From assembly GCA_964577565.1 (NCBI GenBank), contig CAZNZL010000001.1, positions 14,566 to 78,565 on the forward strand: DNA of 64,000 nt, written 5' to 3'. Below the pieces are notes generated by a model. That model worked only from the letters and a program-made list of their open reading frames with translations, searched no databases and was not told where the DNA came from. Source of the stretch: an uncultured Candidatus Saccharibacteria bacterium (GTDB lineage Bacteria; Patescibacteriota; Saccharimonadia; Saccharimonadales; JAGQNJ01). The translations under genes and the position numbers were made by a program. Shown piece by piece: positions 1 to 64,000 of the stretch (position 1 is its first letter; the number at the start of each line of letters is the position of its first letter).

Positions 1-255
1 GAAGTATGGCTGCCAAGCCAAAATACATACCGCGAGACTCACACCGCGGATTACATGACCGACTACCAGGCTCGGGCTATGAAGACGAGGGTTCGCCGTT
101 CGGATGGAAGCATTGAATTAGTGCATACCAATGATGCAACCGTTTTTGCGCAACGTCCTTTAATCGGAATCATCGAAAATTATCAAACGAAAGATGGAGA
201 CGTTATGGTGCCTGAAGTGTTGAGAGAATATTTGGGAGGGAGGTCAAAAATTTAA
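1..255 (+). CDS. serS: seryl-tRNA synthetase, C-terminal fragment (5' end lies outside the window)
   Basis: Frame 1 is open from base 1. The C-terminal sequence QRPLIGIIENYQTKDGDVMVPEVLREYLGG matches the conserved class II SerRS C-terminus (ILENYQ..DG..IPxxLxxY). Confidence 0.8.
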   Translation, partial: EVWLPSQNTYRETHTADYMTDYQARAMKTRVRRSDGSIELVHTNDATVFAQRPLIGIIENYQTKDGDVMVPEVLREYLGGRSKI

Positions 256-615
256 ATGTCATTAAAACTAGAAATTAACGCCATCCATACAGAAGTCGGT
301 GATGATTTAAAAAAATACATCACAAAAAAGATCGGTAAACTAGATCGTTATTTACCACGCCGCGCCCGCGAATCATCACGCGGCGCGGTAAGGCTGAAGC
401 AGTCCAGGAGCAAAGACAAAAAACATCATACCTGCGAAGTGGTGCTCTATTTACCTCATGAAACCCTTACCGTGAGTGAGACTACAATAAATATGTTTGC
501 TGCCGTTGATATTGTAGAAACAAAGCTTAAAAATCAACTAAAAAAATACAAAGGAAAACACTCGGTTCTTCGAGGCCACACTCAACGCTTGCTTGGTAAA
601 ATACGTTCGCGTTAG
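256..615 (+). CDS. hpf: ribosome hibernation promoting factor / RaiA family, short form
   Basis: 119 aa. The N-terminus (MSLKLEINAIHTEVGDDLKKYITKKIGKLDRY) and TINMFAAVDIVETKLKNQLKKYK are typical of sigma-54 modulation/HPF family proteins. The gene lies immediately upstream of secA, a common arrangement. Confidence 0.8.
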   Translation: MSLKLEINAIHTEVGDDLKKYITKKIGKLDRYLPRRARESSRGAVRLKQSRSKDKKHHTCEVVLYLPHETLTVSETTINMFAAVDIVETKLKNQLKKYKGKHSVLRGHTQRLLGKIRSR

Positions 616-685
616 ACCCGCCAAGTAAGGTACAATATACCCCCAGAGTGGGACGGTCTTATAAGTTAGGGAAGAATTGAGGATA

Positions 686-3301
686 ATGAAGAAAATCTTA
701 AAAAGAGTTTTAGGCGACCCGCAGGCACAAACGGTAAAACGATTACGTAAGCGCGTAAATGACATTAATGACTTGGCTGATAAGTACAAAAAACTGTCAG
801 ATGCCAAACTAAAAGCGCAAACCGACGTTTTAAAGAAGCGGCTCAAGAAAGAATCGCTTGATAAAATTTTGCCTGATGCCTTTGCTGCCGTGCGGGAAGC
901 TGCAACGCGGACCCTCAAGCAACGTCATTTCGATGTGCAGTTAATTGGAGGTATGGTGCTGCATGAAGGTAAAGTAGCCGAAATGAAAACCGGTGAAGGT
1001 AAAACACTGGTCGCCACATTACCGGTTTATTTAAATGCCTTAACTGGTAAAGGTGTTCATGTGGTCACCGTAAATGATTACTTAGCGCAACGTGATGCTG
1101 GCTGGATGGGACAGGTTTATGATTTTATGGGTTTAAGCGTAGGGGTTATTATACCGGACGGTTCGTTTATTTATGACGCCTCTTACAAAAGCGAAAACCA
1201 TGATGATCCACGCTTGTTGCACCTAAAACCATGTACGCGGCAAGAAGCCTATGCTGCGGACATAACGTATGGTACCAATAATGAGTTTGGTTTTGATTAT
1301 TTGCGTGACAATATGGTTCGCGAAGAAGCGCAATTACGCCAACGGGATCTCCACTATGCAATCGTTGATGAGGTCGACTCTATTTTGATTGATGAAGCAA
1401 GGACGCCACTTATCATTTCGGCTCCGGCGGCAGCAAGCGCTACCGCTTATGAGCAGTTTTCCAAAGTTGTACGGACGCTCGTTAAAGATAAACATTTTAC
1501 GGTCGATGAAAAACATCGCTCCGTTGTTCTAACCGATGAGGGCGTTGAGGCGGTTGAAAAGAAACTTGGCCTTGATAATTTATACGCTACCGAAAACATA
1601 CGTACCATTTACCATCTTGAGCAAGCCCTTAAAGCTGAAGCGATTTTTAAGCGCGATAAAGATTATGTTATTACTAAAGATGGCGAGATTGTAATTGTCG
1701 ATGAGTTTACCGGCCGTTTACTAAAGGGGCGCCGTTATAACGAAGGGCTTCACCAGGCTATTGAAGCCAAAGAGGGCGTTGAGGTAAAAGAAGAGTCTAT
1801 GACACTAGCGACGATCTCGTTCCAAAACTATTTCCGGTTGTATGAAAAACTGGCCGGTATGACAGGAACGGCTGAAACCGAAAGCGAAGAGTTCCATCAA
1901 ATTTATAAACTTGACGTCGTGCAGGTACCTTCAAATAAACCGCTTATTCGAGATGACCGTCCTGACCGCATTTATAAGACTGAAAACGCCAAGTTTCGTG
2001 CCATCATTAAAGAAGTTCAAGTTCTGCACACCAAAGGTCAACCAGTGCTTATCGGGACCGTATCAATCGAACGAAACGAGCTTTTAAGCAATATGCTTAA
2101 AAAAGCCGGTATTCCCCACCAGGTGCTTAATGCAAAAAATAATGAAAAAGAAGCAGCTATTGTTGCTCAGGCGGGGCAAAAGGGAGCAGTTACGCTTGCG
2201 ACTAACATTGCCGGTCGCGGAACCGATATTGTTTTGAGCGACGAAGTTAAGAAGCTTGGCGGCTTGTTTGTGCTGGGTTCTGAACGGCATGAATCACGGC
2301 GTATTGATAACCAGTTGCGTGGGCGATCTGGTAGGCAAGGTGACCCTGGCGTAACACAGTTCTTTGTTTCTTGCGAAGATGATTTAATGCGTATCTTTGG
2401 CGGTGAGCGCATCTTAGCAATTATGGAGCGCCTTAATGTTGATGACGAAACGCCAATTGAAAACAGGGTAATATCTCGCAGCTTAGAGGCCGCCCAAAAG
2501 AAGGTCGAGGGCTTTAATTTCGACCAACGTAAAAATGTTGTTCAGTATGACGATGTCATGAACCGGCACAGAAAAGCCACCTATATCGTCAGACGCGAAA
2601 TACTCAAAGAGGCTGATATAAGCAAGCGTATTCAAGCCTTTATTGTCGATGAGGCGCAAGCTGTGGCTCGATCGCCGCTAGCCCATACAGAAGAGTTTGA
2701 AGAACTATTGAAAGAAGTGTTTCCGCTTGATGAAGCAGCTCTAGATGTTGTGTTTGATGCCGAATACGACCAGTTTGAAAAAGTATTAACCCAAAAAGCC
2801 CTAGAGCTATATGAAAGCCGCGAGGCTGTGTTTGGGCTAGATGTGATGCGAGCCGTAGAGCGCGAAATTTATTTACAGGTACTTGATACATTGTGGATGG
2901 AACACCTTGAAAACATGAACCACCTAAGAGAAGGTATTGGATGGATGGGCGTAGGGCAAAAAGATCCGTTGGTAGAATATCGTCGTCGTGCTCAGGTGTT
3001 GTTTGAAGATATGCAGCTAAAGATGCGCAACGAGATTGTTAAAACAATCTTCACGGCTGCGCCTATCAGCGAAGACGAACCCATTGAAACCGAACTAACC
3101 CGAGCCGCTCGCCGGTCTGTTGATAATGCCGACAAGATTATTGAAACAGAAGATCTTCATGAAAATGACTTTCTTTCTGTTTCTGATAATGCCGCCACAC
3201 TGTCAGAAACTAAGGCAACGAAAAAGCACACCACCGTTAAAAATCGAAAAAAAGCTCGTAAGGCCGAACGTAAGCGGAGGGCTAAGGGGCGCAAGCACTA
3301 A
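686..3301 (+). CDS. secA: preprotein translocase ATPase SecA
   Basis: Diagnostic SecA motifs are present (MKTGEGKTLVATLP, DEVDSILIDEARTPLIIS, TNIAGRGTDI). I prefer the ATG at 686 (MKKILKRVLG) over the TTG at 677. The C-terminus is a Lys/Arg-rich tail with no visible Cys-rich zinc motif. Confidence 0.95.
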   Translation: MKKILKRVLGDPQAQTVKRLRKRVNDINDLADKYKKLSDAKLKAQTDVLKKRLKKESLDKILPDAFAAVREAATRTLKQRHFDVQLIGGMVLHEGKVAEMKTGEGKTLVATLPVYLNALTGKGVHVVTVNDYLAQRDAGWMGQVYDFMGLSVGVIIPDGSFIYDASYKSENHDDPRLLHLKPCTRQEAYAADITYGTNNEFGFDYLRDNMVREEAQLRQRDLHYAIVDEVDSILIDEARTPLIISAPAAASATAYEQFSKVVRTLVKDKHFTVDEKHRSVVLTDEGVEAVEKKLGLDNLYATENIRTIYHLEQALKAEAIFKRDKDYVITKDGEIVIVDEFTGRLLKGRRYNEGLHQAIEAKEGVEVKEESMTLATISFQNYFRLYEKLAGMTGTAETESEEFHQIYKLDVVQVPSNKPLIRDDRPDRIYKTENAKFRAIIKEVQVLHTKGQPVLIGTVSIERNELLSNMLKKAGIPHQVLNAKNNEKEAAIVAQAGQKGAVTLATNIAGRGTDIVLSDEVKKLGGLFVLGSERHESRRIDNQLRGRSGRQGDPGVTQFFVSCEDDLMRIFGGERILAIMERLNVDDETPIENRVISRSLEAAQKKVEGFNFDQRKNVVQYDDVMNRHRKATYIVRREILKEADISKRIQAFIVDEAQAVARSPLAHTEEFEELLKEVFPLDEAALDVVFDAEYDQFEKVLTQKALELYESREAVFGLDVMRAVEREIYLQVLDTLWMEHLENMNHLREGIGWMGVGQKDPLVEYRRRAQVLFEDMQLKMRNEIVKTIFTAAPISEDEPIETELTRAARRSVDNADKIIETEDLHENDFLSVSDNAATLSETKATKKHTTVKNRKKARKAERKRRAKGRKH

Positions 3302-4596
3302 TGAAGCATACGGTTCATGAACTCACCTTAAAAAACGGAGCTAAGGGCTTGTTGGTTCATATACCAGACGCCACCGTCATGACATATGACATCAACTTTC
3401 GAGCTGGTGAATACCTCGTAAAGCGTGACAAATGGGAAACACCTCATTTGATGGAACATGTTTTATTGGGGGCGAACGAGCTATTTCCACGCTCGCGTGA
3501 TTTTCAGGCAGAGTTAGAAAAAAACGGGGCATACGCTAATGCCAGCACCGGCAGCTACGACATTACGTACGAAGCAGAGTGTGCAGATTTTGAATGGGAT
3601 CGTGTCTTGGGGTTGTTACTAACTGCTATTGCCAAGCCGCTGTTTTTACAAGATGAATTTGATGCGGAGGTTGGTAATGTTCGAGAAGAGCTGTTTTCAC
3701 GTTCTAACAACCATTTTCGTTACCTAAATCTTGCCCTGCGTGAGAAGTATGGCTTTAGTGTGATGACTGACCAAGAGCGGCTGAGATTGATGGACAATGT
3801 TGCTCTTAGCGATGTTCAAGAGCATTATAAGAAGACGCACCGCGCACCAAATATGCGTTTTGTTATTGCGGGCAATCTGACGAAGCCTCGGCAAGAGGTT
3901 ATTCGAAAATTATTAACTGCAATCGAGCTAGAGGGTGACGGTTATCGCACACCCTTGCCTGACGAGACGCCGCAAACCCTAACCGAGGCGCTGTATTTAC
4001 ATAACCCGACCATTGAGAACCTCTATTTCTACCTTGATACCTTTACTCGTAGACGGGTAACAGAGTCAGAGAGCTACGGGCTTATGTTAGCAAATATTTT
4101 AATGACCGAGACACTTCATTCGCGTATTTTTGGGCAAGCGCGAGAGAAAGGTCTAGTGTATGGGGTAAGCTCTAATTATTCGCGCTTACTAGGCTCAACC
4201 AATATGTGGCTTGGCGCCCAAGTTATGCCCCAGAACATGCAGGCCCTTGCTTCTATTATTCGGCACGAAATAAATGATATGAAGCGGGGCGGCATTAGTG
4301 AGGACGAACTTAAAGCAGCAAAGCTTTTTGCGCTAGGGCGCTATCAGCGAAGCGCTCAAACCGTAGCTACCACGGCTAATTTGTATAGTAATCGTTATTT
4401 CTACGAAGAAGAAGTAGAGGATTACTATGCGATTCCAGATAAAATCCAAGCCGTCACGCAAGATCAAATGGTAGCAGCCCTCAATGCGGTGTTTGCTGAG
4501 AATGTACGAGGTTTCGGTATCCTGGGTAGTTGCGGTGAAGAATTTGTTGATAAGGCGTATACCTCGCTTGAAAGTTTATGGACCGAGGTTGCATAA
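3301..4596 (+). CDS. M16 (pitrilysin/insulinase) family zinc peptidase
   Basis: 431 aa with the inverted zinc-binding motif HxxEH (HLMEH) near the N-terminus. Length and layout are typical of M16 peptidases. The start overlaps the secA stop. Confidence 0.8.
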   Translation: MKHTVHELTLKNGAKGLLVHIPDATVMTYDINFRAGEYLVKRDKWETPHLMEHVLLGANELFPRSRDFQAELEKNGAYANASTGSYDITYEAECADFEWDRVLGLLLTAIAKPLFLQDEFDAEVGNVREELFSRSNNHFRYLNLALREKYGFSVMTDQERLRLMDNVALSDVQEHYKKTHRAPNMRFVIAGNLTKPRQEVIRKLLTAIELEGDGYRTPLPDETPQTLTEALYLHNPTIENLYFYLDTFTRRRVTESESYGLMLANILMTETLHSRIFGQAREKGLVYGVSSNYSRLLGSTNMWLGAQVMPQNMQALASIIRHEINDMKRGGISEDELKAAKLFALGRYQRSAQTVATTANLYSNRYFYEEEVEDYYAIPDKIQAVTQDQMVAALNAVFAENVRGFGILGSCGEEFVDKAYTSLESLWTEVA

Positions 4597-4656
4597 GCGG
4601 TTATCAGCCAGTACACTAAAGGGTATCGACATCATTAAACATATAGGAGAAGATGC

Positions 4657-5052
4657 ATGAACCCCAACGAAAAAGATATAAATGATCCAGCCGTGAATGT
4701 GCCGGTAGAGCCAGTTACTACTGATAGCCTAAGTCAACCACCAACCGAAACAGATACCCTTGGTGCCACACAGGTAGCGTCAGCCGAACAGCCGCTGGCA
4801 GCCCCCAACTCCGATGCTGTTAATGCGCCAACTCCTTCTAATGAAGGTAATTCAAGTGTAAATACGCCACCGACAACCCAAGGTAATACTGAGGTAACTC
4901 CAACGCCAGCTGATCTGCCTACAACACCGCTTGGCGGCAGCTCAATGCCGGCATCAGCCTCAGGTGCAAAATCAAAAAGCATTCTCGGAATCACTATTGT
5001 AGTACTTGGTGTACTGGTATTGCTTGTCGTGCTCGGTATGATGCTTGCTTAG
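4657..5052 (+). CDS. hypothetical Pro/Thr/Ser-rich protein with a C-terminal transmembrane anchor
   Basis: AGGAG lies 8 nt upstream of the ATG. The body is low-complexity P/T/S/N-rich and ends in a hydrophobic helix (ILGITIVVLGVLVLLVVLGMMLA). No family recognised. Confidence 0.5.
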   Translation: MNPNEKDINDPAVNVPVEPVTTDSLSQPPTETDTLGATQVASAEQPLAAPNSDAVNAPTPSNEGNSSVNTPPTTQGNTEVTPTPADLPTTPLGGSSMPASASGAKSKSILGITIVVLGVLVLLVVLGMMLA

Positions 5053-5080
5053 AAATTTAAACAAGCTTTCCGTTAGTTGC

Positions 5081-5086
5081 TATAAT
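5081..5086 (+). promoter_or_regulatory. -10 box TATAAT (preceded by TGC) 7 nt upstream of the prfB ATG; predicts a leaderless mRNA
   Basis: The sequence reads gttgcTATAATcagacctATG. There is no room for a Shine-Dalgarno sequence between the -10 box and the ATG. Confidence 0.55.
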
Positions 5087-5093
5087 CAGACCT

Positions 5094-6179
5094 ATGTCTG
5101 AGAATACTGGCACTATTAACGCTCTGTTTGAGGAAATTACGAATGCGTATCAACGTCTTGATATAGCGACCCTTAAAGTGAAATTGGCAACATTAGAACG
5201 CGCAACCGAAGAGCAGTCTTTTTGGAATGATTCGCTGTCGGCGCAAGAGACAATGAAGCAAATCGCAGACCTTAGAGGCCGCGTGGAGCCTTGGGAGGAG
5301 CTGCGCCAGGCTATAGTTGAGCTGAAAGAACTAGATGGGCTGGGTGATGCAAGTTTGAATAATGAAATAGCAGCGCAACTTACGCAAATTACTAAGGAGT
5401 TTCAAGCGCGCAAGAGAGATTTATTGTTTTCGGGGCCGTATGATGACCATGGTGCTATACTGAGCATTCATGCCGGAGCGGGAGGAACTGATGCTCAGGA
5501 TTGGGCACAAATGCTGCTTCGAATGTACGTACGGTGGGCTGAAGCAGAAGGCGGCAGGCCAACTTTAGTAGACCAATCAGCGGGTGAAGAAGCAGGCATA
5601 AAGAGTGTCACGCTCCAGATTGATACTTCTTTAGCGTATGGCAAGCTAAAAAGTGAGCACGGAGTTCATCGTTTAGTTCGACTTAGTCCTTTTAATGCAG
5701 ACAATTTGCGGCAGACGAGTTTTGCCAAAGTAGATGTTTTGCCTAAAATTGACAGCCCTGACGAGGTTAAGCTTGAAGATAAAGATCTTAAAGTTGATGT
5801 TTATCGGGCGGGCGGGCACGGCGGTCAATCCGTGAACACTACTGATTCGGCTGTTCGGGTAACGCACATACCGACTGGCATTACCGTTAGTATTCAAAAC
5901 GAGCGCTCACAGCTACAAAATAAAGAGATGGCGCTAACTATCCTTCGTTCGCGGTTAGCCCAACTACAACTAGAGCAACACCAAAGCCACCTCAGTCAGC
6001 TAAAGGGACCAAACCAGTCAGCTGAGTGGGGCAACCAAATTAGAAGCTATGTCTTACACCCCTATAAACAAGTTAAGGATCTTCGTACGCGTTACGAGGT
6101 CTCAGATCCAGATGATGTTCTCAATGGTAACCTCAACGGTTTTATAAATGCTTATTTAAATCACACCATGCACAGTTAA
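5094..6179 (+). CDS. prfB: peptide chain release factor 2, encoded in one uninterrupted frame
   Basis: Contains the SPF tripeptide (RLSPFNA) that marks RF2 and the GGQ motif (GGHGGQSVNTTDSAVR). 361 aa with no internal in-frame stop or +1 frameshift site. Confidence 0.95.
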   Translation: MSENTGTINALFEEITNAYQRLDIATLKVKLATLERATEEQSFWNDSLSAQETMKQIADLRGRVEPWEELRQAIVELKELDGLGDASLNNEIAAQLTQITKEFQARKRDLLFSGPYDDHGAILSIHAGAGGTDAQDWAQMLLRMYVRWAEAEGGRPTLVDQSAGEEAGIKSVTLQIDTSLAYGKLKSEHGVHRLVRLSPFNADNLRQTSFAKVDVLPKIDSPDEVKLEDKDLKVDVYRAGGHGGQSVNTTDSAVRVTHIPTGITVSIQNERSQLQNKEMALTILRSRLAQLQLEQHQSHLSQLKGPNQSAEWGNQIRSYVLHPYKQVKDLRTRYEVSDPDDVLNGNLNGFINAYLNHTMHS

Positions 6180-6208
6180 TAGTAGCTTCTAAACCATTAT
6201 CAATTTGC

Positions 6209-6214
6209 TATAAT
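6209..6214 (+). promoter_or_regulatory. -10 box TATAAT (TGC-extended) 9 nt upstream of the ftsE ATG
   Basis: The sequence reads tttgcTATAATagaagctacATG. Confidence 0.5.
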
Positions 6215-6223
6215 AGAAGCTAC

Positions 6224-6904
6224 ATGATTCTGTTAGATAGGGTAAGTAAAGTCTACGGCAAAACAAATATTGCACTTGACCGGGCCAGTCTTCACGTTCA
6301 GCCCAAAGAGTTTGTGATTATTGTTGGTCCCAGTGGAGCTGGTAAATCAACCTTTCTTAAATTACTAACTCGTGAAGAGCGACCCACAAGCGGCAAAATT
6401 ATTGTGGGCGGCATTGATTATGACCATCTTAAAGATAAGAAAATTCCATTGCTAAGGCGCAAAATAGGAGTTGTCTTTCAAGACTTTAAACTTTTACCAA
6501 ATAAAAATGTGTTCGAAAACGTCGCCTTTGCGCTGGAGATTGTTGGCATGGGTAATAAAGAAATCCAGTATACAGTACCTCGTGTTTTAAACATTGTTGG
6601 CCTCAGTGGTAAAGAGAAGAACTACCCTAAAGAGCTATCTGGTGGTGAGCGACAACGCGTGGCAATTGCTCGTGCAATTGCACGACAACCAAAGATTTTA
6701 ATTGCCGACGAACCCACCGGTAACTTAGATCCAAAACACGCATGGGACGTCATAAAGGTACTTGAAAAAATTAACCGTTACGGCACAACAGTATTACTAA
6801 CAACGCACAACCAAGAAATAGTCAATAAGTTAAAGCGCCGTGTTATAACTATCAAGGCCGGTAAAGTTGTGAGCGATAGAGTTGGTGGGGAGTACAAAGC
6901 CTAA
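6224..6904 (+). CDS. ftsE: cell division ABC transporter ATP-binding protein FtsE
   Basis: Walker A (GPSGAGKST), ABC signature (LSGGERQR) and Walker B (ILIADEPTGNLD) are present. The gene is directly followed by ftsX with a TAATG overlap. Confidence 0.9.
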   Translation: MILLDRVSKVYGKTNIALDRASLHVQPKEFVIIVGPSGAGKSTFLKLLTREERPTSGKIIVGGIDYDHLKDKKIPLLRRKIGVVFQDFKLLPNKNVFENVAFALEIVGMGNKEIQYTVPRVLNIVGLSGKEKNYPKELSGGERQRVAIARAIARQPKILIADEPTGNLDPKHAWDVIKVLEKINRYGTTVLLTTHNQEIVNKLKRRVITIKAGKVVSDRVGGEYKA

Positions 6905-7848
6905 TGCGCCGAAAACTCATCACGATATCACGTATTTTTAAGAGCGGGCTTACTAATTTTATTCGTAATGCCTGGTTAACTGTAGCTGCTATTGCTGTCA
7001 TGGTTATTACGCTAACGATTGTTTTATTCTCTGTTATAGCAAATGCCACTTTTGCAAATACTATCCAGCAAATTACCGATAAGATTGATATATCGATTTA
7101 CCTTAAAGACGGTACCTCAGATGAAAGTAAAGATATGATTATCAATACATTAAACGACCTCAGTAACGTGAGAGAGATAGAATACTTGTCAAAAGAGCAA
7201 GCCAGAGATGAATTTATTGAAAACAATGAAGATGATGTTGATTTGCGTCTGTCTATTGCTCAGGCGGGCGAAAATCCTATACCGGCCACAATCCGCATTA
7301 AACCAGTTGATGTTAATAAGTTAGAAGAGCTTAACCAAGAGATTAACCAACAAAATTGGGGTGAGTTTATCTTGGAGATTTCTTACCAGAAAGATCGAAA
7401 AACAGCCATTGATAATATCGCTAGCGCAACAACGTTTTTCAGAAAAGCAGGGGTTATAGGGGTGGCGGTCTTTGCGCTTATCTCGATGCTGATTATATTT
7501 AACACCTTGCGAATGGCTATATTTAATCGCCGCGAAGAACTTAATATTATGCGTTTGCTTGGTGCTAGTACTTGGTATATTCGCGGTCCTTTTGTGGTAG
7601 AGACGGTGTTGTATGGCATTGTGGCGGCAATTATTTCAGTTGTATTGTGTAATGCATTGTTTGTCGTGTCGTCGTCTGCATTTGGTGCGAGCAGTCTTGG
7701 TCTTTTGGACTTAAAGTTTGCCAACGAGTATTTTGCGAAAAATTTCTGGAAAATTTTGGCTATACAACTGGCTATCGGTATACTAATTGGAGGCGTATCG
7801 TCTATTATTGCTACACGTCGATATCTAAAATTTAAGTCATCAAAATAA
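6904..7848 (+). CDS. ftsX: cell division permease-like protein FtsX
   Basis: 314 aa with an N-terminal TM helix, a large extracytoplasmic domain and three C-terminal TM helices. The start overlaps the ftsE stop. Confidence 0.85.
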   Translation: MRRKLITISRIFKSGLTNFIRNAWLTVAAIAVMVITLTIVLFSVIANATFANTIQQITDKIDISIYLKDGTSDESKDMIINTLNDLSNVREIEYLSKEQARDEFIENNEDDVDLRLSIAQAGENPIPATIRIKPVDVNKLEELNQEINQQNWGEFILEISYQKDRKTAIDNIASATTFFRKAGVIGVAVFALISMLIIFNTLRMAIFNRREELNIMRLLGASTWYIRGPFVVETVLYGIVAAIISVVLCNALFVVSSSAFGASSLGLLDLKFANEYFAKNFWKILAIQLAIGILIGGVSSIIATRRYLKFKSSK

Positions 7849-7860
7849 CGTTCGGCTATT

Positions 7861-7891
7861 AAAAGCTCCTCACAAACACAGGAGCTTTTTT
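7861..7891 (+). terminator. rho-independent terminator after ftsX
   Basis: A hairpin (AGCTCCT cacaaacac AGGAGCT) is followed by a run of six T. Confidence 0.6.
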
Positions 7892-7966
7892 GCGGCCGCA
7901 AACACTTTACGCAGCTTGGAGGGTCATGATACAATGCTAACGGTTACATCAATAAAACAAACAGTT

Positions 7967-9091
7967 ATGTTGCAAACAAAAAAAGTACGCTTGAATATTT
8001 TTAGGGCTTCCAAAAAAGGCTTGCTTGGTTTGAGTGCGTTAATGGTTATTGGGGGCTCAGTAGCGGGCGTCAATATTACGCGCGCTCAGTCATTACAAGA
8101 TCAAATTAATGACTTACAACGACAAAATGCCGAAAACAAGAGTGCCGTCCAGAAATTACGAGAAGTAGCCACCAGTTATCAAAATGCGATTGAAATACTT
8201 GAGCACGACATTGCCGAGACCGAGAAAGCCATTCAGGTGAGTACGCAGCGCCAGGCGGAGCTTGAAAAAGCTATTGCAGAGGCTGAAGCCGAACTTGCCC
8301 GCCAACAAGATCTCCTCGGTAAAAACATCCGGGCTATGTATGTAGAAGGTGACATTTCAACTCTCGAAATGCTTGCCTCGAGTAACGATCTGAGTGAATT
8401 TGTTGACAAACAACAGTACCGTACCTCCGTAAAAAACAAAATAGTCAGTACCCTCGAGAAGATTAATGAGTTGAAGCACCAGCTTAAAACCCAAAAAGAA
8501 CAAGTAGAAATAGAGATTAAAGAACAAAACAATAGCCGAGCACAGCTAGCTGCTGCACGCAGCGAACAGGCAAGATTGTTGTCTATGAACCAATCAGAGC
8601 AAGCTGCTTTTACTGCTAAAACAAAAGCCAATGAAGCCAAAATTCGTGAACTGCAAGCTGCCCAACGAGCTTTGGCGCGAAGTATTGCGTCGGGTAACTT
8701 TGTTAGCCAAGGGCCCGTTAAGCAAGGCGATACGATTGGCCGCGTAGGTAATACGGGCTTTTCTACCGGCGCACATTTGCACTTTGAAGCGATAACGAGC
8801 GGGGGTCAGGATGTAAACCCCAATAACTACATAGGAAACGGCTGGATTCGACCCGTAGAGGGCGGTTATATTTCACAGGGTTACGGCGTAGCTAATAGCT
8901 GGTATATCAAAGGCTATCATACCGGTATAGACTATGCCGGGGTAACGGGAAGACCAGTTTTGGCAGCTGCGGATGGAGAAATCGTCTGGCGGGGCTGTAA
9001 GGGTTCATGCGGCGCGAGCTATGGTTACTATGTCTTAATTCGGCACAGTAACGGCATGTTTAGCCTGTACGCACACATGCAAATACCGTAA
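7967..9091 (+). CDS. coiled-coil M23 (LytM-type) peptidoglycan endopeptidase, EnvC-like architecture
   Basis: The C-terminal M23 motifs are intact (HTGIDYAG, GNTGFSTGAHLHFE). A long coiled coil sits between an N-terminal TM/signal segment and M23. The start is uncertain (7916, 7931 or 7967). I prefer 7967 because TGaTACAAT at 7927-7935 overlaps the earlier ATG. Confidence 0.8.
   Translation: MLQTKKVRLNIFRASKKGLLGLSALMVIGGSVAGVNITRAQSLQDQINDLQRQNAENKSAVQKLREVATSYQNAIEILEHDIAETEKAIQVSTQRQAELEKAIAEAEAELARQQDLLGKNIRAMYVEGDISTLEMLASSNDLSEFVDKQQYRTSVKNKIVSTLEKINELKHQLKTQKEQVEIEIKEQNNSRAQLAAARSEQARLLSMNQSEQAAFTAKTKANEAKIRELQAAQRALARSIASGNFVSQGPVKQGDTIGRVGNTGFSTGAHLHFEAITSGGQDVNPNNYIGNGWIRPVEGGYISQGYGVANSWYIKGYHTGIDYAGVTGRPVLAAADGEIVWRGCKGSCGASYGYYVLIRHSNGMFSLYAHMQIP
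8285..8484 (+). repeat. copy 1 of a 200-bp perfect direct repeat shared by the two hydrolase genes
   Basis: Base-for-base identical to 9422-9621 (offset 1137). It encodes EAELARQQDLLGKNIRAMYVEGDISTLEMLASSNDLSEFVDKQQYRTSVKNKIVSTLEKINELKHQL in both proteins. Confidence 0.95.
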
Positions 9092-9100
9092 GGTAAGTAT

Positions 9101-10255
9101 ATGATGAAACAAATAAACAAGTTTCCACAAAAAACTCATCGCCTATTTACGCGGGGCGCAAGTTTTGTGGGGGCGATGCTAATTGTGGCGTCATGTTTTA
9201 CGAGCCTGTACCAACTGCATGCTCAAACTATCCAGCAGCAAATTCAAGCCCTGCAACGTGAAAACCAACAAAATAGGAGCATCCTACAGCGTCTAAGCGA
9301 AGAAGCTACAAGCTATGAAGATGCTATTGAGCGTCTGCAATCAGAAATTGATGCTTTGCAGGCGCAAATCGATATTAACACCTCTGAGCAAGAACGCCTC
9401 AAACAAGAGATAGCAATTGTCGAAGCCGAACTTGCCCGCCAACAAGATCTCCTCGGTAAAAACATCCGGGCTATGTATGTAGAAGGTGACATTTCAACTC
9501 TCGAAATGCTTGCCTCGAGTAACGATCTGAGTGAATTTGTTGACAAACAACAGTACCGTACCTCCGTAAAAAACAAAATAGTCAGTACCCTCGAGAAGAT
9601 TAATGAGTTGAAGCACCAGCTCCGTGGTCAGAAAGAGCAAGTCGATAAACTACTGAAGCAGCAAACTGATCAGCGAGCCCTGCTTGCAAATAGCAAATTA
9701 GAGCAACGCAATCTTCTTTCTTATAATAGGGGGCAACAAGCAGAGTTTAATGCCAAAACAAGGAACAACCAAAATCGAATTGCTGAGCTCATTGCTGCTC
9801 AGCAGCGTGCTAATGACTCGGCGTCTGGGCTGCAATTCATTCGTATACCAGGCTCGGTTCAGCCGCATGATATAAATAGTGACGATTATCCTTATAAACA
9901 TTATGGGCATAGCCAGCTTGATGAGCCATGCCCCGGACCACCGCGAACAGCTGACTCGACAGATAGGTGGGGATATTGTACTCGACAATGCGTATCGTAC
10001 GTTGCTTGGGCAATTGAGCGCTCTGGCAGAACAGCACCGCGTGGTTGGGGAGATGCCAAGAACTGGGTGGTAATGGCGCCCTCAAGCTGGCTCGTCTTAA
10101 ACCCTATTCCGGGTGATATTGCTGTTATAACAGCTGGCACCTGGGGTCATGTTATGTATGTCGAACGTGTTGAGGGCAATAAAATGCTTGTTTCAGAGTA
10201 TAATCAACGGCTCGATGGCCGCTATCGTAACGATCGGTGGCTGACAATTCGTTAG
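9101..10255 (+). CDS. coiled-coil CHAP-domain peptidoglycan hydrolase, PcsB-like architecture
   Basis: N-terminal TM/signal segment, a coiled coil paralogous to the preceding gene, and a C-terminal CHAP domain with a Cys (CTRQCVSYVAWAI) and a His (GHVMYVERVEG). Confidence 0.8.
   Translation: MMKQINKFPQKTHRLFTRGASFVGAMLIVASCFTSLYQLHAQTIQQQIQALQRENQQNRSILQRLSEEATSYEDAIERLQSEIDALQAQIDINTSEQERLKQEIAIVEAELARQQDLLGKNIRAMYVEGDISTLEMLASSNDLSEFVDKQQYRTSVKNKIVSTLEKINELKHQLRGQKEQVDKLLKQQTDQRALLANSKLEQRNLLSYNRGQQAEFNAKTRNNQNRIAELIAAQQRANDSASGLQFIRIPGSVQPHDINSDDYPYKHYGHSQLDEPCPGPPRTADSTDRWGYCTRQCVSYVAWAIERSGRTAPRGWGDAKNWVVMAPSSWLVLNPIPGDIAVITAGTWGHVMYVERVEGNKMLVSEYNQRLDGRYRNDRWLTIR
9422..9621 (+). repeat. 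copy 2 of the 200-bp perfect direct repeat
   Basis: Identical to 8285-8484. The flanking sequence diverges immediately on both sides. Confidence 0.95.
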
Positions 10256-10302
10256 TCGTTTGCTGGTTTTGAAGCCCTGACTTCGTTATACTATGACTAC
10301 GT

Positions 10303-11520
10303 ATGGAGGAAAAAGAAAAAATCAGCACGTCCTTTAACAGGGCTCCAAAAAAGCAGCCTAAACTCACTAAAGTTATTGCAATAATTTCGGCTTTTGGACT
10401 GGTCTTTTTAGCTGGCATAGGGGTTGGTAACGGGCAAATATCATTTAGCGGGAACCAGTCGCGCCAAACTGCAGGCTTGCCACCAAATTTGTCGTATAGC
10501 TCTGTTGAAAAAGTCTACGACCTTCTTCGTAAGCAGTATGATGGTACGTTAGATGAAGCTAAGCTGCTCGATGGCTTGAAGAGTGGGCTGGTTGAAGCGG
10601 CAGGGGACCCGTATACAGAGTATTTGACCGCTGAGCAAGCTAGAGAGTTTGACGAGGAGCTAAACGGTACATTTAGCGGGATTGGTGCCGAGCTGGGCAA
10701 AGATGGCCAAAATATTGTAATTGTGGCCCCAATTAAGGGTTTTCCAGCAGAAAAGGCAGGCTTAAAGGCGCGTGACGTTGTTATTGAGATTAATGAAGAA
10801 ACCGCTCATGGTTTAAGCGTCAGTGAGGCGGTTCAAAAAATCCGTGGCGAAGCGGGCACGCAAGTAAAATTGAAAGTTTTGCGCAACAATAGTGAGACAC
10901 TTGATTTTACCATTACCAGAGATAACATTAGCATTCCGAGTGTCGAGTCTAGTATTGAGGGAGGAATCGGATATTTAAAAATCAGTCGCTTTTCTGACGA
11001 CACTGCCGCACTTTCGCGTCAAGCAGCAGAAAGTTTCAAACAAGCTGGGGTTAAGGCTGTTATTCTTGATGTTCGGGGTAATCCTGGCGGGTTGCTAGAT
11101 TCAGCAGTCAGCGTTTCGAGTTTATGGCTTACGGGCTCTCAAAAGGTATTAGAAGAAAAGCGCGACGGAATTGTTATAAAAACATATTACGCGCGAGACA
11201 ACCCGGTGCTCCAGCTTATACCAACAGTGGTAATGATTGATGGTGGTAGCGCAAGCGCAAGCGAAATTGTAGCGGGTGCACTAAAAGATAACGGCGCGGC
11301 TACACTTTTGGGTGATAAATCATTTGGTAAGGGGAGTGTGCAGTCTATTGAGCGCTTACCCGACGGGTCTGCGCTTAAGGTTACGATTGCTCGCTGGTTT
11401 ACGCCAAAGGGGCGCAATATTGATAAAGAAGGCATCGAGCCAGATAAAAAAGTTGAACAAACAAATAGTTCAATTTCTGACGTTCAATTGGATGCCGCAA
11501 AGCGTGAGCTACAAAAATAA
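10303..11520 (+). CDS. ctpA: S41 family C-terminal processing peptidase with PDZ domain
   Basis: N-terminal TM, a PDZ region (GIGAELGKDGQNIVIVAPIKGFPAEKAGLKARDVVIEIN), and S41 motifs (DVRGNPGGLLDSAV, GGSASASEIVAGALKD, FGKGSVQ). Confidence 0.9.
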   Translation: MEEKEKISTSFNRAPKKQPKLTKVIAIISAFGLVFLAGIGVGNGQISFSGNQSRQTAGLPPNLSYSSVEKVYDLLRKQYDGTLDEAKLLDGLKSGLVEAAGDPYTEYLTAEQAREFDEELNGTFSGIGAELGKDGQNIVIVAPIKGFPAEKAGLKARDVVIEINEETAHGLSVSEAVQKIRGEAGTQVKLKVLRNNSETLDFTITRDNISIPSVESSIEGGIGYLKISRFSDDTAALSRQAAESFKQAGVKAVILDVRGNPGGLLDSAVSVSSLWLTGSQKVLEEKRDGIVIKTYYARDNPVLQLIPTVVMIDGGSASASEIVAGALKDNGAATLLGDKSFGKGSVQSIERLPDGSALKVTIARWFTPKGRNIDKEGIEPDKKVEQTNSSISDVQLDAAKRELQK

Positions 11521-11586
11521 CCCCTTTATGGCATTTTGTTATTGTGGTACTATCGATGTCGTATATAAGTTTACGGGGGATGAATT

Positions 11587-13227
11587 GTGGCGCTGAGCAA
11601 ACAGCGAACTAAGTATATTTTTGTAACAGGTGGTGTGCTTTCTGGACTTGGGAAGGGTATTTCTGCCGCCTCAATTGGTAATCTGCTAAAAGCACGCGGG
11701 CTTACCGTAAATATCCAAAAATGCGACCCATATCTTAATGTTGATGCCGGGCTGTTAAACCCACGTGAGCATGGGGAATGCTTTGTAACCCATGATGGCG
11801 CAGAAACAGATCTGGACCTTGGTCATTACGAGCGTTTTCTTGACCAAGAAATTGACAGCGCAAGTTCGTTAATGAGCGGGCGAGTTTTACTGAAAGTCAT
11901 TCAAGACGAACGGGCTGGCAAATATGAAGGAGATGACGTTCAGATTATTCCTCATTTTACCTCGGCTATTCAGCGGTTTATTACTGATGCGGCCAAAGGC
12001 TACGATGTTCATATCGTTGAAATTGGTGGAACCGTCGGCGACTATGAATCGCTTAGTTTTATTGAGGCAATTCGCGAGCTCGGCATTAATGTTGGCCTTG
12101 AAAATTGTCTATACGTGCACGTAGTTTATCTGCCATATTTAGGTGCAAGCCAAGAGACAAAAACAAAACCTGCCCAAAATTCAGTGAGAGAACTTCGGGG
12201 CCTCGGAATCACACCTGATATTCTTATTGCCAGAAGCGAGCGGCCAGCTAATGCAGGCGTAAAAAATAAACTAAGCTTATTTTCGGGCGTTTCTAACGAT
12301 GCCATAGCGTTATTACCTAATGCTTCGACTATTTATCAGGTTCCATTAACGCTTGAAGACACTGATATCGCCGATGTAATTACTAAAAAATTACATCTAA
12401 AAACCAAGAAGCCAGATCTTAAGCAATGGCGACAGGTGGTTAAAAAGGCAACGACAAATCATAAACGTAAACTTACGGTTGGCTTGGTTGCAAAGTATAT
12501 GGATAATACCGATACCTATATTTCAGTTTTTGAAGCGTTGCGTGCAGCCTCATGGTTTACCGATACAAAACTTAAAATTAAATGGATAGACGCAGAAAAG
12601 CTAAAGAAAACCCGCGATGTTGAGCGAGCGTTTAAGGACGTAAGCGGCATCGTGGTGCCTGGTGGTTTTGGCACGCGTGGGCTCGAAGGCAAGATCTTAG
12701 CCGCTCGGTATGCCCTTAGTAATAAAATTCCGTACCTGGGGTTGTGTTTAGGTATGCAGATGGCAGTCATTGCAGCGGCCCGTAACGCTGGTTATAAAAA
12801 AGCCACAACGATAGAGTTAGACCCAAAAAGTGATATGCGCGTGATTGATATTATGGGTGATCAGATCGGTAAAGAAAGTACTGGTGGCACTATGCGGCTC
12901 GGTGATTACCCATGCAAGCTAGAAAAGGGCAGTGTGGCAGCCAAGCTTTATAAAGCAGATGCGATTGTAGAACGGCATCGGCACCGCTGCGAGGCTAATA
13001 ACGCCTATCGCGATCAATACTCAGCATGGGGTATTAAAGCATCGGGTACATCACCTGACGGTACGTTAGTAGAGATAATCGAAGCAACCGATCATCCATT
13101 TTTTGTTGCCAGTCAGTTTCATCCTGAGTTTAAATCACGTCCGCATAAGCCACATCCACTCTTTGGTGGTTTTGTGAAGGCTTGTGCAGACCGCCCAAGT
13201 ATTGCGACAACCAACAAAGTAGGGTAG
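11587..13227 (+). CDS. pyrG: CTP synthase
   Basis: 546 aa with a GTG start preceded by GGGGGA. The N-terminus is the canonical KYIFVTGGVLSGLGKGI. The C-terminal glutamine amidotransferase domain carries LGLCLGMQ and a HRHRCE segment. Confidence 0.95.
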   Translation: MALSKQRTKYIFVTGGVLSGLGKGISAASIGNLLKARGLTVNIQKCDPYLNVDAGLLNPREHGECFVTHDGAETDLDLGHYERFLDQEIDSASSLMSGRVLLKVIQDERAGKYEGDDVQIIPHFTSAIQRFITDAAKGYDVHIVEIGGTVGDYESLSFIEAIRELGINVGLENCLYVHVVYLPYLGASQETKTKPAQNSVRELRGLGITPDILIARSERPANAGVKNKLSLFSGVSNDAIALLPNASTIYQVPLTLEDTDIADVITKKLHLKTKKPDLKQWRQVVKKATTNHKRKLTVGLVAKYMDNTDTYISVFEALRAASWFTDTKLKIKWIDAEKLKKTRDVERAFKDVSGIVVPGGFGTRGLEGKILAARYALSNKIPYLGLCLGMQMAVIAAARNAGYKKATTIELDPKSDMRVIDIMGDQIGKESTGGTMRLGDYPCKLEKGSVAAKLYKADAIVERHRHRCEANNAYRDQYSAWGIKASGTSPDGTLVEIIEATDHPFFVASQFHPEFKSRPHKPHPLFGGFVKACADRPSIATTNKVG

Positions 13228-13237
13228 CATAAGTATT

Positions 13238-13636
13238 ATGAACGCAAACGCCAATAATCAAGCAAAAAAAATACTATTAGTAGAAGATGATGACAGCCTC
13301 GCAAACGTTTATCTCGCTCGTCTAGAAGTCGAGGGTTTTCAGGTTCGTCGCGTACCAAACGGGGAAGACGCACTAGCGGCTGCCGTCGAGTTTAAACCAG
13401 ATCTGGTATTACTTGACGTTATGATGCCAAAAGTTAGCGGTTTTGACGTACTGGATATCTTGCGCAACACACCAGAAACCGCAAATCTTAAAATTGTTAT
13501 GCTGACTGCCCTTAGCCAGCCAAATGATAAATCAAAAGCAGATCAGCTTGGCGCCGATGACTATCTCGTCAAATCACAAGTAGTGATTGCCGATGTTATC
13601 GAGCGCATTAAGCATCATCTCGGCGTTCGCGATTAG
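13238..13636 (+). CDS. stand-alone response regulator receiver domain (CheY-like)
   Basis: 132 aa with all receiver hallmarks: VEDDD, DLVLLDVMMP (phospho-acceptor Asp), LTA and YLVKS. There is no output domain. It is a paralog of the receiver at 54834-56132. Confidence 0.85.
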   Translation: MNANANNQAKKILLVEDDDSLANVYLARLEVEGFQVRRVPNGEDALAAAVEFKPDLVLLDVMMPKVSGFDVLDILRNTPETANLKIVMLTALSQPNDKSKADQLGADDYLVKSQVVIADVIERIKHHLGVRD

Positions 13637-13656
13637 GTAAAATTTGTTTACGAACA

Positions 13657-13690
13657 AAGCTTCTCTATTAGTCCAGAAGCTTTTATGTGT
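13657..13690 (+). terminator. rho-independent terminator after the receiver gene
   Basis: A hairpin (AAGCTTCT ctattagtcc AGAAGCTT) is followed by TTATGTGTTT. Confidence 0.5.
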
Positions 13691-13698
13691 TTGGAAAT

Positions 13699-13727
13699 TT
13701 GACAAAGATTACGTAATATGCTACAAT
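13699..13727 (+). promoter_or_regulatory. sigma-70-type promoter (TTGACA, 17 nt spacer, TACAAT) for the FHA gene
   Basis: The sequence reads TTGACAaagattacgtaatatgcTACAAT. It is followed by a CA-rich leader of about 19 nt with no Shine-Dalgarno sequence. Confidence 0.6.
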
Positions 13728-13752
13728 GTAATAGTAACATAAACACAAAAAC

Positions 13753-14376
13753 ATGTCAGAAGATATTCCACAGAACCCCAACCAAGATCAAAGATTCAGT
13801 CCAGAAATGGACCCAGGTACATGTGATGTTGTAGATTTACACGGTGAAACCCTACAACTTCCCCCGGTCCCTGTTATAGATAGAGAAACCGCACTAGCAA
13901 TGCATGGAATCAAGGGAGATATTGTTGCTGTTGTTAACCTACCATGGTCAGATGATGATCCTGTCGGCCAGGGTAATAGGTATAAAAAAATTGCTGTCAT
14001 TGACTACGGAGAAATAGGTGAAGACCCTCCCTATGTACAGTATATGCCGCCTGAAAACAGACCAATACCATTTTTTGGGAAAGTAAAATCTCGCTTTGGA
14101 ACCCAAGCGCTTAACTATTATCCGAAGGATCACGGGGTTACCTATTCACCGTTAAAGGAAGGAAGGACAATAATTGGTACAAGTATACATGGGCCAGAAG
14201 TCACAACTCCTGACAAAAGACGAAAGACTAGCTATAGGCTTGGACTACACGAAGAATTTGCTGGGAATGCTTTGATTTCTGAGGATCATTTTACGATCAC
14301 TAAAGACGGTGATAGATTAAGTATTACAGATCATTCGACTAATGGCACCCAAGTTGTGATTTCTAAAGAGTTATAG
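13753..14376 (+). CDS. FHA domain-containing protein
   Basis: The C-terminal third fits the FHA pattern (RTIIGTS...ISEDHFTITKDGDRLSITDHSTNGTQV). The N-terminal part is not recognised. Confidence 0.6.
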   Translation: MSEDIPQNPNQDQRFSPEMDPGTCDVVDLHGETLQLPPVPVIDRETALAMHGIKGDIVAVVNLPWSDDDPVGQGNRYKKIAVIDYGEIGEDPPYVQYMPPENRPIPFFGKVKSRFGTQALNYYPKDHGVTYSPLKEGRTIIGTSIHGPEVTTPDKRRKTSYRLGLHEEFAGNALISEDHFTITKDGDRLSITDHSTNGTQVVISKEL

Positions 14377-14392
14377 AGAGACGATAAGGAAC

Positions 14393-14665
14393 TTACTCAA
14401 CGGTTACTTCAGTGCGGGGGACTGATTTGCCAGTGAAAAGACGTACTTTTCGCGTTTCAAAGTTAACGACACCGTCTTTAGCGGCATGAATTGTGAAATT
14501 GCGGCTCATATACGTACCGTTGCCAGCACGTTTTGTCATACCAACTTGACGTACGATAACTTGGCCGTTTTTAACTTTTTGGCCACCAAAAAGTTTAACA
14601 CCTAGCCGTTGGCCTGGGCTGTCATGGATGTTTTTACTTGAACCACCTGCTTTAACTTTACTCAT
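14393..14665 (-). CDS. rpmA: 50S ribosomal protein L27
   Basis: 90 aa. MSKVKAGGSSKNIHDSPGQRLGVKLFGGQKV is the canonical L27 N-terminus. Confidence 0.95.
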   Translation of the reverse strand: MSKVKAGGSSKNIHDSPGQRLGVKLFGGQKVKNGQVIVRQVGMTKRAGNGTYMSRNFTIHAAKDGVVNFETRKVRLFTGKSVPRTEVTVE

Positions 14666-14667
14666 TT

Positions 14668-15879
14668 TTACTTCCTTATTAGTACCACGAGTTCGCGCCC
14701 CACGATCTGACCTTCTCTATGATAGATTAGCTCATCGTCTGCAGCGTGAACAAAACTCATACGAGTATAACCCATATCTGTTAAATGGTCAAGTACGGGC
14801 AAGTGTTTTATGCCGTTTTTAGTATGCCAGGCCGGCACCGCAATACACATTCTAAATTCTCTCCCATGCTTTAACTCAGTCACTACGTTAGTGTGTGTTG
14901 CAACATTTTGTAAAAATTTTTTATGAATAGTGTTAACACTATGAATTACTTCTTTGAGTTTGCTAGGGTCTGGTTCAGCGGAGAAGGGACGGCCAAGGTA
15001 TGTTTCGCACGCAATGGTACCAAAGGTACTAATCCAGTCGTAATCAGTTGCATCAGCTACTTCAAGCGTCAACAGCACGCCATCGTAGCCTATAGTTTTG
15101 TGTAACCAGTGGATATTTTCTTTAGTGCTAAGTATCATTTTTTGATCAATATCGCTACCCATCGCAAAGCACCCCATCAGGAGGGCTTCTTGCAGGATGA
15201 CACCGGTACCACAAAATGGATCCAGTACGTGTACTTCCTTCTTATGAGGGTTTTGGCTTCCTATTGCTAGGTTGAGAATAATTTGCGCAAGTTTTGGCGG
15301 GAGCATGCCAACTCGGGCATCGCGAGCAGGGCGAGCTTGATCACGGGCAGCATAGGCATCGATATCTTGCACCTTAATGGTTTGGGCAAGAATAGTTTTG
15401 TTGCCATTTTTTATATATAAAAGTTCTATGCCAAGCTCGGCAGTTAATTTGTTACGCAAAACTTGGGCACTTTTAAGCTCAGGTGAGTCATTAGGGATAA
15501 CTCGCATTGAACGGCCAGCGTCGCGCGCAGCTTTTTTTACCTTGAGGCCGGTGGCATTAATGCTTTTTGGTGAAGTTTTTAAACCGTAAACGCTAATACC
15601 AAACTTAACTTTACCCTCGGGGCGATAGCTCAAGTGTTTCGGTACATTGTCAACTAAGTATTTTTCAAGGCTTTTCCAATCGGTGTAGGGTAGCTCTGTC
15701 AGGGTTTTCGCAAGTTTCAGCGTGCCGCCTAATCGCTTAAAAGGAATATCTTCAACAGGCTTGTTTAACAATGCGGCTGATTCGCCAACGGGTTTTACGG
15801 CTTCCGCTCCAAATAAACTTTCGAGCTCGGCCAGTGATAGGCCTTTTTGCCGTCCTAATATACAAATACTTTCAAACAT
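14668..15879 (-). CDS. putative SAM-dependent RNA methyltransferase (THUMP/UPF0020-like)
   Basis: SAM-binding motif I is present (VLDPFCGTGVILQEALLMG), with an N-terminal domain of THUMP-like size. I prefer the start at ATG 15879 (MFESICILGRQ) because the longer ORF would run through the divergent promoter. Confidence 0.6.
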   Translation of the reverse strand: MFESICILGRQKGLSLAELESLFGAEAVKPVGESAALLNKPVEDIPFKRLGGTLKLAKTLTELPYTDWKSLEKYLVDNVPKHLSYRPEGKVKFGISVYGLKTSPKSINATGLKVKKAARDAGRSMRVIPNDSPELKSAQVLRNKLTAELGIELLYIKNGNKTILAQTIKVQDIDAYAARDQARPARDARVGMLPPKLAQIILNLAIGSQNPHKKEVHVLDPFCGTGVILQEALLMGCFAMGSDIDQKMILSTKENIHWLHKTIGYDGVLLTLEVADATDYDWISTFGTIACETYLGRPFSAEPDPSKLKEVIHSVNTIHKKFLQNVATHTNVVTELKHGREFRMCIAVPAWHTKNGIKHLPVLDHLTDMGYTRMSFVHAADDELIYHREGQIVGRELVVLIRK

Positions 15880-15907
15880 TCTACATACAGTATAATGGTA
15901 TTTGTCT

Positions 15908-16951
15908 ATGGCAGAAGAAAAACGACGAGCACGACTTTGGAAGATCATTATTAATGCCATTACACTTTTAGCGTTAGGACTATTGGTTTACTTGGTTCGA
16001 CACGAAGTGTATGAGACGTTGCAACGAGTAGACGATGTTTACTGGGGGGCGTTGCTACTGATTGTTCCGGTACAGGCATTTAATTTTTATGCTTACACCT
16101 TAATGTATGATGATTTACTGAACTTTTTTAAGGTTCGCCTATCACGAAGCAAGTTATACCGAATAACGTTAGAACTAAATTTTGTAAACCATGTGTTTCC
16201 GAGCGGGGGTGTGTCGGGTTTTTCATATTTTAGTTTGCGTTTGCGTCCATTGGGGGTAACAACTGGTAAGTCTACGCTCATACAAATGATGCGTTTTATT
16301 CTTATTTTTGTCTCTTTTCAGCTGGTGCTTGCATTAGGTCTAGTATTGTTGGCATTTTCTGGCGCGGTAAATAATTTTGTGCTACTTATCGCCGGGTCGC
16401 TCGCAACCTTATTAATAGTCGGAACGTTAATGCTGGCCTATATCATTGGTAGCAAGCGGCGAATCAATAGCTTTTTCACCGCTATCACAAAGCTTTTTAA
16501 TAAAATCATAAACATCTTTCGTCCGAGTCACCCTGAAACTATCGACATCGAGCGTGCTCAAAATGCTTTCACGGAATTGCATGAAAGCTATACACTTATC
16601 AAAAAAGACCTTGGTATTCTGCGTAAGCCGTTGCTTCATGCGCTGATTGCAAACGTAACCGAAATCATTACGCTTTATATTGTCTTTGTGGCGTTTGGGT
16701 TTTGGGTAAACCCCGGAGCGGTAATACTTGCCTATGCGGTAGCGAATTTTGCCGGTTTAATATCTGTGTTACCGGGTGGGGTAGGAGTGTACGAGGCGCT
16801 AATGACAGCTGTATTGGCCTCTGCTGGCGTGCCTCCGGGTATAAGTGTTCCAGTGGTTATTATGTACCGTGTCATTAATACTGTATTGCAGCTGCCGGTG
16901 GGGTACTATCTGTATCACCGGGCAGTTCAAGATAACGATATTAAATTATGA
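15908..16951 (+). CDS. flippase-like / lysylphosphatidylglycerol-synthase transmembrane-region family (UPF0104) membrane protein
   Basis: About 8 predicted TM helices. The length and the conserved C-terminal PGGVGVYEA segment are typical of this family. TATAAT lies at 15891-15896, 11 nt upstream of the ATG at 15908. Confidence 0.65.
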   Translation: MAEEKRRARLWKIIINAITLLALGLLVYLVRHEVYETLQRVDDVYWGALLLIVPVQAFNFYAYTLMYDDLLNFFKVRLSRSKLYRITLELNFVNHVFPSGGVSGFSYFSLRLRPLGVTTGKSTLIQMMRFILIFVSFQLVLALGLVLLAFSGAVNNFVLLIAGSLATLLIVGTLMLAYIIGSKRRINSFFTAITKLFNKIINIFRPSHPETIDIERAQNAFTELHESYTLIKKDLGILRKPLLHALIANVTEIITLYIVFVAFGFWVNPGAVILAYAVANFAGLISVLPGGVGVYEALMTAVLASAGVPPGISVPVVIMYRVINTVLQLPVGYYLYHRAVQDNDIKL

Positions 16952-18063
16952 GCACCAAACCGACCTATTCAGTTAGTGATTTTGTGGCGGTTTTTAACCA
17001 GGTAGTAGACGTCGCTTTTGGGTCAGTCACAATTAGCGGCGAGTTAGCACAATTTAGAATTAGCAAAAACCGATGGGTGTATTTTGATTTAATTGATGAG
17101 TACGCAAGTGTGCGTTTTTTTGGGACGGTAAATAGTTTGCCCGGACCGCTTGAAGACGGCATGACCCTGGTAGTACATGGAATACCGCAACTCCACCCCC
17201 GGTTTGGTTTTAGTATTACCGTTCAATCAATTCAGCTCAAAGGCGAGGGTACAATAAAAAAAGCTTCAGCCCTTCTTGAAGCCCAGCTTGAAAAAGAAGG
17301 TTTATTTGCTGCGGAACGCAAACGCCTTTTACCGTACCCGCCACAAACAATCGGTCTTATTACGTCGAGTGAGTCTGCCGCGTATGCAGATTTTGTAAAG
17401 ATTATAAATGCACGGTGGGGCGGAGTAGAGATTGGTCTTTATGATGTGCACGTTCAGGGCGAGCAGGCGCCTTCACAAATCATAGAAGCTATAAATTACT
17501 TTAATGCACATGCCACGCCGCCAGATGTTTTAGTGATCACGCGGGGCGGGGGTAGCGCTGAAGATCTACAAGCATTTAATACTGAAGGGGTTACCCGAGC
17601 TATCGCTGCCAGCCGTATACCAACACTGGTGGCAATTGGGCATGAGGTAGATTTATCGTTAGCCGAGCGAGCTGCAGATAAACGGGCCAGTACGCCAAGT
17701 AATGCGGCTGAAATGCTAACACCTGATAAGCAGCATCAGCGGGCGTTATTAGAGCAAGCCTCCAGGCAAATATTGTATTACACCGAACAGACACTTCATG
17801 CTGAAAAGCAGTCAATTAAACAAATACTAGAGCGGCTAGATCAAGCGACTCAACATACTTTACAATCTCTACGGCAAGAATTAGATATCGCGCACAATAC
17901 CATTACACTGCTTAACCCACTTGAGGTATTAAAGCGTGGTTATGTCATGGTGCGCCAGGGCAGTAGCTTTGTAGTTAGGGCCCAACAACTTAACACAAAG
18001 GCCGAGCTTTCGTTACGCTTTTACGACAAAGAGGTTACAATTAAGCCAACATCAGGAGATTAG
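16948..18063 (+). CDS. xseA: exodeoxyribonuclease VII large subunit
   Basis: An N-terminal OB-fold region (YSVSDFVAVFNQVVDVAFGSVTISGELAQF) and the core segment ITRGGGSAEDL are present. Followed by xseB. Confidence 0.9.
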   Translation: MSTKPTYSVSDFVAVFNQVVDVAFGSVTISGELAQFRISKNRWVYFDLIDEYASVRFFGTVNSLPGPLEDGMTLVVHGIPQLHPRFGFSITVQSIQLKGEGTIKKASALLEAQLEKEGLFAAERKRLLPYPPQTIGLITSSESAAYADFVKIINARWGGVEIGLYDVHVQGEQAPSQIIEAINYFNAHATPPDVLVITRGGGSAEDLQAFNTEGVTRAIAASRIPTLVAIGHEVDLSLAERAADKRASTPSNAAEMLTPDKQHQRALLEQASRQILYYTEQTLHAEKQSIKQILERLDQATQHTLQSLRQELDIAHNTITLLNPLEVLKRGYVMVRQGSSFVVRAQQLNTKAELSLRFYDKEVTIKPTSGD

Positions 18064-18066
18064 ACA

Positions 18067-18252
18067 ATGTCTACGTATCAAGAACTATCACACCAACTAG
18101 AAGTAACTATGAATAAGCTGCAAAGTGGCGAACTTAGCTTAGATGAAACCATTGATGCCTACAATGAAGGGATAGCAATCATCAAAAAAATGGAAAAACA
18201 ACTCTTACTGGCAGAAAATAAAATTAAGAAGATAAAAGACAGCTTACAATAA
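18067..18252 (+). CDS. xseB: exodeoxyribonuclease VII small subunit
   Basis: A 61-aa helical protein (ELSLDETIDAYNEGIAIIKKMEKQL) immediately downstream of xseA. Confidence 0.8.
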   Translation: MSTYQELSHQLEVTMNKLQSGELSLDETIDAYNEGIAIIKKMEKQLLLAENKIKKIKDSLQ

Positions 18253-18776
18253 TGCAACTCGCATGGAACATTGCTTTAGTAAGCTGCGCTTTGTTATTTA
18301 TAGCATTTACCTTTGTTGTTGCGTTCGGTGCCCCATACTTGCCAACGTTACGAAAGCGCGTCCCTGAAGCCTTAGATTTAATTGACTTAAAACCAGGTCA
18401 GATTTTAGTAGAGCTTGGTAGCGGCGATGGTCGTGTGCTGGCTGAGGCTGCTCGCAGAGGCATTACATGCATAGGCTATGAGTTAAATCCGTTTTTAGTG
18501 TTGTATTCAAAAGTGCGGCTTATTAAATATCATAAATTCACCAAAGTAATTTGGGGGAACTACTGGCATAAACAGTGGCCAAAAGCGCAGGGAATATTCG
18601 TATTTTTATTACAGCCATATATGGAAAAGTTGGGTACAAAAATTGAACAAAATTATCCTGAGGGCATAAAGCTGGTTAGCTTTGCCTTTACCATACCAGG
18701 CAAACAACCCGTCAAAGAAAGTAACGGTTTATACCTCTACCGTTTCGGTAAGCAATTGAAAAAAACACGCCAGTAG
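18252..18776 (+). CDS. class I SAM-dependent methyltransferase with an N-terminal TM helix
   Basis: Motif I is present (VELGSGDGRVLAEAARRG). The target cannot be inferred. Confidence 0.6.
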   Translation: MQLAWNIALVSCALLFIAFTFVVAFGAPYLPTLRKRVPEALDLIDLKPGQILVELGSGDGRVLAEAARRGITCIGYELNPFLVLYSKVRLIKYHKFTKVIWGNYWHKQWPKAQGIFVFLLQPYMEKLGTKIEQNYPEGIKLVSFAFTIPGKQPVKESNGLYLYRFGKQLKKTRQ

Positions 18777-18791
18777 GTTACCATTAGCGGT

Positions 18792-19469
18792 ATGAATAAA
18801 CTGCATAAGCTCACTGCCAGCCAAGCTGGTACGGTTAATGCGCTTTTAATTCCACTAGTGGTTAGTATTATTTTGCTGATAGCCACCGCTAGCTTTGCGG
18901 TGTGGGCTTATATGGAACGAACGGATTATAAAAATAACGTTGAGGCCAAGGTCAAAACTGCGGTTGGCGTTGCGGTTAAAGAGACTGAGACTAGGAAAGA
19001 CAATGAGTTTCAAGAGAAAGAAAAGCAACCCTTAACCAACTATCAAGGCCCATCAGCATTTGGAAGTATTCTGGTTAAGTATCCAAAAAGCTGGAGTGCC
19101 TATGTAGACGAAAGCGGTAGAGGTAGCGCCCCGGTTGACGGGTATTTTCATCCTACGACGGTCCCCGGTACTCAATCCGGTGCTACGTATGCATTGCGGA
19201 TACAGGTAGTTGAGCGTTCATTTTCTGACGAGGTTAAAAGCTTTGACAGTGCGGTTAAACAAGGTAAGGTGCGCTCACAAGCATACGCTCCAGCTAACGT
19301 AAAAAATGTTGTAGGTGTGCGTATTGAAGGCGAAATTGCTCCAAAACAACAAGGCATTATAGTATTATTGCCGCTCAGAGACAAAACAGTTAAACTTTAC
19401 ACCCAATCTAACCAGTTCTTTAACGATTTTAATGCACATATCTTGCCAAACTTTACGTTTACGCCATAA
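18792..19469 (+). CDS. hypothetical membrane-anchored extracytoplasmic protein
   Basis: One N-terminal TM helix (ALLIPLVVSIILLIATASFAVWAY) followed by a beta-rich soluble domain. No family recognised. Confidence 0.5.
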   Translation: MNKLHKLTASQAGTVNALLIPLVVSIILLIATASFAVWAYMERTDYKNNVEAKVKTAVGVAVKETETRKDNEFQEKEKQPLTNYQGPSAFGSILVKYPKSWSAYVDESGRGSAPVDGYFHPTTVPGTQSGATYALRIQVVERSFSDEVKSFDSAVKQGKVRSQAYAPANVKNVVGVRIEGEIAPKQQGIIVLLPLRDKTVKLYTQSNQFFNDFNAHILPNFTFTP

Positions 19470-19511
19470 GCACCCGTGGTATCATTAGAATAATTAATAA
19501 GAGGGTTACGA

Positions 19512-20228
19512 GTGCAGAGCAGTGGCGATGACCATTTATGGGAGCAAACCGGTATTTTGCGTAATATTGCAGAAGATATTAAATTGCCCCTAATGCGTAT
19601 TATGACGCACATCCAACTTGCTACTATCCAGTCAAAATCTGCTGATACAGACTACATTGAAACAACCGCAGCCGGGGTATTAAAGCTGCTCGATAGCTAT
19701 ATTTTAAGTACGCAGGTGTACGCGGGCCAACAGCAACTGCAATTACAACCGCTTTCAGTGGCGGCAGTTATGCATGACACCGCCCAGTACCTATCTAAAA
19801 TAGCGGCTTTACATGACTGCAAACTGAGGGTAGATACACCGGCAAAATTGAGTTTAGCTATGGCTAACCCAGTGGCATTACAGGGCGCCTTGATCGGCCT
19901 TGGCTATAGTTTTCTTAATGCCATACAAAAAGAATCTAAGTACCCAGGTACAATTATTTTTTCTGCCAAACGTACACCAGAAGGGGTTGAAGCGGGCATA
20001 TTTAGCGATAATGTCGAGTTGTCTGTGCAAGAATTGCGGTGGGCACGCAAATTAACGGGCGTAGCAAGGCAACCATTTATGAAGCTAAAGCCAGGTAGCA
20101 GTGCAGGGATTGTGATTGCCGACCAGCTTTTTCGGGCCATGGAGAGTGAAATGCAAGCAGTGCGTCGGCGCAACCGCACAGGGATCGTGGCCAATTTATT
20201 ACCAAGCCGCCAGCTTGCGTTACTATAG
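19512..20228 (+). CDS. degenerate histidine-kinase-like protein (no phospho-acceptor His, weak ATP-lid motifs)
   Basis: It has the layout of a DHp plus catalytic domain. The H-box position reads AEDIKLPL instead of SHELRTPL. An N-box-like segment LGYSFLNAI is present. The G1 and G2 boxes are degenerate. GTG start. Confidence 0.45.
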   Translation: MQSSGDDHLWEQTGILRNIAEDIKLPLMRIMTHIQLATIQSKSADTDYIETTAAGVLKLLDSYILSTQVYAGQQQLQLQPLSVAAVMHDTAQYLSKIAALHDCKLRVDTPAKLSLAMANPVALQGALIGLGYSFLNAIQKESKYPGTIIFSAKRTPEGVEAGIFSDNVELSVQELRWARKLTGVARQPFMKLKPGSSAGIVIADQLFRAMESEMQAVRRRNRTGIVANLLPSRQLALL

Positions 20229-20232
20229 AGTC

Positions 20233-20625
20233 ATGTCAACACGTGCAGGTAGAATAGATGTCTTGGTTGTGGAGCCAGACGATCAGTTAGGCGAGACATA
20301 CCAGCGCGTACTAAATGACGCCGGCGTAAAAGTTAAGCGAGTTCAAAACGCAGAAGAAGCGCTCGTAAAACTTGAGGCGAGCAACCCTAGGCTGATGACG
20401 CTTGAGGTTCAGTTGCCAGGACATAATGGCATTGAACTGCTGCACGAAATGCGATCATACTCTGATTGGCGTTCGATACCGGTATTATTTATGACAATTG
20501 TCCCCGAGGCTGAACTGGGGTTGAGCCAGCATGAAGAAGGAGTAATCGGCCATTGCTATAAACCACAAACGTCTTTACAGCAATTAACCGACACGGTTTT
20601 GTCTGCATTGGAGCAGCTGTCATGA
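20233..20625 (+). CDS. receiver-like domain with Glu in place of the phospho-acceptor Asp (pseudo-receiver)
   Basis: The acidic pocket (VVEPDD), the conserved Thr (FMT) and the conserved Lys (YKP) are present. The beta-3 position reads RLMTLEVQLPG where receivers have DLVLLDxxMPG. I prefer the ATG at 20233 (MSTRAGRIDVLVV). Confidence 0.6.
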   Translation: MSTRAGRIDVLVVEPDDQLGETYQRVLNDAGVKVKRVQNAEEALVKLEASNPRLMTLEVQLPGHNGIELLHEMRSYSDWRSIPVLFMTIVPEAELGLSQHEEGVIGHCYKPQTSLQQLTDTVLSALEQLS

Positions 20626-21311
20626 ACCAGGTGGTAACTCATGGCATTATCCTTAGTCGGCTCAATTATGGCGAGGCCGACAAAATTATCACGGTCATAA
20701 CGCCGGACCACGGCAAAATTCGTCTAATGGCGAGGGGTGTACGTAAGGTTAAAAGCAAGCTGGCAGGTGGGATAGAGCTCTTTAGCATTAGCACGCTGGT
20801 GTATATTCCCGGCAAAAAAGATATTAGCACGCTCGTTTCAACGCGTTTAATTACGCATTTTAATCACATTGTTGAAGACCTAGACCGAACCATGATAGGT
20901 TACGACATTTTAAAAATTACAAACAAAGCAACCGAAGATGAATGCGACAGCGATTACTACGAGTTATTATTACAAGCACTTACTAATTTAAATGACAAAG
21001 AGGTTGATGCTATATTAACCAAATGTTGGTTTATGGCGCGGCTGCTTAAAGTTATGGGACATTCGCCCAATATAGCAAAGGACACAAACGGCCAGGAGTT
21101 TTCAGCAACTACGGCTTACAACTTTGATTACCAAGCCATGGGGTTTTATGCCCACGCCCGTGGCAGCCTTAAAGCTAACCATATCAAGATGCTTCGATTA
21201 TTACTGTCAACCGAACCACATAAATTGCAGCTCATTAGTGGGGTAGAAAAAGTGCTGCCTGGCTTGGAGCAACTGTTGCGCCAGAGTTTAGGAATGTATA
21301 TAAAAATATAA
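20622..21311 (+). CDS. recO: DNA repair protein RecO
   Basis: The N-terminal OB-fold pattern is present (THGIILSRLNYGEADKIITVITPDHGKIRLMARGVRK). The start overlaps the previous stop (ATGA). Confidence 0.85.
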   Translation: MNQVVTHGIILSRLNYGEADKIITVITPDHGKIRLMARGVRKVKSKLAGGIELFSISTLVYIPGKKDISTLVSTRLITHFNHIVEDLDRTMIGYDILKITNKATEDECDSDYYELLLQALTNLNDKEVDAILTKCWFMARLLKVMGHSPNIAKDTNGQEFSATTAYNFDYQAMGFYAHARGSLKANHIKMLRLLLSTEPHKLQLISGVEKVLPGLEQLLRQSLGMYIKI

Positions 21312-21449
21312 TGCTATCAATACTAAAACATAGAATATACAGATGAGGTGGGGTATAATACGGCCAAGATGAGTCCCGTAGAGTCAACGCAATAAAGCAG
21401 AGTTGTGGTCAAAATCAAAAATAACGGGACAAAGGAGATTCTAAACGGG

Positions 21450-22754
21450 ATGAGTGACAAAAAAGTGAGTATGGAAGACATCGTCAGTCTGTGTAAGCGG
21501 CGCGGCTTTATTTATCAAGGCTCAGAGGTCTATGGTGGTTTGAGCGGTACGTGGGATTACGGCCCGCTCGGCGTTGCTTTAAAGCGCAATATTATGAACC
21601 TATGGTGGAAGATGTTTGTCGAAGATCGCGATGACATGTACGGCGTTGATGCCGCGATTTTAATGAACCAAAAAGTCTGGCAGGCCAGCGGTCATGTTGA
21701 TACGTTTACCGATCCGCTGGTTGAGTGTAGTAATTGCAAGGGTCGCTTCAGAGCAGACAAAATAGACACCAGTAAATGCCCAACATGTGGAGCAAAGAAC
21801 TCGTTTGGAAAGGTGCGCCAATTCAATATGATGTTTAAAACCAGTGTTGGCCCGGTTGAAGACGAGAGTTCTATTAGTTATTTGCGGCCTGAAACTGCCC
21901 AAGGCATTTTTACCAATTATAAAAACATTGTTGATAGTTTTAGCCCCGATATGCCGTTTGGTATTGCCCAAGCTGGTAAGGCGTTTCGTAATGAAATTAG
22001 CCCCCGTGATTTTGTGTTTCGTTCGCGTGAGTTTGAGCAAATGGAGATTGAATATTTTGTTCAGCCCGGTAACTGGCAGCCAGTCTTTGAACAGTGGATT
22101 AAAGATATCCATTCATTCCTTGAGGCGCTTGGTTTACCAAAAGACAGCGTACACGAGCTTGATGTGCCTGCAGAGGATCTTGCACACTACAGTAAACGAA
22201 CCATAGATTTTGAGTTTGATTACCCGCATGGTCGTGATGAGCTGCTTGGTTTGGCGTATCGAACAGATTTTGATTTGCAGAATGTGCAACGAGTGTCTGG
22301 CAAAAACATGGAATATCGTCCAAAAGATGGTAGTAAGCCGTTTGTGCCACATGTTATTGAACCCTCATTTGGTGTTGAGCGTGCCGTAATGGCGGTGCTT
22401 GTCAGTGCCTATGCAGAAGACGAACAAAATGGTGAAAAACGTACCTATCTTAAACTTCCTTACCATTTAGCTCCGGTAAAGTATGCAGTGTCACCCTTAC
22501 TTAAAAACAAACCAGAGCTAGTAGAGAAGGCGCGTGACGTTTATAAATTGCTAAAAGAAAATTATGGCAACGTCATGTGGGATGACAACGGTAACATCGG
22601 TAAACGTTACCGCCGCCAGGATGAAATTGGTACACCATACTGTGTAACCATAGATTTCCAAACGCTTGAAGACAACACCGTAACCGTCCGCGACCGCGAC
22701 ACAACCGGACAAAAACGCGTTAATATACCGGAAATACAACAAAAGGCTAAGTAA
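21450..22754 (+). CDS. glyQS: glycine--tRNA ligase (dimeric GlyQS type)
   Basis: SLCKRRGFIYQGSEVYGGLSGTWDYGPLG and class II motifs are present. I prefer the ATG at 21450 because AAGGAG lies 10-12 nt upstream. Confidence 0.95.
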   Translation: MSDKKVSMEDIVSLCKRRGFIYQGSEVYGGLSGTWDYGPLGVALKRNIMNLWWKMFVEDRDDMYGVDAAILMNQKVWQASGHVDTFTDPLVECSNCKGRFRADKIDTSKCPTCGAKNSFGKVRQFNMMFKTSVGPVEDESSISYLRPETAQGIFTNYKNIVDSFSPDMPFGIAQAGKAFRNEISPRDFVFRSREFEQMEIEYFVQPGNWQPVFEQWIKDIHSFLEALGLPKDSVHELDVPAEDLAHYSKRTIDFEFDYPHGRDELLGLAYRTDFDLQNVQRVSGKNMEYRPKDGSKPFVPHVIEPSFGVERAVMAVLVSAYAEDEQNGEKRTYLKLPYHLAPVKYAVSPLLKNKPELVEKARDVYKLLKENYGNVMWDDNGNIGKRYRRQDEIGTPYCVTIDFQTLEDNTVTVRDRDTTGQKRVNIPEIQQKAK

Positions 22755-22760
22755 TGTGAA

Positions 22761-23042
22761 ATGAAAACACAAATTATTACAATTATTGGTGCACTTACCA
22801 CAGTTGTGGCTATTGTTGTCAAGGTAGTTGGTTTACCAGACCAGATTCGTAAGAATCATAAGCGTAAATCTACATCTGGCCTTTCGCACTGGTTTTTTGG
22901 TCTTGGTTTTTTATCGTATACACTTTGGACTCTTTACGGTATTTTAAAAAGTGATTGGGTTTTAATTTTAGGCCAAGGCGCCGGTATGATAACAATGGGT
23001 ATAATTGCATACCAAATATATATCTACCGCGGAAACGAATAG
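22761..23042 (+). CDS. PQ-loop / SemiSWEET-like small membrane transporter
   Basis: 93 aa with three predicted TM helices. After TM1 the sequence reads GLPDQIRKNHKRKSTSGLS, which resembles the SemiSWEET PQ-loop signature (LPQxxKxxKxKSxxGxS). Confidence 0.55.
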   Translation: MKTQIITIIGALTTVVAIVVKVVGLPDQIRKNHKRKSTSGLSHWFFGLGFLSYTLWTLYGILKSDWVLILGQGAGMITMGIIAYQIYIYRGNE

Positions 23043-23760
23043 TACAGTGCTAAACGCGGTAGAACTACAAAATGAACTGGCGAAGCATGCGAGTGATGCA
23101 GATGCAATATTTTTGCAGCGGTTTTTCAAGACAGGCAAGGGCCAGTATGGCGAAGGTGATCAGTTTATTGGTGTACGCGTGCCGATGACGCGCAAAGTCT
23201 GCAAGCAATTTAAAGATTTACCACTGCCAGAAGTGCAAAAATTGTTAGACTCACCAATTCATGAGCACCGCCTAGCTGGCGTAATTTTGCTTGCCACTAC
23301 ATACTCTAAAGCTAGTAAAGAGACACAAGAGCAAATATATGACATGTATCTACGCAATGTTTATAAAAGGCGTATCAATAACTGGGATTTAGTTGACGTG
23401 ACAGCAGAACACGTTGTTGGCGCTCACGAGTATAAAACAGATCGTAAAATTTTATTTGAGCTGGCACGCTCACCTGATATATGGCAAAAGCGGGTCGCAA
23501 TTATGAGTGCGTTTTACTTTATTAAACGTGGCGATGCATCAACTACTTTGCAGCTGGCAGAAATACTTCTAAACGATACACATGATTTGATTCAAAAAGC
23601 CGTTGGCTGGCAGTTGCGAGAAGTCGGTAAGCGCGTTGACCGTCAGTCGCTACTAAACTTTTTAAACAAGCACGCGGCGACCATGCCACGAACCACGCTC
23701 CGCTATGCCATCGAACACCTCAACAAAAGCACAAGACAGTATTATATGTCACTGAAGTAA
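23005..23760 (+). CDS. DNA alkylation repair protein (AlkD-like HEAT-repeat family)
   Basis: LQRFFKTGKGQYGEGDQFIGVRVPMTRK and NNWDLVD are characteristic of this family. The start is uncertain: ATG 23005 overlaps the previous gene by 38 nt, and the in-frame GTG at 23047 is an alternative. Confidence 0.75.
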   Translation: MHTKYISTAETNSTVLNAVELQNELAKHASDADAIFLQRFFKTGKGQYGEGDQFIGVRVPMTRKVCKQFKDLPLPEVQKLLDSPIHEHRLAGVILLATTYSKASKETQEQIYDMYLRNVYKRRINNWDLVDVTAEHVVGAHEYKTDRKILFELARSPDIWQKRVAIMSAFYFIKRGDASTTLQLAEILLNDTHDLIQKAVGWQLREVGKRVDRQSLLNFLNKHAATMPRTTLRYAIEHLNKSTRQYYMSLK

Positions 23761-23787
23761 ATTGTTGCCTAGCTATAATTAAAGACC

Positions 23788-24354
23788 ATGAGTAATGGCG
23801 TGCGAATAGAAGAGGTGTTTAGCTATATTAATCGGGTGGATTTTTTGCCGCCGGAGGTGGTCCATGAAGCGCACCTTGATATTCCGCTGCCGATAGGTTA
23901 TGGGCAAACAAACAGCCAACCTTCAACGGTTAAGCAAATGCTTGAGTGGCTTGATGTACAACCCGGCCAGACGGTACTTGATGTTGGTGCAGGGTCGGGC
24001 TGGACGAGCGCTCTATTGTCGCAGCTTGTTGGTAAAAAAGGCAAGGTTATCGCAGTAGAGAAAGTGCCCGAGCTGGTTATGTTTGGCAAAGAAAATTGCC
24101 AAAAATTAAAACTACACAACGTAGAGTTCAAGCAAGCTGATAATCAACTTGGCTGGCCGCACAAAGCGCCATATGATCGTATTCTTGTAAGTGCTGCCGC
24201 TCATGAACTGCCACAAGAATTGATAGAACAGCTAGCTGAGGGCGGCACTATGGTTATGCCGGTACAGAGCAGCATCTTGAAGATTCATAAATCACGACAA
24301 GGCAAGATAGTAATCGATGAACATCCTGGCTTTGCCTTTGTGCCGTTGCTGTAG
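23788..24354 (+). CDS. pcm: protein-L-isoaspartate O-methyltransferase
   Basis: SQPSTVKQMLEWLDVQPGQTVLDVGAGSGWTSALLSQLVG matches the PCMT motif I region. TATAAT lies at 23774-23779, 8 nt upstream of the ATG. Confidence 0.85.
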   Translation: MSNGVRIEEVFSYINRVDFLPPEVVHEAHLDIPLPIGYGQTNSQPSTVKQMLEWLDVQPGQTVLDVGAGSGWTSALLSQLVGKKGKVIAVEKVPELVMFGKENCQKLKLHNVEFKQADNQLGWPHKAPYDRILVSAAAHELPQELIEQLAEGGTMVMPVQSSILKIHKSRQGKIVIDEHPGFAFVPLL

Positions 24355-24386
24355 CTATTATTGCGATATTATTGTAAAATTAGCAT

Positions 24387-24959
24387 ATGACAGAAGCAAT
24401 TCTTATTCACGGTAAGCCAAGCAGGGAGAAATTTGAAAGCCCTGGTACTCCTAAGCCCAGCGAATCAAACTGGTTACCGTGGGCAAAACGAGAGCTTGAA
24501 GTCCGGGGGATTCGAGTAGCTACACCCGATATGCCGGTGCCGTATCAACCGATTTACGCAGCGTGGGCGTCTGTGTTAGGGCGCTATAATCCCGGAGTAG
24601 GAACAGGCTTAGTAGGTTTAAGTGCGGGTGCGGGTTTTATTACAGAGTGGATGAGTCGTAAGCCAGATATGGTCGTAGACACCGTTGCCTTGGTAGCACC
24701 ATGGATTGACCCAAATAATAGATATCCGGGCTTCTTTGATGACGTAGAGATTGACGAAACGATTCCAGAGCGGTGTCTAGGGGGCATGGTAATTTTTTAT
24801 AGCTCACGTGACGACGCCGAGGCATTGCAAAGCTTTGAGATCTTACATGAGAAACTACCAGGTGCAAAAGTTATTGATATCCCGGAATATGGCCATTACA
24901 TGCTTGGCAACACCATGCAGACAGAGCGTTTTCCAGAGCTTATCGACGAAATCATTTAA
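24387..24959 (+). CDS. alpha/beta serine hydrolase, YdeN/RBBP9-like
   Basis: ILIHG...NWLPWAKRELEVRGIRVATPDMP and a nucleophile elbow GLSAGAG are present. The size is about 190 aa. TGtAAAAT lies 6 nt upstream of the ATG. Confidence 0.6.
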   Translation: MTEAILIHGKPSREKFESPGTPKPSESNWLPWAKRELEVRGIRVATPDMPVPYQPIYAAWASVLGRYNPGVGTGLVGLSAGAGFITEWMSRKPDMVVDTVALVAPWIDPNNRYPGFFDDVEIDETIPERCLGGMVIFYSSRDDAEALQSFEILHEKLPGAKVIDIPEYGHYMLGNTMQTERFPELIDEII

Positions 24960-24963
24960 AAAA

Positions 24964-25869
24964 ATGCAACAAATCGGGGCTAGCTTATCAATCAAACAGT
25001 GCCGTAATTTTGGGCTTAACCCGGATAGTGTGTTGCGGGCAGCCATGAAAGACCTTGGCTTGCGGCGTTTTAGGCTTATGACCTATTGGGATGAACATGA
25101 AAAAGTGCAAGGTAAATACGATTTTGCGGCTATAGACCAACACATAAAAATAATTGAACAATACGGCGGCGAGATAACGATGTGTCTCGGCGTTAGGCAG
25201 CCGCGTTGGCCAGAAAGTCATTGGCCAAAGTGGGTAACAGGCCTCAATAAAACTGATCGCAATAAGGCATTGCTGAAGTATATCGAGATCGTTATCAAAA
25301 GGTATAAAAAACACAAAAGCATAGTTGAATGGCAGCTTGAAAACGAAGCGCTACTGAAAACGTTTGGCCATGCGGGTGACTTTAGTCGACCGCGACTAAG
25401 AAAAGAGTATGCATTGGTTAAAAAGCTTGATCCAGGTCGGCCGGTTGTAATGACTACCAGTACATCGTGGGGCATTCCCGTGTTTGGGCAGATTCCTGAC
25501 CGGGTGGGTTTTTCGCTTTACCGCGTTGTATTTAATAAAGGCGCGTATACATATTCGCTGTATAAACCATGGGTATTTAAATGGCGCGCAAGACTTATAA
25601 AATTGCTGTGGCGCAAGCCTAGCTTTATTCATGAATTGCAAGCGGAGCCATGGGGGCATAAAGAAATTTGGCAGATGACAAAATCAGAACAGAACATTTC
25701 AATGAGTCTCGATAAACTGAACGCTAATATACAGGCTGCGCTTAAAACTAATCTAAACCCGATTGATTTATGGGGGTTAGAGTGGTGGTTTTGGCGCAAA
25801 CAACAAGGTGACGCTCGGTTTTGGAAGGCCGTACACCAATTGATTAACCAGTCGAGCCGTTCTGAATAA
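24964..25869 (+). CDS. putative clan GH-A (TIM-barrel) glycoside hydrolase
   Basis: The sequence (YWDEHEKVQGKYDFAAIDQHIKIIEQYGGEITMCLG, then WQLENEA) contains the Asn-Glu acid/base pair typical of clan A hydrolases. I prefer the start at ATG 24964 because the longer ORF overlaps the previous gene. The family assignment is tentative. Confidence 0.5.
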   Translation: MQQIGASLSIKQCRNFGLNPDSVLRAAMKDLGLRRFRLMTYWDEHEKVQGKYDFAAIDQHIKIIEQYGGEITMCLGVRQPRWPESHWPKWVTGLNKTDRNKALLKYIEIVIKRYKKHKSIVEWQLENEALLKTFGHAGDFSRPRLRKEYALVKKLDPGRPVVMTTSTSWGIPVFGQIPDRVGFSLYRVVFNKGAYTYSLYKPWVFKWRARLIKLLWRKPSFIHELQAEPWGHKEIWQMTKSEQNISMSLDKLNANIQAALKTNLNPIDLWGLEWWFWRKQQGDARFWKAVHQLINQSSRSE

Positions 25870-25914
25870 TAAATATTACATCGTAAGTAATAAACGAGTG
25901 ATACAATTACAATT

Positions 25915-26637
25915 ATGAATGAACCAAATTACGATTTTTCTGGTATAAAAGCACTATTTTTTAACTGTACGTTAAAAAAGTCACCCGAGAAGAGCAACAC
26001 TGAGGGGTTACTAAAAGTTAGTACCGCAATCATGCAGAAGCAGGGGGTGGACACAGAGGTTATTCGCCCAATTGATCACGATATAGCAACAGGAGTTTAC
26101 CCAGACATGACCGAGCATGGTTGGAGTAGTGACGAATGGCCAAGTATCTATAAAAAAATTCAGGCAGCAGATATTGTGGTATTATGCGGGCCCATCTGGC
26201 TTGGTGATAACAGTTCACAGACGAAAAAAATCATCGAGCGGCTGTACGGTAATTCGGGTGAATTAAATGACCAAGGCCAGTATGCTTATTATGGTAAAGT
26301 TGGCGGGGCAATTATTACCGGCAATGAAGATGGTGCAAAGCATTGCGCCATGAATATTCTCTATAGTCTTCAGCACATTGGTTTTACGATTCCGCCCCAA
26401 GCTGATGCGGCTTGGCTTGGCGATATTGGGCCAGGACCCAGCTACCTAGATGAAGGTTCTGGTGGGCCCGAGAATGACTTTACAAACCGCAACACTACCT
26501 TTATGACCTGGAACCTCATGCATCTGGCAAAACTACTGAAAGACAACAAGGGTATACCAGCTTACGGTAACCAGCGTAGTGAATGGGATAAGGGTAAGCG
26601 GCTTGGCTTTGAAAGCCCCAACCCTGAGTACCGTTAG
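25915..26637 (+). CDS. flavodoxin-like NAD(P)H-dependent FMN reductase family protein
   Basis: ALFFNCTLKKSPEKSNTEGLL and ADIVVLCGPIWLG match the FMN_red/flavodoxin-like fold pattern. TGaTACAAT lies 7 nt upstream of the ATG. Confidence 0.7.
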   Translation: MNEPNYDFSGIKALFFNCTLKKSPEKSNTEGLLKVSTAIMQKQGVDTEVIRPIDHDIATGVYPDMTEHGWSSDEWPSIYKKIQAADIVVLCGPIWLGDNSSQTKKIIERLYGNSGELNDQGQYAYYGKVGGAIITGNEDGAKHCAMNILYSLQHIGFTIPPQADAAWLGDIGPGPSYLDEGSGGPENDFTNRNTTFMTWNLMHLAKLLKDNKGIPAYGNQRSEWDKGKRLGFESPNPEYR

Positions 26638-26692
26638 TTACATCTAGACAAAATACTATGCTGAGCGCATACTACAACTATAAAGACTACGA

Positions 26693-27265
26693 ATGAGATT
26701 TAGAAAGAAGCCAAAACAGGCAGAGAAAAAAAACGAAGTTTACGCCTTTATTGATAGTCAAAACTTAAATTTAGGCGTACAGCGAGTCGGCTGGAAGATG
26801 GACTGGCGTAAGTTTCGCGAGTTTTTGCGCGACAAATACCACGTTACCAAAGCGTACATGTTTGTTGGTTATGTTGCAGAGTACGAAGATTTGTATAACC
26901 AGTTGCACGAAGCTGGTTATTTAGTTGTTCTTAAGCCGACCGTTGATATGAGCAGCAATCAAGAAGACAAAAATAAAGACAGTAAGCCTCAGGTTAAGGG
27001 TAATATTGATGCCGAGCTTGTTTTGTATGCCATGAAAGAACTGCCAAATTACAGCAAGGCAATTATCGTGTCTGGCGATGGTGATTTTTATTGTTTGGCA
27101 GAGTATCTGGCTGACAAAAATCGTTTGTTGCATATCATGACACCAAACTGGCGCTACTCAACACTGCTAAAGCCGTTTGAGCAGTACATTATTCGGCTCG
27201 ATCAGCGCCGCAAAGAACTTGAGCACAAAGACTATCGCAAACGGCCTGCCAATAAAAGAAAGTAA
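26693..27265 (+). CDS. NYN (LabA-like) domain protein, putative RNase
   Basis: VYAFIDSQNLNLG, GNIDAELVLYAM and IIVSGDGDFYCLAEYL match the NYN domain acidic motifs. Confidence 0.7.
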   Translation: MRFRKKPKQAEKKNEVYAFIDSQNLNLGVQRVGWKMDWRKFREFLRDKYHVTKAYMFVGYVAEYEDLYNQLHEAGYLVVLKPTVDMSSNQEDKNKDSKPQVKGNIDAELVLYAMKELPNYSKAIIVSGDGDFYCLAEYLADKNRLLHIMTPNWRYSTLLKPFEQYIIRLDQRRKELEHKDYRKRPANKRK

Positions 27266-27744
27266 TGCTCCAAGAACGATATGCAGCTGGCAGGGTTGGG
27301 GTACGGCGTGATTTTCTGCCACGCTCGATGTTTGATGATCTGGTAGCATTGGCGAAACGGCAAGAAGTGCGTAAGCGTGTTTGGCCGTTGGATATGACAA
27401 CTACAGCTCCGCAGATTCAACAAACATCAAACTACATTTTAGAGCGCTTACTGGTGCCAAGCAACATTGGCATCATCAAACGTTATCAGCCAGACGAAGT
27501 ATACATCAGTCGTGCTTACAATACTCACACCGACCCGCCAGAATATGGCTTTGGCAAATTACTAACACTTACCCTCAGCGGGGCGGCGGCAATGCAGGTT
27601 GTTGATGCAGCTCGTGAAGAATCGTTTGATGTTACGGCAAACACTCTTGTGGTTATGGATCCTGATGTTGAGCATTCTGTAACACCGCCACTCAACAATG
27701 AAGAGCGCCTGGTACTTTTTTTGGGCCGAGTGGCACGACGATAG
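27265..27744 (+). CDS. hypothetical protein, possible 2OG-Fe(II) oxygenase-like fold
   Basis: An HxD...H arrangement is present (NTHTDPP, then about 55 aa, then DVEHSV). The start overlaps the NYN gene stop (TAATG). The assignment is weak. Confidence 0.35.
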   Translation: MLQERYAAGRVGVRRDFLPRSMFDDLVALAKRQEVRKRVWPLDMTTTAPQIQQTSNYILERLLVPSNIGIIKRYQPDEVYISRAYNTHTDPPEYGFGKLLTLTLSGAAAMQVVDAAREESFDVTANTLVVMDPDVEHSVTPPLNNEERLVLFLGRVARR

Positions 27745-27855
27745 CCAACAGGTTATAGTTGGTTAATAAAATTTGATTCAACTTCGTAACTAATCAGCCA
27801 GATAAAAAAGAGCCCGATAAAAAGCAGGGTAAGTAAGATGATTGTGCGCTTTTTT

Positions 27856-28476
27856 TCATTCATTGCTGGTGTCCTTTATTAAGTTAGCGACTACAACTAA
27901 ACGTTGCTTTGCGGTCCACATAGGCGTACAGGTGTATAGCGTTAAAATCGGCTCTTTCGTGTTGTCCTCTACATAAACGTCAGTTGGCTCAACTACCTTA
28001 ACTTCACGCACTTGGTAGATGTACTCTTTTTCATTCCAAAAGAGCGAAAACTTATCACCCGTTTTAAGTTTATCAAGGTGATAAAAAATTGAAGGCGAAC
28101 GGTACGTAAAGCGATGAGCCACTAATACCGTATTGCCGCCCTTGTCAGGGGTGCTAGTGTGTGGCCGCCGCCAGATGCCTTTTTTTAGTGTACTGGCGTA
28201 ACGTCCTTCGTGCACCATGCCGTCAAGATTCATTTGCGGAATCACTAAACGGTTATCTTTTGCCGGCGGCTTTTCATTGTTGTCTGCATCACTGTTAAGA
28301 GCGCTGTGGTATGGCACGGATTGGTCGTTATTTTTTGACTGAAGCCAAAACAAAAGTTGCGGCCAAAAGGGCATTACAATGAGGTATAAGCCAACACACA
28401 TCACCGCTACGGTAAGAAAGTTGTTGAATATCCTCAATTTTCTGTGCTTATTTTTTGTTATCACATTTAGCGGCAT
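27856..28476 (-). CDS. sortase family transpeptidase
   Basis: N-terminal TM helix, the conserved His (VLVAHR), and the catalytic TLxTC motif (ILTLYTCTP). Confidence 0.85.
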   Translation of the reverse strand: MPLNVITKNKHRKLRIFNNFLTVAVMCVGLYLIVMPFWPQLLFWLQSKNNDQSVPYHSALNSDADNNEKPPAKDNRLVIPQMNLDGMVHEGRYASTLKKGIWRRPHTSTPDKGGNTVLVAHRFTYRSPSIFYHLDKLKTGDKFSLFWNEKEYIYQVREVKVVEPTDVYVEDNTKEPILTLYTCTPMWTAKQRLVVVANLIKDTSNE

Positions 28477-28526
28477 ACCATAAGTAGTATAACAAGTTCA
28501 GGCTCTGATGCTGCTATGATATAAAG

Positions 28527-29462
28527 ATGAAAACGGCAAAAATGCGCACAGTACCCAAAGCCTCGTTGCCGTATGATCACATTGCCCTTATCTATAACCC
28601 AAATAGTACCGGCAATGCAGCTTCGGCCGCTCGCCGACTATCAAAAAAACTTACTTCACTAACTGATGTAACGGTCGCGCTAATGCCAACACAGGCGCCA
28701 GGGCATGGCAGGCAGCTTGCGTACCAGATTGCCAAGGCCAATAAACATCCCTTAATTATATCGGTTAGTGGTGATGGTGGTTATCACGAAGTGATCAATG
28801 GTTGCATGCGAGCTGTCAGAGAAGGTAAGGCTGGTGCGCCGGTTTGTGCAGTAGAGGCTGCCGGCAATGCTAACGACCATTATGGCTATCGGCGCAAAAG
28901 TGACACCTTGCTTCAGGCAATTAAGAAAGACGCGCCAAAAAACATGGAGGTTCTTCGGGTTGAGGTCGCCAGCAAAACCAAAGCCAAGCAGGTATTATAT
29001 GCGCATTCATACTGGGGAATCGGGCTAACTTCTAAGGCAATCGATACGTTAAACCAAACCAAATTAAACCCTGTTAAAGAAAAGGTCCTGGTTGCCAAAG
29101 AGCTTATGAACCACAAGGCCATCAGTTTACAAATCAAAGGTAAAAAAGAAACCGTTAATAACATTATTGTGTCAATCGTGCCGCGCATGGCTAAATTGAT
29201 AAAAATCCAAAAACGATTGGTACAAAAACCTCGTGGTAAATTTTGGCTATTAATTGACCGCCAACACACCAAAACAGCTATCATAAAACATATTGTTAAA
29301 GGAGCTTTAAAAAATCTAAAAGACGAGAGCGGCCTAGAAGCTACCTTTTCATGCACAATGTTAGAGGCGTGGCCTATGCAGCTTGACGGTGAGGTATACC
29401 GCCTCAACAAAGGCGACAGAGTTACCATTAGCGTTGAAAAAAACGCGCTCATGACGCTGTAG
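28527..29462 (+). CDS. diacylglycerol kinase catalytic-domain lipid kinase (YegS/LCB5 family)
   Basis: ALIYNPNSTGN and ISVSGDGGYHEVING (the GDG motif) are present. TATGAT lies 6 nt upstream of the ATG. Confidence 0.8.
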   Translation: MKTAKMRTVPKASLPYDHIALIYNPNSTGNAASAARRLSKKLTSLTDVTVALMPTQAPGHGRQLAYQIAKANKHPLIISVSGDGGYHEVINGCMRAVREGKAGAPVCAVEAAGNANDHYGYRRKSDTLLQAIKKDAPKNMEVLRVEVASKTKAKQVLYAHSYWGIGLTSKAIDTLNQTKLNPVKEKVLVAKELMNHKAISLQIKGKKETVNNIIVSIVPRMAKLIKIQKRLVQKPRGKFWLLIDRQHTKTAIIKHIVKGALKNLKDESGLEATFSCTMLEAWPMQLDGEVYRLNKGDRVTISVEKNALMTL

Positions 29463-29500
29463 TTTGAAACAGCAGCGCTTGGTAGGGTAAAGTAGATACA

Positions 29501-30757
29501 ATGGATAAATACAAAAACCAGTTTCCTAAAAATTTTTTATGGGGCGCAAGTACGGCCAGCCATCAGGTTGAGGGGGGTAACCATAATCAGTGGAGCGTGT
29601 GGGAACTACAATACGCGCAAGATTTAGCTAAAACTGCAAAAGAACGCCTTGGTTGGATGCCCAACTGGGAGCATATTAAAGATCAGGCTGAAGACCCAAA
29701 CAATTATATCTCTGGCCGCGGTGTCGATCACTACAAAAAATATAAAGATGACTTCAAGCTCATTAAGCAGTTAAATCTAAACAGCTTTCGGTTTGGTATT
29801 GAATGGTCGCGGCTAGAACCGCAAGAGGGCAAGTGGGACCCTAGCGCAGTTGATTACTATCGCAATTACATAAAAGAACTCAAAAAACAGGGCATCGAGC
29901 CAATGCTTAATATTTGGCACTGGACGTTGCCGGTGTGGTTTGCAGACCGTGGTGGGTTTAAAAAGGGTGAAAACCTAAAGTACTGGGACCGTTTTGTTAC
30001 AAAGGTGTCAGAAGAGTTCGGGCCATTAGTGCGTAATATCATTACTATCAACGAGCCAAATGTATACACCAGCCATTCGTACGCAATGGGCTGGTGGCCT
30101 CCCCAAGAAAAAAACTGGGCGAACGCTTCATTTGTTATTTGGAACCTTGTGCGCGCTCATAAGCGTGCGTACCGGATTCTAAAAAAACGTAAACCCAGTC
30201 TTAATATCGGTGTTGCTACGCAGCTGGCTAATATTCAGGCCAAGCGGCCGCACAACATCATTGACCAAGTCATGACCAAATGGATGCGCTATTTCTGGAA
30301 CTGGTGGTTTTTAAACCGCATCAATAAATACCAAGATTTTGTTGGTTTTAACTTTTACTTTTCTGATTACTACAAGGGTACGCAGCGGGCTAACCCAGAA
30401 GTGCCCACCAGTGATCTTAATTGGTATATGGAGCCAGAAGGCTTGTATCAGTTATTGCTGCGCGTATGGGCGCGCTACCAAAAGCCAATTATCGTCACCG
30501 AAAACGGCGTTGCCGACAGCGATGAGCAGTATCGCCAGTGGTGGCTAGAAGAAACTATTGTGGCCATGGAGAAAGCCCTAAGCGAGGGCGTAAAGCTAGT
30601 GGGCTACTACCATTGGAGCTTGCTTGATAACTTTGAGTGGGCGTTTGGCTGGTGGCCAAAATTTGGCCTGGTTGAGGTAGATCGTAAAACCATGAAACGC
30701 GAGCTTCGCCCCAGTGCAAAATGGTTTGCCAAAGAAGTAAAACGCATTCGGTCCTAA
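29501..30757 (+). CDS. GH1 family beta-glucosidase
   Basis: FLWGASTASHQVEGG at the N-terminus, TINEPN (acid/base Glu) and IIVTENG (nucleophile Glu) are present. Confidence 0.9.
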   Translation: MDKYKNQFPKNFLWGASTASHQVEGGNHNQWSVWELQYAQDLAKTAKERLGWMPNWEHIKDQAEDPNNYISGRGVDHYKKYKDDFKLIKQLNLNSFRFGIEWSRLEPQEGKWDPSAVDYYRNYIKELKKQGIEPMLNIWHWTLPVWFADRGGFKKGENLKYWDRFVTKVSEEFGPLVRNIITINEPNVYTSHSYAMGWWPPQEKNWANASFVIWNLVRAHKRAYRILKKRKPSLNIGVATQLANIQAKRPHNIIDQVMTKWMRYFWNWWFLNRINKYQDFVGFNFYFSDYYKGTQRANPEVPTSDLNWYMEPEGLYQLLLRVWARYQKPIIVTENGVADSDEQYRQWWLEETIVAMEKALSEGVKLVGYYHWSLLDNFEWAFGWWPKFGLVEVDRKTMKRELRPSAKWFAKEVKRIRS

Positions 30758-30775
30758 AGTAAAAAGACTATATTC

Positions 30776-30804
30776 TTGACAAAGCGTAACGGTTATGCTA
30801 TACT
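30776..30804 (+). promoter_or_regulatory. consensus sigma-70 promoter (TTGACA, 17 nt spacer, TATACT) 7 nt upstream of the ATG at 30812; predicts a leaderless mRNA
   Basis: The sequence reads TTGACAaagcgtaacggttatgcTATACTgcaaagtATG. Confidence 0.65.
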
Positions 30805-30811
30805 GCAAAGT

Positions 30812-31183
30812 ATGGAAAATCCCAACAAATTAGTACCAAAAAATCGAGCCCAAGCATTACGTCGTCAAGTAGGCGCTGTAACTCTAACAGGCTTAGCCTT
30901 GGTAGGCGGCAAAGTTGCTCACGATGCGATTACTAGCGAAGCTGCCCCTCGACCAACCAGAGATGTACAGGTAGAGGCAGGTGATGTAGGTGTTGTATGG
31001 GATGAGGCTCGAACATTTGCAAAAGCACAAAATGTCGATACACGAGACGTTGTAGACGACATTAGAGAGGCTTCTCCTGACTATCAAGATGGTGTGGCCA
31101 ATCCTGGTGATGTACTTCATGTACCGCTAACTGATGAAGAAATTGCTGCTAAAGAACAAGCCGATGACCAACCGCGCGGATAA
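30812..31183 (+). CDS. hypothetical membrane-anchored protein
   Basis: MENPNKL..., one TM helix (VTLTGLALVGGKVA) and an acidic C-terminal domain. I prefer the start at 30812 because of the promoter geometry. Confidence 0.5.
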   Translation: MENPNKLVPKNRAQALRRQVGAVTLTGLALVGGKVAHDAITSEAAPRPTRDVQVEAGDVGVVWDEARTFAKAQNVDTRDVVDDIREASPDYQDGVANPGDVLHVPLTDEEIAAKEQADDQPRG

Positions 31184-31204
31184 ATTTAAATAGTCTAATA
31201 ATTG

Positions 31205-31238
31205 CTCACTACACTATATGTTGTGGTGAGTTTTTTTT
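31205..31238 (+). terminator. rho-independent terminator
   Basis: A 9-bp stem (CTCACTACA / TGTGGTGAG, with one G-T pair), an 8-nt loop, and then eight T. Confidence 0.7.
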
Positions 31239-31294
31239 GTGGACACAATTGTGGATAAGTATGTCAAAAACATATGAAAAACCTCAAAAAGTGC

Positions 31295-31346
31295 TTGCAA
31301 GTGGGTAGTGGTGGGTTGTATGCTCTTGGTAGTGGGTAGACGTGGG
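31295..31346 (+). promoter_or_regulatory. putative dcw promoter (TTGCAA, 18 nt spacer, TATGCT) overlapped by four GTGGG boxes (candidate MraZ operator)
   Basis: GTGGG occurs at 31301, 31311, 31332 and 31342. That makes two pairs with exact 10-bp spacing, with the pairs 21 bp apart, located 75-120 nt upstream of mraZ. Confidence 0.6.
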
Positions 31347-31418
31347 TAACCCATCCTAAACCAAAAAACAAAAACAACCACGAGAGAATTAATAACAAGA
31401 GAGATCCCTGACTTTACA

Positions 31419-31772
31419 ATGGTGGACTACTTCGAGAGAAAACTTGACGATAAGCGTCGGCTGACAATTCCGGCTGAGCTTAGAGCCGAGTTTGACAGCG
31501 GTGTAGTCATAACCCGTGGGTTCAAGCAATATTTGCACATGTACCCAAAGTCTGTCTGGGATGAACTGGTTGAGCCGCAGCTTCAGGGTAGTATCCTTGA
31601 TGAGAAAGTGGCCGACCTTAACGTTCAGTTCAGGCTAGGCAAGACGGATAACACCATAGATAGCAAACAGGGACGCGTTACACTCGAGCAGCACTTGCTT
31701 GACTATGCCGGTATTCGACGAAACGTCGTAGCAGTACGGGCAGGCAAGTATTGGCGTATTTCAGCCGCTTGA
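31419..31772 (+). CDS. mraZ: transcriptional regulator MraZ
   Basis: 117 aa with two DXXXR-type repeats (LDDKRRLTIPAELR and DSKQGRVTLEQHL). It is the first gene of the dcw cluster. Confidence 0.8.
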   Translation: MVDYFERKLDDKRRLTIPAELRAEFDSGVVITRGFKQYLHMYPKSVWDELVEPQLQGSILDEKVADLNVQFRLGKTDNTIDSKQGRVTLEQHLLDYAGIRRNVVAVRAGKYWRISAA

Positions 31773-31986
31773 GTGGTGGTTGTAACCCCGTACCTTAACA
31801 AACAATAGCAAAAGAAATTATCAAATTTCATACTTGTGTGCTATACAAGGAAGCAAAGAAAGCGCAGTGAAGCGTATATGCGATACGGTGAGCGAGCATT
31901 TCTGAAGCTGACGAAGCAGAGCGCCAAGAGTGATCGCGGTGCAGTCAGCTGAGCTGACTGGCAGGCGAGCACGGTATGAATTTTGA

Positions 31987-32008
31987 GGTCAGCTATTCGG
32001 CAGTCAAC
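31987..32008. repeat. left arm of a 22-nt inverted repeat in the mraZ-rsmH spacer
   Basis: GGTCAGCTATTCGGCAGTCAAC is complementary to 32211-32232. As RNA this gives 20 Watson-Crick pairs, 1 G-U pair and 1 mismatch. Confidence 0.85.
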
Positions 32009-32210
32009 AAGTGGGCGAAGGTAACCACTTAAAACACCTTAGCACTTTGCATAAAACACCTCCCAAAACTCCACCTCACACAAAAGTCTCTCAAACTGCA
32101 AAATTGGTAAAAAGCACAAGCGTGATTTAACCCAAATCACACTCGTTTATAGCTCTTTACTACAAAAGTTTTGCAGGCTAACAAAAACAAAAACAATCAA
32201 AAAACAAAAA

Positions 32211-32232
32211 GTTGACTGCTGAATAGGTGACC
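32211..32232. repeat. right arm of the 22-nt inverted repeat
   Basis: The sequence is GTTGACTGCTGAATAGGTGACC. It ends 29 nt upstream of the rsmH ATG. Confidence 0.85.
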
Positions 32233-32261
32233 TTACAAAACAAAAATGTAAAAATAAAAAG

Positions 32262-33152
32262 ATGAAGGATCACCAAACCAATCATCACCACCCAGTGTTG
32301 CTATATGAAGTGCTTGAGCAGCTGGCGCCAGAAAAGGGGGATAGGCTCCTTGATGTGACGGCAGGCTACGGTGGGCACGCCAGGGCAATACTGGAACGGA
32401 CAGGCCAAATGCAGAATAGCGTGCTTATTGACCGCGACATCAATGCGGTCAAGGTGCTGAAAAAGCAGTTTGCGGACCAGGGTATTGAAATCACCCATAG
32501 TGATTTTGCCCGCGCCACGAAGCAGCTTGCAGCAACAGCAAGGCGATTTGAGCTAATTTTGGCCGACCTGGGCGTTTCATCGCCGCACCTTAACAACGCA
32601 AGTAGAGGTTTCTCGTTTCAGCAAGACGGGCCACTTGATATGCGCATGGACGACTCGTTAGAGTTAACCGCTGCAGATCTCGTGAATACGTCTAGTGAAG
32701 CAGCCCTTGTTGATATGCTCCGTACGTACGGAGAAGAGCCAAAAGCAACCAAAATTGCCCAAGCAATTATTCAACACCGACCCATCGAGACAACCACACA
32801 ACTTGCACAACTTGTTACCGCCGTTTATGGGGGTAGGGGAAGATACAAAGTACACCCTGCGACCAAGACGTTTCAGGCGCTACGAATAGCTGTTAATGAC
32901 GAGCTAAACCAACTGCGCGCAGCATTGCCGCTCTGGCTTGATATGCTGGCCTCAGGAGGTAGAATTGCTATCATTAGCTTTCATAGCCTTGAAGATCGCA
33001 TAGTCAAACAAATATTACAGGACAATGCCGGTAACCGCTACGACGCAACGATTACCGTACTAACCAAAAAACCAGTTGTGTCAGGCAAAGAAGAACTAGT
33101 TTTCAATCCGCGAGCTCGGAGTGCTAAGCTCAGAGCCGCAGTGAAAAAATAA
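32262..33152 (+). CDS. rsmH: 16S rRNA (cytosine1402-N4)-methyltransferase
   Basis: HHPVLLYEVLEQL, DVTAGYGGHA, ADLGVSSPHL and SFHSLEDRIVK are present. Confidence 0.95.
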   Translation: MKDHQTNHHHPVLLYEVLEQLAPEKGDRLLDVTAGYGGHARAILERTGQMQNSVLIDRDINAVKVLKKQFADQGIEITHSDFARATKQLAATARRFELILADLGVSSPHLNNASRGFSFQQDGPLDMRMDDSLELTAADLVNTSSEAALVDMLRTYGEEPKATKIAQAIIQHRPIETTTQLAQLVTAVYGGRGRYKVHPATKTFQALRIAVNDELNQLRAALPLWLDMLASGGRIAIISFHSLEDRIVKQILQDNAGNRYDATITVLTKKPVVSGKEELVFNPRARSAKLRAAVKK

Positions 33153-33303
33153 AAACAGAAAGGGAAGCTCATGCCAATTCAGGTAAAAGGTAGCTCCCGC
33201 ACTTACAAGGTACGCGTAAAAGTACTATAAGTGCCAAAAAAGCTCTTCGTGCTCGTAACCCGGGTGCGAAGAGCACCAATACAAACATAAAAACAAACAT
33301 CTT

Positions 33304-33651
33304 ATGACATATTCAAGTACCCTTGCGGCTGGCCGAGGCCAATACATGCGCCGCAACCAAAATACAACCACCTTTAAAGCTAAAGAGAATGCCATCGGGC
33401 CTGTTAGCAACACGATTATTCTAATTGTGTTAGCATGTTTATTGGGTCTTTTGTATCTGACGCAGGTAACCAAGACCAATGCATTTGGTTATCGTATTAA
33501 TGCGCTGAATGAGCAGCAACAAAGCTTGCAACAAGAGCATGACGAGTTAGAAGTAGCCTCTGCACGTTTACAGGCAGTTGATCGCGTGAAAGCAAGCGAG
33601 CCTGCCAACCAGCTCGTTTCAGCAGCCCCAAGCACTACACTACAAAATTAG
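33304..33651 (+). CDS. ftsL: FtsL-like cell division protein (TM helix plus coiled coil)
   Basis: 115 aa with a single TM helix (IILIVLACLLGLLYL) followed by a heptad-like Q/L/E-rich segment. It sits between rsmH and ftsI. The call rests on position and architecture. Confidence 0.6.
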   Translation: MTYSSTLAAGRGQYMRRNQNTTTFKAKENAIGPVSNTIILIVLACLLGLLYLTQVTKTNAFGYRINALNEQQQSLQQEHDELEVASARLQAVDRVKASEPANQLVSAAPSTTLQN

Positions 33652-33657
33652 GAGCCT

Positions 33658-35427
33658 ATGCAACCAACACACGCCGGCGAGACCAGACATCATTTATTTC
33701 GTATTCGTTTATGGTACGGAATTTTGGTTATTGTGGTTGGTATTTTTTTGGTGCGGTTGTTTTATCTTCAGGTTATCAAACATGATTTTTATAAAACAGC
33801 GGCTTTGAGCGGCCAGTATAAAGAGTACGAGATACAGCCCAGAAGAGGCGTTATCGAGGTTAAAAACGGCGAACAGACTGTCCCAATCGTCTTAAATGAG
33901 GTCAAGTATACGCTTTTTGCCGACCCGGTTTATGTTAAAGACAAGCAAGATGCAGCCGAGAAAATACAATCAGTCATTGGCGGCAAGACAGAAGACATTA
34001 CAAAGCAGCTTGATAAAGATACGCGTTACGCAGTACTGGCGAAAAAGCTTGATAAGGGTCACAAAGAGCAGATCGAAAAACTTAAAATTAAAGGCGTTGG
34101 TTTGCGGGAACACTCTTATAGAACGTACCCGCAAGGCGAATTAGCTGCGAATGTACTTGGCTTTGTGAACGATGAAGGTGAAGGCAAGTACGGCATTGAA
34201 CAAGCGCTTGATAAAGAGTTGGGGGGCAAGCCGGGGCAGCTAAAAGCCATTACTGATGCACGCGGTGTGCCGCTGGTTGCTAACCACGACAATGTTATTG
34301 AAGAGCCGCTTGACGGCAAACGGGTGGTGCTAACACTAGATTTACCAATGCAGCAGCAAGTAGAAGAGTTTTTAAAAACCGGGCTTGAAGCAAGCAAGTC
34401 TGAATCTGGCAGCGTGTTTATTATGGAGGCCAAAACAGGCGCCATTAAAGCAATGGCGAGTTATCCTACCTATAATCCTGCAGAGTTCTTTAAGCAAGAG
34501 GACGCCCGGGCGTTTAATAATATTAACGTCAGTGCACCGTATGAGATCGGCTCTGTTATGAAACCGCTTACTATGGCAGCCGCTCTTAATACAGGCGCGG
34601 TTGATCGAAATACCAGTTTTTATGACCCGGGATTTATGCAAATTGATGATGCCAAAATTACCAATGTTGAAGAATCAGGCGGGGCGGGTACCCGTAGTAT
34701 GGCAGATATTTTGCGCCTGTCGTTAAACACGGGGACAGCGTGGCTGCTAATGCAAATGGGCGGAGGTACCATTAACGAGAAAGCTCGTACCACCTGGCAT
34801 GATTACATGGTAAATAAGTATCGTTTTACGCACAAAACTGGCATTGAGCAAGGGTTTGAGGGCACGGGGGTTGTGCCTGATCCAAACGAGGGTTTTGGGC
34901 TCAATATTCAATACGCCAACACAGCATTTGGGCAGGGTATGACGGCAACCCCGATTCAGACGGGGGCTGCCATAGCGAGTGTTCTTAATGGCGGCACGTA
35001 CTATCGCCCGCGGCTGGTAGCAGAAGTGATTAGTCCCGACGGAACAATAGAAAAGAAAAAACCAGACGTAATTAGTAATAATATTGTGAGCCGACAAACG
35101 AGCGACACTGTTCGTGACTTCATGGTCAACGTTATAAATTCTAACCACCGTGTCTATGGTCTACAAACGCTTCGCCCAAATTATTTAATAGGCGGAAAAA
35201 CTGGAACGGCCCAAATTGCTGATCCGGCAGGGGGTTATTATGAAGACAAATATAACGGTAGTTTTATAGGTTTTGTGGGCGGTGATGAAGTTGAGTATGT
35301 GATTATTGTGAGGGTAGATGCGCCGTCAGTACCTGGGTACGCGGGTTCAAAGGCAGCCGGGCCTATTTTCAGCAATATTACGAATGCATTAATTGATAAT
35401 TTTGGTGTGTTACCAAAGAGTAATTAA
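33658..35427 (+). CDS. ftsI: class B penicillin-binding protein (FtsI/PBP2 type transpeptidase)
   Basis: N-terminal TM helix, SxxK (GSVMKP), SxN (SLNTG) and KTG (GKTGTA). Confidence 0.9.
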   Translation: MQPTHAGETRHHLFRIRLWYGILVIVVGIFLVRLFYLQVIKHDFYKTAALSGQYKEYEIQPRRGVIEVKNGEQTVPIVLNEVKYTLFADPVYVKDKQDAAEKIQSVIGGKTEDITKQLDKDTRYAVLAKKLDKGHKEQIEKLKIKGVGLREHSYRTYPQGELAANVLGFVNDEGEGKYGIEQALDKELGGKPGQLKAITDARGVPLVANHDNVIEEPLDGKRVVLTLDLPMQQQVEEFLKTGLEASKSESGSVFIMEAKTGAIKAMASYPTYNPAEFFKQEDARAFNNINVSAPYEIGSVMKPLTMAAALNTGAVDRNTSFYDPGFMQIDDAKITNVEESGGAGTRSMADILRLSLNTGTAWLLMQMGGGTINEKARTTWHDYMVNKYRFTHKTGIEQGFEGTGVVPDPNEGFGLNIQYANTAFGQGMTATPIQTGAAIASVLNGGTYYRPRLVAEVISPDGTIEKKKPDVISNNIVSRQTSDTVRDFMVNVINSNHRVYGLQTLRPNYLIGGKTGTAQIADPAGGYYEDKYNGSFIGFVGGDEVEYVIIVRVDAPSVPGYAGSKAAGPIFSNITNALIDNFGVLPKSN

Positions 35428-35451
35428 GGTTATAATAAGCGGTAACACATT

Positions 35452-36495
35452 ATGACACCAACACTCGATATTATCGTAAATAGTAGCACCGTGATTCGTG
35501 TTCTTGGGCTTGGTTTTATTGCATTTTTGCTCAGTATAATCATTACGCCTATTTATACAACAGCTAGCTACCGCTGGCAGTGGTGGAAAAAGCCACGAAC
35601 AACAAGCGTAACCGGCGAGGTTGCCAAGGTATTCACCAAACTTCATGCTAAAAAACACGAACGCCATATTCCGACCATGGCCGGGATTATTTTTTTAGTG
35701 TCTGTAGCAATCGTTACGTTGTTATTTAACCTGGAGCGGACCGAAACCTGGCTGCCCTTAGCTGCCTTTGCCGGAGCAGGCATGGTTGGGTTGCTTGATG
35801 ACATTATTAACATTCGCGGCACAGGCAATGGCGTGGCAGGCTTGCCCTCAAAACTTAAGCTGTTGTTGACTACTGTAGTGGCGGCTATTGGCGGCTGGTT
35901 TTTTTATTTTAAGCTTGACGTTAGTGATATTCACATACCGTTTATAGGGGAATGGCAACTTGGCATTCTTATAATTCCGCTGTTTATATTTGTAGTGGTA
36001 GCAACCGCAAACGCTGTTAATATAACTGACGGATTAGATGGGTTAGCGGGTGGTTTAACGGCAATTGCATTTGCGGTGTATGCAGTTATTGCATTTCTAG
36101 AAGGGCGATACGGAATTGCTGGTTTTTGTATGACGGTTGTCGGAGGTTTAATGGCCTACACCTGGTTCAATATTTATCCGGCCCGCTTCTTTATGGGTGA
36201 CGTTGGCTCATTTGCGTTAGGTACTGCTTTAGGCGTTATTGCCATGCTGACCAACACCGTCACGCTACTACCCATTATTGGTATTTTGTTTGTGGCAGAA
36301 ACAGGTTCGGTCATTTTGCAGGTAGCATCAAAGAAGCTGCGCAATGGTAAGAAAATTTTTAAGGTTTCGCCTCTACATCATCATTTCGAGGCGAGCGGCT
36401 GGCCTGAAACAAAGGTTACGATGCGTTTCTGGGTCTTAGGGCAGGTGGCTGCCGTGGTTGGGCTTATCTTGTTTATAGTTGGAGGATATATCTAA
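35452..36495 (+). CDS. mraY: phospho-N-acetylmuramoyl-pentapeptide transferase
   Basis: A polytopic membrane protein with NAVNITDGLDGLAGG and PARFFMGDVGS. Confidence 0.95.
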   Translation: MTPTLDIIVNSSTVIRVLGLGFIAFLLSIIITPIYTTASYRWQWWKKPRTTSVTGEVAKVFTKLHAKKHERHIPTMAGIIFLVSVAIVTLLFNLERTETWLPLAAFAGAGMVGLLDDIINIRGTGNGVAGLPSKLKLLLTTVVAAIGGWFFYFKLDVSDIHIPFIGEWQLGILIIPLFIFVVVATANAVNITDGLDGLAGGLTAIAFAVYAVIAFLEGRYGIAGFCMTVVGGLMAYTWFNIYPARFFMGDVGSFALGTALGVIAMLTNTVTLLPIIGILFVAETGSVILQVASKKLRNGKKIFKVSPLHHHFEASGWPETKVTMRFWVLGQVAAVVGLILFIVGGYI

Positions 36496-37733
36496 TGTAC
36501 GTGCCCGGTCAGCGCGGGGCTGCAACTGACCAGGCAGTCCAAAGAAAGCATCGCCCAGATTATGGCTTGCCAATTTTGGGTGTGGCTTTGACCGTAGTAG
36601 GGTTGATTGTCTTGTTTGCAATCAGCCCAGCACTGGCGGCTCAAAAGCAAGTAGCAGAGAATTTTTTTATTAACCGCCAAGTGATAGCGGTTTTAATAAG
36701 CGTCGTCATTTTTTTGGTTGTGTCACGGATACCATTAAACCAGTGGTCATTCTTAGAAAAGCCTCTGTTAATTAGTGCTGGCGTGGCTTCTGTCGCGGTA
36801 CGCTTATTTGGCGAGGAGGTTAATGGGGCATACCGCTGGATTCAGATTGGCGGACTGTCGTTTCAGCCAGCCGAGCTTATTAAATTTGTTTTATTAATTT
36901 GGTTAGCAGCTTTTTTTGCCGATCGGATAAAAAAGGGCACGCTGGGAGATTTTCAACAAACCCTCAAACCTTTACTGATTGCACTGGGCTTGGTTGGCGG
37001 GGTAGTAGCAATCTTGCAAAGTGACCTTGGTTCTGCGGCCGTTATGGTAGCTATGATGGCTTCTATGGCATTTGTAGCAGGCTTACCTATGAAGCGGATA
37101 ATGATGATAGGGGGGGTTATTGCAGTAGGGGTTGTGTTGCTTATTAGTGCAACACCGTATCGGCGGGACCGCCTTAGCACCTTTTTAAATCCCGCCGCTG
37201 ATTGCCAGACAACGGGTTACCAAACCTGCCAGGCGCTTATTGCGGTAGGGTCGGGCGGTGTTTTTGGTTTGGGCCTTGCCAGAAGTGTCCAGGCGTATGG
37301 TTATTTGCCAGAAGCAGCCAATGATTCTATTTTTGCTATTTATGCAGAAAAGTTTGGTTTTATTGGCGCAGCAGTACTATTAGCGCTGTTTATAGCCTTA
37401 TTTGCTCGCATTATTAAAATAGCTGAGCGAGCCCCTGATGATTACACGCGGCTGATAACCGTTGGTGTGCTTGCATGGCTGAGTACGCAGGCAATGATTA
37501 ACATTGGCGCCATGATTGGACTTTTGCCACTAAAAGGTATTACGTTGCCGTTTATTAGTTATGGTGGCACCAGCCTTATCTTTGTAACCGCGGCGCTTGG
37601 TCTGGTCTTTAATATCTCACGATATACATCACTGCGGGCAACTAATTTAGGGAGAGGAGCAAGGCATGAAGATTTTGCTCGTCGGGGGAGGAACCGGCGG
37701 CCATATTACACCTCTGTTAGCCGTCGCCCATGA
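36495..37733 (+). CDS. ftsW: SEDS family peptidoglycan polymerase FtsW/RodA
   Basis: A polytopic membrane protein with QALIAVGSGGVFGLGL...YLPEAANDSIFA and LPLKGITLPFISYGGTS. The start overlaps the mraY stop. Confidence 0.9.
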   Translation: MYVPGQRGAATDQAVQRKHRPDYGLPILGVALTVVGLIVLFAISPALAAQKQVAENFFINRQVIAVLISVVIFLVVSRIPLNQWSFLEKPLLISAGVASVAVRLFGEEVNGAYRWIQIGGLSFQPAELIKFVLLIWLAAFFADRIKKGTLGDFQQTLKPLLIALGLVGGVVAILQSDLGSAAVMVAMMASMAFVAGLPMKRIMMIGGVIAVGVVLLISATPYRRDRLSTFLNPAADCQTTGYQTCQALIAVGSGGVFGLGLARSVQAYGYLPEAANDSIFAIYAEKFGFIGAAVLLALFIALFARIIKIAERAPDDYTRLITVGVLAWLSTQAMINIGAMIGLLPLKGITLPFISYGGTSLIFVTAALGLVFNISRYTSLRATNLGRGARHEDFARRGRNRRPYYTSVSRRP

Positions 37734-38805
37734 GTTAAAAAAACACGACGCTCAAGCGGATATTTGTGTCGTGACCGATAACAATGCATGGTTATCGTCA
37801 TTACAGAACTCAGCCGATATCTCTCACGTTACGGTCATTTCGGCCGGTAAGCTGCGACGTTATCCTAACCAATCATGGCTACAAAAAATCACCGATATCA
37901 AAACAATAAGCCTGAATCTTCGTGATGCATTTCGTACGTTTCGTGGCTGTTGGCAGGCGTTGAGAGCCATCGGTCGCAGCAACCCAGATATTATCTTTAT
38001 AAAGGGTGGTTTTGTAGGGGTGCCGGTTGGTGTAGCGGCGCATATAAAACGAGTACCGTTTATAACCCATGACTCTGATACCAAACCGGGTTTAGCTAAC
38101 AAAATTATTGGCCGGTGGGCAGCGGTTCATGCTGTCGGTATGCCAAGCCAGTTCTACACCTATCCTAAGCAAAAAACGGTTCATGTTGGCATTCCGCTTA
38201 CCAAAAACTATAAACATGTCTCAGATAAGCTTAAATTAGCGTACAGGCGAGATCTTGAGCTGCCCGCAAGGGCACACGTTGTTGCGGTAACGGGTGGTAG
38301 CCAGGGTGCTGCTCGTATTAATAAAATTGTAAAATTAGTTCTTAAAGAGCTTACCGCCAACGAAGAGACATACTTATTGCACCAAACAGGGAATCAGACC
38401 AACGATTTACCCTCAGTGTCCAGCCAATATCGGCCGTTTGCCTATCGCGATGATCTTTATAAAGTTACGGGTGCGGCCGATGTGGTTATAGCAAGGGCAG
38501 GGGCGAGCACATTAGCAGAGCTTGCCACGCAAGAAAAGGCGGTAATTGTTATTCCGAGCCCCTTTTTAGCAAGTGGACATCAGCTTGAAAACGCTAAACA
38601 ACTGCAAGAAAAAGAAGCCGTGATTATGCTGGACGAGACAAAGTTACTAAATAATCCGTTCGCGTTACTTAATACTGTGCAGCAATTACTAAACGATACA
38701 AGCCTACGCAAGCGATTGAGTAGAAACTTGCGATCATTGTACCTACCTGATTCAGCAGCACGTATCGCCGAGCTTATTATTAAAACAGGTGTTAAACCTC
38801 AATGA
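37666..38805 (+). CDS. murG: UDP-GlcNAc:lipid I N-acetylglucosaminyltransferase MurG
   Basis: MKILLVGGGTGGHITPLLAVA at the N-terminus and the C-terminal GASTLAEL motif. It overlaps the ftsW 3' end by 68 nt. Confidence 0.9.
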   Translation: MKILLVGGGTGGHITPLLAVAHELKKHDAQADICVVTDNNAWLSSLQNSADISHVTVISAGKLRRYPNQSWLQKITDIKTISLNLRDAFRTFRGCWQALRAIGRSNPDIIFIKGGFVGVPVGVAAHIKRVPFITHDSDTKPGLANKIIGRWAAVHAVGMPSQFYTYPKQKTVHVGIPLTKNYKHVSDKLKLAYRRDLELPARAHVVAVTGGSQGAARINKIVKLVLKELTANEETYLLHQTGNQTNDLPSVSSQYRPFAYRDDLYKVTGAADVVIARAGASTLAELATQEKAVIVIPSPFLASGHQLENAKQLQEKEAVIMLDETKLLNNPFALLNTVQQLLNDTSLRKRLSRNLRSLYLPDSAARIAELIIKTGVKPQ

Positions 38806-39719
38806 GTATATTTGGGCAAAAATCTAGCCGGCAAAGACAACGCAATCGGCAGACGCCTGATGCCCAAAGCGCTGTTTATTCGTACTATCAACGGCGGTCT
38901 GCTCGTAACGATGCGGTCGGCCGAGATCCAGAAGCTATCGAGTCTCAAAAACGTAAAAAGCCGCGCGCTATCCAGCACATACCATCGCTTATTTTACTGG
39001 TAGCCATACTGGTAAGTATGTTTTATGTATCAACGATTGACCCAAGGGTTAAAGTTAATCAAATAGACCAGCCCTCCAGTTCAGCTGTGCTCAATTTACG
39101 CAATGATGGCATCTACCAAGCGGCTGCTCAGCATTTTATAGAAAAATCATTAGTTAACCGTTCAAAGTTTTTAATTGATAGCGATGGATTACGGGCAGAT
39201 TTACAAAGGCAGTTTCCTGAGCTGGCTGCCGTAACTGTGACGTTACCAATTATGGGACGGCGCCCCGTGATAAGCATTCAAACTACCAAACCGGCTTTTA
39301 TTTTGGCCTCAGGAACCCAGTCGGTTTTAGTGGGAAACAATGGTGTAGCTCTAGTCGATGTACGCGACGTCGACCATAAAGAGCGTTTAAACCTTAAAAC
39401 AGTGCAAGACGAATCAGGGCTTGCAATCGAGCCAGGTAAAGCTGCGCTGCCCAAAGAACAAGCGCTCTTTATTGCCTCGGTTGTCGAGCAGCTAGAAAGC
39501 CAGCATATACCAATTGAACGCCTTACAATTCCTCGTAGTCCATATGATCTTCATGTGCGCATTAAAGACAGGCCGTACTTTGTAAAGTTTAATGTCCTTG
39601 AAGACCCTTTGCAGCAGTCGGGGGCATTCGTTGCTTTGCAGCAAAAGCTTGAGGCAGAGCAGGGGGAGCCTAAAGAATATATCGACGTAAGGGTAGGGGA
39701 AAGAGTGTTTTATCGCTAG
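38802..39719 (+). CDS. ftsQ: FtsQ/DivIB-like cell division protein (TM helix plus POTRA)
   Basis: A basic N-terminus, one TM helix (IPSLILLVAILVSMFYV), and a POTRA-like segment (LRADLQRQFPELAAVTVTLPIMGRRPVISI). It follows murG. Confidence 0.6.
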   Translation: MSIFGQKSSRQRQRNRQTPDAQSAVYSYYQRRSARNDAVGRDPEAIESQKRKKPRAIQHIPSLILLVAILVSMFYVSTIDPRVKVNQIDQPSSSAVLNLRNDGIYQAAAQHFIEKSLVNRSKFLIDSDGLRADLQRQFPELAAVTVTLPIMGRRPVISIQTTKPAFILASGTQSVLVGNNGVALVDVRDVDHKERLNLKTVQDESGLAIEPGKAALPKEQALFIASVVEQLESQHIPIERLTIPRSPYDLHVRIKDRPYFVKFNVLEDPLQQSGAFVALQQKLEAEQGEPKEYIDVRVGERVFYR

Positions 39720-40367
39720 CGTATTATTGCGTGGGCAGTGAGCCGCGTGTAAATTTAGAAAGCATACAACATAAACGTTTTGTGGCTGCACCCTCTCTGC
39801 TTTTCTCTCTTTTGAATGTTCGTAATTTGTTCATTGTGTGTTTGAATCACGCATTGAAAACTATATAAAACTATCAAAAACGTGAAAAATCAAATAGTAT
39901 GCGTGAAAATAGCAGGGCACGAGCAAAAACATATAAAACATAACAAAAATAGTAAAATGCAAATAATGTTGTGGAAAACTTTGCAAAAAGCACAAAAAAC
40001 GACATAGATACCGTTTAAGAGCATGCAGTAATAAATTGTTAACTAAGCATAGATAAATAGGCTATCAAACACGTTAAATGATAGAATTTGCGTACTACTC
40101 CCCTATATGAGATGTATCAATAGTCATCTATAAATACGTATACAAAGTCGCAAAATATACATTGTGCGACGTACTATCACTATGTCAGGGGGAAGCCCTA
40201 TTTTGCTGTTTTCAATCATTATTTCATTACTTATGATTCTGGTTTTGTATTTTTTGTGCCCTTTTGCTTTATGCAAGTTTACTGTGTTTTTAGTTGCCTT
40301 TATGTATTTACTCTAAACTCGTTGATTATTACAATGTTCGCAAAATGTTTATAAAAAATAAAACATT

Positions 40368-40916
40368 TTAAGCACGCATGTGATTGCGGCTGTGTGCATC
40401 AGAATGGCGCCGTAGCCGTGGTTCTATATCTACCATGACCCAATCATGGTCTTGTAGCTCGCCATCTTCCCTTGCCTGTCCGAATATAAACTGCTCATTT
40501 TTAAGATCTATAAGCATGCCGTTATGATTTCGGTACCGAAAAATACCAAAGCGCACATGAAATGGTAGGTGTTTGGGTCTAACATCTTTAACGAGGGCTA
40601 CTCGAGCAGCCAGAATGCGGCCCTCGGGCATCAGCGAGGGGTCATGATAGGGAGCAATATGAGGTCGATCTAACACCGGATAGAGCCCAAACTCGTGCTC
40701 GACAACTTTCGCGCCACAATAGTGGCGTACCTTATCAAATTCTTCTGCGGCAATACGTAGGCGCTCAGCAAGACTCACGTGTGGGTCAGCAACCGTTTGT
40801 ATGCGCCGCAATATACTTTCTTGATCTAAATCACCAACTTCTTTTAATTGTGGCTTGTGTAAGTAAATATGCTCTTCAGGATCAAACTCTGGCAAATCCA
40901 GCCCGTAAAATTTCAT
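40368..40916 (-). CDS. hypothetical protein, paralog A of an unrecognised family
   Basis: 182 aa. It shares GxxPxFxP at the N-terminus, CGAxVVxHxxGL in the middle and VDIEP near the C-terminus with the gene immediately upstream. The ATG lies 1 nt after that gene's stop (TGAAATG). Confidence 0.6.
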   Translation of the reverse strand: MKFYGLDLPEFDPEEHIYLHKPQLKEVGDLDQESILRRIQTVADPHVSLAERLRIAAEEFDKVRHYCGAKVVEHEFGLYPVLDRPHIAPYHDPSLMPEGRILAARVALVKDVRPKHLPFHVRFGIFRYRNHNGMLIDLKNEQFIFGQAREDGELQDHDWVMVDIEPRLRRHSDAHSRNHMRA

Positions 40917-40917
40917 T

Positions 40918-41502
40918 TCAGAAACCCCCGCCTTGCTTTTGGCGAAACACAGGCTCGATATCTACTAAAAACAGAGTAGGGTCAGTTTGGTCAGGATTAT
41001 TTGTATTACACCCATACATAAATTGAAACGGTTTCATATCATAAAGGTGGCTCCTGCGTATACGGTTCAAGGGGCGGTTGTAGCGTGCCAAACCTTCATG
41101 AACCTGTTCTTGTATACTCATTGGCAAACTCGCTGAAGAATCAATGCATCTAGGTACCGTAGCACCATCGATATAGTCTACTTTTGCAACCAGTCTTAAA
41201 CCGACATAATTGTTCCAAGGTAGTTTTGGGTACGTAGAACTGGCCAATCCCCAGGTGTGGGGTACAACTTCTGCGCCACACAAGTCTGCGCATTTTTGTA
41301 GTTCTTTGTCAGTAGTAGCGAGCGTGTGCTGAAGTGATTTTAATGAAAAATACGGCGGATAGACATCTATATCACGTACGAATTGCTTTGGTACTGATTC
41401 AGGACTTGATACCGTAGTACTCAGCTCTGCTGCAAGACACCGGCTTAATACCCTCGCATCGCCTGGTTCAAACCCGGGTATAGCACCGAGGCTCTTAACA
41501 AT
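40918..41502 (-). CDS. hypothetical protein, paralog B of the same family, with no canonical start codon
   Basis: The frame is open from 41529 down to the stop at 40918. It aligns with paralog A from about codon position 41499 onward (KSLGAIPGFEPGD vs KFYGLDLPEFDPEE). The first ATG, GTG or TTG in frame is the TTG at 41283. An ATT at 41502-41500 overlaps the upstream TAA. Confidence 0.45.
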   Translation of the reverse strand: MVKSLGAIPGFEPGDARVLSRCLAAELSTTVSSPESVPKQFVRDIDVYPPYFSLKSLQHTLATTDKELQKCADLCGAEVVPHTWGLASSTYPKLPWNNYVGLRLVAKVDYIDGATVPRCIDSSASLPMSIQEQVHEGLARYNRPLNRIRRSHLYDMKPFQFMYGCNTNNPDQTDPTLFLVDIEPVFRQKQGGGF

Positions 41503-42542
41503 TAGTCCTCGGCGAGGGCGTAGGTGGCTTTAGCAACGCGCTTAAATTGCTTTTTGCCTTGTAGGTTCAATAAAATCGTCGTTTCTTTAACGTAACGGGT
41601 TTTAAGTACGTTCTTAACAATCTCGTCACGGTGCAGTGGTTCACCTGCCTTTTTCAAGATGTCGGCAATAACGTCAGATACGGTGCCCTTTTTGTAACCC
41701 CATTCTTTCAGGGCGTAAATGCCTCGCCCTACGAGCACAAAGCGATCGTCTTTGATGAGCTCGTTGTGAATGGCTTGCGTCGTGACATCTTTACGCTTAA
41801 AACTAGAGGCTTTAATTTTTTTGGCAATGTCACTAAAGTGCATTTGCTTGCCGTTTTCTTTCAAAATAACGTAAATTTTGTCGCGAATGTTTTTAGGGTT
41901 AACGGTTGGCCACTTGGTAAGACCCCACACGCCGTTTAAGTGTGCCAGTTGTTTTGACAGGCTTGCTAAGGCCTCTGTCTTAGCCGCTTCGGCTTCGTTC
42001 ATGGCTTTGGCTACGTCTTCAATTGCTGAAGGCTTGCCAATCTCTTTAATGGCCTTAACAACCTTATCAACTTGTTGTGTTACTGCTTTATTGTCGCGAT
42101 ATGTCTTTTTAACAGCTACACCTTGGTGATAAAAGTCGTTTTCATCTACGGTAACAAGCTCAGGGCACAGCGCACATAAAAAAGCTACCCTTGCCTGGTT
42201 AACCTTGCTATCGTCTCCTGTCAGTTCTTTTGATAAAACACTAATTCGTTTGGCTTGGCCGGTTTTTTGTAGCATTTCAGTGACCGTTGCCTGTACCTCT
42301 TTTACATGAGGGACACTCCCCTGCTCTGCCTGGTTTTTAAGACGAGTGATAATAGCTTTTTCTAGCTGACGGACGCGCTCACGGGTAATGCCTAATAGTT
42401 CACCAATTTGCTCGAGCGTTTCTTTGCGGTCAAAAAGACCATAGCGCCTTGATACAATCTCGCGTTCACGCTCTTTCTCGATGGTTGCGAGTATGTCTTT
42501 GGTAATTTGTTCCACTGGTAACGTGTTAGTTTCGGTAGTCAT
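41502..42542 (-). CDS. sigma-70 region 4-like plus HARE-HTH domain DNA-binding protein
   Basis: The N-terminal part reads RYGLFDRKETLEQIGELLGITRERVRQLEKAIITRLK, a sigma region 4 HTH. The C-terminal part reads MHFSDIAKKIK...IHNELIKDDRFVLVGRGIYALKEWGY, a HARE-HTH-like pattern as in the RNA polymerase delta subunit N-domain. Confidence 0.65.
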   Translation of the reverse strand: MTTETNTLPVEQITKDILATIEKEREREIVSRRYGLFDRKETLEQIGELLGITRERVRQLEKAIITRLKNQAEQGSVPHVKEVQATVTEMLQKTGQAKRISVLSKELTGDDSKVNQARVAFLCALCPELVTVDENDFYHQGVAVKKTYRDNKAVTQQVDKVVKAIKEIGKPSAIEDVAKAMNEAEAAKTEALASLSKQLAHLNGVWGLTKWPTVNPKNIRDKIYVILKENGKQMHFSDIAKKIKASSFKRKDVTTQAIHNELIKDDRFVLVGRGIYALKEWGYKKGTVSDVIADILKKAGEPLHRDEIVKNVLKTRYVKETTILLNLQGKKQFKRVAKATYALAED

Positions 42543-42631
42543 TACACTTCTCTACTATCCTATTTAATATAATGTACATATAAATTATAAACTAATAACT
42601 ATAAAAGTCAAGAGTTTTATTACTATGACTT

Positions 42632-42640
42632 ATTATAGCA
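42632..42640 (-). promoter_or_regulatory. TGCTATAAT extended -10 element on the minus strand, about 90 nt upstream of the sigma/HARE-HTH gene
   Basis: The plus strand reads attatagca, which is TGCTATAAT on the minus strand. This matches the -10 consensus seen across the window. Confidence 0.45.
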
Positions 42641-42779
42641 CTAAATAGACATTTATGCGTACTGTTGAAATAACAATACTATTACTTAATAGAGGTGCAA
42701 AAGATAAAAATATGTAGTCTAATTTACTACTTCATGATACAAAATATTTATTATTCAATAATGTATCATTAAGATCAGC

Positions 42780-43238
42780 TTAATTTTCAGAATCGATTAT
42801 CTGAAATTCACCATTCTTGCCATAACTATTTGGTTCGAAGAATTCGGGGTACATTTCGTCTTTGACACCTTTTATCTCTCGAGCTCGCTGAATGGCTGCT
42901 CGCATCTGTTCTAATTCTTTGGCTTTTTCATCTATTTCTGCTAACTCTGGCCGTAATTTACGATCCGACATACCCCTTAAATCATCTGGAATCCCATACT
43001 CTTCACCCGTAAAAGTTGTAGTATCCATATCCCTTGTTGACGGAGAAGGAATACCCGCGCGATGCAACGCATCCTGTCCAAACTGTTGTTCATAAGTTGC
43101 ATCCCCATCAGGACCTATATCAAAGCCTTTTCCAGATGCTGTTAGTTTAGGAACATTATGTAGGCCCCTTACTTCAGGCTCTTGGTGAGGGTCAATGAGT
43201 TCTCCTCTTGCTTCAAAATCATCATCAAATCCTGTCAT
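42780..43238 (-). CDS. hypothetical acidic protein
   Basis: 152 aa, rich in D/E, with no TM helix and no family recognised. TATAAA on the minus strand (43251-43246) lies 7 nt upstream of the ATG, a leaderless-type geometry. Confidence 0.5.
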   Translation of the reverse strand: MTGFDDDFEARGELIDPHQEPEVRGLHNVPKLTASGKGFDIGPDGDATYEQQFGQDALHRAGIPSPSTRDMDTTTFTGEEYGIPDDLRGMSDRKLRPELAEIDEKAKELEQMRAAIQRAREIKGVKDEMYPEFFEPNSYGKNGEFQIIDSEN

Positions 43239-43938
43239 ATGAAAATTTATACCAGAAAAATAGAATAATTCAATACCTTTCTTTCGCCTGCATTAGAACG
43301 GGCTTCGACAATCTCTTTCTCGTATTACATAGAAATATTCCAATTTTCTCAGTAAAAAACCCAGCCTTGTTCTCTTTTGTTTCGGCAAATTTATTCCCAT
43401 TTTCTGTCCGGCCGGACAAGTTTTGTGAATACTTATTCTTTCACTCGCTTGCTAACACAAGCTATCAGCGACCCACTTTTCTCAGTAGCAAGAAAAGATG
43501 GGGCAAAAGTGCCACTGGCAACTGAAAAACAATGATGTTCACTCACTTGTCTGGCATCCGGATTCTACGTAACGACCCGCCAGCTGGCGGGGTCGCCCGT
43601 CAGTAGCCGGGTGAGCCTCGAATCACGGTATACCAGACTACGTTCATTCTTTTCAGTTTTTCAGAGCCAGATAAGCTTAAAGCAATATGTGGCTTGGTTT
43701 GCTCCTGGTACAAGGTGCGTCAAAAATACAATTATAGTCTGAGGACTTCCCGGCAGTTGCCGGGCGACCGTTAGGGAGTTGTCCGAAGCATTGTATTTAT
43801 TGACAAGCACCTTGCCAAGAGTAAACCATTGCCACGAGGGGTTTTGCCTTCTTTTGACCCAGCTGCAAAAGGAGGTCGCCTACAGCTCACGGAGTGAGCG
43901 GGGCGAAATACTTATGATAATTCAAATACTTTTATTGT

Positions 43939-43993
43939 CTTCGCTTTCGTCCTTTTGGACTCATCAGCGTAAGTACACACTTACGGAGCGAAG
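43939..43993 (-). ncRNA. hammerhead self-cleaving ribozyme, type III topology
   Basis: The minus strand reads CUUCGCU-C-CGUAAG-UGUGUA-CUUACG-CUGAUGA-GUCC-AAAA-GGAC-GAA-AGCGAAG. The complete conserved core is present (CUGAUGA, GAA, the A15.1-U16.1 pair, C17). Stem I has 6 bp, stem II has 4 bp starting with a G-C pair, and the open stem III has 7 bp. Confidence 0.85.
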
Positions 43994-44094
43994 ATGACAA
44001 GAAGACAATAGTTTAGGAACAGAAGAAGTGGCAATGAGAGCCAAACGTCTGAGAAAACCCCAAACTACTCTCTGCTTGCCACCGTCGCTGGTGA

Positions 44095-44568
44095 TCAGTC
44101 GCCGCCAATGAACGAGTAGTCCGCGTCCATCACGCCGCCCTGACGAGTCATCTCGTTCCGGCAGATGGCGATGATGGCAGAAGCCATCCACTCGGCGATC
44201 ATCTCATCAAAGACAGCTTGGACGCCGCTGAAAGCGACGATCAGCCCGTCACGGATGACGCTGCCGCCCCACTTGACGTCGCCGTCTTGCAGCAGGTGCG
44301 GTGCACGCTGCTGAACCTCGCGGCTCGACATCTTCGTTCGCTTGGAGAGCTGCGCCTTGGCATGGGCGATGCGCTTGTACTTGTCGTCATCGCGCGTGCC
44401 ATTGGTCTCGATGGTCTCCGTGAAGAGGACACTGCCATCGCGAGGGTGGAGCACCACGATGGTTCCGGCTAGCTTGTTGGTCACGCCGTCATTACGAGCG
44501 GCATTGACCCCTTGGCGAACCATACACCATGCAAGGTCGCAGATTTCCTCGGAAATTCCTCGGTACAT
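44095..44568 (-). CDS. GC-rich ORF, possible GlcG/HbpS-like (DUF336) protein
   Basis: WGGSVIRDGLIVAFSGVQAVFDEMIAEW resembles the DUF336 core GGxPxxxDGxxIGAxGVSG..xxDxxxA. Hand counts of three 60-nt lines give 38, 32 and 40 G+C, against 25 of 60 in a topA line. Both strands carry long shadow ORFs, as expected for high GC. I prefer the ATG at 44568 (MYRGISEE) over the TTG at 44592. Confidence 0.45.
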   Translation of the reverse strand: MYRGISEEICDLAWCMVRQGVNAARNDGVTNKLAGTIVVLHPRDGSVLFTETIETNGTRDDDKYKRIAHAKAQLSKRTKMSSREVQQRAPHLLQDGDVKWGGSVIRDGLIVAFSGVQAVFDEMIAEWMASAIIAICRNEMTRQGGVMDADYSFIGGD

Positions 44569-44718
44569 GCTTGTCTCATCTCTGTGACTCAACTGTGTTA
44601 ACAGTGAGACAAAAAGCTTAAAAGTTAAGCCCTTTATCTCACCGCTAACAATAAACTATGTCTGCTTGTCAAATAACAGGGGTGGAATAGATATAATTAC
44701 TCAACACCCTATACTTAT

Positions 44719-44748
44719 ATTATAGCATAGATAGTAGTTAAATGTCAA
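44719..44748 (-). promoter_or_regulatory. sigma-70 promoter on the minus strand (TTGACA, 18 nt spacer, TATAAT, with TGC before the -10) upstream of the GC-rich ORF
   Basis: The minus strand reads TTGACAtttaactactatctatgcTATAAT. Confidence 0.55.
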
Positions 44749-44776
44749 TAGCCATTCAGGGGTGAGAGGTACCAAC

Positions 44777-47065
44777 TTATTTCTTGGTGGCTCTTTTTGG
44801 GAATCTGCGGCGTTTGGCTGGCGCGTCAGCTAACAGTTTTTTGGCTTGGTCTTCTGTTACCTTCTCTGGCTTGACGTCATCAGGTATTTTGGCATTCTTT
44901 TTACCGTCGGTAATATACGGGCCATAGGGGCCGTTTAATACTTTAATGGTGCCAAAATCAGCGATGTTGCGCTTTTTATCTTTGGCAAGTTTCTCTTTGT
45001 ACAGTTTACGTGCCGCTTCTTCTTTGATGGTAAACGGATCATGCGGTTCTTTTAACGAAACAAACGTTTTGTCTACCTTAATGTATGGCCCAAAACGCCC
45101 AATATCAGCCGTAATCTCTTGACCGTCAGCAGTTTTACCGACCACGCGAGGTAACTTAAACATTTTTAGGGCTTCTTCAAGCGTGACTTCTTTAATGTCG
45201 CGACCGGCGGGCATGGGCGCAAATTGTGGTTTTTCTTCATCCTCTACGTCGCCGATTTGCAGCATCGGGCCATACTTGCCGTAGCGTGCAATAACCGGCT
45301 TGCCGGTTTTAGGGTCCTTGCCGAGTTTGCGGCTTTGCGAGGCAACATCACGCGGTACGTCTTCTGCCTTCTTAATTAACGGATGAAAATCTTTATAAAA
45401 TTTAGCGAGCATAGCCTGCCACTTAATTTTGCCGTCTGCAATCTTGTCAAACTCATCTTCAACCTCGGCCGTAAAGCCATAATCTAAGATATCTTCAAAG
45501 TTCTTTACTAAAAAGTCGGTCACCTGTTCTGCTAAAAAGGTCGGCATTAATTTATTGCGGTCAGCGCCGTAGGTTTGCGTATCTTGTTTTTCAGTTACCT
45601 TGTTTTTGGCGAGCGTTAATACTGTGACTTCGCGTTCTTCGCCCTCGGTGTCGCGCTTTTCTACGTACCCGCGGTCTTGGATGGTGCTGATGGTAGGAGC
45701 GTACGTACTTGGCCGGCCAATGCCAAGCTCCTCTAGCTTTTTAACTAGACTGGCCTCTGAATAACGCGCTGGTGCTTTTTTAAACTGCTCGGTTGAGATA
45801 ACTTGGCTAAGATCAACTGTTTGGCCTTCTGTGAGTTCTGGTAGCAGGCTGTCTTTTTGCCCGACGCTGTAAACTTTTATAAAGCCATCAAACTGTAAAA
45901 TTTCACCTTTCGCCAAGAAAGTTTCTTTGCGGGTACTGGGCGTAATAATGGCTTCAGTACGTTCGACTTTGGCGGCGGCCATTTGGCTGGCGACGGCTCG
46001 CTGCCAGATCAAACGGTATAACTTTTTGCTCTGCTCGGTCTTACCTGCACTGGTGGTGCTAATACTCGTGGGCCGAATGGCTTCGTGGGCTTCTTGGGCG
46101 CCCTTTGATTTGGTGGCGAATTTTCGGTTTTCTAGATACTTATCGCCAAACGTCTTTTTAACGTAATCAGTTATTGCCGTAATGGCGGTCTGCGACAGAT
46201 TGGTGCTATCGGTACGCATATAAGTAATGTGGCCGCTTTCATATAGTTCTTGGGCGAGGCGCATGGTTTGCCGTACGCTGTAACCGAGCCGTTGTGAGGC
46301 GATTTGTTGTAAGGTGCTGGTGGTAAACGGTGCGGAAGGGTTACGCGAGGCTGGCTTGTTTGTCACGCTGCTAACGGTAAAATCGGCCTTAACAATATCT
46401 TCTAAAAACTTTTTTGCCTTTTTGTTGTCGTCAAAGCGGACGCTTAACTCGGCATCAAAGGTGCCTTTGGCTGCCTTAAAGGTGCCTATCGTCTTAAAGA
46501 AGGTTTCTTTGGCAAAGTTTTCGATCTCGCGCTCGCGCTCAACAATTAAACGCACAGCTACGGATTGTACACGGCCGGCACTAAGGCCGGTTTTGACTTT
46601 CTTCCAGAGTACCGGGCTAAGCTCATACCCTACTAAGCGATCCAGCACGCGGCGAGCTTGCTGTGCGTCGACCAGTTTAATATCAACGTTACGCGGCTTG
46701 GCCACGGCGGCCTCAATAGCTGGTTTGGTAATCTCGTGAAAGACAATGCGCTTGGTTTTTTTAGCGTCAAGATTTAGGGCTGAGCATAAATGCCACGCAA
46801 TGGCTTCGCCTTCGCGGTCTTCATCGCTGGCGAGCCAGACAGTTTTGCCTTTAGCGGCTTTTTTAAGCTCATTCACCACCTTTTTCTTATCTTCAGAAAT
46901 TTCGTAGGTTGGCTCAAAATTTTTCTCAATATCAACCGAGATGCCTTTACTTGGAAGGTCTCTAATGTGCCCAAAACTACTCTTAACGGTAAAGTCTTTG
47001 CCTAAATAATTGGCAATGGTCTTAGCTTTGGCTGGGCTCTCAACAATGACTAAGTTTTTGCTCAT
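44777..47065 (-). CDS. topA: DNA topoisomerase I
   Basis: The Toprim N-terminus is present (LVIVESPAKAKTIANYLG), along with the active-site region ITYMRTDS and a C-terminal Lys-rich tail. 762 aa. Confidence 0.95.
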   Translation of the reverse strand: MSKNLVIVESPAKAKTIANYLGKDFTVKSSFGHIRDLPSKGISVDIEKNFEPTYEISEDKKKVVNELKKAAKGKTVWLASDEDREGEAIAWHLCSALNLDAKKTKRIVFHEITKPAIEAAVAKPRNVDIKLVDAQQARRVLDRLVGYELSPVLWKKVKTGLSAGRVQSVAVRLIVEREREIENFAKETFFKTIGTFKAAKGTFDAELSVRFDDNKKAKKFLEDIVKADFTVSSVTNKPASRNPSAPFTTSTLQQIASQRLGYSVRQTMRLAQELYESGHITYMRTDSTNLSQTAITAITDYVKKTFGDKYLENRKFATKSKGAQEAHEAIRPTSISTTSAGKTEQSKKLYRLIWQRAVASQMAAAKVERTEAIITPSTRKETFLAKGEILQFDGFIKVYSVGQKDSLLPELTEGQTVDLSQVISTEQFKKAPARYSEASLVKKLEELGIGRPSTYAPTISTIQDRGYVEKRDTEGEEREVTVLTLAKNKVTEKQDTQTYGADRNKLMPTFLAEQVTDFLVKNFEDILDYGFTAEVEDEFDKIADGKIKWQAMLAKFYKDFHPLIKKAEDVPRDVASQSRKLGKDPKTGKPVIARYGKYGPMLQIGDVEDEEKPQFAPMPAGRDIKEVTLEEALKMFKLPRVVGKTADGQEITADIGRFGPYIKVDKTFVSLKEPHDPFTIKEEAARKLYKEKLAKDKKRNIADFGTIKVLNGPYGPYITDGKKNAKIPDDVKPEKVTEDQAKKLLADAPAKRRRFPKRATKK

Positions 47066-47201
47066 TCGCCTGCCTTAGTATAAAATTTATGATTCTTCAG
47101 ATGTAGTTTTTGCATGACTGTGCTCATATTGCTTTAGTTTATCAAAATATTTACGATACCAAAGCGTGATAATAAGCTAAATAGATATAATATGCAAACT
47201 T

Positions 47202-48065
47202 TTAAACCAGGCGCCAGTGGTTATTGCCGAGTGGTTGTATCACGGCGTTAATTTCTAAGATAGTTAGTGTTTGGTTAAAGATTTGTGGTTCAAGCTGGCT
47301 CTCAGCAAGCAATACAGAACCATCAGTTATGCCTTGCTTTAGTAAGGTAATAAGTGCCTGTTCCTCTGCGCTATAAGCTTGTACAGTCGCTTGCTGTTTG
47401 GTATCTATACCAAGTAGATCGAGCACGTCTTTTGTGGCGGTTAATGGCAATGCTCCTGCTTTTATAAGATTGTTTGTGCCTTTGCTGAGCGGGCTGGTAA
47501 TTGGCCCTGGCACTGCCATGACCGTTTTACCTTGGTTTAAGGCAAATGATGCGGTATGGATGGTGCCGCTATTCTCTGCTGCCTCAGTTATGATGACAAT
47601 ATCACCCAAAGCTGAGACGAGACGATTTCGAGCAATAAAATTTTGCCGCAGCGGCGGTGTGCCTTCATCGAACTCGGTTAGGAGTGCGCCGCCCGTATCA
47701 ATGATTTGTTTTGCAAGACCTCGGTGAGTTGCCGGATAAACCATTTCTGGACCGCAAGGTAATACTGCGATTGTTTGGCCGTCTGCCTCAATGCAGGCTT
47801 GGTGGGCAACGCTATCGATGCCGAGCGCCAAACCGCTTATAATGACACCGCCTGACCGGGCAATTTCAGTGGCTAATTTTTGGGTCACTGCTCGACCGTA
47901 AGGTGTTGGCTTGCGGCTTCCAACAATACTTACAGTGGGCTTAAAAAGCAGTTCACGGGGGTTACTACCCCTGTAGAAAATTTGTCTTGGCGGTGCATCA
48001 ATAACGCGCAAACGTTCTGGTATCTGCTGACCTACGAGCTTATGCTTAGTATAATTATTTTGCAT
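47202..48065 (-). CDS. dprA: DNA processing protein DprA (Smf)
   Basis: VSIVGSRKPTPYG and SGLALGIDSVAHQACI are present. It lies adjacent to topA, a frequent synteny. Confidence 0.9.
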   Translation of the reverse strand: MQNNYTKHKLVGQQIPERLRVIDAPPRQIFYRGSNPRELLFKPTVSIVGSRKPTPYGRAVTQKLATEIARSGGVIISGLALGIDSVAHQACIEADGQTIAVLPCGPEMVYPATHRGLAKQIIDTGGALLTEFDEGTPPLRQNFIARNRLVSALGDIVIITEAAENSGTIHTASFALNQGKTVMAVPGPITSPLSKGTNNLIKAGALPLTATKDVLDLLGIDTKQQATVQAYSAEEQALITLLKQGITDGSVLLAESQLEPQIFNQTLTILEINAVIQPLGNNHWRLV

Positions 48066-48088
48066 GACTTACAAAATCGTTAAATAGT

Positions 48089-48117
48089 ATTGACATAATG
48101 TAACATATTTGCTAAAA
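48089..48117 (+). promoter_or_regulatory. consensus sigma-70 promoter (TTGACA, 17 nt spacer, TAAAAT, with TGC before the -10) driving the ORF-free structured region
   Basis: The sequence reads TTGACAtaatgtaacatatttgcTAAAAT. The predicted transcription start is near 48124. Confidence 0.6.
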
Positions 48118-48123
48118 TAGCAA

Positions 48124-48570
48124 CCCGTAAGTCCTTGTTAGGATTTTACGTACCTTATACCCCCATTCTAACATCCGTATTTACGGATATCGTTAGATTG
48201 TTTTAGAGCGCGCTTATTCGAGTTGTTACCCTCCACTTGGTGAGCATAAGCCGGCCTAGCCGGTAACGCTCTAAAACAGACTAACCCCTTTAACTCCCCC
48301 ACAAAAAGGCAACTTTTTGCGGGGGCCCCTGTTAATCAGGGTTCCCAATCAATGGTGAATATCAAGTATGGCTCATAGAGCCGGCGCAAGTCTTTATGGA
48401 GTTTTGGACATTGACGCTTCACCGGGGTGGGTTGAAGGGTGTATTGGTTCCCCATAAATCAAAAGCTAACGCTGAGATTTATGGGGACCCCTAGTTTTAA
48501 GGCTTGAGCGTGTGTTTGAGCCCTGAAATCGGCTTACAGCGGTGCCCACCCCCTCTGTAGGCCGTTTTTT
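48124..48570 (+). ncRNA. candidate structured ncRNA of unknown class (about 450 nt)
   Basis: A promoter lies upstream and an intrinsic terminator at the 3' end. No ORF of 60 aa or more exists in any frame. Seven local helices include two perfect 11-bp stems (48199-48209/48266-48276 and 48449-48459/48475-48485) and a 13-position stem capped by a GCAA tetraloop (48295-48324). There are many G-runs and C-runs with long-range complementarity. Confidence 0.5.
48530..48570 (+). terminator. rho-independent terminator closing the candidate ncRNA
   Basis: GGCTTACAG at 48530-48538 pairs with CTGTAGGCC at 48554-48562 (9 bp including one G-T pair). A GTTTTTTG tract follows. Confidence 0.6.
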
Positions 48571-48696
48571 GTGCCCAACCACTTTCAGTGGTCTCAGCTC
48601 TTCGTATATGGCAACAAGTTTCCATCAGAAGATGCCCTTGCAGACAGTCACCGACTGTCTTCACCCTCTAGAGGCTCTTTTAGTAGAATGATAGTT

Positions 48697-49272
48697 ATGA
48701 AAATCACTGAACAATACGAATTTACAGAACTTACACCTGAAGCAGTAGATTGCTGTGTTGAACATGGAGCAGCGAATCTTTCTGGCTTTCTTTCAGAAGC
48801 CACGCTTAGATATATCAAAGAAAGAGGTTTTCCTGTTCGGCAAGAGGTTGCAGAGACGGTTGATGCAAAACTAACTAAATTAATGAGGGTTTTCGGTATC
48901 GGCGGCTTACCTAAGGTCAGTATAGAGCAAGCCTCGCTTGTGCAAATGGCAATTGAAACTATTCCGAGCTTCGATGATCCCGCACGTCTAGACTTTCATA
49001 CTGATAGTATTCAGCGCAACGGTGTATCCTTTTTGATACCTATAAGTGGCAGTTCAGCTCGGTTTGAATTTAGGGATATAGGTGAATACGAGCCAGAGGC
49101 TGTAACCTACATGCCAGGCGACATATTGTTACTGAGGCAATATATTGAAACCTATAACGGCAGGATCATTAGACGACCTCAAATAGAACATCGCGGTATA
49201 GCACCCAGCCCGCGAAGCATCTATACTGTAGACCTACACGATAAGCATTTGGTTACTGACTTTACAGTATAA
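48697..49272 (+). CDS. hypothetical protein, possible HxD...H (cupin/2OG-oxygenase-like) fold
   Basis: DFHTDS, then about 75 aa, then IEHRG. I prefer the ATG at 48697 (MKITEQYEF) because TAGAAT at 48684-48689 lies 7 nt upstream. The longer ORF from the GTG at 48571 would start inside the terminator. Confidence 0.45.
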   Translation: MKITEQYEFTELTPEAVDCCVEHGAANLSGFLSEATLRYIKERGFPVRQEVAETVDAKLTKLMRVFGIGGLPKVSIEQASLVQMAIETIPSFDDPARLDFHTDSIQRNGVSFLIPISGSSARFEFRDIGEYEPEAVTYMPGDILLLRQYIETYNGRIIRRPQIEHRGIAPSPRSIYTVDLHDKHLVTDFTV

Positions 49273-49897
49273 AATTTCGCGTGTCTGGGTAAAGCTCGCC
49301 GCGATAAATAACTTCTACAAGTATGCTCTGTACTTCACGCATAAGGAGTGGCAGGTGTTTTTGCTCTTCGCCTGAAAATTTAGATAAAACAAAATCAGAG
49401 GTGTCTTCACCGTGAGGCTTGCCGTTTTCAATACCGATGCGAACTCTGCCAAAGTTATCACCAACATGGTTCACGAGTGACTTTATACCGTTATGGCCCG
49501 CTGTACCGCCGCCTATGCGTGTTCTGATTTGACCAAACGGCAGATCAAGCTCGTCGTGTACGACAACACAGTGCGTAATGGGCACTTTAAAGTAATCTAA
49601 AACCGCCCTAACGCTTCTGCCGCTTTCATTCATATATGTTGACGGTTTTAAAAGCAGTACCTTGGTTGCACCAAACGTACCGGCTGCCAGGCTTCCCTGC
49701 AGCGCTTTCTTCTCTTGCCAGGCTGAAAACTCACTCTGAGCGCTCTGGAGGGCGTCTACGCAGGCAAAACCAACGTTATGCCGGGTTTTATCGTATTGCT
49801 TGCCGACATTGCCCAGGCCGACGATTACAATGGTCTTATCGGTGGCTGCGGTGTAACTGGCGCTATGCTCGATATTTTTATTAACAAACAATCCCAT
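49262..49897 (-). CDS. pth: peptidyl-tRNA hydrolase
   Basis: IVIVGLGNVGKQYDKTRHNVGF and GTAGHNGIKS are present. Confidence 0.9.
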   Translation of the reverse strand: MGLFVNKNIEHSASYTAATDKTIVIVGLGNVGKQYDKTRHNVGFACVDALQSAQSEFSAWQEKKALQGSLAAGTFGATKVLLLKPSTYMNESGRSVRAVLDYFKVPITHCVVVHDELDLPFGQIRTRIGGGTAGHNGIKSLVNHVGDNFGRVRIGIENGKPHGEDTSDFVLSKFSGEEQKHLPLLMREVQSILVEVIYRGELYPDTRNFIL

Positions 49898-49920
49898 ATG
49901 CTACTGAGTATAGCAGAGGC

Positions 49921-50523
49921 TTATTTTGTTGGCGCGGTAGGTGCGGAAGAAGGTTGTATTGATGCATGTGCAACGTAGACCCGAGATGATTGCTGGGTAG
50001 TCCATACAGCGAGACTTGTTACATGAAGCCCTCCCCGAGAAACATAATATGGTCGACCACAGATTGTTTGGTAAGTCTTGCCGCTTCCATTCAGGGATTG
50101 ATTTCTATATCCATCTCGGGCTGTTCCTGTTGTAACACCAAGGGTAAATTTACTCGTTGAACTAACTCCCCTTGCCTTTACACAGATGCGAAAATAGCCA
50201 CCACCATCCATGACAACCTCCTTATCTCTACTTACTGATCCACCGGGTTCAATCGCGATAACGTTTTTGTTAGCTTTGTCAGTGTCAGCAGTATTGTCTA
50301 TAACAATGGAGGATCCGGTGCTAATTCTAGCATTACTAGCATTTAATATATGATAGGTAGTAGCGGCAAAACTCCTATACGTAAACCAACCACCACCCAT
50401 GACTGCTACAAGCAATATGACGGCAATAAAGCGGTTTCTTGATGAATTTAGGTTAATTTTGCCGAAAAGACTTATTTTATTCGCACTGCTGGTGCGTTTA
50501 GTTGATTTGGTCGTTTTTGCCAT
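49921..50523 (-). CDS. hypothetical membrane-anchored secreted protein (paralog 1)
   Basis: The basic N-terminus plus TM helix (RFIAVILLVAVMGGGWFTYRSFAAT) is nearly identical to that of the next gene. The ectodomain is divergent and beta-rich. Confidence 0.5.
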   Translation of the reverse strand: MAKTTKSTKRTSSANKISLFGKINLNSSRNRFIAVILLVAVMGGGWFTYRSFAATTYHILNASNARISTGSSIVIDNTADTDKANKNVIAIEPGGSVSRDKEVVMDGGGYFRICVKARGVSSTSKFTLGVTTGTARDGYRNQSLNGSGKTYQTICGRPYYVSRGGLHVTSLAVWTTQQSSRVYVAHASIQPSSAPTAPTK

Positions 50524-50558
50524 TGTTTGTCCTTTCTGGTTCTATGGGTCTATGCTTA

Positions 50559-51155
50559 CTATTTGACTGGTGTAGATGGAGCGGGTTTGCTATCTGTTTT
50601 AACAAAAATTTTTGCTACGTAGACATTGACACTAGTTGGGTTGCTTACAGAAAGAACGCCACCTGTTAATGCCGAACCGAATGGTCCTTGATTGTCACCA
50701 CATACATCAGTCCAACCCGTAGTTGCTTTAATATCCCATACTCCACCTCTATTTGTGAAGCCAATACCTGCGTTAATCGTAACGGCTTTATCTGCGCGTA
50801 CGGTGGCACAGTACTGTAGGGTCGCATTTCCTGGAATCGTAAGACTTTTTGTATAAGCCTCACCGCCTTTAGCTAGCCTATACATCGGCATGTTATTTTT
50901 ATTCGAATCTGTGGCATTAAATGCATTAACTCCTAATGTTTTGGCGTTCAAACAGTTGGAAGGTGTACATTGAACGTATATATTTGTAGGTGTTGCGGCA
51001 AAACTCCTATAGGTAAACCACCCACCACCCATGACTGCTACAAGCAATATTGCTGCGACGAAGCGCGTCTTTGGGGAGCTTAAATTGATTTTACTGAAAA
51101 TGCCTTTTCTCTTCGCACTAGTCGTACGTTTAGTTGTTTTGCTGGTTTTTGCCAT
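50559..51155 (-). CDS. hypothetical membrane-anchored secreted protein (paralog 2)
   Basis: It shares MAKT.K.TKRT.SA... and LLVAVMGGGWFTYRSFAAT with 49921-50523. The C-terminal end is similar (VYVA...P.S.P..P.K). Confidence 0.5.
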   Translation of the reverse strand: MAKTSKTTKRTTSAKRKGIFSKINLSSPKTRFVAAILLVAVMGGGWFTYRSFAATPTNIYVQCTPSNCLNAKTLGVNAFNATDSNKNNMPMYRLAKGGEAYTKSLTIPGNATLQYCATVRADKAVTINAGIGFTNRGGVWDIKATTGWTDVCGDNQGPFGSALTGGVLSVSNPTSVNVYVAKIFVKTDSKPAPSTPVK

Positions 51156-51286
51156 GGTATTCCTTTTTATGTTTGGTTATTTATAAGCATAAGGGTAATG
51201 GATAGCGGTTAGTTTGTCAAATGCCTGTATGCATCGTTTAGCAAATCTTACAATGGTACGCTATATATAGCGTATATACACCATAT

Positions 51287-52717
51287 TTAGCGTACCTTTC
51301 TTTTCTTGGCCTGCTTCGCGCTCTTTCTTTGGCGTTTAGCTAATGCTTTGTAGGTCCTAGAGTGAGGGAGCCACCGTATAATAAACGCGCCTGCAATAAT
51401 CGCCCCAATCCAGACAAGCCATTCCCCAACTTGCGTGTAAAACGTGTGCTTGGTATTGTTTTGCACGGTAACGTCTACCACTTGAATGCCTGTGGCTTCT
51501 TTTAGGGTTTTGCCGTTGTGGTCTAGGGCGTAAGCACGTGCGCTATTGGCAGATTGTAAAAAGTAACGGGCATTGGCGGTGGCCATAAAGCGGGCCAATG
51601 ACTTTTGCTGCCATGCAAACAGCGGCGAGCCCTTAAAAATAGTTAGCGAGGCCGAGTTCGTAAAGGCAGTAGCGCCCTGGCTGGCAAACAGACGGTAATC
51701 TTGGGGCGAAATGATACTAGAGCATACTGCCGAACCAATGACGGTATTCTCGCCCAAATTGTATGGCTGTAATGCTCGAGGACCCTTTAAGACCCCTTTG
51801 GCATAACTAAAGTAATCGAGGGTGTCTTTTTGGTTGGTGGCTCGCAGGCCGGTACGCACGGCAAATGGCAAGTCTTCACCGCCCGGAATAAGGCGGTATT
51901 TATCCTGGCGCGAGATGATGCCGTTTTTACTATCGCCAAAGAGTAATGAATTATAGTGCCCTACTCTATCATCAGGATTAATTTGCTTTGACCCTAAAAA
52001 GAAGGTGGCGGTTGTAGAATTATCGCTTTTTTGTATTCGGTCTTGATAGTTGGTGTTGTCGATGTTGTCTAGGCCGTATTCCGGAAACACCACCAGTTTG
52101 GTGTTGTGGCCATTAATGACAGGTACGCGCTCGTTGAGCGTCTCGGTAATGATTTTTGCATCAAATTGCGAGCCCTCGGCCTTATTCCAGGTGGCGTGTC
52201 CAATAATGGCAGTAAGGCACAAAAGGATAATGACCGGTATTGACCAGACTCGGTATGTTTTATTCCACAGCAGATAGCTACCCAACCAAAAAAAGCCAGC
52301 TAGCCCGTAAAAGCCAACTAGACGGCTGGCAAACCCTAACGGGGTGTTAATTAAAATGAGCGCTGGCGAACTTAACGGCAGTACGTTATCAAGGCTGCCT
52401 TCTGGTCCGATCCAGATTATGGCTGGCAACCATGAAATCAAGAAATCTACCAGTGCAAAAAGCGGAATGCTGGCTAAAATAGCTAGGGGCAACGGGATTT
52501 TTCTAAACAGGTGGCCAATTAAGCGCAGCGACTTCCAAAAAATTGCAACCGACAGCGCCGTATTAAAAATTAAGACAATGATGGCAACGGTTAGACCCTG
52601 GTACGGGTCGCCTGCGAGGTCTAACGAGTCGGTAAACAGTACCCACGACCACGAAAACGCAAACCATGAGGCCAGCACCAGCAGTGCGCGATTTTCTAAG
52701 TATTTTTTGATGTTCAT
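51287..52717 (-). CDS. lnt: apolipoprotein N-acyltransferase-like protein (polytopic N-terminal domain plus CN-hydrolase domain)
   Basis: Multiple N-terminal TM helices are followed by a nitrilase/CN-hydrolase domain with the catalytic Glu context VVFPEYG and the Cys context GSAVCSS. I prefer the start at ATG 52717 (MNIKKYLE). Confidence 0.65.
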   Translation of the reverse strand: MNIKKYLENRALLVLASWFAFSWSWVLFTDSLDLAGDPYQGLTVAIIVLIFNTALSVAIFWKSLRLIGHLFRKIPLPLAILASIPLFALVDFLISWLPAIIWIGPEGSLDNVLPLSSPALILINTPLGFASRLVGFYGLAGFFWLGSYLLWNKTYRVWSIPVIILLCLTAIIGHATWNKAEGSQFDAKIITETLNERVPVINGHNTKLVVFPEYGLDNIDNTNYQDRIQKSDNSTTATFFLGSKQINPDDRVGHYNSLLFGDSKNGIISRQDKYRLIPGGEDLPFAVRTGLRATNQKDTLDYFSYAKGVLKGPRALQPYNLGENTVIGSAVCSSIISPQDYRLFASQGATAFTNSASLTIFKGSPLFAWQQKSLARFMATANARYFLQSANSARAYALDHNGKTLKEATGIQVVDVTVQNNTKHTFYTQVGEWLVWIGAIIAGAFIIRWLPHSRTYKALAKRQRKSAKQAKKRKVR

Positions 52718-52785
52718 AACGATATGCTTACTTAAAGCATAGAGGTTACGCTTACATACTGTCAAGGCGTTGACCAACGCAGGGC

Positions 52786-54129
52786 TTACTTGTCGGCGTT
52801 TTTGTCGATGAACCAAAATTTTATTGGCGTACCGGTGATGTCATAGGTTTCACGAAAGGCGCGCTCCATGTAGCGTTTGTAGCTCCAGTGTAAAAACTTG
52901 GTTTGGTTGCCAAATACTTTAAAACTAGGGTTTGGGTTGCCTTCTTCATGCACAATGTAATTAAGTTTGGGCATCGTATTTTTGAGCCCAGCTGGCGGGT
53001 GGCTGTTGACAACGTTGCGCAACCAACGATTCAGTTCGCTGGTTTTGTAGGTACGTTTGCGGGTTTCATCAATCTCAAGGGCAAGGTCAAATAGTTTAGT
53101 AACATTTTGTCCAGTTTCGGCGCTGGTAAAGATAAGCGGTGCCCACGGCACAAACGCAAAGTGATGCCGAATTTGGGGGGCAATTGTATCGCGCGTAAAA
53201 GCATCTTTTTCAATACTGTCCCATTTGCTAACGGCAATTACTAGGCCCTTGCCGGCCTCTTTGATCATGCCGGCTATTTTTTGGTCGAGCTGGGTGTTGA
53301 GCTCATTGGCGTCCATAAGCAGTAAACATATGTCGGCTTGTTCAATAGCGCTCAGGCTACGAATAACACTAAAGCGTTCGATGCCTCGTTCGATCTTGCC
53401 GCTACGGCGAATACCGGCGGTGTCTAGTAATTCTATTTCTCTACCTTTGTAGCGGACTGTTTGGCGATTGATATCACGGGTGGTGCCTGCTCTGTCGGCA
53501 ACAATGGCTTGCTGCTTTTTAGCCAGCGTGTTAAACAAATACGACTTGCCGACATTAGGCCGGCCAAGCAGCGCAACCGTAATGCGGTTGGGTTGTTCTT
53601 TGATCTTGGCTTTTGGCAGGACGGCGGTAAGGTCGTTAAGCAGCGCCTCTATGCCCCGGTTTTGAGTAGCACTGGTTAAGGCAATATTTTTTATACCCAG
53701 GTTCTGATAACTAGACTCCATGGCACCAGGCGCTTTATCAGCCTTATTCACAACTAAGAAGACTGGTTTTTTTGATTTTAAGGCCATTTTTGCCACGCGC
53801 CGGTCTTCTTCGGTGATGGCAATATGAGCTTCAATCATAACAATAATAACGTCGGCGCTGTCAGTGGCCTGCTGGATTTGTTCTTGGATGGTAAATTCAA
53901 AGTCGTCTTCGGGGTCTTTTATGCCGGCGGTGTCGACCAGCCAGAAGTTTTGCCCGTTCCACTCAGCCTTGGCAAAAATACTATCACGCGTTGTACCGGG
54001 CTCGTTGGCTACAATCGCCTCGCGGCGTTTTAAGATAGCGTTAAAAATGCTGGATTTACCAACATTAGCACGGCCGACAATAGCTACAATCGGAACTTTT
54101 TTCACCTTTGTAGTATAACTGAAAAACAC
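52786..54129 (-). CDS. der: ribosome-associated GTPase Der (EngA)
   Basis: Two tandem G domains (GRANVGKSS and GRPNVGKSY, each with a DTAG motif) plus a C-terminal KH-like domain. Confidence 0.95.
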   Translation of the reverse strand: MFFSYTTKVKKVPIVAIVGRANVGKSSIFNAILKRREAIVANEPGTTRDSIFAKAEWNGQNFWLVDTAGIKDPEDDFEFTIQEQIQQATDSADVIIVMIEAHIAITEEDRRVAKMALKSKKPVFLVVNKADKAPGAMESSYQNLGIKNIALTSATQNRGIEALLNDLTAVLPKAKIKEQPNRITVALLGRPNVGKSYLFNTLAKKQQAIVADRAGTTRDINRQTVRYKGREIELLDTAGIRRSGKIERGIERFSVIRSLSAIEQADICLLLMDANELNTQLDQKIAGMIKEAGKGLVIAVSKWDSIEKDAFTRDTIAPQIRHHFAFVPWAPLIFTSAETGQNVTKLFDLALEIDETRKRTYKTSELNRWLRNVVNSHPPAGLKNTMPKLNYIVHEEGNPNPSFKVFGNQTKFLHWSYKRYMERAFRETYDITGTPIKFWFIDKNADK

Positions 54130-54165
54130 ATATTGACAAACAGTAAATATTAAATTCTAATATTG

Positions 54166-54819
54166 CTAATTTAGATCAGCGCTGGTGAACGCACCTTTTG
54201 CAAGCGTGCCGAGCGCAAATTGACCAAACTGTGTACGGTGCAGGTGCGTTACGTTATAGCCGAGGTTGGCAAACGTTCGTCTGATTTGCCGGTTGCGGCC
54301 CTCGCTCATAACCACCTGCCAGTTGCTGCCCTGCCCGCTCAGTTTTAGTTTACTGATGCCGTCGTCAAGCATAATGCCCTGTTCAATCTGTTGCTTATCG
54401 TTTGCGGCAAGCGGTTTATCAAGCGATACTTCATATACCTTTGTTTTTTGGAACGATGGGTGCGCCAGCTTATGGGCAAGATTGCCGTCGTTGGTTAAAA
54501 TAAGCAGTCCGCTTGAGTCTTTGTCAAGACGCCCAACGGGTTTAAGGTGTGCGTAGTCTTTTGGAAGGATGTCATAAATTGTCTTACTGCCTTGCCCGTT
54601 TCGTGAGCACACATAACCGGTTGGTTTATGAAATATAATGGTGGTTTTGACGCTGCGGGTTAAAGGTTTGCCATTGAGCGTTACGACGTCATGCTCGGTA
54701 ATAGTCTGGCCTACCGATGCCACCACGTCGTTTACATATATCTTGCCTGCCCTAATTAAGGCATCGGCACTCCGCCTAGAGTGGCCGGTAGCTAGCGCGA
54801 TAAACTTATTAAGACGCAT
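54166..54819 (-). CDS. rRNA pseudouridine synthase, RsuA/RluB family
   Basis: An N-terminal S4 domain (MRLNKFIALATGHSRRSADALIRAGKIYVN) and the catalytic Asp motif VGRLDKDSSGLLILTNDG. Confidence 0.9.
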   Translation of the reverse strand: MRLNKFIALATGHSRRSADALIRAGKIYVNDVVASVGQTITEHDVVTLNGKPLTRSVKTTIIFHKPTGYVCSRNGQGSKTIYDILPKDYAHLKPVGRLDKDSSGLLILTNDGNLAHKLAHPSFQKTKVYEVSLDKPLAANDKQQIEQGIMLDDGISKLKLSGQGSNWQVVMSEGRNRQIRRTFANLGYNVTHLHRTQFGQFALGTLAKGAFTSADLN

Positions 54820-54833
54820 GTAGTTAGTATAGC

Positions 54834-56132
54834 TTACGAAGATGTAGGCGGGGTTGTTTGGGGGTTGTTTGGCGGCTGTTGTGGGGTTGCCGGCGCGCTG
54901 GCTTGTTGCGGTGTAGGCACAGCTGAAATTTCTTGGCCTGGATTAGCTTGCGTGCCATTTGTCGTAGTTGAAACAGTAGGATTTTGGGTAATAAACTCTT
55001 CAATTTGAGCCTGTAGAGCCGCTTCTTCTTCTGCTGTGGTTGAGGTTTCTGGCATTGAGCTGTTGGGCGCGGTCATGTTTACGGGCTGCTGATTGGGGTC
55101 AGGCGTGAACTTGTCTGGTTGTTGGGGAGCAATAACTGGTGTTTGCGGGGTGGAGGGATCGGGTGAAGTGGCAGGCGGGCTGCCTGCTGGTGTTGATTGA
55201 GTTGGCTGAGCAACGTTAGGCGGGGTGGCTGGCATGGTAACGCCTTCTGGTGTAATGACCGAGTTTGCGGCCGGTTGTGGCGCAGGAACCGCTGCCTTCT
55301 CTTCTTCTAAAAGTTCGTTAATGTTAGGCCCATTGGTAATAACATCTGATATTGGTTGAATGACTTTCTTGCGCCCACTAATTGACGGGTCTATGTACGC
55401 CTCTGATCCGGCTGCCACGGCAGCAGCATTATTCTTAACAATAATTTGCTCGCCGGCTGGTTTGTCTTCAGGCAAGGCTGCCGTTGCTGGGTCGTTACTA
55501 GCCGTGCTTGGAGGGGTCGTAACCATTGTTGATGGTGGTTCAGTGGCCGATTGCGCTGCCCCTGCTGGCGGCGTGGGGTCGGGTGCAGGTTGCGCTGCCG
55601 GTTGTGGTGGCACGGGAGCGGGTTGCACTATTTGCGGGGTGGTTGTTGGCGAGTTCGCAATCGGTACCGCTTGCGTGTTGTTGGTTAGCGAGGTAGCGGT
55701 TGGAGGGGTGACTGAAGGCGTCACGGGGTGTTCAACAGGAATACCGCCGACACTTGATGGGTTTTGGTCGCCAAGCATTTGCTGGGCAGCCTTCACCACA
55801 TCTTCTAGGGTGACTTGTGATTTAACAAGATATAAATCTGCCCCCAATTGCTCTGCTTTGGCTTTATCTTCAGCTTGGTTCAAGGCTGTCATCATAATAA
55901 TTTTGGCATTTTTGGTTTCGGTGGTGCTGCGCAGAATATCAAGCATGTCAAAGCCGCTTACTTTGGGCATCATTATGTCCGAGATTATCAGATCTGGCTT
56001 TTCTTTAATGGCAAGCGCCAGGGCAGCTTCACCATCTGCTGCCGAAATAATTTCATAACCCTCAGCAGCCAACCTAGCCTCGTATATCTCACGAAGATTA
56101 TTGTCGTCCTCGACCAGCATTACTTTTGCCAT
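54834..56132 (-). CDS. response regulator receiver domain fused to a low-complexity tail of about 300 aa rich in Pro/Thr/Ala/Gln
   Basis: The receiver motifs are intact (VEDDN, DLIISDIMMP, MTA, YLVKS). The remaining part is P/T/A/Q-rich with no recognisable output domain. It lies immediately downstream of the histidine kinase. Confidence 0.8.
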   Translation of the reverse strand: MAKVMLVEDDNNLREIYEARLAAEGYEIISAADGEAALALAIKEKPDLIISDIMMPKVSGFDMLDILRSTTETKNAKIIMMTALNQAEDKAKAEQLGADLYLVKSQVTLEDVVKAAQQMLGDQNPSSVGGIPVEHPVTPSVTPPTATSLTNNTQAVPIANSPTTTPQIVQPAPVPPQPAAQPAPDPTPPAGAAQSATEPPSTMVTTPPSTASNDPATAALPEDKPAGEQIIVKNNAAAVAAGSEAYIDPSISGRKKVIQPISDVITNGPNINELLEEEKAAVPAPQPAANSVITPEGVTMPATPPNVAQPTQSTPAGSPPATSPDPSTPQTPVIAPQQPDKFTPDPNQQPVNMTAPNSSMPETSTTAEEEAALQAQIEEFITQNPTVSTTTNGTQANPGQEISAVPTPQQASAPATPQQPPNNPQTTPPTSS

Positions 56133-56183
56133 ATAGTGAACCTTATTTAATTGTGCTTATGTATGAAAACATTGTAACATGAA

Positions 56184-57929
56184 CTAGTTTTTAGCTACAT
56201 TATTTGCTTGTGCTTGCTGCGCCTGCAGTGCCTGTACTTGACTAGTGTTTAGGCGCGGTAAATTAACGTAAAAGGTGCTTCCCTGGCCTACTTTGCTTTC
56301 AACCCATATGCGGCCATGATAAAGATCAAGTATTTTCTTGCATAAAAATAAACCAAGTCCTGTACCGCCCGTGGTTCGGGTAGCCGAACTATCAACTCGA
56401 TAAAACTTCTGAAACAAGTGCGGAATATCGTCTTGTGAAATGCCTATACCGGTATCACGTATAAAGAACTGAACCACGTTATTATCGCCGGTAAGACCTA
56501 CCGTGACTTTTCCGTGATTAGTATATTTAATTGCGTTGGTTAGTAAGTTAACAAAAATTTCTCTGATTCTGTCGGGATCAACATGGGCATAATATAGCGG
56601 TTTAATTGATTTCAGGGCGTTATGTTGGGTGTTTTGATTGTCGGCTGAGGCAGTTATGAATTCTAAGGCCAGGTCTTTCTTTTGGGCTGACAAGCGATAG
56701 GTTTCAACTTGCTGCTCGATAAGTTCGCCAATTTCAACGATTTGTGGGTTGCTTTTTAAGCGGCCATCCTCTGCTTTAGAGCTCATGAGTAGGTCTTGAA
56801 AAAGCCGTCCAAGATGCTGGGTGCTGGCGTGCGCCTTCTGAAGAAACCCCTTGGCTCGTTCGTCAATGGTACTCACCCGTTCATTAAGCGCTAGGCCCAA
56901 GTAACCTTCAATGGCGGCAATTGGGGTACGCATTTCGTGCGACGCGGTGCTTATGAACTCGCTTTTTTCTTGCTCTTCTTGTTTCTTTTTGCTGACATCG
57001 CGCATGATTATTACGGCACCATAGGGTTCATCTGGAGATGCCTGCTCAGCAATGACAGAAACAGACACATCAACATATATCGGCGGTTTGTTATTAATTG
57101 CCAAGATAAGTTCTTTGCTGACAGATTGTTTTTGCTGGAGGGCTATGGCAATGGGTTCTTCTTCAAGCGGGAGCTCGGCATTGTCGAGTTGCTTAAACTT
57201 CAAAACACTGCGGTAGTTTAGGTCAAGTACGTCTTTTTCAGTTGCGTTGAGTAACTTGAGGGCCGGCGGATTAATCGACCGCACAATTTGCTTGCTGTCT
57301 ATAATAACAACACCGTCACCAATGCTGTCAGTAAGCAGCCGTACCACTTCGTTTTTTACAAAATAATGCTCAATATAATTTTGCTTTGCAGGCGCCGCCG
57401 TATGGTACCTGTCTTTAAATAAGATAATTAGTAGTATTACCCCTAAGACACGGACCATCATAACAATTGCATCACCAGTAAGGCCAAGCTGGGTTGCTTC
57501 AAGCGTGCCGGCAACCGACATTGCAAATATAGCACCGATAAGACCAATAATTACCATGGCCAAAAATGGCCCCAGTGTAGTCGCCATGAAAGCAATGATA
57601 ATATTGTGGATCAAAAATACAATCGAACTGCTGTGTTCAAGTGATGCCTCTGAGGCCGCGTTACATGTTAACGCAAAACAAACAAAGGTTATGCAGTACG
57701 CCAGCCATATACTGGTTTTTCTTACGAGCCTAAAAAATAATAAAAAATAAATAAGGCCAATTAATGCAAAGGTAATGGTTGCGCTACTAAGGCCAAAAAA
57801 TTCTTGGCCTGTGACAATTATACGGTGTTGTTTAATTGCAAAGTACGCATATATAGCAACAAAAGCCACCATAATAACTACGTAGTAATAGTTAAGTAGT
57901 TTTAGCCATTTTTCATTAATATATTGCAT
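56184..57929 (-). CDS. membrane sensor histidine kinase (TM region, PAS-like segment, HisKA, HATPase_c)
   Basis: H-box (FISTASHEMRTPIAAIEGY), N-box (NLLTNAIKYT), G1 (IRDTGIGI) and G2 (GGTGLGLFLCK) are present, with five or six N-terminal TM helices. Confidence 0.9.
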   Translation of the reverse strand: MQYINEKWLKLLNYYYVVIMVAFVAIYAYFAIKQHRIIVTGQEFFGLSSATITFALIGLIYFLLFFRLVRKTSIWLAYCITFVCFALTCNAASEASLEHSSSIVFLIHNIIIAFMATTLGPFLAMVIIGLIGAIFAMSVAGTLEATQLGLTGDAIVMMVRVLGVILLIILFKDRYHTAAPAKQNYIEHYFVKNEVVRLLTDSIGDGVVIIDSKQIVRSINPPALKLLNATEKDVLDLNYRSVLKFKQLDNAELPLEEEPIAIALQQKQSVSKELILAINNKPPIYVDVSVSVIAEQASPDEPYGAVIIMRDVSKKKQEEQEKSEFISTASHEMRTPIAAIEGYLGLALNERVSTIDERAKGFLQKAHASTQHLGRLFQDLLMSSKAEDGRLKSNPQIVEIGELIEQQVETYRLSAQKKDLALEFITASADNQNTQHNALKSIKPLYYAHVDPDRIREIFVNLLTNAIKYTNHGKVTVGLTGDNNVVQFFIRDTGIGISQDDIPHLFQKFYRVDSSATRTTGGTGLGLFLCKKILDLYHGRIWVESKVGQGSTFYVNLPRLNTSQVQALQAQQAQANNVAKN

Positions 57930-58259
57930 TAAGTCGGTCCCACCGAATTGCTTATTTTTATTATCTCTGTTTCGCTCATGCTTTGCAACGTTTGAATTAT
58001 ATGACCCAATATGGTACTATTTGTATCTGCTAATGGACTGAATCATGAAGCCAATTTTTCAGGCCAATGAGCGGCTTTGCCGACTCGACTGCTTGGAAAA
58101 TTGAGAGGAAGAAACGACTAGAGCATGAAATAAAGCAGCTTCGCTCGTTTTATGGAAGCCGACCGTCGATTCTGACGAGGCCTCATACTTTGTATGAAGC
58201 CCCGATTTCTCAGAAATATGCGAAAATATAAATACTTTCGCATGCTTCACTCGAAATCT

Positions 58260-58334
58260 GGCCTCATCGTCTAACGGTTAGGACACCAGGTTCTCATCCT
58301 GGCAATAGGGGTTCGATTCCCCTTGAGGTCACCA
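58260..58334 (+). tRNA. tRNA-Glu (anticodon CTC), with CCA encoded
   Basis: The cloverleaf folds by hand. Acceptor stem GGCCTCA/TGAGGTC, D-arm GTCTAACGGTTAGGAC, anticodon stem CCAGG/CCTGG with loop TTCTCAT, T-arm AGGGG-TTCGATT-CCCCT, discriminator A, then CCA. Confidence 0.9.
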
Positions 58335-58342
58335 CGAAAGAT

Positions 58343-58367
58343 GCTCACCTTTAGGGTGGGCTTTTTA
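58343..58367 (+). terminator. rho-independent terminator after the tRNA
   Basis: A hairpin (GCTCACC tttag GGTGGGC) is followed by TTTTTAT. Confidence 0.65.
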
Positions 58368-58447
58368 TTATCCTTGTACTCGGTTTAGGATTCAAATTTA
58401 TAAAGCACGTTGTTAGACCAGGTGAAGAAATTTAGAACAAACAATCG

Positions 58448-58951
58448 TTAATTACGAATATTAATCTGCACGTCTTTATTGACGAGACCTTGTTCAAATA
58501 AACTTGAGCCTTCTTCTTTGTGTGACTGCAGGGTGGGCTTACTCTCGCCAGTTTTCGTAACTTCTAATTTATTGCCCCTGATGTCTATTCTCATTATCCT
58601 GCCATTGTTTGCATCTTTTATAACTTTCTCCAGGGGTACTTCTTTTAATTGGTTAGGGGGTGATATAAAAAATAACAACACTAATATCGCTAAAATACAT
58701 AAAGCGATTACGACTACATTTTGTGAGGTTAGTGTGGTGTGTCTAGCAGTGGTCTTATTTTTTTTGCTTTCATTTCTGTACATTACAAAATAATAAATTA
58801 CCTCGCCAACAATCCCGCCAAGTAGCAGAACGAAAAGCCATAAGAGCTTATTGGGAATGTCTTTGTTTATAGCGTGAGTTAGCATAAGTACCCAAAATAT
58901 CAGGGCGAACCCGATTAATAGGGGGGGCACTATCGACAATATGACTTCCAT
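58448..58951 (-). CDS. membrane protein with a PLD-N-terminal-like small TM domain
   Basis: The N-terminus reads ...LLWLFVLLLGGIVGEVIYYF, typical of the short PLDc_N membrane motif. A third TM helix and a soluble C-terminal domain follow. Confidence 0.45.
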   Translation of the reverse strand: MEVILSIVPPLLIGFALIFWVLMLTHAINKDIPNKLLWLFVLLLGGIVGEVIYYFVMYRNESKKNKTTARHTTLTSQNVVVIALCILAILVLLFFISPPNQLKEVPLEKVIKDANNGRIMRIDIRGNKLEVTKTGESKPTLQSHKEEGSSLFEQGLVNKDVQINIRN

Positions 58952-59055
58952 AGATATTAATTGTAACCGAAGCCATTCCTTATAAATAATAAATAGGCTG
59001 TCATTTAAGTAAGTAATGATTTCGATATAATTTGTTCTAGACTATACTATCTGCA

Positions 59056-60051
59056 ATGAATGAGGCTGAAAAAATCGAATTTATTGCTGAAAAGCCTAAA
59101 ATGATAGATGATGGCATACTTGCACCGTGGCCAGCAGATACTGTCTTTGAAGCATTACGTAACTCAGAATACTCTCGTGAGGAAGGCGCAGACACAAAAG
59201 ATGGCAATAACTGGCAATACGAAAACGCGATGTATAACTTGCGGGATGAATATTTTCGAATGCGTTATCGCGGTGCTTTGTGGCCTTATGAAAAGTTTTT
59301 CAATGAACCGTTAGCTGAAGACCCTAAACAACGCCTCGAACAATTATTAGTAACTGGCATGTGGGCGCCCGCCGTAGATCAAGCCAGTCAGCTATTTGCA
59401 GATACAGAAGAAGATCAATACCGTCAAACAGCTATTTTCGCATGCGGGTTACATATTGCCGATGTCCTAGACCATAGCTGGACATTTTTAAATCCACGCC
59501 TTGCCCAAGACAGTACCGTACGTGAAAAACATTTTTTAATTTTTCTAAGCCGTATTGCAGGAGTTGGCACACTGCCTATGTCGCCCGTAGAGGCAGCTTA
59601 TTTTGAGCCGTTGCGGATGCAATTTAACCTGGCATATGCAGAGATGGCTGCACAAAGCCCCTACACAGCTTCACGTGACTTGCTTTCGTTTGATCCACAA
59701 GCCCGCGAAGCAGAAGAATATCATGGTGTTCTTAGTGTTGCACGAGCTTCAAATATAAATTTTGTTGAGGCCCCTAACGAGATTAAAGAACGAGTGATTG
59801 AGCGGTTTAAGCATGCAGCCTGGGAGTCGTTTAGGCCGCATGCACAATACAGACTTGAAGCCGATCCATATGCTTTAATGCGTTGTTTGCATCTATTTGG
59901 TCTAGCCGCTGCGCCCAACTTTTATGCTGAGTCTACAGAGCTTCAATGGTGGCGCTTAACGCCAGCAGAAATTATGGCCGGTGATGTCAGCCGCGTTCAT
60001 AAATTGACGTCAGAAGCAGAAGAAACTTTCACCCAAGACAGTTTATTTTGA
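59056..60051 (+). CDS. hypothetical protein
   Basis: A 331-aa helical soluble protein with coding-like composition. No motif recognised. Confidence 0.5.
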   Translation: MNEAEKIEFIAEKPKMIDDGILAPWPADTVFEALRNSEYSREEGADTKDGNNWQYENAMYNLRDEYFRMRYRGALWPYEKFFNEPLAEDPKQRLEQLLVTGMWAPAVDQASQLFADTEEDQYRQTAIFACGLHIADVLDHSWTFLNPRLAQDSTVREKHFLIFLSRIAGVGTLPMSPVEAAYFEPLRMQFNLAYAEMAAQSPYTASRDLLSFDPQAREAEEYHGVLSVARASNINFVEAPNEIKERVIERFKHAAWESFRPHAQYRLEADPYALMRCLHLFGLAAAPNFYAESTELQWWRLTPAEIMAGDVSRVHKLTSEAEETFTQDSLF

Positions 60052-60055
60052 ACCA

Positions 60056-61294
60056 CTAGATATCACGGACGCTGCCGAACGGTACGCGCTTAATGATGAC
60101 ATCCTGCATATTAGCCATTGTGGCCGGTACAATTGTATATTCACCGTAGCGGTTATTGATGGCGTCGGCGGCTCTTGCGAGCGAGCGAGTATCGAGGCGC
60201 GTACCGTCAAACAAGCCTAGCTGAATGGGTGTGGCAGGTACAAGGTTAAAAACCGCGATATTCAAATGTGTTACCCGTGCCGGTATGTCTACTTGGTTAA
60301 AAAGCCGCATTACTGCCATATAAATTTCTTGGGTAGAGTACAGTAGCGAGTGGGTCTTATGGCTTTTGCCCCACCATGTTCGGTTTTCAAAGCCCATGCC
60401 TAAAAAAATGCCCTGCGCTTGGTAATCATGTTTTCGAATGCGGCGGCCGGCCTTCTCGCAGAGCTTCATGAGCATGCGGGCTATCTCATATCGGTCGCTG
60501 GTTTTGTTGCCTACCGCGTAGTCATTACCAAAGCTTCGGGTTGCGGTTTTAACGCTGTCAATTTCATAACCACGCAAGCGTAAATACCAATAGTACCCCA
60601 CAATACTTTTAAAGACCTCTTTTTTAAGGGTAGGAATTGAGGCCTCTAAAAAATCTAGCGGTGTCATGATGCCGGCCATCATAAGCCGAGCTTTATAGCG
60701 GTTGTTGATACCGGGCAAATCAACCAAATCTAATTGGCCATACAGGTTATAGATATCTTTGGCGGTTATAACATCAAGACCATCTGGTTTGTCGAGGCCA
60801 GCGGCAACCTTCGCTAAAAACCGGTTAGGCGCAATGCCAATATTAACCGTCACGTATTCGCCGAGCATCTGTCGAATATCATTTTTAATCTGATAGCCAA
60901 CATCTACTAAGCTTCGGTTCTTTCTGAGGGCCTCCGAGCCTTTAAAATCTATAACAAATTCATCAATTGATTTTGGGGTTACCGAGTCAGTGTAGCGCTC
61001 TAGCACAGCCTTAAAACGCCGGTGGGCATCAAAGTACTTCTCTGGGTCTGGGGTTAAGATGATGATATCGCGGCTGATTTCCCAGGCGTCTCTAATACGC
61101 ATCAGCTTTATGCCCATTCGCTTAGCTTCATAAGACGAGGCAATAATGAAACCGCCCGGCGAATTATAGGCGGCGACTGCAACCGGTTTATGACGAATTA
61201 AGGGATTAGCCTGCTGCTCAATAATGGCGTAACAAGAGTTAAGGTCGATGTGCATTATAAGCGGTTTTTCATCGTTAAGTTGCAAGTCCATCAT
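60056..61294 (-). CDS. dinB: Y-family DNA polymerase (DinB/Pol IV-like)
   Basis: IMHIDLNSCYAIIEQQANPLIRHKPVAVA and SIDEFVIDF (catalytic acidic residues) are present. I prefer the start at ATG 61294 (MMDLQLND) because the longer ORF overlaps the upstream small gene. Confidence 0.85.
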   Translation of the reverse strand: MMDLQLNDEKPLIMHIDLNSCYAIIEQQANPLIRHKPVAVAAYNSPGGFIIASSYEAKRMGIKLMRIRDAWEISRDIIILTPDPEKYFDAHRRFKAVLERYTDSVTPKSIDEFVIDFKGSEALRKNRSLVDVGYQIKNDIRQMLGEYVTVNIGIAPNRFLAKVAAGLDKPDGLDVITAKDIYNLYGQLDLVDLPGINNRYKARLMMAGIMTPLDFLEASIPTLKKEVFKSIVGYYWYLRLRGYEIDSVKTATRSFGNDYAVGNKTSDRYEIARMLMKLCEKAGRRIRKHDYQAQGIFLGMGFENRTWWGKSHKTHSLLYSTQEIYMAVMRLFNQVDIPARVTHLNIAVFNLVPATPIQLGLFDGTRLDTRSLARAADAINNRYGEYTIVPATMANMQDVIIKRVPFGSVRDI

Positions 61295-61541
61295 GTACTG
61301 CCTCCAATGTCCAATGTAAGTTACTTGAGTCAAGCCGCAGTCTAAAAAACAGGGTCTGCTCTTTGTCGACAAGCTCAAAAATATGCTGCCGCTCCCTACC
61401 GTCCATGTAGCTGTGTTGATAGCCGATTTTGCCAACCCGATACTCTTGGTTTTGCCACACAATAAGATGCGGCATGGCAACACGTTGCTTGGCTGAGTAG
61501 TACATGACTACGCTTACTTCTTCGTTAATTTTCTGCCTCAT
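61275..61541 (-). CDS. small hypothetical protein translationally coupled to dinB
   Basis: 88 aa. A strong AAGGAG lies 7 nt upstream of the ATG. The 3' end overlaps the dinB start by 20 nt. No family recognised. Confidence 0.55.
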   Translation of the reverse strand: MRQKINEEVSVVMYYSAKQRVAMPHLIVWQNQEYRVGKIGYQHSYMDGRERQHIFELVDKEQTLFFRLRLDSSNLHWTLEAVHDGLAT

Positions 61542-61566
61542 GGTAGATCTCCTTTACAATGTAACT

Positions 61567-62280
61567 ATGAATTTTATGCAATATGATGATGGCTGTGGCC
61601 GCTACACGCTGGATGCTTCTGCGGGCGCTTTAAAAAAACGCTATAACCTGGCTACAAAACCACCTGATTTTCACCCTAGTCTAAATATCTCACCCGGCAA
61701 CACCATGCCGGTTATAGTTGCGGATGAAAACGGTAAGCCGAAACTCAAAACGATGAAATGGGGTCTTATTCCCGTTTGGGCCAAAGATCCAAAAATGGGT
61801 TATAGATTATTTAATGCTCGTGACGATCATTTGTTTTCGAGTGGCATCTGGAAGCAAGTTATATATAAAAAACGTGTCCTTGTGCCCGCCACCGGTTTTT
61901 TTGAATGGACAAAGCCCGATAAGGCTTCTCGGCAAGCAAAACAGAAGTTTTACTTTCATCCCAGACAGATAGATATTTTTAGCTTTGCAGGTGTCTGGTC
62001 ATCCTGGAAAGACAGTGAGGGTAAAGAGATTAAGACATATTCATTAATCACAACCGAACCAAACAAAGAGATGCGTTCAGTCCATGATCGTATGCCGGTT
62101 ATTTTGCACCCCGAGGATGAATCCTCGTGGTTAGAGTCATCAAACGTGACCAGAGATGACATAGAGCCTCTGCTGCGACCGCTCGAAGACAATGGATTAG
62201 AAGTCTATGAAGTTAACAACGATACAAAAGGAATCGAATTTAACGATAAGGCACTCATCGCTCCTCTCAACTCCCAATAA
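61567..62280 (+). CDS. SOS response-associated peptidase (SRAP/YedK/HMCES family) with an N-terminal extension before the catalytic Cys
   Basis: CGRYTL, MPVIV, KWGLIPVWAK, PATGFFEW and HDRMPVIL are SRAP signatures. TACAAT at 61555-61560 lies 6 nt upstream of the ATG at 61567. The Cys codon is at 61594-61596. Confidence 0.8.
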   Translation: MNFMQYDDGCGRYTLDASAGALKKRYNLATKPPDFHPSLNISPGNTMPVIVADENGKPKLKTMKWGLIPVWAKDPKMGYRLFNARDDHLFSSGIWKQVIYKKRVLVPATGFFEWTKPDKASRQAKQKFYFHPRQIDIFSFAGVWSSWKDSEGKEIKTYSLITTEPNKEMRSVHDRMPVILHPEDESSWLESSNVTRDDIEPLLRPLEDNGLEVYEVNNDTKGIEFNDKALIAPLNSQ

Positions 62281-62369
62281 ATGTTGCGTGTAAATAAGCT
62301 TGTAAGTAGAAATTCGGTTACCCAAAAGTACCTACACTGCTAGGTATTATTATAGCAGGCGCGCGCAAG

Positions 62370-63551
62370 CTACGGTGTAACCGTTACGTCAGTCGCTGCT
62401 GCCGCAACCGTAAACCAGGTTTGGCCCGGGATGAGTTTAAGTGTTTGACCATCGGCAGTTTTGAACCTAAATTGTCCACTACGGCCGGCTTTTTCCCACG
62501 TGCCCTCGGTGACAGTTCCGTTTTGGAACACATACACTTTGCCGCTGCCGTTGACGGCGTAAACTGAGTAAATGCCATTTTGGCTACGCGGAATAACCGG
62601 AACAATTATTACCTTAGGCGTAATTTGCGCGCCAGATTTAGCGTCGACGTGCGGTTGGCCGGCTAAATTGCGTTTGTATAGGTTGTTAGCAGCGTCATAC
62701 TCAAACGACACGTTATACAAAGCTCGTGACATGCGTACATTGACTACACTGGCGGTGGGGGTTGCGGCTGGCTTGTCGGTCTCGCCTCGTTCTAAGCTCT
62801 GATATTCAGATGCTGCCCAGCCTTTTTGTGATTCAAGCTCTTTTAACTTAACTACGTTAGTGTACATGTTGTGGGGCGCGTAGCGGCTACTTTCACGCCA
62901 ATAAGCACTCGAGTTCGCAAACTGGTCAAGGTCTCTAATGCCTTCTGCCCTGATTTCATTCAAGGCCTGGCCGCTACCACCAACATGGGCAATGGCAGCG
63001 TTGTATGGCCCCAAAAAATCAAGGTAGTACGGCCGAACACTGCGGACTGGCCCAACATATTCTGGCAGGTTGTCCTGAAAGAGTGCCAAAAAGCGCGTGA
63101 TACCGCCTTCTGCTACTGCCTCATACACCACGCCGGCTTCACGCAAGCCAGATTGCGGCCGAGCTTCTGGGCTGTTCTCAATCATAATTCCTGTTACGGT
63201 GCGTTTGTTTACATCAAAGGGGACTTCTAGGCCGGTCAGGTGCGAAGGCTCGGTGGTTTTGGGCGGTTCTGGTGGTGGCTCAACGGCGGTTTTAATCTCT
63301 TTTGGCGCTGTCTCGCGTTGGTTAAGAATAATTGCCGTGGTAATGCCGGCGATAACAAGCAGTATTGCAACAATAACAGCGATCAGCTGTTGCTTACGCG
63401 TTAGTTTAAGGCGAAATCGCTTACCTTTTGCGTTGGGCGTTGGCTTTGTATCGGGTTGGTTGGTTGGGGCGGATTGGGTGTTTAGGTTCTCTGTGGCTGT
63501 GGGGCTTTTAATAGAGGGCCTTTCTTCACGAGGCTTTATATCATTTTGCAT
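62370..63551 (-). CDS. DUF3048 (YerB-like) domain protein, membrane anchored
   Basis: N-terminal TM helix, then VTGIMIENSPEARPQSGLREAGVVYEAVAEGGITRFLALF, which is characteristic of DUF3048. Confidence 0.7.
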   Translation of the reverse strand: MQNDIKPREERPSIKSPTATENLNTQSAPTNQPDTKPTPNAKGKRFRLKLTRKQQLIAVIVAILLVIAGITTAIILNQRETAPKEIKTAVEPPPEPPKTTEPSHLTGLEVPFDVNKRTVTGIMIENSPEARPQSGLREAGVVYEAVAEGGITRFLALFQDNLPEYVGPVRSVRPYYLDFLGPYNAAIAHVGGSGQALNEIRAEGIRDLDQFANSSAYWRESSRYAPHNMYTNVVKLKELESQKGWAASEYQSLERGETDKPAATPTASVVNVRMSRALYNVSFEYDAANNLYKRNLAGQPHVDAKSGAQITPKVIIVPVIPRSQNGIYSVYAVNGSGKVYVFQNGTVTEGTWEKAGRSGQFRFKTADGQTLKLIPGQTWFTVAAAATDVTVTP

Positions 63552-63625
63552 AACAGGTATTATAACAAAGAACTAAATACTGCTCATGATTGCAAATAAG
63601 CTCAATAAATAGTATAATATATCAA

Positions 63626-64000
63626 ATGACACAAACTTCTCGTTCTGTCCAATCAAAACTGTTATTACTGCGTGTTCCTCGCACCAACGATAAAAAAGAA
63701 CTGGCGGCTGAACAGATGTTTGCCAGTATCCATGGCCTGCTTTTAAAAGAGCGCACTAGTATTTTTGCGAAAACCGGCCGCGAGCACCTTAGTTTTGAAA
63801 TTGCTGCCCTACATAAGCAAACCGGTTTTTATATTTGGGTGCCAGAATACCTAGTTTCATATATTGAGGAGCAAGTCTATGCCCAGTACCCATCCGTACA
63901 AATTGCTGAGGTTGAAGATTACATGTTGCACGGTAACGAGTATCAGACGCATATGTATGCCGATGTGGTGTTGCAAGCCAATGATGTTTTGCCTATCAAA
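63626..64000 (+). CDS. hypothetical protein, N-terminal fragment (runs off the window)
   Basis: The frame is open for 125 codons to the window edge. TATAAT at 63613-63618 lies 7 nt upstream of the ATG. No family confidently recognised. Confidence 0.5.
   Translation, partial: MTQTSRSVQSKLLLLRVPRTNDKKELAAEQMFASIHGLLLKERTSIFAKTGREHLSFEIAALHKQTGFYIWVPEYLVSYIEEQVYAQYPSVQIAEVEDYMLHGNEYQTHMYADVVLQANDVLPIK

Follow-up and report, generated by a model that had tools for sequence, protein, structure and literature searches.

A gene conversion tract on the coiled-coil hairpin tip of two tandem ftsEX-linked hydrolase genes in Saccharibacteria

How do two neighboring genes, whose products end in unrelated catalytic domains, come to share 200 nucleotides letter for letter, and what might the shared segment do? 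The question is raised by a locus within a 64,000-nucleotide stretch of an uncultured Saccharibacteria contig (hereafter, the window), in which two hydrolase genes lie downstream of ftsE and ftsX, all of them on the forward strand. The gene ftsE (6224..6904; Pfam ABC_tran, E = 4e-37) codes for the ABC ATPase of the FtsEX complex and is 77 to 96% identical at the amino acid level to its syntenic counterparts in relatives, and ftsX (6904..7848) codes for the membrane component with its extracellular domain (Pfam FtsX_ECD at residues 62 to 150 and FtsX at residues 186 to 309). No second copy of ftsX was found by tblastn in the 64-kb window. The first hydrolase gene, g1 (7934..9091), starts 86 nt past ftsX and encodes a membrane-anchored coiled-coil hairpin with a circularly permuted M23 metallopeptidase. 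Its open reading frame opens at TTG 7916, and the public protein P0121, which matches g1 at 100% over 385 amino acids, begins at ATG 7934; the proteins of the window are present once in the protein collection. The second, g2 (9101..10255), starts 10 nt past g1 and encodes a membrane-anchored coiled-coil hairpin with a CHAP domain. The next gene, given for context only, is ctpA-like and codes for an S41 carboxy-terminal protease with a PDZ domain (10303..11520; Pfam Peptidase_S41, E = 7e-51). The order prfB-ftsE-ftsX-hydrolase(s)-ctpA-pyrG is kept in relatives, and the arrangement of ftsX, g1, and g2 is alike in all close relatives. Both hydrolase genes are old tandem paralogs downstream of ftsE-ftsX.

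Direct comparison of positions 8285..8484 (in g1) and 9422..9621 (in g2) gave a single exact run of 200 nt at an offset of 1137, just as an earlier note on this DNA had claimed. The offset equals 379 codons, so both copies of the block are in frame, and the shared coiled-coil segment, for which the note had given 66 or 67 amino acids, consists of 67 identical codons that encode EAELARQQDLLGKNIRAMYVEGDISTLEMLASSNDLSEFVDKQQYRTSVKNKIVSTLEKINELKHQL (residues 107 to 173 of g1, counted from ATG 7967, and residues 108 to 174 of g2). The abrupt ends described earlier were also found, with an identity of only 40 to 57% in the 30-nt windows that adjoin the run on either side. The coiled-coil codons flanking the block are 52% and 51% identical between g1 and g2 (33% at third positions). 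Over 247 amino acids the two coiled coils have an identity of 54%, which falls to 67/180 (37%) without the 67 identical residues, in line with the ca. 40% previously estimated by eye for the flanks. There is no other long perfect repeat within the 64-kb window. Even at the 70 to 78% identity of this segment in relatives without recent conversion, the probability of a 200-nt run arising by chance is ca. 1e-19 to 1e-28, and chance cannot explain its origin.

The catalytic domains are indeed unrelated, as had been stated, with Pfam Peptidase_M23 in g1 and CHAP in g2 (E = 8e-14; 52.4 bits vs a cut-off of 26). In g1, the M23 motifs HxxxD and HxH are both present and invariant in alignment A2, in a noncanonical order, with HLH (alignment positions 270 to 272) preceding HxxxD (318 to 322). 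The domain gives two Pfam stretches in its native order and, once rearranged, one match that covers profile positions 2 to 96 of 96 with 89.3 bits; together with the motif order, this identifies g1 as a circularly permuted M23 homolog. The LytM domain of EnvC is degenerate; in contrast, the M23 domain of g1 retains all metal and catalytic residues, besides being circularly permuted. As for g2, the conserved Cys and His of CHAP domains (C297 and H350) do not vary in alignment A1, and the PDB entries 2k3a and 2lrj were matched as CHAP structures.

The origin of the block was addressed by comparison with the closest relative, L001, which has its own perfect block of 204 nt between the paralogs. 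The boundaries of both blocks are only 3 nt (one codon) apart on the left and 1 nt apart on the right. Their sequences differ at 45/201 positions (about 35 synonymous and about 10 nonsynonymous), and each of these 45 differences is carried by both paralogs of its genome. Within the block, the paralogs of the window have a synonymous divergence (pS) of 0.02 and those of L001 one of 0, vs 0.80 between orthologs. In the flanks, pS between paralogs is about 0.85, and nucleotide identity is about 52% between paralogs vs 73 to 84% between orthologs. Neighbor-joining trees of the block placed the paralogs as sisters in 100% of the bootstrap replicates for the window, L001, and two further relatives (L031 and L035), and trees of both flanks did so in 0% for every genome with an M23+CHAP pair except L035, whose longer tract reaches both flank segments. 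The block groups by genome, the flanks group by ortholog, and tracts recur in other lineages (see below), all of which bears out the proposal of the earlier note that an internal segment had undergone recent or recurrent gene conversion. The equal conservation across species that the note had named as the alternative was not found, since the two copies of the block match at 100% in the window and again in L001, whereas the blocks of these two species match at only 77%. It is therefore strongly supported that the 200-nt block is an interlocus gene conversion tract, i.e., the product of nonreciprocal homologous recombination between g1 and g2. As to the donor, the block resembles g2 at either end and g1 around DISTL, and these few diagnostic sites hint at several conversion events in both directions.

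The same data bear on explanations that need no recombination, be it purifying selection acting at the protein level or some DNA or RNA element that both genes contain. No other part of the coiled coil is as conserved across the family (pN of this segment is 0.065 between the window and L001), and it is here that many of the invariant residues of alignments A1 and A2 are located. However, all of the ca. 43 synonymous sites are identical within each genome, and about 80% of them differ between the two species, a pattern that effectively refutes purifying selection as the only cause. Nor is the segment conserved as DNA across relatives, and an embedded element was rejected, with no Rfam match at E <= 1 and an RNA fold no better than that of shuffled sequences (z = -0.9). 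An origin without recombination is thus scarcely conceivable.

Conversion also left traces in more distant genomes. L035 has a tract of 432 nt with 98.6% identity (6 mismatches), L031 has an exact run of 81 nt, and L004 has one of 49 nt. The tract boundaries in these three differ from those in the window and in L001, and all of the tracts include the equivalent of g2 residues 137 to 154. Conversion has therefore recurred in the lineage of the window, and at least two further lineages of Saccharibacteria, probably three, have had it as well. It is not universal, since 12/17 of the examined genomes with paired hydrolases have had no recent conversion and keep paralog-specific residues at the tip of the hairpin; in these 12 genomes, the amino acid identity between paralogs is 72% in the block vs 40 to 44% in the flanks. 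The relatives recovered in a metagenome scan with g1 were all distant (identity of 49% or less), and none has the repeated block. Among the loci with one detected coiled-coil gene, selected with a strict "single gene" filter, there was no clear case of a deletion chimera with a g1-like upstream and a g2-like downstream flank.

All of these sequences are metagenome assembled, and it could be argued that two similar segments were collapsed into one consensus during assembly or polishing. The related set of metagenome-assembled genomes does contain exact 55-nt repeats at 155-nt spacing (L007, L022, and L046) and a scaffold gap of 100 Ns inside the g2 coiled coil of L010. The g2 of L010, which had seemed truncated, is in fact interrupted by this gap; in the right half of its block, the part that can be read, g1 and g2 are not the same, and L010 does not count as evidence for conversion. 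Against a collapse, the independent assembly of L001, a different species, also has an exact repeat, whose ends lie no more than about one codon from those in the window and whose sequence is only 77% identical to it, and the 6 mismatches in the 432 nt of L035 indicate that its two copies were assembled separately. The segment is only 63 to 75% identical in unconverted relatives, and since a collapse needs nearly identical copies, it would itself imply conversion. Both reading frames are also intact. An assembly artefact is accordingly very improbable.

Where the tract lies in the proteins was examined with AlphaFold models. That of g2 (pLDDT of 82) has a transmembrane segment (residues 13 to 33), helix I (44 to 126), a loop or "lip" (127 to 148), helix II (149 to 239), and the CHAP domain (244 to 384). 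The model of g1, from ATG 7967, has helix I at residues 43 to 125, helix II at residues 148 to 242, and an M23 domain with a pLDDT of about 90; in it, block copy 1 covers the final 19 residues of helix I, the entire lip, and the initial 26 residues of helix II. The models thus place the block at the predicted tip of the hairpin in both proteins. In Foldseek searches, the best PDB matches of the g2 model were PcsB (4cgk), EnvC (8tzl_E), and RipC (8idc_E), and the best match of the g1 model was Vibrio cholerae EnvC in its FtsEX complex (8tzl_E); the top matches over both models were 4cgk, 8tzl_E, 8idc_E, and 6tpi. The search with profile A1 against the PDB recovered V. cholerae EnvC (8tzk_E, E = 5e-7), Escherichia coli EnvC (8hd0_E, E = 1e-6), and PcsB (4cgk_A, E = 1.5e-5). 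The alignments with EnvC extend along the coiled coil, and that with E. coli EnvC pairs I122 of g2 with L121. The single-sequence match to Pfam CC_PcsB had 22.1 bits, under the gathering score of 27. Overall, with a hairpin N-terminal to a hydrolase-type domain behind an anchor, homology along the coiled coil, and linkage to ftsEX, both proteins resemble EnvC (E. coli, V. cholerae, and Pseudomonas aeruginosa), PcsB (Streptococcus pneumoniae), RipC (Mycobacterium tuberculosis), and CwlO (Bacillus subtilis), which have an anchor, an antiparallel hairpin, and a C-terminal M23/LytM, CHAP, or NlpC/P60 domain.

In systems of the EnvC, PcsB, and RipC type, FtsX binds the tip of the hairpin, and in this locus, where the genes are likewise adjacent to ftsEX, homology points to the same mode of binding. 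The interface of E. coli EnvC with FtsX is formed by residues 114 to 128 and 141 to 160 (PMC7668044). Through the profile alignment to 8hd0_E, these map to about residues 115 to 129 and 142 to 154 of g2, both inside the block. RipC touches FtsX with the last part of helix 1, with the lip, and with the first part of helix 2 (PMC10694151), and the predicted contacts of PcsB have the same topology. By analogy with EnvC, RipC, and PcsB, the tip would be a docking module gripped by both extracellular domains of the FtsX dimer. It could be proposed instead that the tip is the interface for some other partner, through heterodimerization of g1 and g2 or a cofactor like SweC/SweD of the B. subtilis FtsEX-CwlO system, which is reported to require additional cofactors (PMC6705773). 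The assignment to FtsX comes from homology, and the loop residues 130 to 134 of g2 are modeled at a pLDDT below 50, both of which leave some room for such a partner. Nevertheless, both EnvC contact segments fall within the block, the contacts in RipC and PcsB are topologically alike, and across the clade the genes come right after ftsEX, so that we consider a non-FtsX interface distinctly unlikely.

Taken as a whole, our preferred account is that of a gene conversion tract on the hairpin tip, which would be the FtsX docking module, with conversion confined to the tip by shared binding to FtsX; we give it a probability of roughly three in four. If the shared tip is the docking module, one FtsEX would engage either hydrolase via the same tip surface, and its movement, powered by ATP, would relieve the autoinhibition of each catalytic domain. 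Conversion would be confined to the tip because binding to the same FtsX keeps only that segment similar enough to recombine and, once homogenized, the identical 200 nt could sustain further conversion. The homogenized outcome would be tolerated, and possibly favored, since one and the same partner has to accommodate both proteins.

A stronger version holds that an identical tip is what selection favors, so that changes enter both hydrolases at once, matching a coevolving FtsX and balancing the competition for the single FtsEX. The nearly coincident boundaries of the blocks in the window and L001, in spite of saturated synonymous sites, are tighter than the erosion of a neutral tract might suggest, and some selection on boundaries or identity is possible. 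In addition, the six tip residues that differ between both species have changed in both paralogs; conversion recurs with M23+CHAP and with CHAP+CHAP pairs, always over the same loop; and members of stable protein complexes are overrepresented among prokaryotic genes with long-lasting concerted evolution (PMC6053082). On the other hand, the 12 unconverted genomes maintain paralog-specific tips, and FtsX shows no covariation signal with the tip: of its 33 differences in 314 amino acids between the window and L001, only one lies in residues 97 to 145 (the putative X-lobe). Confinement to the only conserved segment is also what homology-dependent recombination would produce without selection and, with the tip alone conserved enough to recombine, homogenization could be a tolerated by-product. 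Adaptive homogenization therefore seems rather unlikely to us. This affects the hypothesis of the earlier note in only one of its parts. The block as the putative FtsX-binding part is consistent with its place at the tip in both models and with the mapped EnvC contacts; selection for identical copies, through which a single FtsEX could drive both hydrolases, is only a possibility, as the tip is the sole segment conserved enough to recombine, most of the examined genomes with paired hydrolases show no recent conversion, and the putative X-lobe of FtsX is nearly unchanged between the window and L001. As a tentative possibility, the tip may be a selected "common plug" by which a single FtsEX motor alternately docks the M23 endopeptidase and the CHAP hydrolase, with conversion letting the docking surface evolve in step. 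If this were true, the sharp and repeated boundaries would mark the minimal FtsX-docking module at roughly codon resolution.

Under the preferred account of a tip-confined conversion tract, the locus departs from known FtsEX systems. Each system described in a review of FtsEX has one coiled-coil partner (PMC11627006). Unlike EnvC, PcsB, RipC, and CwlO, here there are two partners with different catalytic domains and an identical tip behind one ftsEX. Neither the process of gene conversion nor the protein family is new; what is new is the clean example found here. Long-lasting concerted evolution of bacterial paralogs by gene conversion is known, e.g., from tufA/tufB and from the 26 genes of Wang and Chen (2018; PMC6053082), and the term "hydrolase" has no occurrences in that paper. 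As in those cases, the paralogs are closer within a genome than the orthologs are, conversion recurs across lineages, and the products are members of a protein complex. Unlike in those cases, only an internal module of 200 nt is involved (67 of about 385 codons), and the rest has diverged to saturation, with unrelated catalytic ends. A similar situation is that of mammalian TLR1/TLR6, tandem paralogs with a common interaction partner, in which conversion is reported to limit divergence in one region and others specialize (PMC2077338); those are eukaryotic receptors, whereas these are bacterial hydrolases. The locus is a very clean bacterial case of concerted evolution confined to one module of otherwise saturated paralogs.

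FtsEX systems govern the timing with which bacteria cut their own cell wall. Our results suggest that in Saccharibacteria (TM7), a phylum with few experimental handles of which some members can now be manipulated genetically, one FtsEX may serve two enzymes, probably of different bond specificity. Homogenization is limited to the segment in which, by homology, the FtsX docking site is expected to lie, and the tract would thus be an independent pointer, drawn from sequence alone, to a putative docking module at residues 108 to 174 of g2.

Two genes coding for coiled-coil hydrolases are found downstream of ftsEX, one with a Peptidase_M23 domain (g1, 7934-9091) and the other with a CHAP domain (g2, 9101-10255). 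They are preceded by prfB (5094-6179), ftsE (6224-6904) and ftsX (6904-7848; Pfam FtsX_ECD and FtsX) and followed by a ctpA-like S41/PDZ protease gene (10303-11520) and pyrG (11587-13227). No second ftsX or third coiled-coil paralog was found within the window. Comparison of the window with itself bore out, as written, the identical block described in the earlier note: positions 8285-8484 and 9422-9621 form an exact 200-nt run, with the copies 1137 nt (379 codons) apart, both in frame and covering the same 67 codons. Identity is lost within a few bases at either edge, and the coiled-coil codons beside the block match at only 51-52% of all positions and at 33% of third positions. The two proteins share 54% amino acid identity over 247 aa, or 37% without the 67 identical residues. 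The block is the sole long perfect repeat within the 64 kb, and the chance of a run this long is <1e-18, even at 70-78% identity, the level of this segment in unconverted relatives. A few diagnostic residues hint that it may be of mosaic origin, with g2-like ends and a g1-like center.

We compared the window with 58 related loci from species-representative genomes, all of them Saccharibacteria or Patescibacteria MAGs except two, one labeled simply “bacterium” and one Burkholderiaceae, the latter contig probably having been mis-binned. Relatives keep the order prfB-ftsEX-hydrolase(s)-ctpA-pyrG. L001, the closest relative, belongs to another species and stems from another assembly (amino acid identity of 87% for g1 and 80% for g2); it, too, has a perfect block, here of 204 nt (6180-6383 and 7319-7522). 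In a four-way codon alignment, the tract boundaries of both genomes are 3 nt (one codon) apart on the left and 1 nt apart on the right. Comparison of the two blocks gave 45 differences in 201 positions (ca. 35 synonymous and 10 nonsynonymous, with six amino acid changes), and every one of these occurs in both paralogs of its genome. The proportion of synonymous difference (pS, Nei-Gojobori) in the block was 0.02 between the paralogs of the window and 0 between those of L001, versus 0.80 between orthologs, while in the flanks the paralogs had a pS of about 0.85 (nonsynonymous pN, about 0.4). Identity matrices clustered the flanks by ortholog (73 to 84% nucleotide identity versus ca. 52% between paralogs). 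Equal conservation of the block across species, the pattern that the earlier note had set against gene conversion, was looked for and is absent, with 100% nucleotide identity inside a genome and 77% across species. In neighbor-joining trees of the block (200 codon bootstraps), paralogs were sisters in 100% of the replicates for the window, L001, L031 and L035; in the trees of both flanks, this happened in 0% for every M23+CHAP genome but L035, since its longer tract extends into both flank segments. Flanks grouped by ortholog and a block grouped by genome are the classic signature of concerted evolution.

Separate tracts were found in other lineages: a 432-nt tract with sharp edges in L035 (98.6% identity, six mismatches), an exact 81-nt run in the CHAP+CHAP pair of L031 and, as a probable further tract, an exact 49-nt run within a 78% segment in L004. 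Their boundaries differ, yet all of them span the codons equivalent to g2 aa 137 to 154. A recent tract is absent in 12 further paired-hydrolase genomes (block identity, 63 to 75%; flanks, 38 to 59%). Together, the pS pattern, the trees and these tracts strongly support recent and recurrent gene conversion, as first proposed from the sequence.

The block identity could also be an assembly artifact, and MAG assemblies of the relatives are indeed imperfect, as the short repeats described below illustrate. However, this is unlikely given that another species, assembled independently, has tract edges within about one codon of those in the window and a different sequence, that the L035 copies still carry mismatches and that an assembly collapse presupposes copies that were already nearly identical. 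The proteins of the window occur only once in the protein collection. Purifying selection was rejected as the cause of the identity, as it cannot keep synonymous sites identical, and so was an RNA element within the block (no Rfam family match and an unremarkable fold, z = -0.9).

Identical 55-nt direct repeats, always 155 nt apart and with sequences unrelated between loci, were detected in L007 (6166-6220 and 6321-6375), L022 (224-278 and 379-433; 2111-2165 and 2266-2320) and L046 (2315-2369 and 2470-2524). No tRNA was found at those of L007, the one locus of the three that was scanned, and the repeats look like k-mer-size assembly artifacts of these MAGs. L010 has a scaffold gap of ca. 100 Ns (about 6902-7000) in the coiled-coil region of its CHAP gene, which takes out helix I together with half of the tip; what can be read of this tip differs from that of the neighboring M23 gene. 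Elsewhere in the window, two small ORFs are in tandem on the minus strand (49921-50523 and 50559-51155; 200 and 198 aa). A 176-nt direct repeat with 77% identity (50360-50535 and 50992-51167) spans the N-terminal leader and membrane segment of both (MAKT.K.TKRT...ILLVAVMGGGWFTYRSFAAT), and their C-terminal parts have diverged.

In the AlphaFold models of both proteins, built from homolog alignments, a membrane helix at the N terminus is followed by two long helices (I and II), joined by a short loop with a small helix in it, and then by the catalytic domain. In g2 (mean pLDDT, 82), the membrane helix is located at 13-33, helix I at 44-126, the loop at 127-148, helix II at 149-239 and CHAP at 244-384; in g1 (mean pLDDT, 79; counted from the ATG at 7967), helix I is at 43-125 and helix II at 148-242. 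The block (g2 aa 108-174, g1 aa 107-173) spans in the models the final 19 residues of helix I, the entire loop and the initial 26 residues of helix II, i.e., the hairpin tip. Known FtsEX partners gave the best PDB matches: PcsB (4cgk), Vibrio cholerae EnvC in the FtsEX complex (8tzl_E) and Mycobacterium tuberculosis RipC in its FtsEX complex (8idc_E). The g2 profile also aligns with the coiled coil of Escherichia coli EnvC (8hd0_E, E = 1e-6), with I122 opposite EnvC L121. In the EnvC-FtsX crystal structure, FtsX binds where helix I of EnvC ends (114-128) and where helix II begins (141-160), and the equivalent PcsB sites were predicted at 101-114 and 130-148 (PMC7668044). Transferred by alignment, both EnvC interfaces fall within the block, at g2 aa 115-129 and 142-154, and the FtsX contacts of RipC are likewise spread over the last part of helix 1, the “lip” and the first part of helix 2 (PMC10694151). 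Thus, homology and models give good support to the suggestion that the block is the putative FtsX docking site.

The M23 domain of g1 (8711-9088) is circularly permuted, the canonical C-terminal half (G-x-T-G...H-L-H) coming before the N-terminal one (H-x-x-x-D and Y-A-H-M), where the protein ends. The same permutation was found in the orthologs of L001, L003, L004, L013 and L035 and in the 73 sequences of the g1 homolog alignment, in all of which the metal and catalytic residues are invariant. The permuted domain was modeled at a pLDDT of about 90. In native order it gives two partial Pfam matches, versus a single match (profile positions 2-96 of 96, 89.3 bits) when the halves are rejoined in canonical order. 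A limited literature check found nothing pairing “circular permutation” with M23 or LytM.

Why only the tip is homogenized can be approached through the 12 genomes without recent conversion, in which the paralogs retain 72% amino acid identity in the block segment, and >80% across g2 aa 121-160, versus 40 to 44% in the flanks. The tract therefore coincides with the sole part of both genes conserved enough to pair. In our preferred reading, the common partner FtsX would constrain the tips of both g1 and g2, the homology so maintained would let RecA-type conversion act between direct repeats 1.1 kb apart, and the identical tract, once made, would sustain more conversion. It is also plausible that selection holds the block identical so that one FtsEX can drive two hydrolases, and the tight boundary match between two long-diverged species (the window and L001) leans in this direction. 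However, selection for identity is not needed: most relatives lack recent conversion, and in FtsX aa 97-145, the putative X-lobe region, only one residue differs between the window and L001. Conversion as a by-product of tip homology accounts for the data at least as well.

The hydrolases downstream of ftsX vary among Saccharibacteria. M23+CHAP pairs are found in the window, L001-L004, L013, L035, L084, L086, L090, L092, L094 and L097, CHAP+CHAP pairs in L009, L014, L018, L031 and L087, and apparently a single CHAP in L005, L006 and L027. Direct repeats of 200 nt separated by 1.1 kb might mediate deletion or duplication as well; among those of loci L001-L098 in which a strict filter left one coiled-coil gene downstream of ftsX, no clear case of a chimeric hydrolase gene was found. 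L027 is the reverse of the window, with two ftsE-ftsX copies (744-2156 and 5420-6831; 81.8% nucleotide identity over 1414 nt) and one hydrolase. The ctpA-like carboxy-terminal protease is always located 3' of the FtsEX-linked hydrolases in relatives. Proteases of the CtpA type degrade cell wall hydrolases in some bacteria, and by analogy this one may regulate g1 and g2.

Both genes share with the EnvC/PcsB/RipC/CwlO class their architecture, coiled-coil homology and ftsEX linkage, binding and activation being predicted here. A review of FtsEX describes one coiled-coil partner per system (PMC11627006), and a limited literature check turned up nothing published about such an arrangement in Saccharibacteria. 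That paralogs in bacteria can evolve in concert is well established, e.g., for tuf and the 26 genes of PMC6053082. Here, in contrast, homogenization is confined to a 67-codon putative interface module; outside this module, the genes have diverged to saturation, and their C-terminal catalytic domains are unrelated. This makes it a variant of known processes rather than something categorically new: both the process and the family are known, and what differs is the restriction to that module.

Follow-up and report, generated by a model that had tools for sequence, protein, structure and literature searches.

Hammerhead ribozymes of bacteria often lie near integrases and prophages, and the single genes that they flank are variable, ardA being one example (Perreault et al., 2011; PMC3088659). 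The hammerhead cassettes described here share with those elements a canonical core, an intergenic position next to short genes of inconstant identity, anti-defence genes among the neighbours (ardA there, Tad4 here) and the presumed role of processing transcripts to single-gene length (PMC3088659). They differ in several ways. Each gene carries a single type III hammerhead, which is always located in its 3′ UTR; the sites are chromosomal housekeeping contexts of Saccharibacteria/Patescibacteria-type contigs and not prophages; the cargo is GC3-rich and has a consensus promoter, a 14-nt 3′ box that is conserved and a 5′ box complementary to it; and the hammerheads score below the Rfam Hammerhead_3 gathering threshold. 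Hammerheads around single variable genes are a known pattern, and what is new here is a variant on it. Integron gene cassettes, composed of an ORF and attC, are comparable in that they hold diverse, mostly unknown small ORFs, each with a conserved structured 3′ element, and in that one slot can take different cargoes. In contrast to these, the hammerhead cassettes are solo and not arrayed, and each carries a promoter of its own. Their 3′ element is not an attC recombination site but folds as a catalytic RNA around a conserved ribozyme core. The window (the whole stretch analysed, 64,000 nt of an uncultured Candidatus Saccharibacteria bacterium) showed no integron integrase. RAGATH motifs are RNAs associated with genes associated with twister and hammerhead ribozymes, and were reportedly described by Weinberg et al. 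in 2015 and 2017. One of them, RAGATH-10 (Rfam RF03147), for which we found no described function in the literature, is found in the hammerhead cassettes of two loci (L124, L149), placed after the 5′ box and ahead of the cargo start codon; these loci were therefore partly sampled by earlier motif searches. It covers an optional leader module only, not the promoter, the 5′ and 3′ boxes or the hammerhead, and the window's own leader has no match to it even at E values up to 10.

The initial annotation took positions 39720-44776 of the window for one 5-kb accessory region of atypical composition. Every feature that it listed is present, at or near the place given, and the swings between AT-rich and GC-rich DNA are real. 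They do not share one cause: the AT-rich side is conserved promoter DNA, and the GC-rich side is an inserted gene of high GC3. Part of the interval does vary among relatives, whereas the gene order and the sigma/HARE gene are conserved in five of them (L005, L006, L007, L037 and L004). We think it fairly likely that the interval is a mosaic, in which a conserved Saccharibacteria backbone carries two variable slots, the second holding a hammerhead-capped, GC-rich cassette that spreads modularly (Table 1).

Table 1. Features of the interval and its flanking genes, in window coordinates
Feature	Position	Strand	Basis or remark
ftsQ-position gene	38802-39719	+	ORF; last gene of the plus-strand murG/dcw block; core backbone
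Conserved noncoding element	40085-40212	.	blastn matches in L003-L007 and L037
Paralog B, 182 aa	40368-40916	-	Family profile search; AF2 model
Paralog A	40918-41502	-	Frame open for ~194 codons; first ATG/GTG/TTG at 41283
Sigma-70 region 4 + HARE-HTH (RNAP delta-like) protein, 346 aa	41502-42542	-	Pfam; core syntenic gene
Tandem sigma-70 promoters and leader of the sigma/HARE gene	42584-42727	-	Conserved alignment; promoter scan
Acidic ORFan, 152 aa	42780-43238	-	ORF; real gene uncertain
Species-specific hairpin-rich noncoding DNA 3′ of the hammerhead	43239-43934	.	Folding; promoter scan
Type III hammerhead	43935-44001	-	Core read from sequence; covariance model; covariation
3′ box UGUCUUCUUGUCAU, consensus tgTCTGCTTGTCAT	43994-44007	-	Immediately 5′ of hammerhead stem III; 78-locus consensus
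3′ UTR hairpin	44008-44094	-	MFE folds
Cargo gene, DUF336/GlcG/HbpS-like, 157 aa (P0009)	44095-44568	-	ATG at 44568; alternative TTG at 44592
Cassette 5′ platform	44569-44748	-	Promoter scan; conservation; leader profile
Long leader hairpin	44650-44596	-	Part of 5′ platform
5′ box UUGACAAGCAGACA	44672-44659	-	Part of 5′ platform
5′ hairpin	44709-44679	-	Part of 5′ platform
topA	44777-47065	-	Core backbone

In the five relatives, murG and an ftsQ-like gene are followed on the opposite strand by the sigma-r4/HARE-HTH gene, topA and dprA. The ftsQ-position gene converges on this minus-strand block, and the order is conserved in the lineage. Homologs of the ftsQ-position gene after murG are 35-55% identical (L005, L006, L007, L037), and the reported absence of ftsA and ftsZ after it is the same in all five; the name FtsQ is positional only because Pfam does not recognise the ORF. 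The topA orthologs in Saccharibacteria MAGs are 62-69% identical, and the sigma/HARE orthologs, between topA and ftsQ in the five relatives, are 62-78% identical. The sigma/HARE protein matches Pfam Sigma70_r4 (1.5e-12) and HARE-HTH (7.9e-10) and scores 43.7 bits against the NCBIfam RNAP delta model TIGR04567 (cut-off 42). It resembles the RNAP delta subunit and sigma-70 region 4 proteins in combining a region-4 HTH with a delta-type HARE-HTH, but it has no sigma region 2 or 3 and is therefore not a complete sigma factor. Judged by synteny and identity, its gene is a conserved core gene of the lineage and not an island regulator.

The backbone also extends into both AT-rich stretches that had been counted as accessory DNA: it includes the tandem-promoter region in front of the sigma/HARE gene and, downstream of ftsQ, a hairpin element. 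The spacer at 42543-42779 (~25% GC) reaches 93% identity to L007 over 122 nt (~82% to L005 and L006; blastn) and carries conserved tandem promoters. P1 is TTGACT-16-TATAAT (42611-42584, minus strand), an extended −10, TGCTATAAT, lies upstream at ~42640-42632, and the sigma/HARE promoter reaches 11/12 in the promoter scan. Indeed, TTGAC and TGCTA.AAT are invariant in the alignment of seven relatives. The 650-bp stretch at 39720-40367 (30-36% GC, no ORF of 60 aa or more) is likewise conserved in part among relatives. Its conserved element is identical to L037 at 27/27 bases and centres on the hairpin GTCGCA-N12-TGCGAC (~40147-40171), the stem and loop of which are almost invariant in alignments, without covariation; the element has no Rfam match.

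Slot 1, directly downstream of the sigma/HARE gene, holds a fast-evolving family of 180-200 aa as an optional partner, present here as a tandem duplicate. The two paralogs are 29% identical (E=1e-9). A word-indexed search with paralog B returned one homolog only; by profile search the family comprises 340 cluster representatives, 142 of them below 1e-10. The N-terminus of paralog A aligns with the family N-terminus, and a possible ATT start would give a 1-nt overlap with the sigma/HARE stop; if it does not start there, paralog A is possibly a young pseudogene. It has no gene call on Logan contigs L001 and L002. The family has no match in Pfam and no sequence match in the PDB, and a fold search with the AF2 model of paralog B (pLDDT 89.7) gave weak kinase-like matches only. 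The suggested co-occurrence with sigma/HARE-HTH genes is found in the window, L003 and L094/L095, where the family lies directly downstream of them.

Such co-occurrence, seen in several genomes, together with the heterogeneous composition and the placement of all the genes on the same strand, would suit a single horizontally acquired island of 5 kb, encoding an undescribed system that combines a sigma/HARE regulator with two paralogous effectors and a transcript processed by the ribozyme. However, the sigma/HARE gene, its promoter region and the topA-ftsQ position are kept in the five relatives without the other parts, and the hammerhead cassette brings its own promoter and is present at unrelated loci that have neither sigma/HARE genes nor the paralogs. 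Furthermore, the boundaries of an island are absent, in agreement with the initial annotation: the ORFs of the window showed neither an integrase nor a transposase, the nearest tRNA is at 58260, and flanking direct repeats do not go beyond chance-length matches. We regard a single island as very improbable, and on the compared gene orders it appears largely refuted. The proposed ribozyme processing of a regulator and effector transcript is contradicted by the hammerhead belonging to a separate upstream cassette, found at unrelated genomic positions.

Slot 2 is a 2.05-kb insertion between the topA stop and the sigma/HARE promoters. Its core, the cassette at ~44748-43935 (minus strand), opens with a promoter, a 5′ stem-loop, a 5′ box and a structured leader; the ORF comes next, then a 3′ hairpin and the 3′ box, and finally a type III hammerhead, which lies within the noncoding block 43239-44094. 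The sequence reads as a CUGAUGA...GAAA core with an A15.1-U16.1 pair and a UC cleavage site, and cleavage is predicted after C at 43986 (between 43986 and 43985); chance alone would produce the core pattern 0.01 times in a window. The Rfam Hammerhead_3 score is 29.2 bits (E=0.003), short of the gathering score of 48.5, and covariance model R1 gives 91.7 bits. Among 6 sequences, 96% of positions are paired and 9 of the 18 pairs are compensatory; among 87, 96.4% are paired, with 349 compensatory changes, against ~40% in shifted-register controls. Together, core, fold and covariation argue for a real hammerhead, as first annotated, with self-cleavage predicted. Two species-specific parts, the acidic ORFan and the ~700 nt that follow the hammerhead, lie outside the cassette explanation. 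Sequence similar to 43239-43934 occurs in 0/217 loci, and the cassette-leader profile has no match within it; its folding z-scores are −4.4 (minus strand) and −5.1 (plus strand), and it holds a promoter-like site at 43818-43790 (minus strand; 10/12 in the promoter scan). The ORFan has no homolog except itself among 5.8 billion proteins and no match in Pfam, NCBIfam, PHROGs or PADLOC.

The cassette promoter, TTGACA-18-TATAAT with TG (44748-44719, minus strand), is a perfect sigma-70 promoter (12/12). In four other genomic contexts homologs are preceded by the conserved 5′ platform region, a leader profile from 51 other loci matches 44752-44657 (E=2.7e-10), and the layout is common to 52 loci. 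The 5′ arm of the 3′ hairpin, GGCAAGCAGAGAGUAGUUU, is a near-copy of the 5′ box that competes for the 3′ box, and is conserved in L085, L086 and others. A complement of the 3′ box is present upstream in 72/109 loci, a clear 5′ box being absent in 37/109, and in none of 5000 permutations was complementarity as high as that observed within loci compared with between them. The centroid fold of the window's processed mRNA pairs the 3′ box with the 5′ box, whereas the MFE favours the local 3′ hairpin. We suggest that transcription of the cassette starts at the strong promoter that it carries and that the hammerhead would self-cleave 107 nt after the stop codon, leaving a defined mRNA 3′ end with a 2′,3′-cyclic phosphate 8 nt past the 3′ box and severing the mRNA from downstream RNA. 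The 3′ box may then have two alternative partners, the nearby decoy within the 3′ UTR and the 5′ box; pairing with the second would turn the mRNA into a closed panhandle, which could protect the ends or tune translation.

The box data fit RNA-level pairing and a DNA-level inverted repeat alike. As DNA repeats, the boxes would serve a recombinase encoded elsewhere in cargo inversion (phase variation) or in excision and insertion, the hammerhead being only a neighbouring 3′-processing signal. They are perfect inverted repeats around the ORF that covary within loci, each with a TTGACA hexamer, and cargo differs between identical platforms. Mismatches of G-U type (27) and A-C type (25) are equally frequent, and DNA repeats predict no excess of the former; furthermore, the L115 cassette abuts a large serine recombinase gene. 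Yet conservation extends beyond the repeats to the promoter and the 5′ hairpin, the 3′ box directly abuts hammerhead stem III, inverted cargo is absent from most of the 80 listed loci, the near-identical L117 and L118 show no inversion, and there is no recombinase near the window's cassette. A recombinase target is rather unlikely in our estimation, and we favour cleavage followed by panhandle formation.

The cargo of the window is compositionally foreign, as had been noted (59-61% GC and GC3 0.75, the window having 44.8% GC). Its protein has 76 homologs, several source-named Saccharibacteria, and family members are 45-76% identical. Foldseek with the AF2 model (pLDDT 94.3) matched HbpS, ORFY (DUF336), PduO-C, EfgA and NahX (E 4e-5 to 1e-3, probability 1.0, TM 0.5-0.6). 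The modelled structure thus suggests the DUF336/GlcG/HbpS-like fold (PF03928), although the sequence, at 17.3 bits, is below the Pfam gathering score of 25 and the family is tied to a ribozyme-bearing cassette. Of the four proteins first listed as unknown, this one can thus be placed in a known fold family. The DUF336-like gene stands alone in at least six different contexts, always at ~60% GC between flanks of 38-49%, and a hammerhead follows it wherever downstream DNA exists.

The cassette pattern occurs in at least 120 metagenome contigs; CTTGTC and stem II were fixed in the pattern used for retrieval, so their conservation in this set is circular. A same-strand ORF ends upstream of the hammerhead, mostly by 30-150 nt, in most of the 80 listed loci. 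The 75 cargo ORFs fall into 57 clusters with few Pfam matches (Tad4 five times, pentapeptide, DUF4419). GC3 is 0.68 in cargo and 0.53 in flanking ORFs, and overall GC differs between cargo and flanks (Wilcoxon p=1e-8), 8/57 cargoes being no GC-richer than their flanks. Only one neighbouring protein cluster is named Patescibacteria, and a few loci share Saccharibacteria proteins. These data show in part that one platform can enclose dozens of small genes, unrelated to each other and mostly GC3-rich, whose chromosomal sites in Saccharibacteria/Patescibacteria-type contigs differ.

Prophages, viroid-like elements and retro-elements are the usual homes of bacterial hammerheads. A fragment of such an element would suit the integrase and prophage neighbourhoods described above and the presence among the cargo of Tad4, a phage anti-Thoeris family. 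However, the pattern matches 2 of 2.9 million IMG/VR contigs and 0 INPHARED phage records, PHROG matches are absent, the flanks are housekeeping genes (topA, gatCAB, uvrB, clpC, nusA, serS), and each unit has one hammerhead and no reverse transcriptase, which makes this origin extremely improbable.

It could also be that the cassette does not move, the GC-rich genes being old lineage genes or single acquisitions from high-GC actinobacteria, shuffled by ordinary rearrangement, and the hammerhead and leader being conserved UTRs of a few gene families. Saccharibacteria genomes do rearrange frequently, the actinobacterium Demequina has a DUF336-like homolog without a hammerhead, and the family identities given above are no sign of recent transfer. 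Against this, the same platform surrounds 57 unrelated cargo clusters, the hammerhead follows a different ORF in the same slot in L005 and other ORFs in the dprA/topA slot in L037 and L130, and in close relatives the slots are empty. The maintenance of high GC3 over deep divergence points to an ongoing process and not to one transfer. We consider immobility quite improbable. The case for mobility draws on these differing contexts and on filled versus empty slots; the one filled pair compared (L117, L118) shows no rearrangement, and neither excision or insertion junctions, target duplications nor a dedicated recombinase were found. The cassette has probably spread by recombination through its conserved ends. 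With one platform around unrelated genes at different sites, it therefore appears to behave as a modular accessory unit that spreads horizontally.

The features that the initial annotation had listed between ftsQ and topA (39720-44776), which it took for one accessory region, are all present at the locus (see the table). TopA retrieval assigns the window to a Saccharibacteria genome, its best relatives being Saccharibacteria MAGs with TopA identities of 62-69%. When the window proteins were compared by tblastn with five related loci (L004, L005, L006, L007 and L037), the same order was found in each, mraY-ftsW-murG-ftsQ-like followed on the opposite strand by the gene for the Sigma70_r4 and HARE-HTH protein (sigma/HARE), topA and dprA, with sigma/HARE protein identities of 62-78% and with ftsA and ftsZ absent after ftsQ in all five. 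Variation among these relatives is confined to the lengths of two gaps, one between topA and the sigma/HARE gene (2.2 kb in the window, 0.27-1.1 kb in the relatives) and one between the sigma/HARE gene and ftsQ (1.78 kb in the window, 0.86-1.3 kb in the relatives). A single accessory island is therefore not supported, since the backbone order is conserved in five relatives and two sub-slots vary; alignment to relatives bears out the suspected variability for the two gap lengths and contradicts it for the sigma/HARE gene and its promoters. A search of the region for the marks of a classical island (integrase, transposase, adjoining tRNA, flanking direct repeats) found none, as the initial annotation had remarked (no tRNA or integrase lies nearby, and no meaningful flanking repeat), and an island present or absent as a whole block was rejected because the sigma/HARE gene, its promoters and part of the AT-rich DNA are conserved in five relatives. 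The name FtsQ rests on the conserved place of the ORF after murG; a check for FtsQ/DivIB gave no Pfam match to its product with E of 0.01 or below. Sigma region 2 was sought in the sigma/HARE protein, and only Sigma70_r4 (24-69) and HARE-HTH (223-281) were detected.

Features of the region between the ftsQ-position ORF and topA (window coordinates)
Feature	Position or length	Strand	Remark
ftsQ-position ORF	38802-39719	+	last gene of the plus-strand block
ORF-free AT-rich stretch after the ftsQ-position ORF	648 bp		30-36% GC
Paralog B ORF	40368-40916	-	in tandem with paralog A
Paralog A frame	40918-41502	-	in tandem with paralog B
Sigma70_r4 + HARE-HTH protein gene	41502-42542	-	
Spacer upstream of the sigma/HARE gene	237 bp		about 25% GC
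Acidic ORF	42780-43238	-	152 aa
Noncoding block	856 bp		between the acidic ORF and the ~60%-GC gene
Type III hammerhead	43935-44001	-	fold and complete core
~60%-GC gene	44095-44592	-	topA next

Much of the AT-rich DNA belongs to the conserved core. The spacer upstream of the sigma/HARE gene (42584-42727, minus strand) is 93% identical to L007 over 122 nt and about 82% identical to L005 and L006, and is conserved more strongly than the flanking proteins. Two tandem sigma-70-type promoters lie ahead of the gene, with TTGAC and TGCTA.AAT invariant in an alignment of seven relatives, and the proximal one scores 11/12 in a promoter scan. Furthermore, a block at about 40085-40212, in the 650-bp region after ftsQ, is kept in six relatives and is centred on a hairpin, GTCGCA-N12-TGCGAC (40147-40171), whose stem and 12-nt loop are nearly invariant; the six Saccharibacteria that share it span genome GC contents of 37 to 56%, and 27/27 bases are identical in a 56%-GC relative. 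The relatives' alignment contains no covariation at this hairpin, and Rfam has no match to it. This hairpin is followed by another small one and by the motif AGGGGAG. Together, the sigma/HARE gene, its promoters and the conserved backbone are ordinary core features of the Saccharibacteria lineage, and conserved core DNA makes up most of the 5 kb that had looked odd.

In the window, the gap between the sigma/HARE gene and ftsQ holds paralogs A and B, which share 29% identity (E=1e-9). A word-indexed search returned one homolog alone (the protein P0002), and a profile search of 1.84 billion representatives yielded 340 clusters, 142 of them below 1e-10, with all members about 180-200 aa long. The family matches neither Pfam nor PDB sequences; it is real, fast-evolving and unannotated. 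Every readable context (the window, twice; L003; L094/L095) places it directly downstream of a Sigma70_r4/HARE-HTH gene, which upholds the co-occurrence raised by the initial annotation. It is not found at the position after the sigma/HARE gene in L004-L007, and the ORF at that position in L037 (13597-14238) scores at the borderline (hhalign E=0.002, probability 13%) and would be no more than a very distant member; L005:13445-14038 was rejected on testing. The same slot is filled in L003 (1447-4095) and L004 (13910-16501) by an 860-890-aa VirD4/TrwB-like ATPase with DUF8128 and T4SS coupling-protein domains, which in L003 adjoins a paralog-family member. The paralog A frame is open back to the sigma/HARE stop, with no ATG, GTG or TTG before 41283, and an ATT codon shares one base with the sigma/HARE TAA stop (TAATT, 41500-41504). 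Judged from the sequence, paralog A may start at this overlapping ATT or may be a young pseudogene, the overlap suggesting either termination-reinitiation coupling or a recently disabled gene. The AlphaFold model of paralog B (pLDDT 89.7) has no significant structural neighbour in PDB or BFVD. Its best weak fold matches are protein kinases (PDB E 0.14, BFVD E 0.01, TM about 0.3), and D137, Q142 and D163-I-E-P are invariant or near-invariant in the family; on these matches and residues, a minimal kinase-like fold is a lead and falls short of a result.

The gap between topA and the sigma/HARE gene contains the object of interest, a hammerhead-terminated cassette with complementary end boxes and interchangeable GC3-rich cargo. 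A hammerhead core comprises C3-U4-G5-A6-N7-G8-A9, G12-A13-A14, an A15.1-U16.1 pair and H17 at the cleavage site, and in type III stems I and II are closed by loops and stem III is open. In the window, CUGAUGA, GAAA, U16.1 and C17 are read directly from the sequence, with stems I, II and III of 6, 4 and at least 6 bp, and the bare core pattern has a chance expectation of 0.01 per window. Hammerhead copies in L037 and L005 show compensatory changes. In an independent six-sequence set from genomes, 96% of positions are paired and 9/18 pairs are compensatory, compared with about 40% pairing and no compensatory pairs in shifted-register controls. A covariance model built from these six matches all of them at 72-92 bits.

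Metagenomes were scanned with the pattern CTTGTC-N20-50-CTGAYGAGTCC-N3-5-GGACGAAA, which fixed stem II and part of the core. At least 120 contigs match, together with 2 IMG/VR contigs; INPHARED phages gave nothing. The covariance model has 91 matches among the metagenome loci listed, and the 87 distinct hammerheads among the matches listed are 96.4% paired, with double changes at 15/18 pairs and 349 compensatory changes (shifted-register controls, 32-43% paired); the core is kept in all 87, although it is partly fixed by the retrieval pattern. The type III fold is thus computationally well supported, and the window hammerhead is predicted to cleave itself between 43986 and 43985. Its Rfam RF00008 (Hammerhead_3) score, 29.2 bits, and that of L149, 38.1 bits, both fall below the gathering score of 48.5, which we read as an annotation limit and not as counter-evidence; that model was trained mainly on other lineages. 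At gathering threshold Rfam reports one tRNA only in the whole window, and a permissive search of the region gives the sub-threshold hammerhead plus noise (group-II-D1D4-3, miRNA models).

The hammerhead is embedded in a larger fixed architecture. A conserved 14-mer, tgTCTGCTTGTCAT (the 3' box), of which CTTGTC alone was imposed by the pattern, lies immediately 5' of stem III. Upstream of the ~60%-GC gene, whose product is DUF336-like, the promoter TTGACA-N17/18-TGnTATAAT is invariant in five different genomic contexts and is accompanied in them by a 5' hairpin and a 5' box, TTGACAAGCAGACA, the reverse complement of the 14-mer; the window promoter scores 12/12 in the scan and has an extended -10. 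Loci with unrelated cargo have the same layout of promoter, hairpin (UU bulge, GAG/CUC pairs), 'GTACT' and 5' box, and a leader profile from 51 other loci matches the window at 44752-44657 (E=2.7e-10). This profile also matches weakly (E=0.002) at 48086-48145 on the plus strand, intergenic upstream of dprA and before ORF 48571-49272, probably through mere promoter similarity. In 72/109 loci, the DNA upstream of the hammerhead contains a stretch complementary to the 3' box of that locus (no more than 2 mismatches in 12), mostly 400-1000 nt away and ahead of the ORF; on a rough estimate, about 7/109 would be expected by chance. The variable part of the boxes covaries inside the locus: mean complementarity is 4.54 of 8 within a locus versus 3.63 between loci (0/5000 permutations as high), and the atypical boxes of L089 and L183 match their own partners at 8 of 8. 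Together, these data make the cassette architecture computationally well supported; a panhandle mRNA closed by the two boxes, and mobility of the cassette, are inferences.

Pairing of the boxes could take place in RNA or in DNA, and the box mismatches (27 G-U-type, 25 A-C-type) do not discriminate between the two. In the centroid fold computed for the predicted processed mRNA (44712 to 43986), about 18 bp form between the 5' box region and the 3' box; in the MFE fold the 3' box pairs with a near-duplicate of the 5' box in the 3' UTR. Inversion between the boxes was looked for in two related loci, L117 and L118, which proved collinear. RAGATH denotes RNAs associated with genes associated with twister and hammerhead in Rfam, and RAGATH-10 (RF03147) matches the leaders of L124 (69 bits) and L149 (60.5 bits), with no match in window 44500-44800 at E up to 10. 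These elements (L124 1446-1527, minus; L149 4561-4638, plus) lie after the 5' box and ahead of the start codon of the cargo, and the 3' arm of each holds a Shine-Dalgarno-like GAGGAG, from which RAGATH-10 may gate translation in a subset of cassettes.

For the cargo of the window cassette 76 homologs were found; the sources of several name Saccharibacteria or Saccharimonadaceae, and one homolog is from Demequina. In six homolog contexts the gene is always solo and its neighbourhood different each time (after a Pyr_redox gene, beside a trehalase-like gene, between gatC and uvrB, clpC and nusA, or hpf and serS), and its GC content is always 59-61% versus 38-49% in the flanks. A hammerhead follows about 90-180 nt past the stop codon wherever downstream DNA is present; the Demequina homolog has none. 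The AlphaFold model from a 57-sequence alignment (pLDDT 94.3) matches HbpS, Klebsiella ORFY (DUF336, 2a2l), PduO-C, EfgA, NahX and Ybr137w in a Foldseek search of PDB (E from 3.6e-5 to 1e-3, probability 1.0), in agreement with a Pfam PF03928 match of 17.3 bits, under the gathering score of 25; several homologs have a precomputed PF03928 match. On the strength of the model, we place the cargo, as a divergent member, in the DUF336/GlcG fold class of proteins that bind small ligands. Of the proteins that the initial annotation had called unknown, structure prediction thus placed the cargo in a DUF336-like fold and left paralog B with weak kinase-like matches. PADLOC, PHROGs and NCBIfam returned nothing for the four unknown proteins, nor did PDB sequence searches for the cargo family.

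Other loci carry other cargo. At most of 80 loci among the matches listed, the ribozyme is preceded on the same strand by an ORF of 50-414 aa, whose end mostly lies 30-150 nt away. These ORFs are highly diverse, and 75 such proteins among the matches listed form 57 clusters. Their few Pfam matches are Tad4, pentapeptide repeats, DUF4419, Rce1-like and Nfu_N. Tad4, a phage-type inhibitor of Thoeris defence, accounts for 5/73 hammerhead-linked cargo ORFs among the matches listed (alignment A6; best E 3.9e-19), and the loci bearing it are probably the cluster L098/L116/L117/L123/L126/L167. Cargo GC exceeds flank GC in 49/57 loci among the matches listed (Wilcoxon p=1e-8), with the excess at third positions (GC3 0.68 vs 0.53, GC1+2 0.51 vs 0.49; in the window, cargo GC3 0.75 vs 0.44). 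Furthermore, intergenic slots are re-used in related genomes with different cargo, and L037 and L130 have cassettes between dprA and topA, a slot that is empty in the window. In L005, the slot between topA and the sigma/HARE gene has an unrelated 168-aa ORF (11486-11992, 65% GC in a 44.5%-GC genome), followed by a hammerhead (12124-12202) with a U-U pair at 10.1/11.1 and a large stem I loop insertion.

Taxonomy of the metagenome loci from protein matches to a small reference set was mostly uninformative, and name look-ups gave one Patescibacteria label. At L115, a cassette (hammerhead at 4077-4141) lies directly beside a 503-aa serine recombinase (4229-5740, minus strand), whose 90% cluster has 184 members, one named from a Patescibacteria genome. 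Contig L102 (Ga0184645_1062112) has four weaker hammerhead-model matches on both strands, 324-415 and 1313-1404 (plus) and 647-715 and 1636-1704 (minus), spaced by 989 nt on each. It looks like a more-than-unit-length assembly of a viroid-like or circular element of about 1 kb with ribozymes of both polarities, and is different in kind from the chromosomal cassettes.

The remainder of the gap past the hammerhead is less readily assigned. The roughly 700 nt at 43239-43934 resemble no sequence in any of 217 loci, have a folding z-score of about -4 to -5 on both strands and contain a promoter-like site (43818-43790, promoter scan); the acidic ORF has no homolog. The 856-nt block was considered as one large structured RNA (z=-8.8), a reading that could not be upheld: with the cassette UTRs removed both strands fold about equally, and the lack of similar sequence in the 217 loci weakens that reading further. 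The remains of a second cassette were also sought upstream of the acidic ORF, where the promoter-like site lies; neither the leader profile nor the hammerhead model matches there, and this reading was rejected. The acidic ORF and 43239-43934 may be decayed or lineage-specific material.

Hundreds of bacterial hammerheads have been reported; many lie near integrases or prophages, and some border a single gene whose identity varies, ardA being one example (Perreault et al., PMC3088659). A literature search on hammerheads with Saccharibacteria, Patescibacteria or CPR found no relevant paper. To our knowledge, the role of bacterial hammerheads has remained unclear since the 2011 report. In layout and domain content the cassettes differ from those of integrons, in that window-type genes are solo with their own promoters and not in arrays; no integron-type integrase domain was found in the window region. 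Nor is the single system of regulator, paralogous effectors and ribozyme-processed transcript, put forward by the initial annotation, supported, the core sigma/HARE gene being distinct from a separate hammerhead cassette.

It is conceivable, if rather doubtful, that Patescibacteria harbour a widespread and undescribed class of modular 'ribozyme-capped' cassettes. A fixed platform of consensus promoter, 5' hairpin, both boxes and type III hammerhead would be exchanged between genomes, with interchangeable GC3-rich cargo that would include anti-defence proteins. Once the hammerhead had cleaved, the 5' and 3' boxes would pair and yield a panhandle mRNA with protected ends or, possibly, a circular mRNA closed by ligation. 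The conserved ends of the cassette could also serve as homology arms when cassettes are swapped following natural transformation, and the high GC3 could then stem from biased gene conversion. More speculatively, the neighbouring sigma-region-4/HARE-HTH protein might bind the TTGACA-bearing boxes.

These observations tie one hammerhead class to a complete repeated architecture of promoter, complementary boxes, ribozyme and diverse GC3-rich cargo, found in the chromosomes of ultra-small epibiotic bacteria. Standard annotation pipelines will miss these hammerheads because they score below Rfam gathering. The observations also provide a concrete, testable model in which the ribozyme would generate the 3' end of the mRNA and would close or insulate transcripts of accessory genes that move horizontally. 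The cassettes also point to a set of candidate accessory genes, among them those for Tad4-like anti-defence proteins, in a lineage most of whose genes have no known function.

Follow-up and report, generated by a model that had tools for sequence, protein, structure and literature searches.

A conserved hammerhead ribozyme downstream of an HbpS-like gene in Saccharibacteria and its probable role at the 3' end of a closed mRNA

The locus and its gene

The locus described here lies on the minus strand of the window, by which we mean the whole 64-kb stretch of DNA that was analysed, and its elements are listed in Table 1 from the promoter to the ribozyme. The ORF at its centre stands apart by its composition: its GC content is 0.60 and its GC3 of 0.76 is 4.6 SD above that of the other 58 genes of the window, while the GC3 of its homologues ranges from 0.74 to 0.90. 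These homologues number 87 and come mostly from Saccharibacteria, others being found in Actinomycetota, including Rhodococcus and Mycolicibacterium. An explanation of this actinobacterial-like GC3 by an expression tied to the high-GC host on which these epibionts live seems to us extremely improbable. Against PF03928, the window protein scores 17.5 bits, with a cut-off of 25, and 18 of the 26 members of its family match at E <= 0.1, the best with an E-value of 3e-6. Its predicted fold (pLDDT 92.5) matches HbpS, ORFY, EfgA, PduO-C and NahX with a probability of 1.0 and TM-scores of 0.53-0.64; a PDB sequence search with the window protein gave no match.

Table 1. Features of the locus, from promoter to ribozyme
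Feature	Position	Strand	Basis or remarks
Consensus sigma-70 promoter	44719..44748	-	TTGACA, 18-nt spacer, TG-n-TATAAT
Structured 5' leader, type A (window type)	44569..44712	-	covariation; predicted start
Leader P1 hairpin with GUUGAG	~44709-44678	-
Leader 5' arm UGACAAGCAGACAUAGUUUA	44652..44671	-	complementary to the 3' arm ~640 nt downstream
Leader P2 long hairpin	44648-44598	-	22 pairs, 13 compensatory
Conserved leader element CAGUUGAGUCAC	44595-44584	-
157-aa ORF, HbpS/GlcG/DUF336-type fold	44095..44568	-	homologues, Pfam, fold search
Local long hairpin of the 3' UTR	43987..44089	-	5' strand 44089-44058, 3' strand 44017-43987
3' arm UAAACUAUUGUCUUCUUGUCA	43995..44015	-	complementary to the leader 5' arm; pairing and covariation
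Type III hammerhead ribozyme	43939..43993	-	sequence, shuffles, covariation, model R1 at 78.8 bits
Hammerhead stem III 5' strand CUUCGCU	43993-43987	-
Hammerhead cleavage-site nucleotide C17	43986	-
Hammerhead stem I hairpin CGUAAG-UGUGUA-CUUACG	43985-43968	-	alternative reading: 7 bp and GUGU loop
Hammerhead core CUGAUGA	43967-43961	-
Hammerhead stem II hairpin GUCC-AAAA-GGAC	43960-43949	-
Hammerhead core GAA	43948-43946	-
Hammerhead stem III 3' strand AGCGAAG	43945-43939	-

The promoter matches the consensus at 12 of 12 positions and has an extended -10 element which, together with the GC3 of the ORF, gives the locus the look of a high-expression design. The TGCTATAAT motif of the promoter region is found again in relatives, and the start of transcription, inferred from the promoter, would lie at about 44712. 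A second group of relatives has leaders of another type (type B), whose start-codon-proximal part matches the Rfam motif RAGATH-10 (RF03147), above the gathering score of 41.2 bits in L153 (52.2 bits) and L006 (47.0 bits) and just under it in L162 and L151. In RAGATH-10, the Shine-Dalgarno sequence is enclosed by the closing helix, an arrangement typical of riboswitch expression platforms. The leader of the window shows no RAGATH-10 match at E <= 1 and has a different long hairpin, yet the upstream arm and P1 are common to both types; a permissive Rfam scan found no known ribozyme in it. The acronym RAGATH stands for 'RNAs Associated with Genes Associated with Twister and Hammerhead ribozymes', and the presence of RAGATH-10 in the leaders of relatives therefore makes this gene family one of the ribozyme-associated sets behind the name of the motif.

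The ribozyme and its conservation

The hammerhead had been predicted from the sequence on the minus strand at 43993-43939, and every segment reads as claimed. Its type III topology on the strand of the ORF was borne out, the helices around the core having 6-7, 4 and 7-8 bp, stems I and II ending in loops and stem III being the open one, and comparative data show selection on it. The coordinates also confirm the predicted cleavage site, at the 43986/43985 junction, 109 nt 3' of the stop codon of the ORF (44568-44095). The ribozyme itself starts 101 nt past this stop codon, for a distance announced as about 100 nt. Our own descriptor of type I, II and III hammerheads found exactly one in the 64-kb window. 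When the descriptor was relaxed (stems of at least 4, 3 and 4 bp), 300 dinucleotide-preserving shuffles gave 0.013 matches per window, none of them equal to the real motif, and the minimum-energy structure of the 74-nt segment has the hammerhead shape (z = -3.9). One claimed detail, a 4-bp extension of stem III (UUGU/ACAA), fails conservation and was dropped: UUGU lies inside a conserved CUUGUCA, which pairs elsewhere, and the 3' flank of the ribozyme is unrelated among the other loci. We also rejected the idea that the conserved CUUGUCAU pairs with the core of the ribozyme, since inspection by eye showed no covariation with N7.

The homologous gene is followed by the same ribozyme, 35-315 nt downstream, in 18 related loci; the 19 loci including the window present it 3' of the homologous ORF with scores of 57-81 bits (model R1). 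The closest relative of the window locus is L002/L012, from an uncultured Candidatus Saccharibacteria MAG. Across the alignment, 98.5% of the stem cells are paired, against 32-41% in slid controls, and none of 500 shuffles was as good. The original prediction had proposed to look for compensatory changes in related genomes; they are found in 13 of the 17 hammerhead pairs and all three stems covary, although a 1-nt shift in register that separates two subgroups accounts for part of the signal of stem III. The core is invariant in 8 of 8 aligned homologues, with the exception of N7 (U, C or A): the U16.1-A15.1 pair (columns 6/48) is UA and the G10.1-C11.1 pair (columns 33/44) is GC in all eight sequences. 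Every copy has C, U or A at H17, never G. The ribozyme is kept, with compensatory changes, across proteins of only 48-76% identity, which points to purifying selection. The loops of stems I and II are also conserved (UGNGUR and NAAA), in Saccharibacteria as well as in some 76 viral copies, which suggests a tertiary contact between them; a loop-loop contact of this kind is needed for fast hammerhead cleavage at physiological Mg2+. Neither the hammerhead descriptor nor model R1 found a ribozyme at the Actinomycetota homologues of the ORF. Judged by these comparisons, the window element is a genuine and evolutionarily conserved hammerhead ribozyme, for which self-cleavage is predicted.

Pairings and ends of the 3' UTR

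The original prediction found the hammerhead and missed three other features of the locus: the codon anomaly of the ORF, a helix between the leader and the 3' UTR, and a hairpin competing with the ribozyme. The helix is formed by the leader arm and the 3' arm, the latter ending in the window 9 nt ahead of the cleavage site. It comprises 14 pairs, of which 7 are compensatory; 92.8% of its positions are paired, a figure that falls to 28-50% in slid controls, and none of 500 shuffles equalled it. The duplexes of cognate arms have a mean energy of -28.6 kcal/mol, compared with -23.1 kcal/mol for non-cognate ones, and L151 presents the same design around an unrelated GC-rich ORF. In RNAduplex predictions, GGGUG of the leader also pairs with the 5 terminal nt of the cleaved mRNA, in a GU-rich pairing whose register is inconsistent.

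The 3' arm doubles as the 3' strand of the local hairpin, which has 26 consensus pairs, 9 of them compensatory, the basal pairs being among these. The basal pairs (AGCGA/UCGCU) occupy the 5' strand of hammerhead stem III and covary with stem III, and in loci of the window type the hairpin competes for this strand. Inside the hairpin region, GGUGGCAAG has a second possible partner in AUUGCCACU (44035-44027). The likeness of the leader arm to the decoy strand of the 3' UTR is explained by both being complements of one and the same 3' arm; a flanking direct repeat or mobile cassette, considered on account of this likeness, was dropped.

A search for GC-rich hairpins followed by a U-run found no intrinsic terminator on the minus strand from 44095 to 43239, and in 19 of 19 hammerhead loci no strong terminator lies in the interval between the stop codon and the ribozyme. 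Where the ribozyme would be, an intrinsic terminator is present in L154, L155, L011/L166 and L014. In two of these, L154 and L155, the leader still pairs with the 3' arm, next to a textbook terminator and no ribozyme, and in L155 the arms have entirely different sequences. The complementarity between ribozyme and terminator across loci is incomplete, L013, L028, L161, L167 and L168 having neither. A terminator-like hairpin follows the ribozyme in L003/L150, L007, L010 and L153, and in L152 the 3' arm persists together with the 5' strand of stem III, but without the body of the ribozyme. As it emerges from the comparison of loci, the conserved unit is a cassette made of the promoter, the structured leader, the hyper-GC3 HbpS-like gene, the 3' arm and the hammerhead, and this cassette, in the window a self-contained transcription unit of one gene with a strong promoter, is found in differing genomic neighbourhoods.

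A mechanism for 3'-end formation and its alternatives

The ribozyme probably generates the 3' terminus of an mRNA that is closed and stabilised, and the features described above suggest that its cut gives the message an end that is both defined and protected. Transcription would run from the consensus promoter through the leader, the ORF and the 3' UTR, where the sequence contains no intrinsic terminator. As soon as its 3' strand has been transcribed, the hammerhead would fold and, following hammerhead chemistry, cleave after C17, leaving the mRNA with a defined 3' end carrying a 2',3'-cyclic phosphate, while the ribozyme body would depart with the downstream RNA. Because of the type III topology, only 7-8 nt of the ribozyme would remain on the mRNA. 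The final ~30 nt of the cleaved mRNA would then enter a helix, through pairings that are backed by covariation and in an order of events that we infer. This helix could be the conserved duplex of 14-20 bp with the leader arm, which would close the mRNA end to end, or, in loci of the window type, the local hairpin of ~35 bp whose base would take the 5' strand of stem III. In either form, it would oust the ribozyme body, rendering the cut irreversible, and would guard the 3' end, possibly also the 5' region, against RNases, the outcome being a long-lived and highly expressed message. With such a closing helix, the ribozyme would act as a terminator and as a stabiliser. From general RNA biology, both the 2',3'-cyclic phosphate and the closing helix would be expected to stabilise the message of this locus. 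Roles in mRNA processing and in 3' UTRs have been proposed, without being settled, for bacterial hammerhead and twister ribozymes (PMC3088659, PMC6765202). Circularisation by ligation was rejected because there is a single ribozyme, the 5' end is that of a primary transcript and the leader has no known ribozyme.

Cleavage might instead be gated, a reading which we hold to be possible though rather unlikely. A sensor in the leader, of the RAGATH-10 type or the type A leader, or else the terminating ribosome, the base of the hairpin lying 5 nt past the stop codon, would decide whether the hammerhead folds, so that cleavage and the fate of the mRNA would both be regulated; three partners, the 3' strand of the ribozyme, the decoy strand of the local hairpin and the leader arm, would compete for the 3' arm and the 5' strand of stem III and exclude one another. 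The predicted energies agree with this: in the fold of the uncleaved window precursor the base of the hairpin replaces stem III, with -60.4 kcal/mol versus -56.9 kcal/mol when the hammerhead is enforced, and the local-hairpin and leader-duplex states are isoenergetic (-100.1 and -100.2 kcal/mol), although differences of a few kcal/mol, such as the preference of 3.5 kcal/mol for the non-hammerhead fold, are within the error of predictions that ignore tertiary contacts and co-transcriptional folding. Since the minimum-energy fold of the precursor lacks stem III, cleavage could be slow or gated and not constitutive. The conserved and covarying overlap between the hairpin base and stem III, the second pairing option of the decoy strand inside the hairpin region and the riboswitch-like closing helix of RAGATH-10 around the Shine-Dalgarno sequence point in the same direction, and regulated cleavage was raised by Perreault et al. 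for bacterial and phage hammerheads (PMC3088659). However, no ligand or factor is known, the ribozyme is kept without the decoy hairpin in L003, L005 and L008, and a plain terminator does the work in L154 and L155. A combination of the two ideas, a closed-loop mRNA with gated cleavage in which leader, decoy and ribozyme compete for the same 3' strand, is put forward as a speculation; equally speculative is the view that the state of the leader, through a RAGATH-10-type sensor or the traffic of ribosomes at the stop codon, would time the cut and the lock.

The same hammerhead architecture is abundant in viral contigs (IMG/VR), often in several copies per contig, and the viral copies score up to 73 bits with a model derived from those of Saccharibacteria. 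Bacterial and prophage hammerheads have been published by the hundreds (PMC3088659), and the original prediction, which had no expectation of such an element in a reduced-genome bacterium, overstated the surprise. The ribozyme could accordingly be seen as a relic, brought by a phage or by transferred DNA and playing no role for the host gene, all the more as the composition of the ORF looks foreign, homologues exist in Actinomycetota and the genomic neighbourhoods vary. The published Saccharibacteria in cultivation grow on Actinobacteria as hosts (PMC10633639), which also fits such an origin. Nevertheless, we judge a relic improbable: compensatory changes are kept despite the divergence of the proteins, the Actinomycetota homologues are without the ribozyme and the combined pattern of 3' arm and hammerhead has 0 matches in 2.9 million viral contigs. 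There is in addition no second ribozyme in the window, a Pfam search found no integrase or phage domain in ten neighbouring proteins, and GC3 has not drifted to the genome average despite deep divergence.

Quite improbable, too, is the model of the original prediction, which saw the mRNA and the ~700 nt of structured RNA that follow it (43239-43935, 697 nt) as a functional pair, the ribozyme processing a longer transcript and thereby releasing this RNA or giving it a 5'-OH. The stretch has no long ORF, no terminator lies between it and the ribozyme, its minus strand folds far better than shuffles (z = -8.2), and for prophage hammerheads the role classically proposed is the processing of polycistronic transcripts (PMC3088659). 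The plus strand, however, folds even better (z = -11.0), and the self-complementarity is therefore not strand-specific. The claim of structure thus holds in that the stretch is unusually self-complementary, and it falls short in that this applies to both strands and that the stretch is unique to the present genome: it has no counterpart in any of ~50 related loci, where the ribozyme and the 3' UTR are conserved, belongs to no Rfam family, and is not a decayed copy of the downstream genes of relatives, according to tblastn. Nucleotide similarity to relatives covers window positions 43932-44100 only, that is the 3' UTR and the ribozyme, and stops at the latter. The genes downstream of the ribozyme differ from locus to locus, a convergent protein gene abutting it in L005, L008, L003 and L012, and a type III ribozyme would leave its body on the downstream fragment, the opposite of clean 5' processing. 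We dropped the stretch as a partner; from the pattern of conservation, the partner of the ribozyme is the upstream gene and no downstream RNA.

The comparison with Rfam, in which a score under the gathering threshold would have counted as a refutation for the original prediction, was formally negative: Hammerhead_3 (RF00008) scores 29.2 bits in the window, for a gathering score of 48.5. The match is local, covering model positions 7-48 and omitting stem III, and the consensus of RF00008 has a longer loop in stem II, where the window sequence is aligned with gaps. The ribozymes of the relatives obtain 28.5-40.3 bits with the same model. At the gathering threshold, a scan of the whole window reported no hammerhead and one tRNA only; permissive scans returned the sub-threshold Hammerhead_3 and noise (snoRNA and miRNA families). 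The gathering score of RF00008 is a curated cut-off and not a structural requirement, and it is too strict a criterion for the present hammerhead subclass; in our assessment, the comparative evidence overrides the sub-threshold score. That the motif is a chance resemblance or non-functional, as a score below the threshold might suggest, is effectively refuted by a shuffle expectation far below 0.01 per window, the 18 other loci, the covariation in three stems and the invariant core.

Relation to known systems and significance

Viroid, satellite and retrozyme hammerheads share the type III topology and the core with the present ribozyme. They are paired or tandem and excise unit-length RNAs, which are then circularised, unlike the element described here, which is a single copy in the 64-kb window, lacks any repeat structure and belongs to an RNA whose 5' end is that of a primary transcript. 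There are thousands of genomic hammerheads and, to our knowledge, their purpose is unknown outside viroids and retroelements. The catalytic core is also that of the bacterial and prophage hammerheads (PMC3088659) and of the type III class of IMG/VR, which have in addition the same stem I of 6-7 bp with its UGNGUR cap and the same 4-bp stem II with a NAAA loop. These hammerheads are located between genes or after them, and a function in mRNA processing is ascribed to them. In contrast, the Saccharibacteria copies are always 3' of one gene family, with one ribozyme per single-gene unit, the unit of the window lying on a chromosome with no prophage signs in the ten neighbouring proteins scanned, and their stem III 5' strand abuts and partly overlaps conserved leader or decoy helices. 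Most of them have CUC, UUC or UUA as the cleavage triplet, whereas GUC is typical of the viral copies.

The rodent Clec2 3' UTR hammerhead and engineered ribozyme ends work on the same principle, everything 3' of the cut being removed and the 3' end set. A ribozyme placed after the stop codon likewise sets the mRNA 3' end in bacterial 3' UTR reporters with twister ribozymes (cited in PMC6765202; PMC5052635). For reporters and mammalian 3' UTR ribozymes, cleavage generally lowers expression, through the loss of a terminator hairpin or of poly(A); the cleaved end of the Saccharibacteria mRNA would fall into a conserved helix, which argues for stabilisation. We know of no description of a natural interchange between a ribozyme and an intrinsic terminator like that of L154 and L155. 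Long-range pairing between leader and 3' UTR affects stability or translation in S. aureus icaR and B. subtilis hbs. These two systems have no ribozyme, whereas the 3' partner in the present loci ends 6-10 nt from the cleavage site and some of the loci have a decoy.

Why bacterial hammerhead and twister ribozymes are associated with genes in common "has not yet been determined", according to reviews (PMC6765202). The locus offers a compact comparative case, in which one gene family is associated with a 3'-end ribozyme, a covarying helix and terminator variants, and it turns a vague idea of mRNA processing into specific tests of 3'-end formation and mRNA stability. It also ties the orphan motif RAGATH-10 to a concrete transcript architecture, and adds an RNA-level regulatory device to Saccharibacteria, in which gene regulation is almost unexplored. 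If the design stabilises the mRNA, it would provide a natural template for ribozyme-terminated expression cassettes, and if the ribozyme forms a protected mRNA end, bacterial hammerheads would have a testable job. Should the gated closed loop be true, it would be the first physiological role for a chromosomal bacterial hammerhead and for a RAGATH motif, and would explain why certain genes attract self-cleaving ribozymes.

A hammerhead ribozyme downstream of the HbpS-like gene

The type III hammerhead sequence claimed in the original prediction was re-read on the minus strand of the window and is identical to the claim. Its C17 lies at 43986, so that cleavage is predicted between 43986 and 43985, 109 nt past the stop codon of the HbpS-like gene directly upstream. 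Our own descriptor, covering all three hammerhead topologies, found this single site and no second one in the 64-kb window, and the minimum-energy structure of the isolated 74-nt segment has the hammerhead shape (z = -3.9). The lack of an Rfam hit above the gathering threshold had been proposed as a ground for rejecting the motif. No such hit was reported, so that the motif would fail on this ground; Hammerhead_3 gave only a local match of 29.2 bits (gathering score 48.5), which takes in the core with stems I and II and leaves out stem III. According to the comparative data across loci, this threshold is too strict.

The 157-aa protein has 87 detectable homologues, and the named ones belong to Candidatus Saccharibacteria. 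Among 29 genomic and 22 metagenomic loci fetched as encoding relatives of the protein, 18 carry a hammerhead on the same strand, 35-315 nt past the stop codon (L001, L003, L004, L005, L007, L008, L010, L012, L029, L150, L151, L153, L156, L158, L159, L162, L164 and L171). These copies score 57-81 bits with R1, a covariance model made from eight hammerhead copies; descriptor and R1 searches of the loci of Rhodococcus and Mycolicibacterium homologues found none. In an ungapped alignment of 53 columns, 98.5% of the cells are paired, versus 32-41% with slid partners, and 13 of the 17 pairs show compensatory changes, values reached by none of 500 shuffles. Just two pairs are invariant, U16.1-A15.1 and G10.1-C11.1, as the hammerhead consensus demands; position N7 can be U, C or A, and no copy has a G at H17. 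Judged from the sequences, the hammerhead is genuine and under selection, with self-cleavage as its predicted activity. Where it occurs, it keeps a fixed place, 3' of the gene in a transcription unit of one gene. The locus L008 (JAMDEO010000059.1), labelled as an Actinomycetota MAG, has a complete cassette of the Saccharibacteria type, from leader and ORF to 3' arm and hammerhead, between flanks of 57% GC, which means either mis-binning of the contig or a lineage of higher GC.

Features of the window and of related loci (arms are given as leader arm / 3' arm)
Locus	Feature	Position	Strand	Remarks
Window	Promoter	44748-44719	minus	perfect: TTGACA, 18 nt, TG-n-TATAAT
Window	Leader arm	44671-44652	minus	UGACAAGCAGACAUAGUUUA, complementary to 3' arm
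Window	HbpS-like ORF	44568-44095	minus
Window	Local hairpin	44089-43987		~35 bp
Window	3' arm	44015-43995	minus	UAAACUAUUGUCUUCUUGUCA, ends 9 nt ahead of cleavage site
Window	Hammerhead	43993-43939	minus	CUUCGCU-C-CGUAAGUGUGUACUUACG-CUGAUGA-GUCCAAAAGGAC-GAA-AGCGAAG
Window	697-nt stretch	43239-43935
Window	group-II-D1D4-3 match	43366-43462	minus	20.8 bits
Window	Direct repeat, 16 nt	43265-43280, 43917-43932		81% identical
Window	Promoter-like site	43818-43790	minus	inside the 697-nt stretch
Window	346-aa protein	41502-42542	minus	Sigma-70 region 4 + HARE-HTH
Window	Neighbouring ORFs	40368-41283, 42780-43238		no Pfam match
L003	Arms			GACAAGUAUUGAG / CUCAAUACUUGUC
L151	Arms			UGAUAAGUAGAAAG / CUUUCUACUUAUCA
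L156	Arms			UGACAUGUAGACA / UGUCUACAUGUCA
L162	Arms			UUAACAAGUAGGCA / UGCCUGCUUGUUA
L153	RAGATH-10	1915-1994		52.2 bits
L006	RAGATH-10	2912-2993		47.0 bits
L162	RAGATH-10	1888-1966		just below gathering score
L151	RAGATH-10	1928-1985		just below gathering score
L151	GC-rich ORFs	1-2700		three in succession
L151	First ORF	442-876		unrelated protein
L151	First hammerhead	1001-1053
L151	Second ORF	1197-1640		lipoprotein-like, MKKLAAAIAVVAVVAGCGG...
L151	Hammerhead of third ORF	2552-2604		third ORF = HbpS-like gene
L152	3' arm and stem III 5' strand	~2620-2650		AUGUCUGCUUGUCAU, AUUCGCUUU
L154	Terminator region	~836-930		GAGACAUCAGUCUC + seven-U run, after 3' arm
L155	Terminator region	~1078-1160		after arms GUUCUGAUCA / UGAUCAGAAC

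The HbpS-like gene

The ORF encodes a divergent HbpS/GlcG/DUF336 domain protein: PF03928 is matched by 18 of 26 family members, with the window copy below threshold, and the predicted structure (pLDDT 92.5) matches HbpS, ORFY, EfgA, PduO-C and NahX with a probability of 1.0. Its GC3 of 0.76 stands 4.6 SD over the mean of the 59 window genes (0.43, SD 0.07), the next gene in rank having 0.53, and most Saccharibacteria homologues (L001-L010, L150-L162) have GC3 values of 0.74-0.90 between flanks of ~45% GC. The anomaly is thus codon-level, gene-specific and conserved. Since recent transfer is unable to explain it, it points to selection, possibly on expression level or mRNA stability.

Leader and long-range pairing with the 3' UTR

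The promoter is followed by a leader of ~145 nt with elements that recur in relatives: a P1 hairpin containing GUUGAG, the single-stranded segment UUUGACAAGYAGA, a P2 hairpin that is long and compensatory in 13 of 22 pairs, and CAGUUGAGU, which is conserved. Other relatives form a second group, whose leader matches RAGATH-10 (Rfam RF03147; gathering score 41.2) in the part adjoining the start codon. The closing helix of this motif (CCUCAUC with GAUGAGG) surrounds the Shine-Dalgarno sequence; the window leader does not match the motif. Such leaders tie an orphan motif to one particular gene as well as to a hammerhead 3' of it.

The pairing between the leader arm and the 3' arm covaries over this long range. 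When the arms of 12 distinct loci are aligned in a fixed register, paired cells make up 92.8%, versus 28-50% in slid controls, and 7 of 14 pairs are compensatory, with no equally good case in 500 shuffles; cognate duplexes are better than non-cognate ones by a mean of 5.5 kcal/mol. The cassette design, in which a promoter and a leader arm precede a GC-rich ORF while a complementary 3' arm and a hammerhead follow it, is also found around an unrelated ORF in L151, where three GC-rich ORFs succeed each other in an AT-rich background and the first has its own promoter, arms and hammerhead.

Terminators in place of the ribozyme

On the gene's strand of the window, no terminator-like site was found from the stop codon to the start of the following gene, and across the 19 loci with a hammerhead the interval from stop codon to ribozyme never contains a strong terminator. 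In some relatives an intrinsic terminator replaces the ribozyme: L154 retains the 3' arm, still complementary to its leader, ahead of it, and L155 has arms that are wholly different yet complementary, with a strong terminator behind them. Terminators near the stop codon are also present in L011/L166 and L014. The complementarity between ribozyme and terminator is incomplete, as some loci have neither and others present a terminator-like hairpin past the ribozyme. L152, in which the 5' strand of stem III is preserved together with the 3' arm while the ribozyme body is missing, could be a deletion derivative.

A local hairpin overlapping stem III and the proposed fate of the cut end

In window-type loci (the window, L012, L001, L004, L010, L007, L156, L158 and, by near-identical sequence, L159), the 3' UTR contains a local copy of the leader arm, which forms a hairpin. 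Its 3' strand takes in the stem III 5' strand of the hammerhead as well as the 3' arm and ends 1-3 nt ahead of the cleavage site. Nine of the 26 consensus pairs are compensatory, and the strongest covariation is in the basal pairs which overlap stem III. For the window, the hairpin and leader-duplex states are predicted to be isoenergetic (-100.1 versus -100.2 kcal/mol).

We propose that the ribozyme cuts after C17 and that, because the topology is type III, only 7-8 nt of it would stay on the mRNA, ending in a 2',3'-cyclic phosphate. The cut end would be taken up by the hairpin base or kept beside the leader duplex, and this capture would expel the ribozyme body, block religation and shield the end. 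The main rival reading is a switch, in which three-way competition for the 3' strand would gate cleavage; for the window's precursor before cleavage, pairing of the hairpin base is predicted to be favoured over stem III by 3.5 kcal/mol, with tertiary contacts ignored. Under end capture, the protected end would act together with the consensus promoter and a coding region rich in GC3 to give a stable, highly expressed message.

The region downstream of the ribozyme

The original prediction had the ribozyme separate the mRNA from ~700 nt of structured RNA. Compared with shuffles, the 697 nt directly after the ribozyme, which hold no long ORF, do show a far stronger fold, but they do so on both strands (z = -8.2 minus, -11.0 plus). 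The stretch matches no Rfam family save a weak group-II-D1D4-3 hit and has no counterpart in any related locus. At the nucleotide level the window resembles its relatives only over 43932-44100 (the 3' UTR and ribozyme), a convergent gene begins immediately past the ribozyme in L005, L008, L003 and L012, and the downstream genes vary by locus (serS-like, nusA-like, nrdR-like and others). The stretch is therefore ruled out as the ribozyme's conserved partner, and the downstream-RNA model is unlikely; from the comparison of loci, it is the gene together with both of its UTRs that is conserved as a unit.

The stretch is flanked by an imperfect direct repeat that might be an insertion mark or chance, and contains a promoter-like site. 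Further along, the 346-aa protein shows an unusual combination of domains.

Relation to known hammerheads

A 2011 survey described hundreds of bacterial and prophage hammerheads, with long-transcript processing as a suggested role (PMC3088659). We searched IMG/VR viral contigs with a pattern of the core and a 4-bp stem II with NAAA loop; among the matches listed, 76 of 91 classified sites share the architecture of the window copy (type III, 7-bp stem I, UGNGUR cap), and R1 scores reach 73 bits. Type III copies are abundant in these contigs (L030-L109), mostly with a GUC cleavage triplet and often 2-5 per fetched locus (e.g., L085, L052, L067, L043), and ~15 type I sites among the matches listed have the same stem II. 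For bacteria and phages, such a hammerhead is nothing out of the ordinary. Its occurrence in Saccharibacteria, of which no relevant mention was found in the literature searched, is new as far as that literature shows, and unsurprising.

Copies of this class abound in viral contigs, and the ribozyme could be viewed as a mobile-element relic; this is unlikely for a ribozyme conserved with compensatory changes. Chance is also unlikely, a type III descriptor relaxed to minima of 4, 3 and 4 bp giving 0.013 hits per window in 300 dinucleotide-preserving shuffles, none of which contained a motif equal to the observed 7/4/8 bp.

We found no description in the literature of a hammerhead combined with a 5'-3' UTR helix that covaries, a decoy hairpin overlapping stem III, a RAGATH-10-type leader and natural terminator substitutes, and this integration bears directly on the question of what bacterial hammerheads do (PMC6765202).
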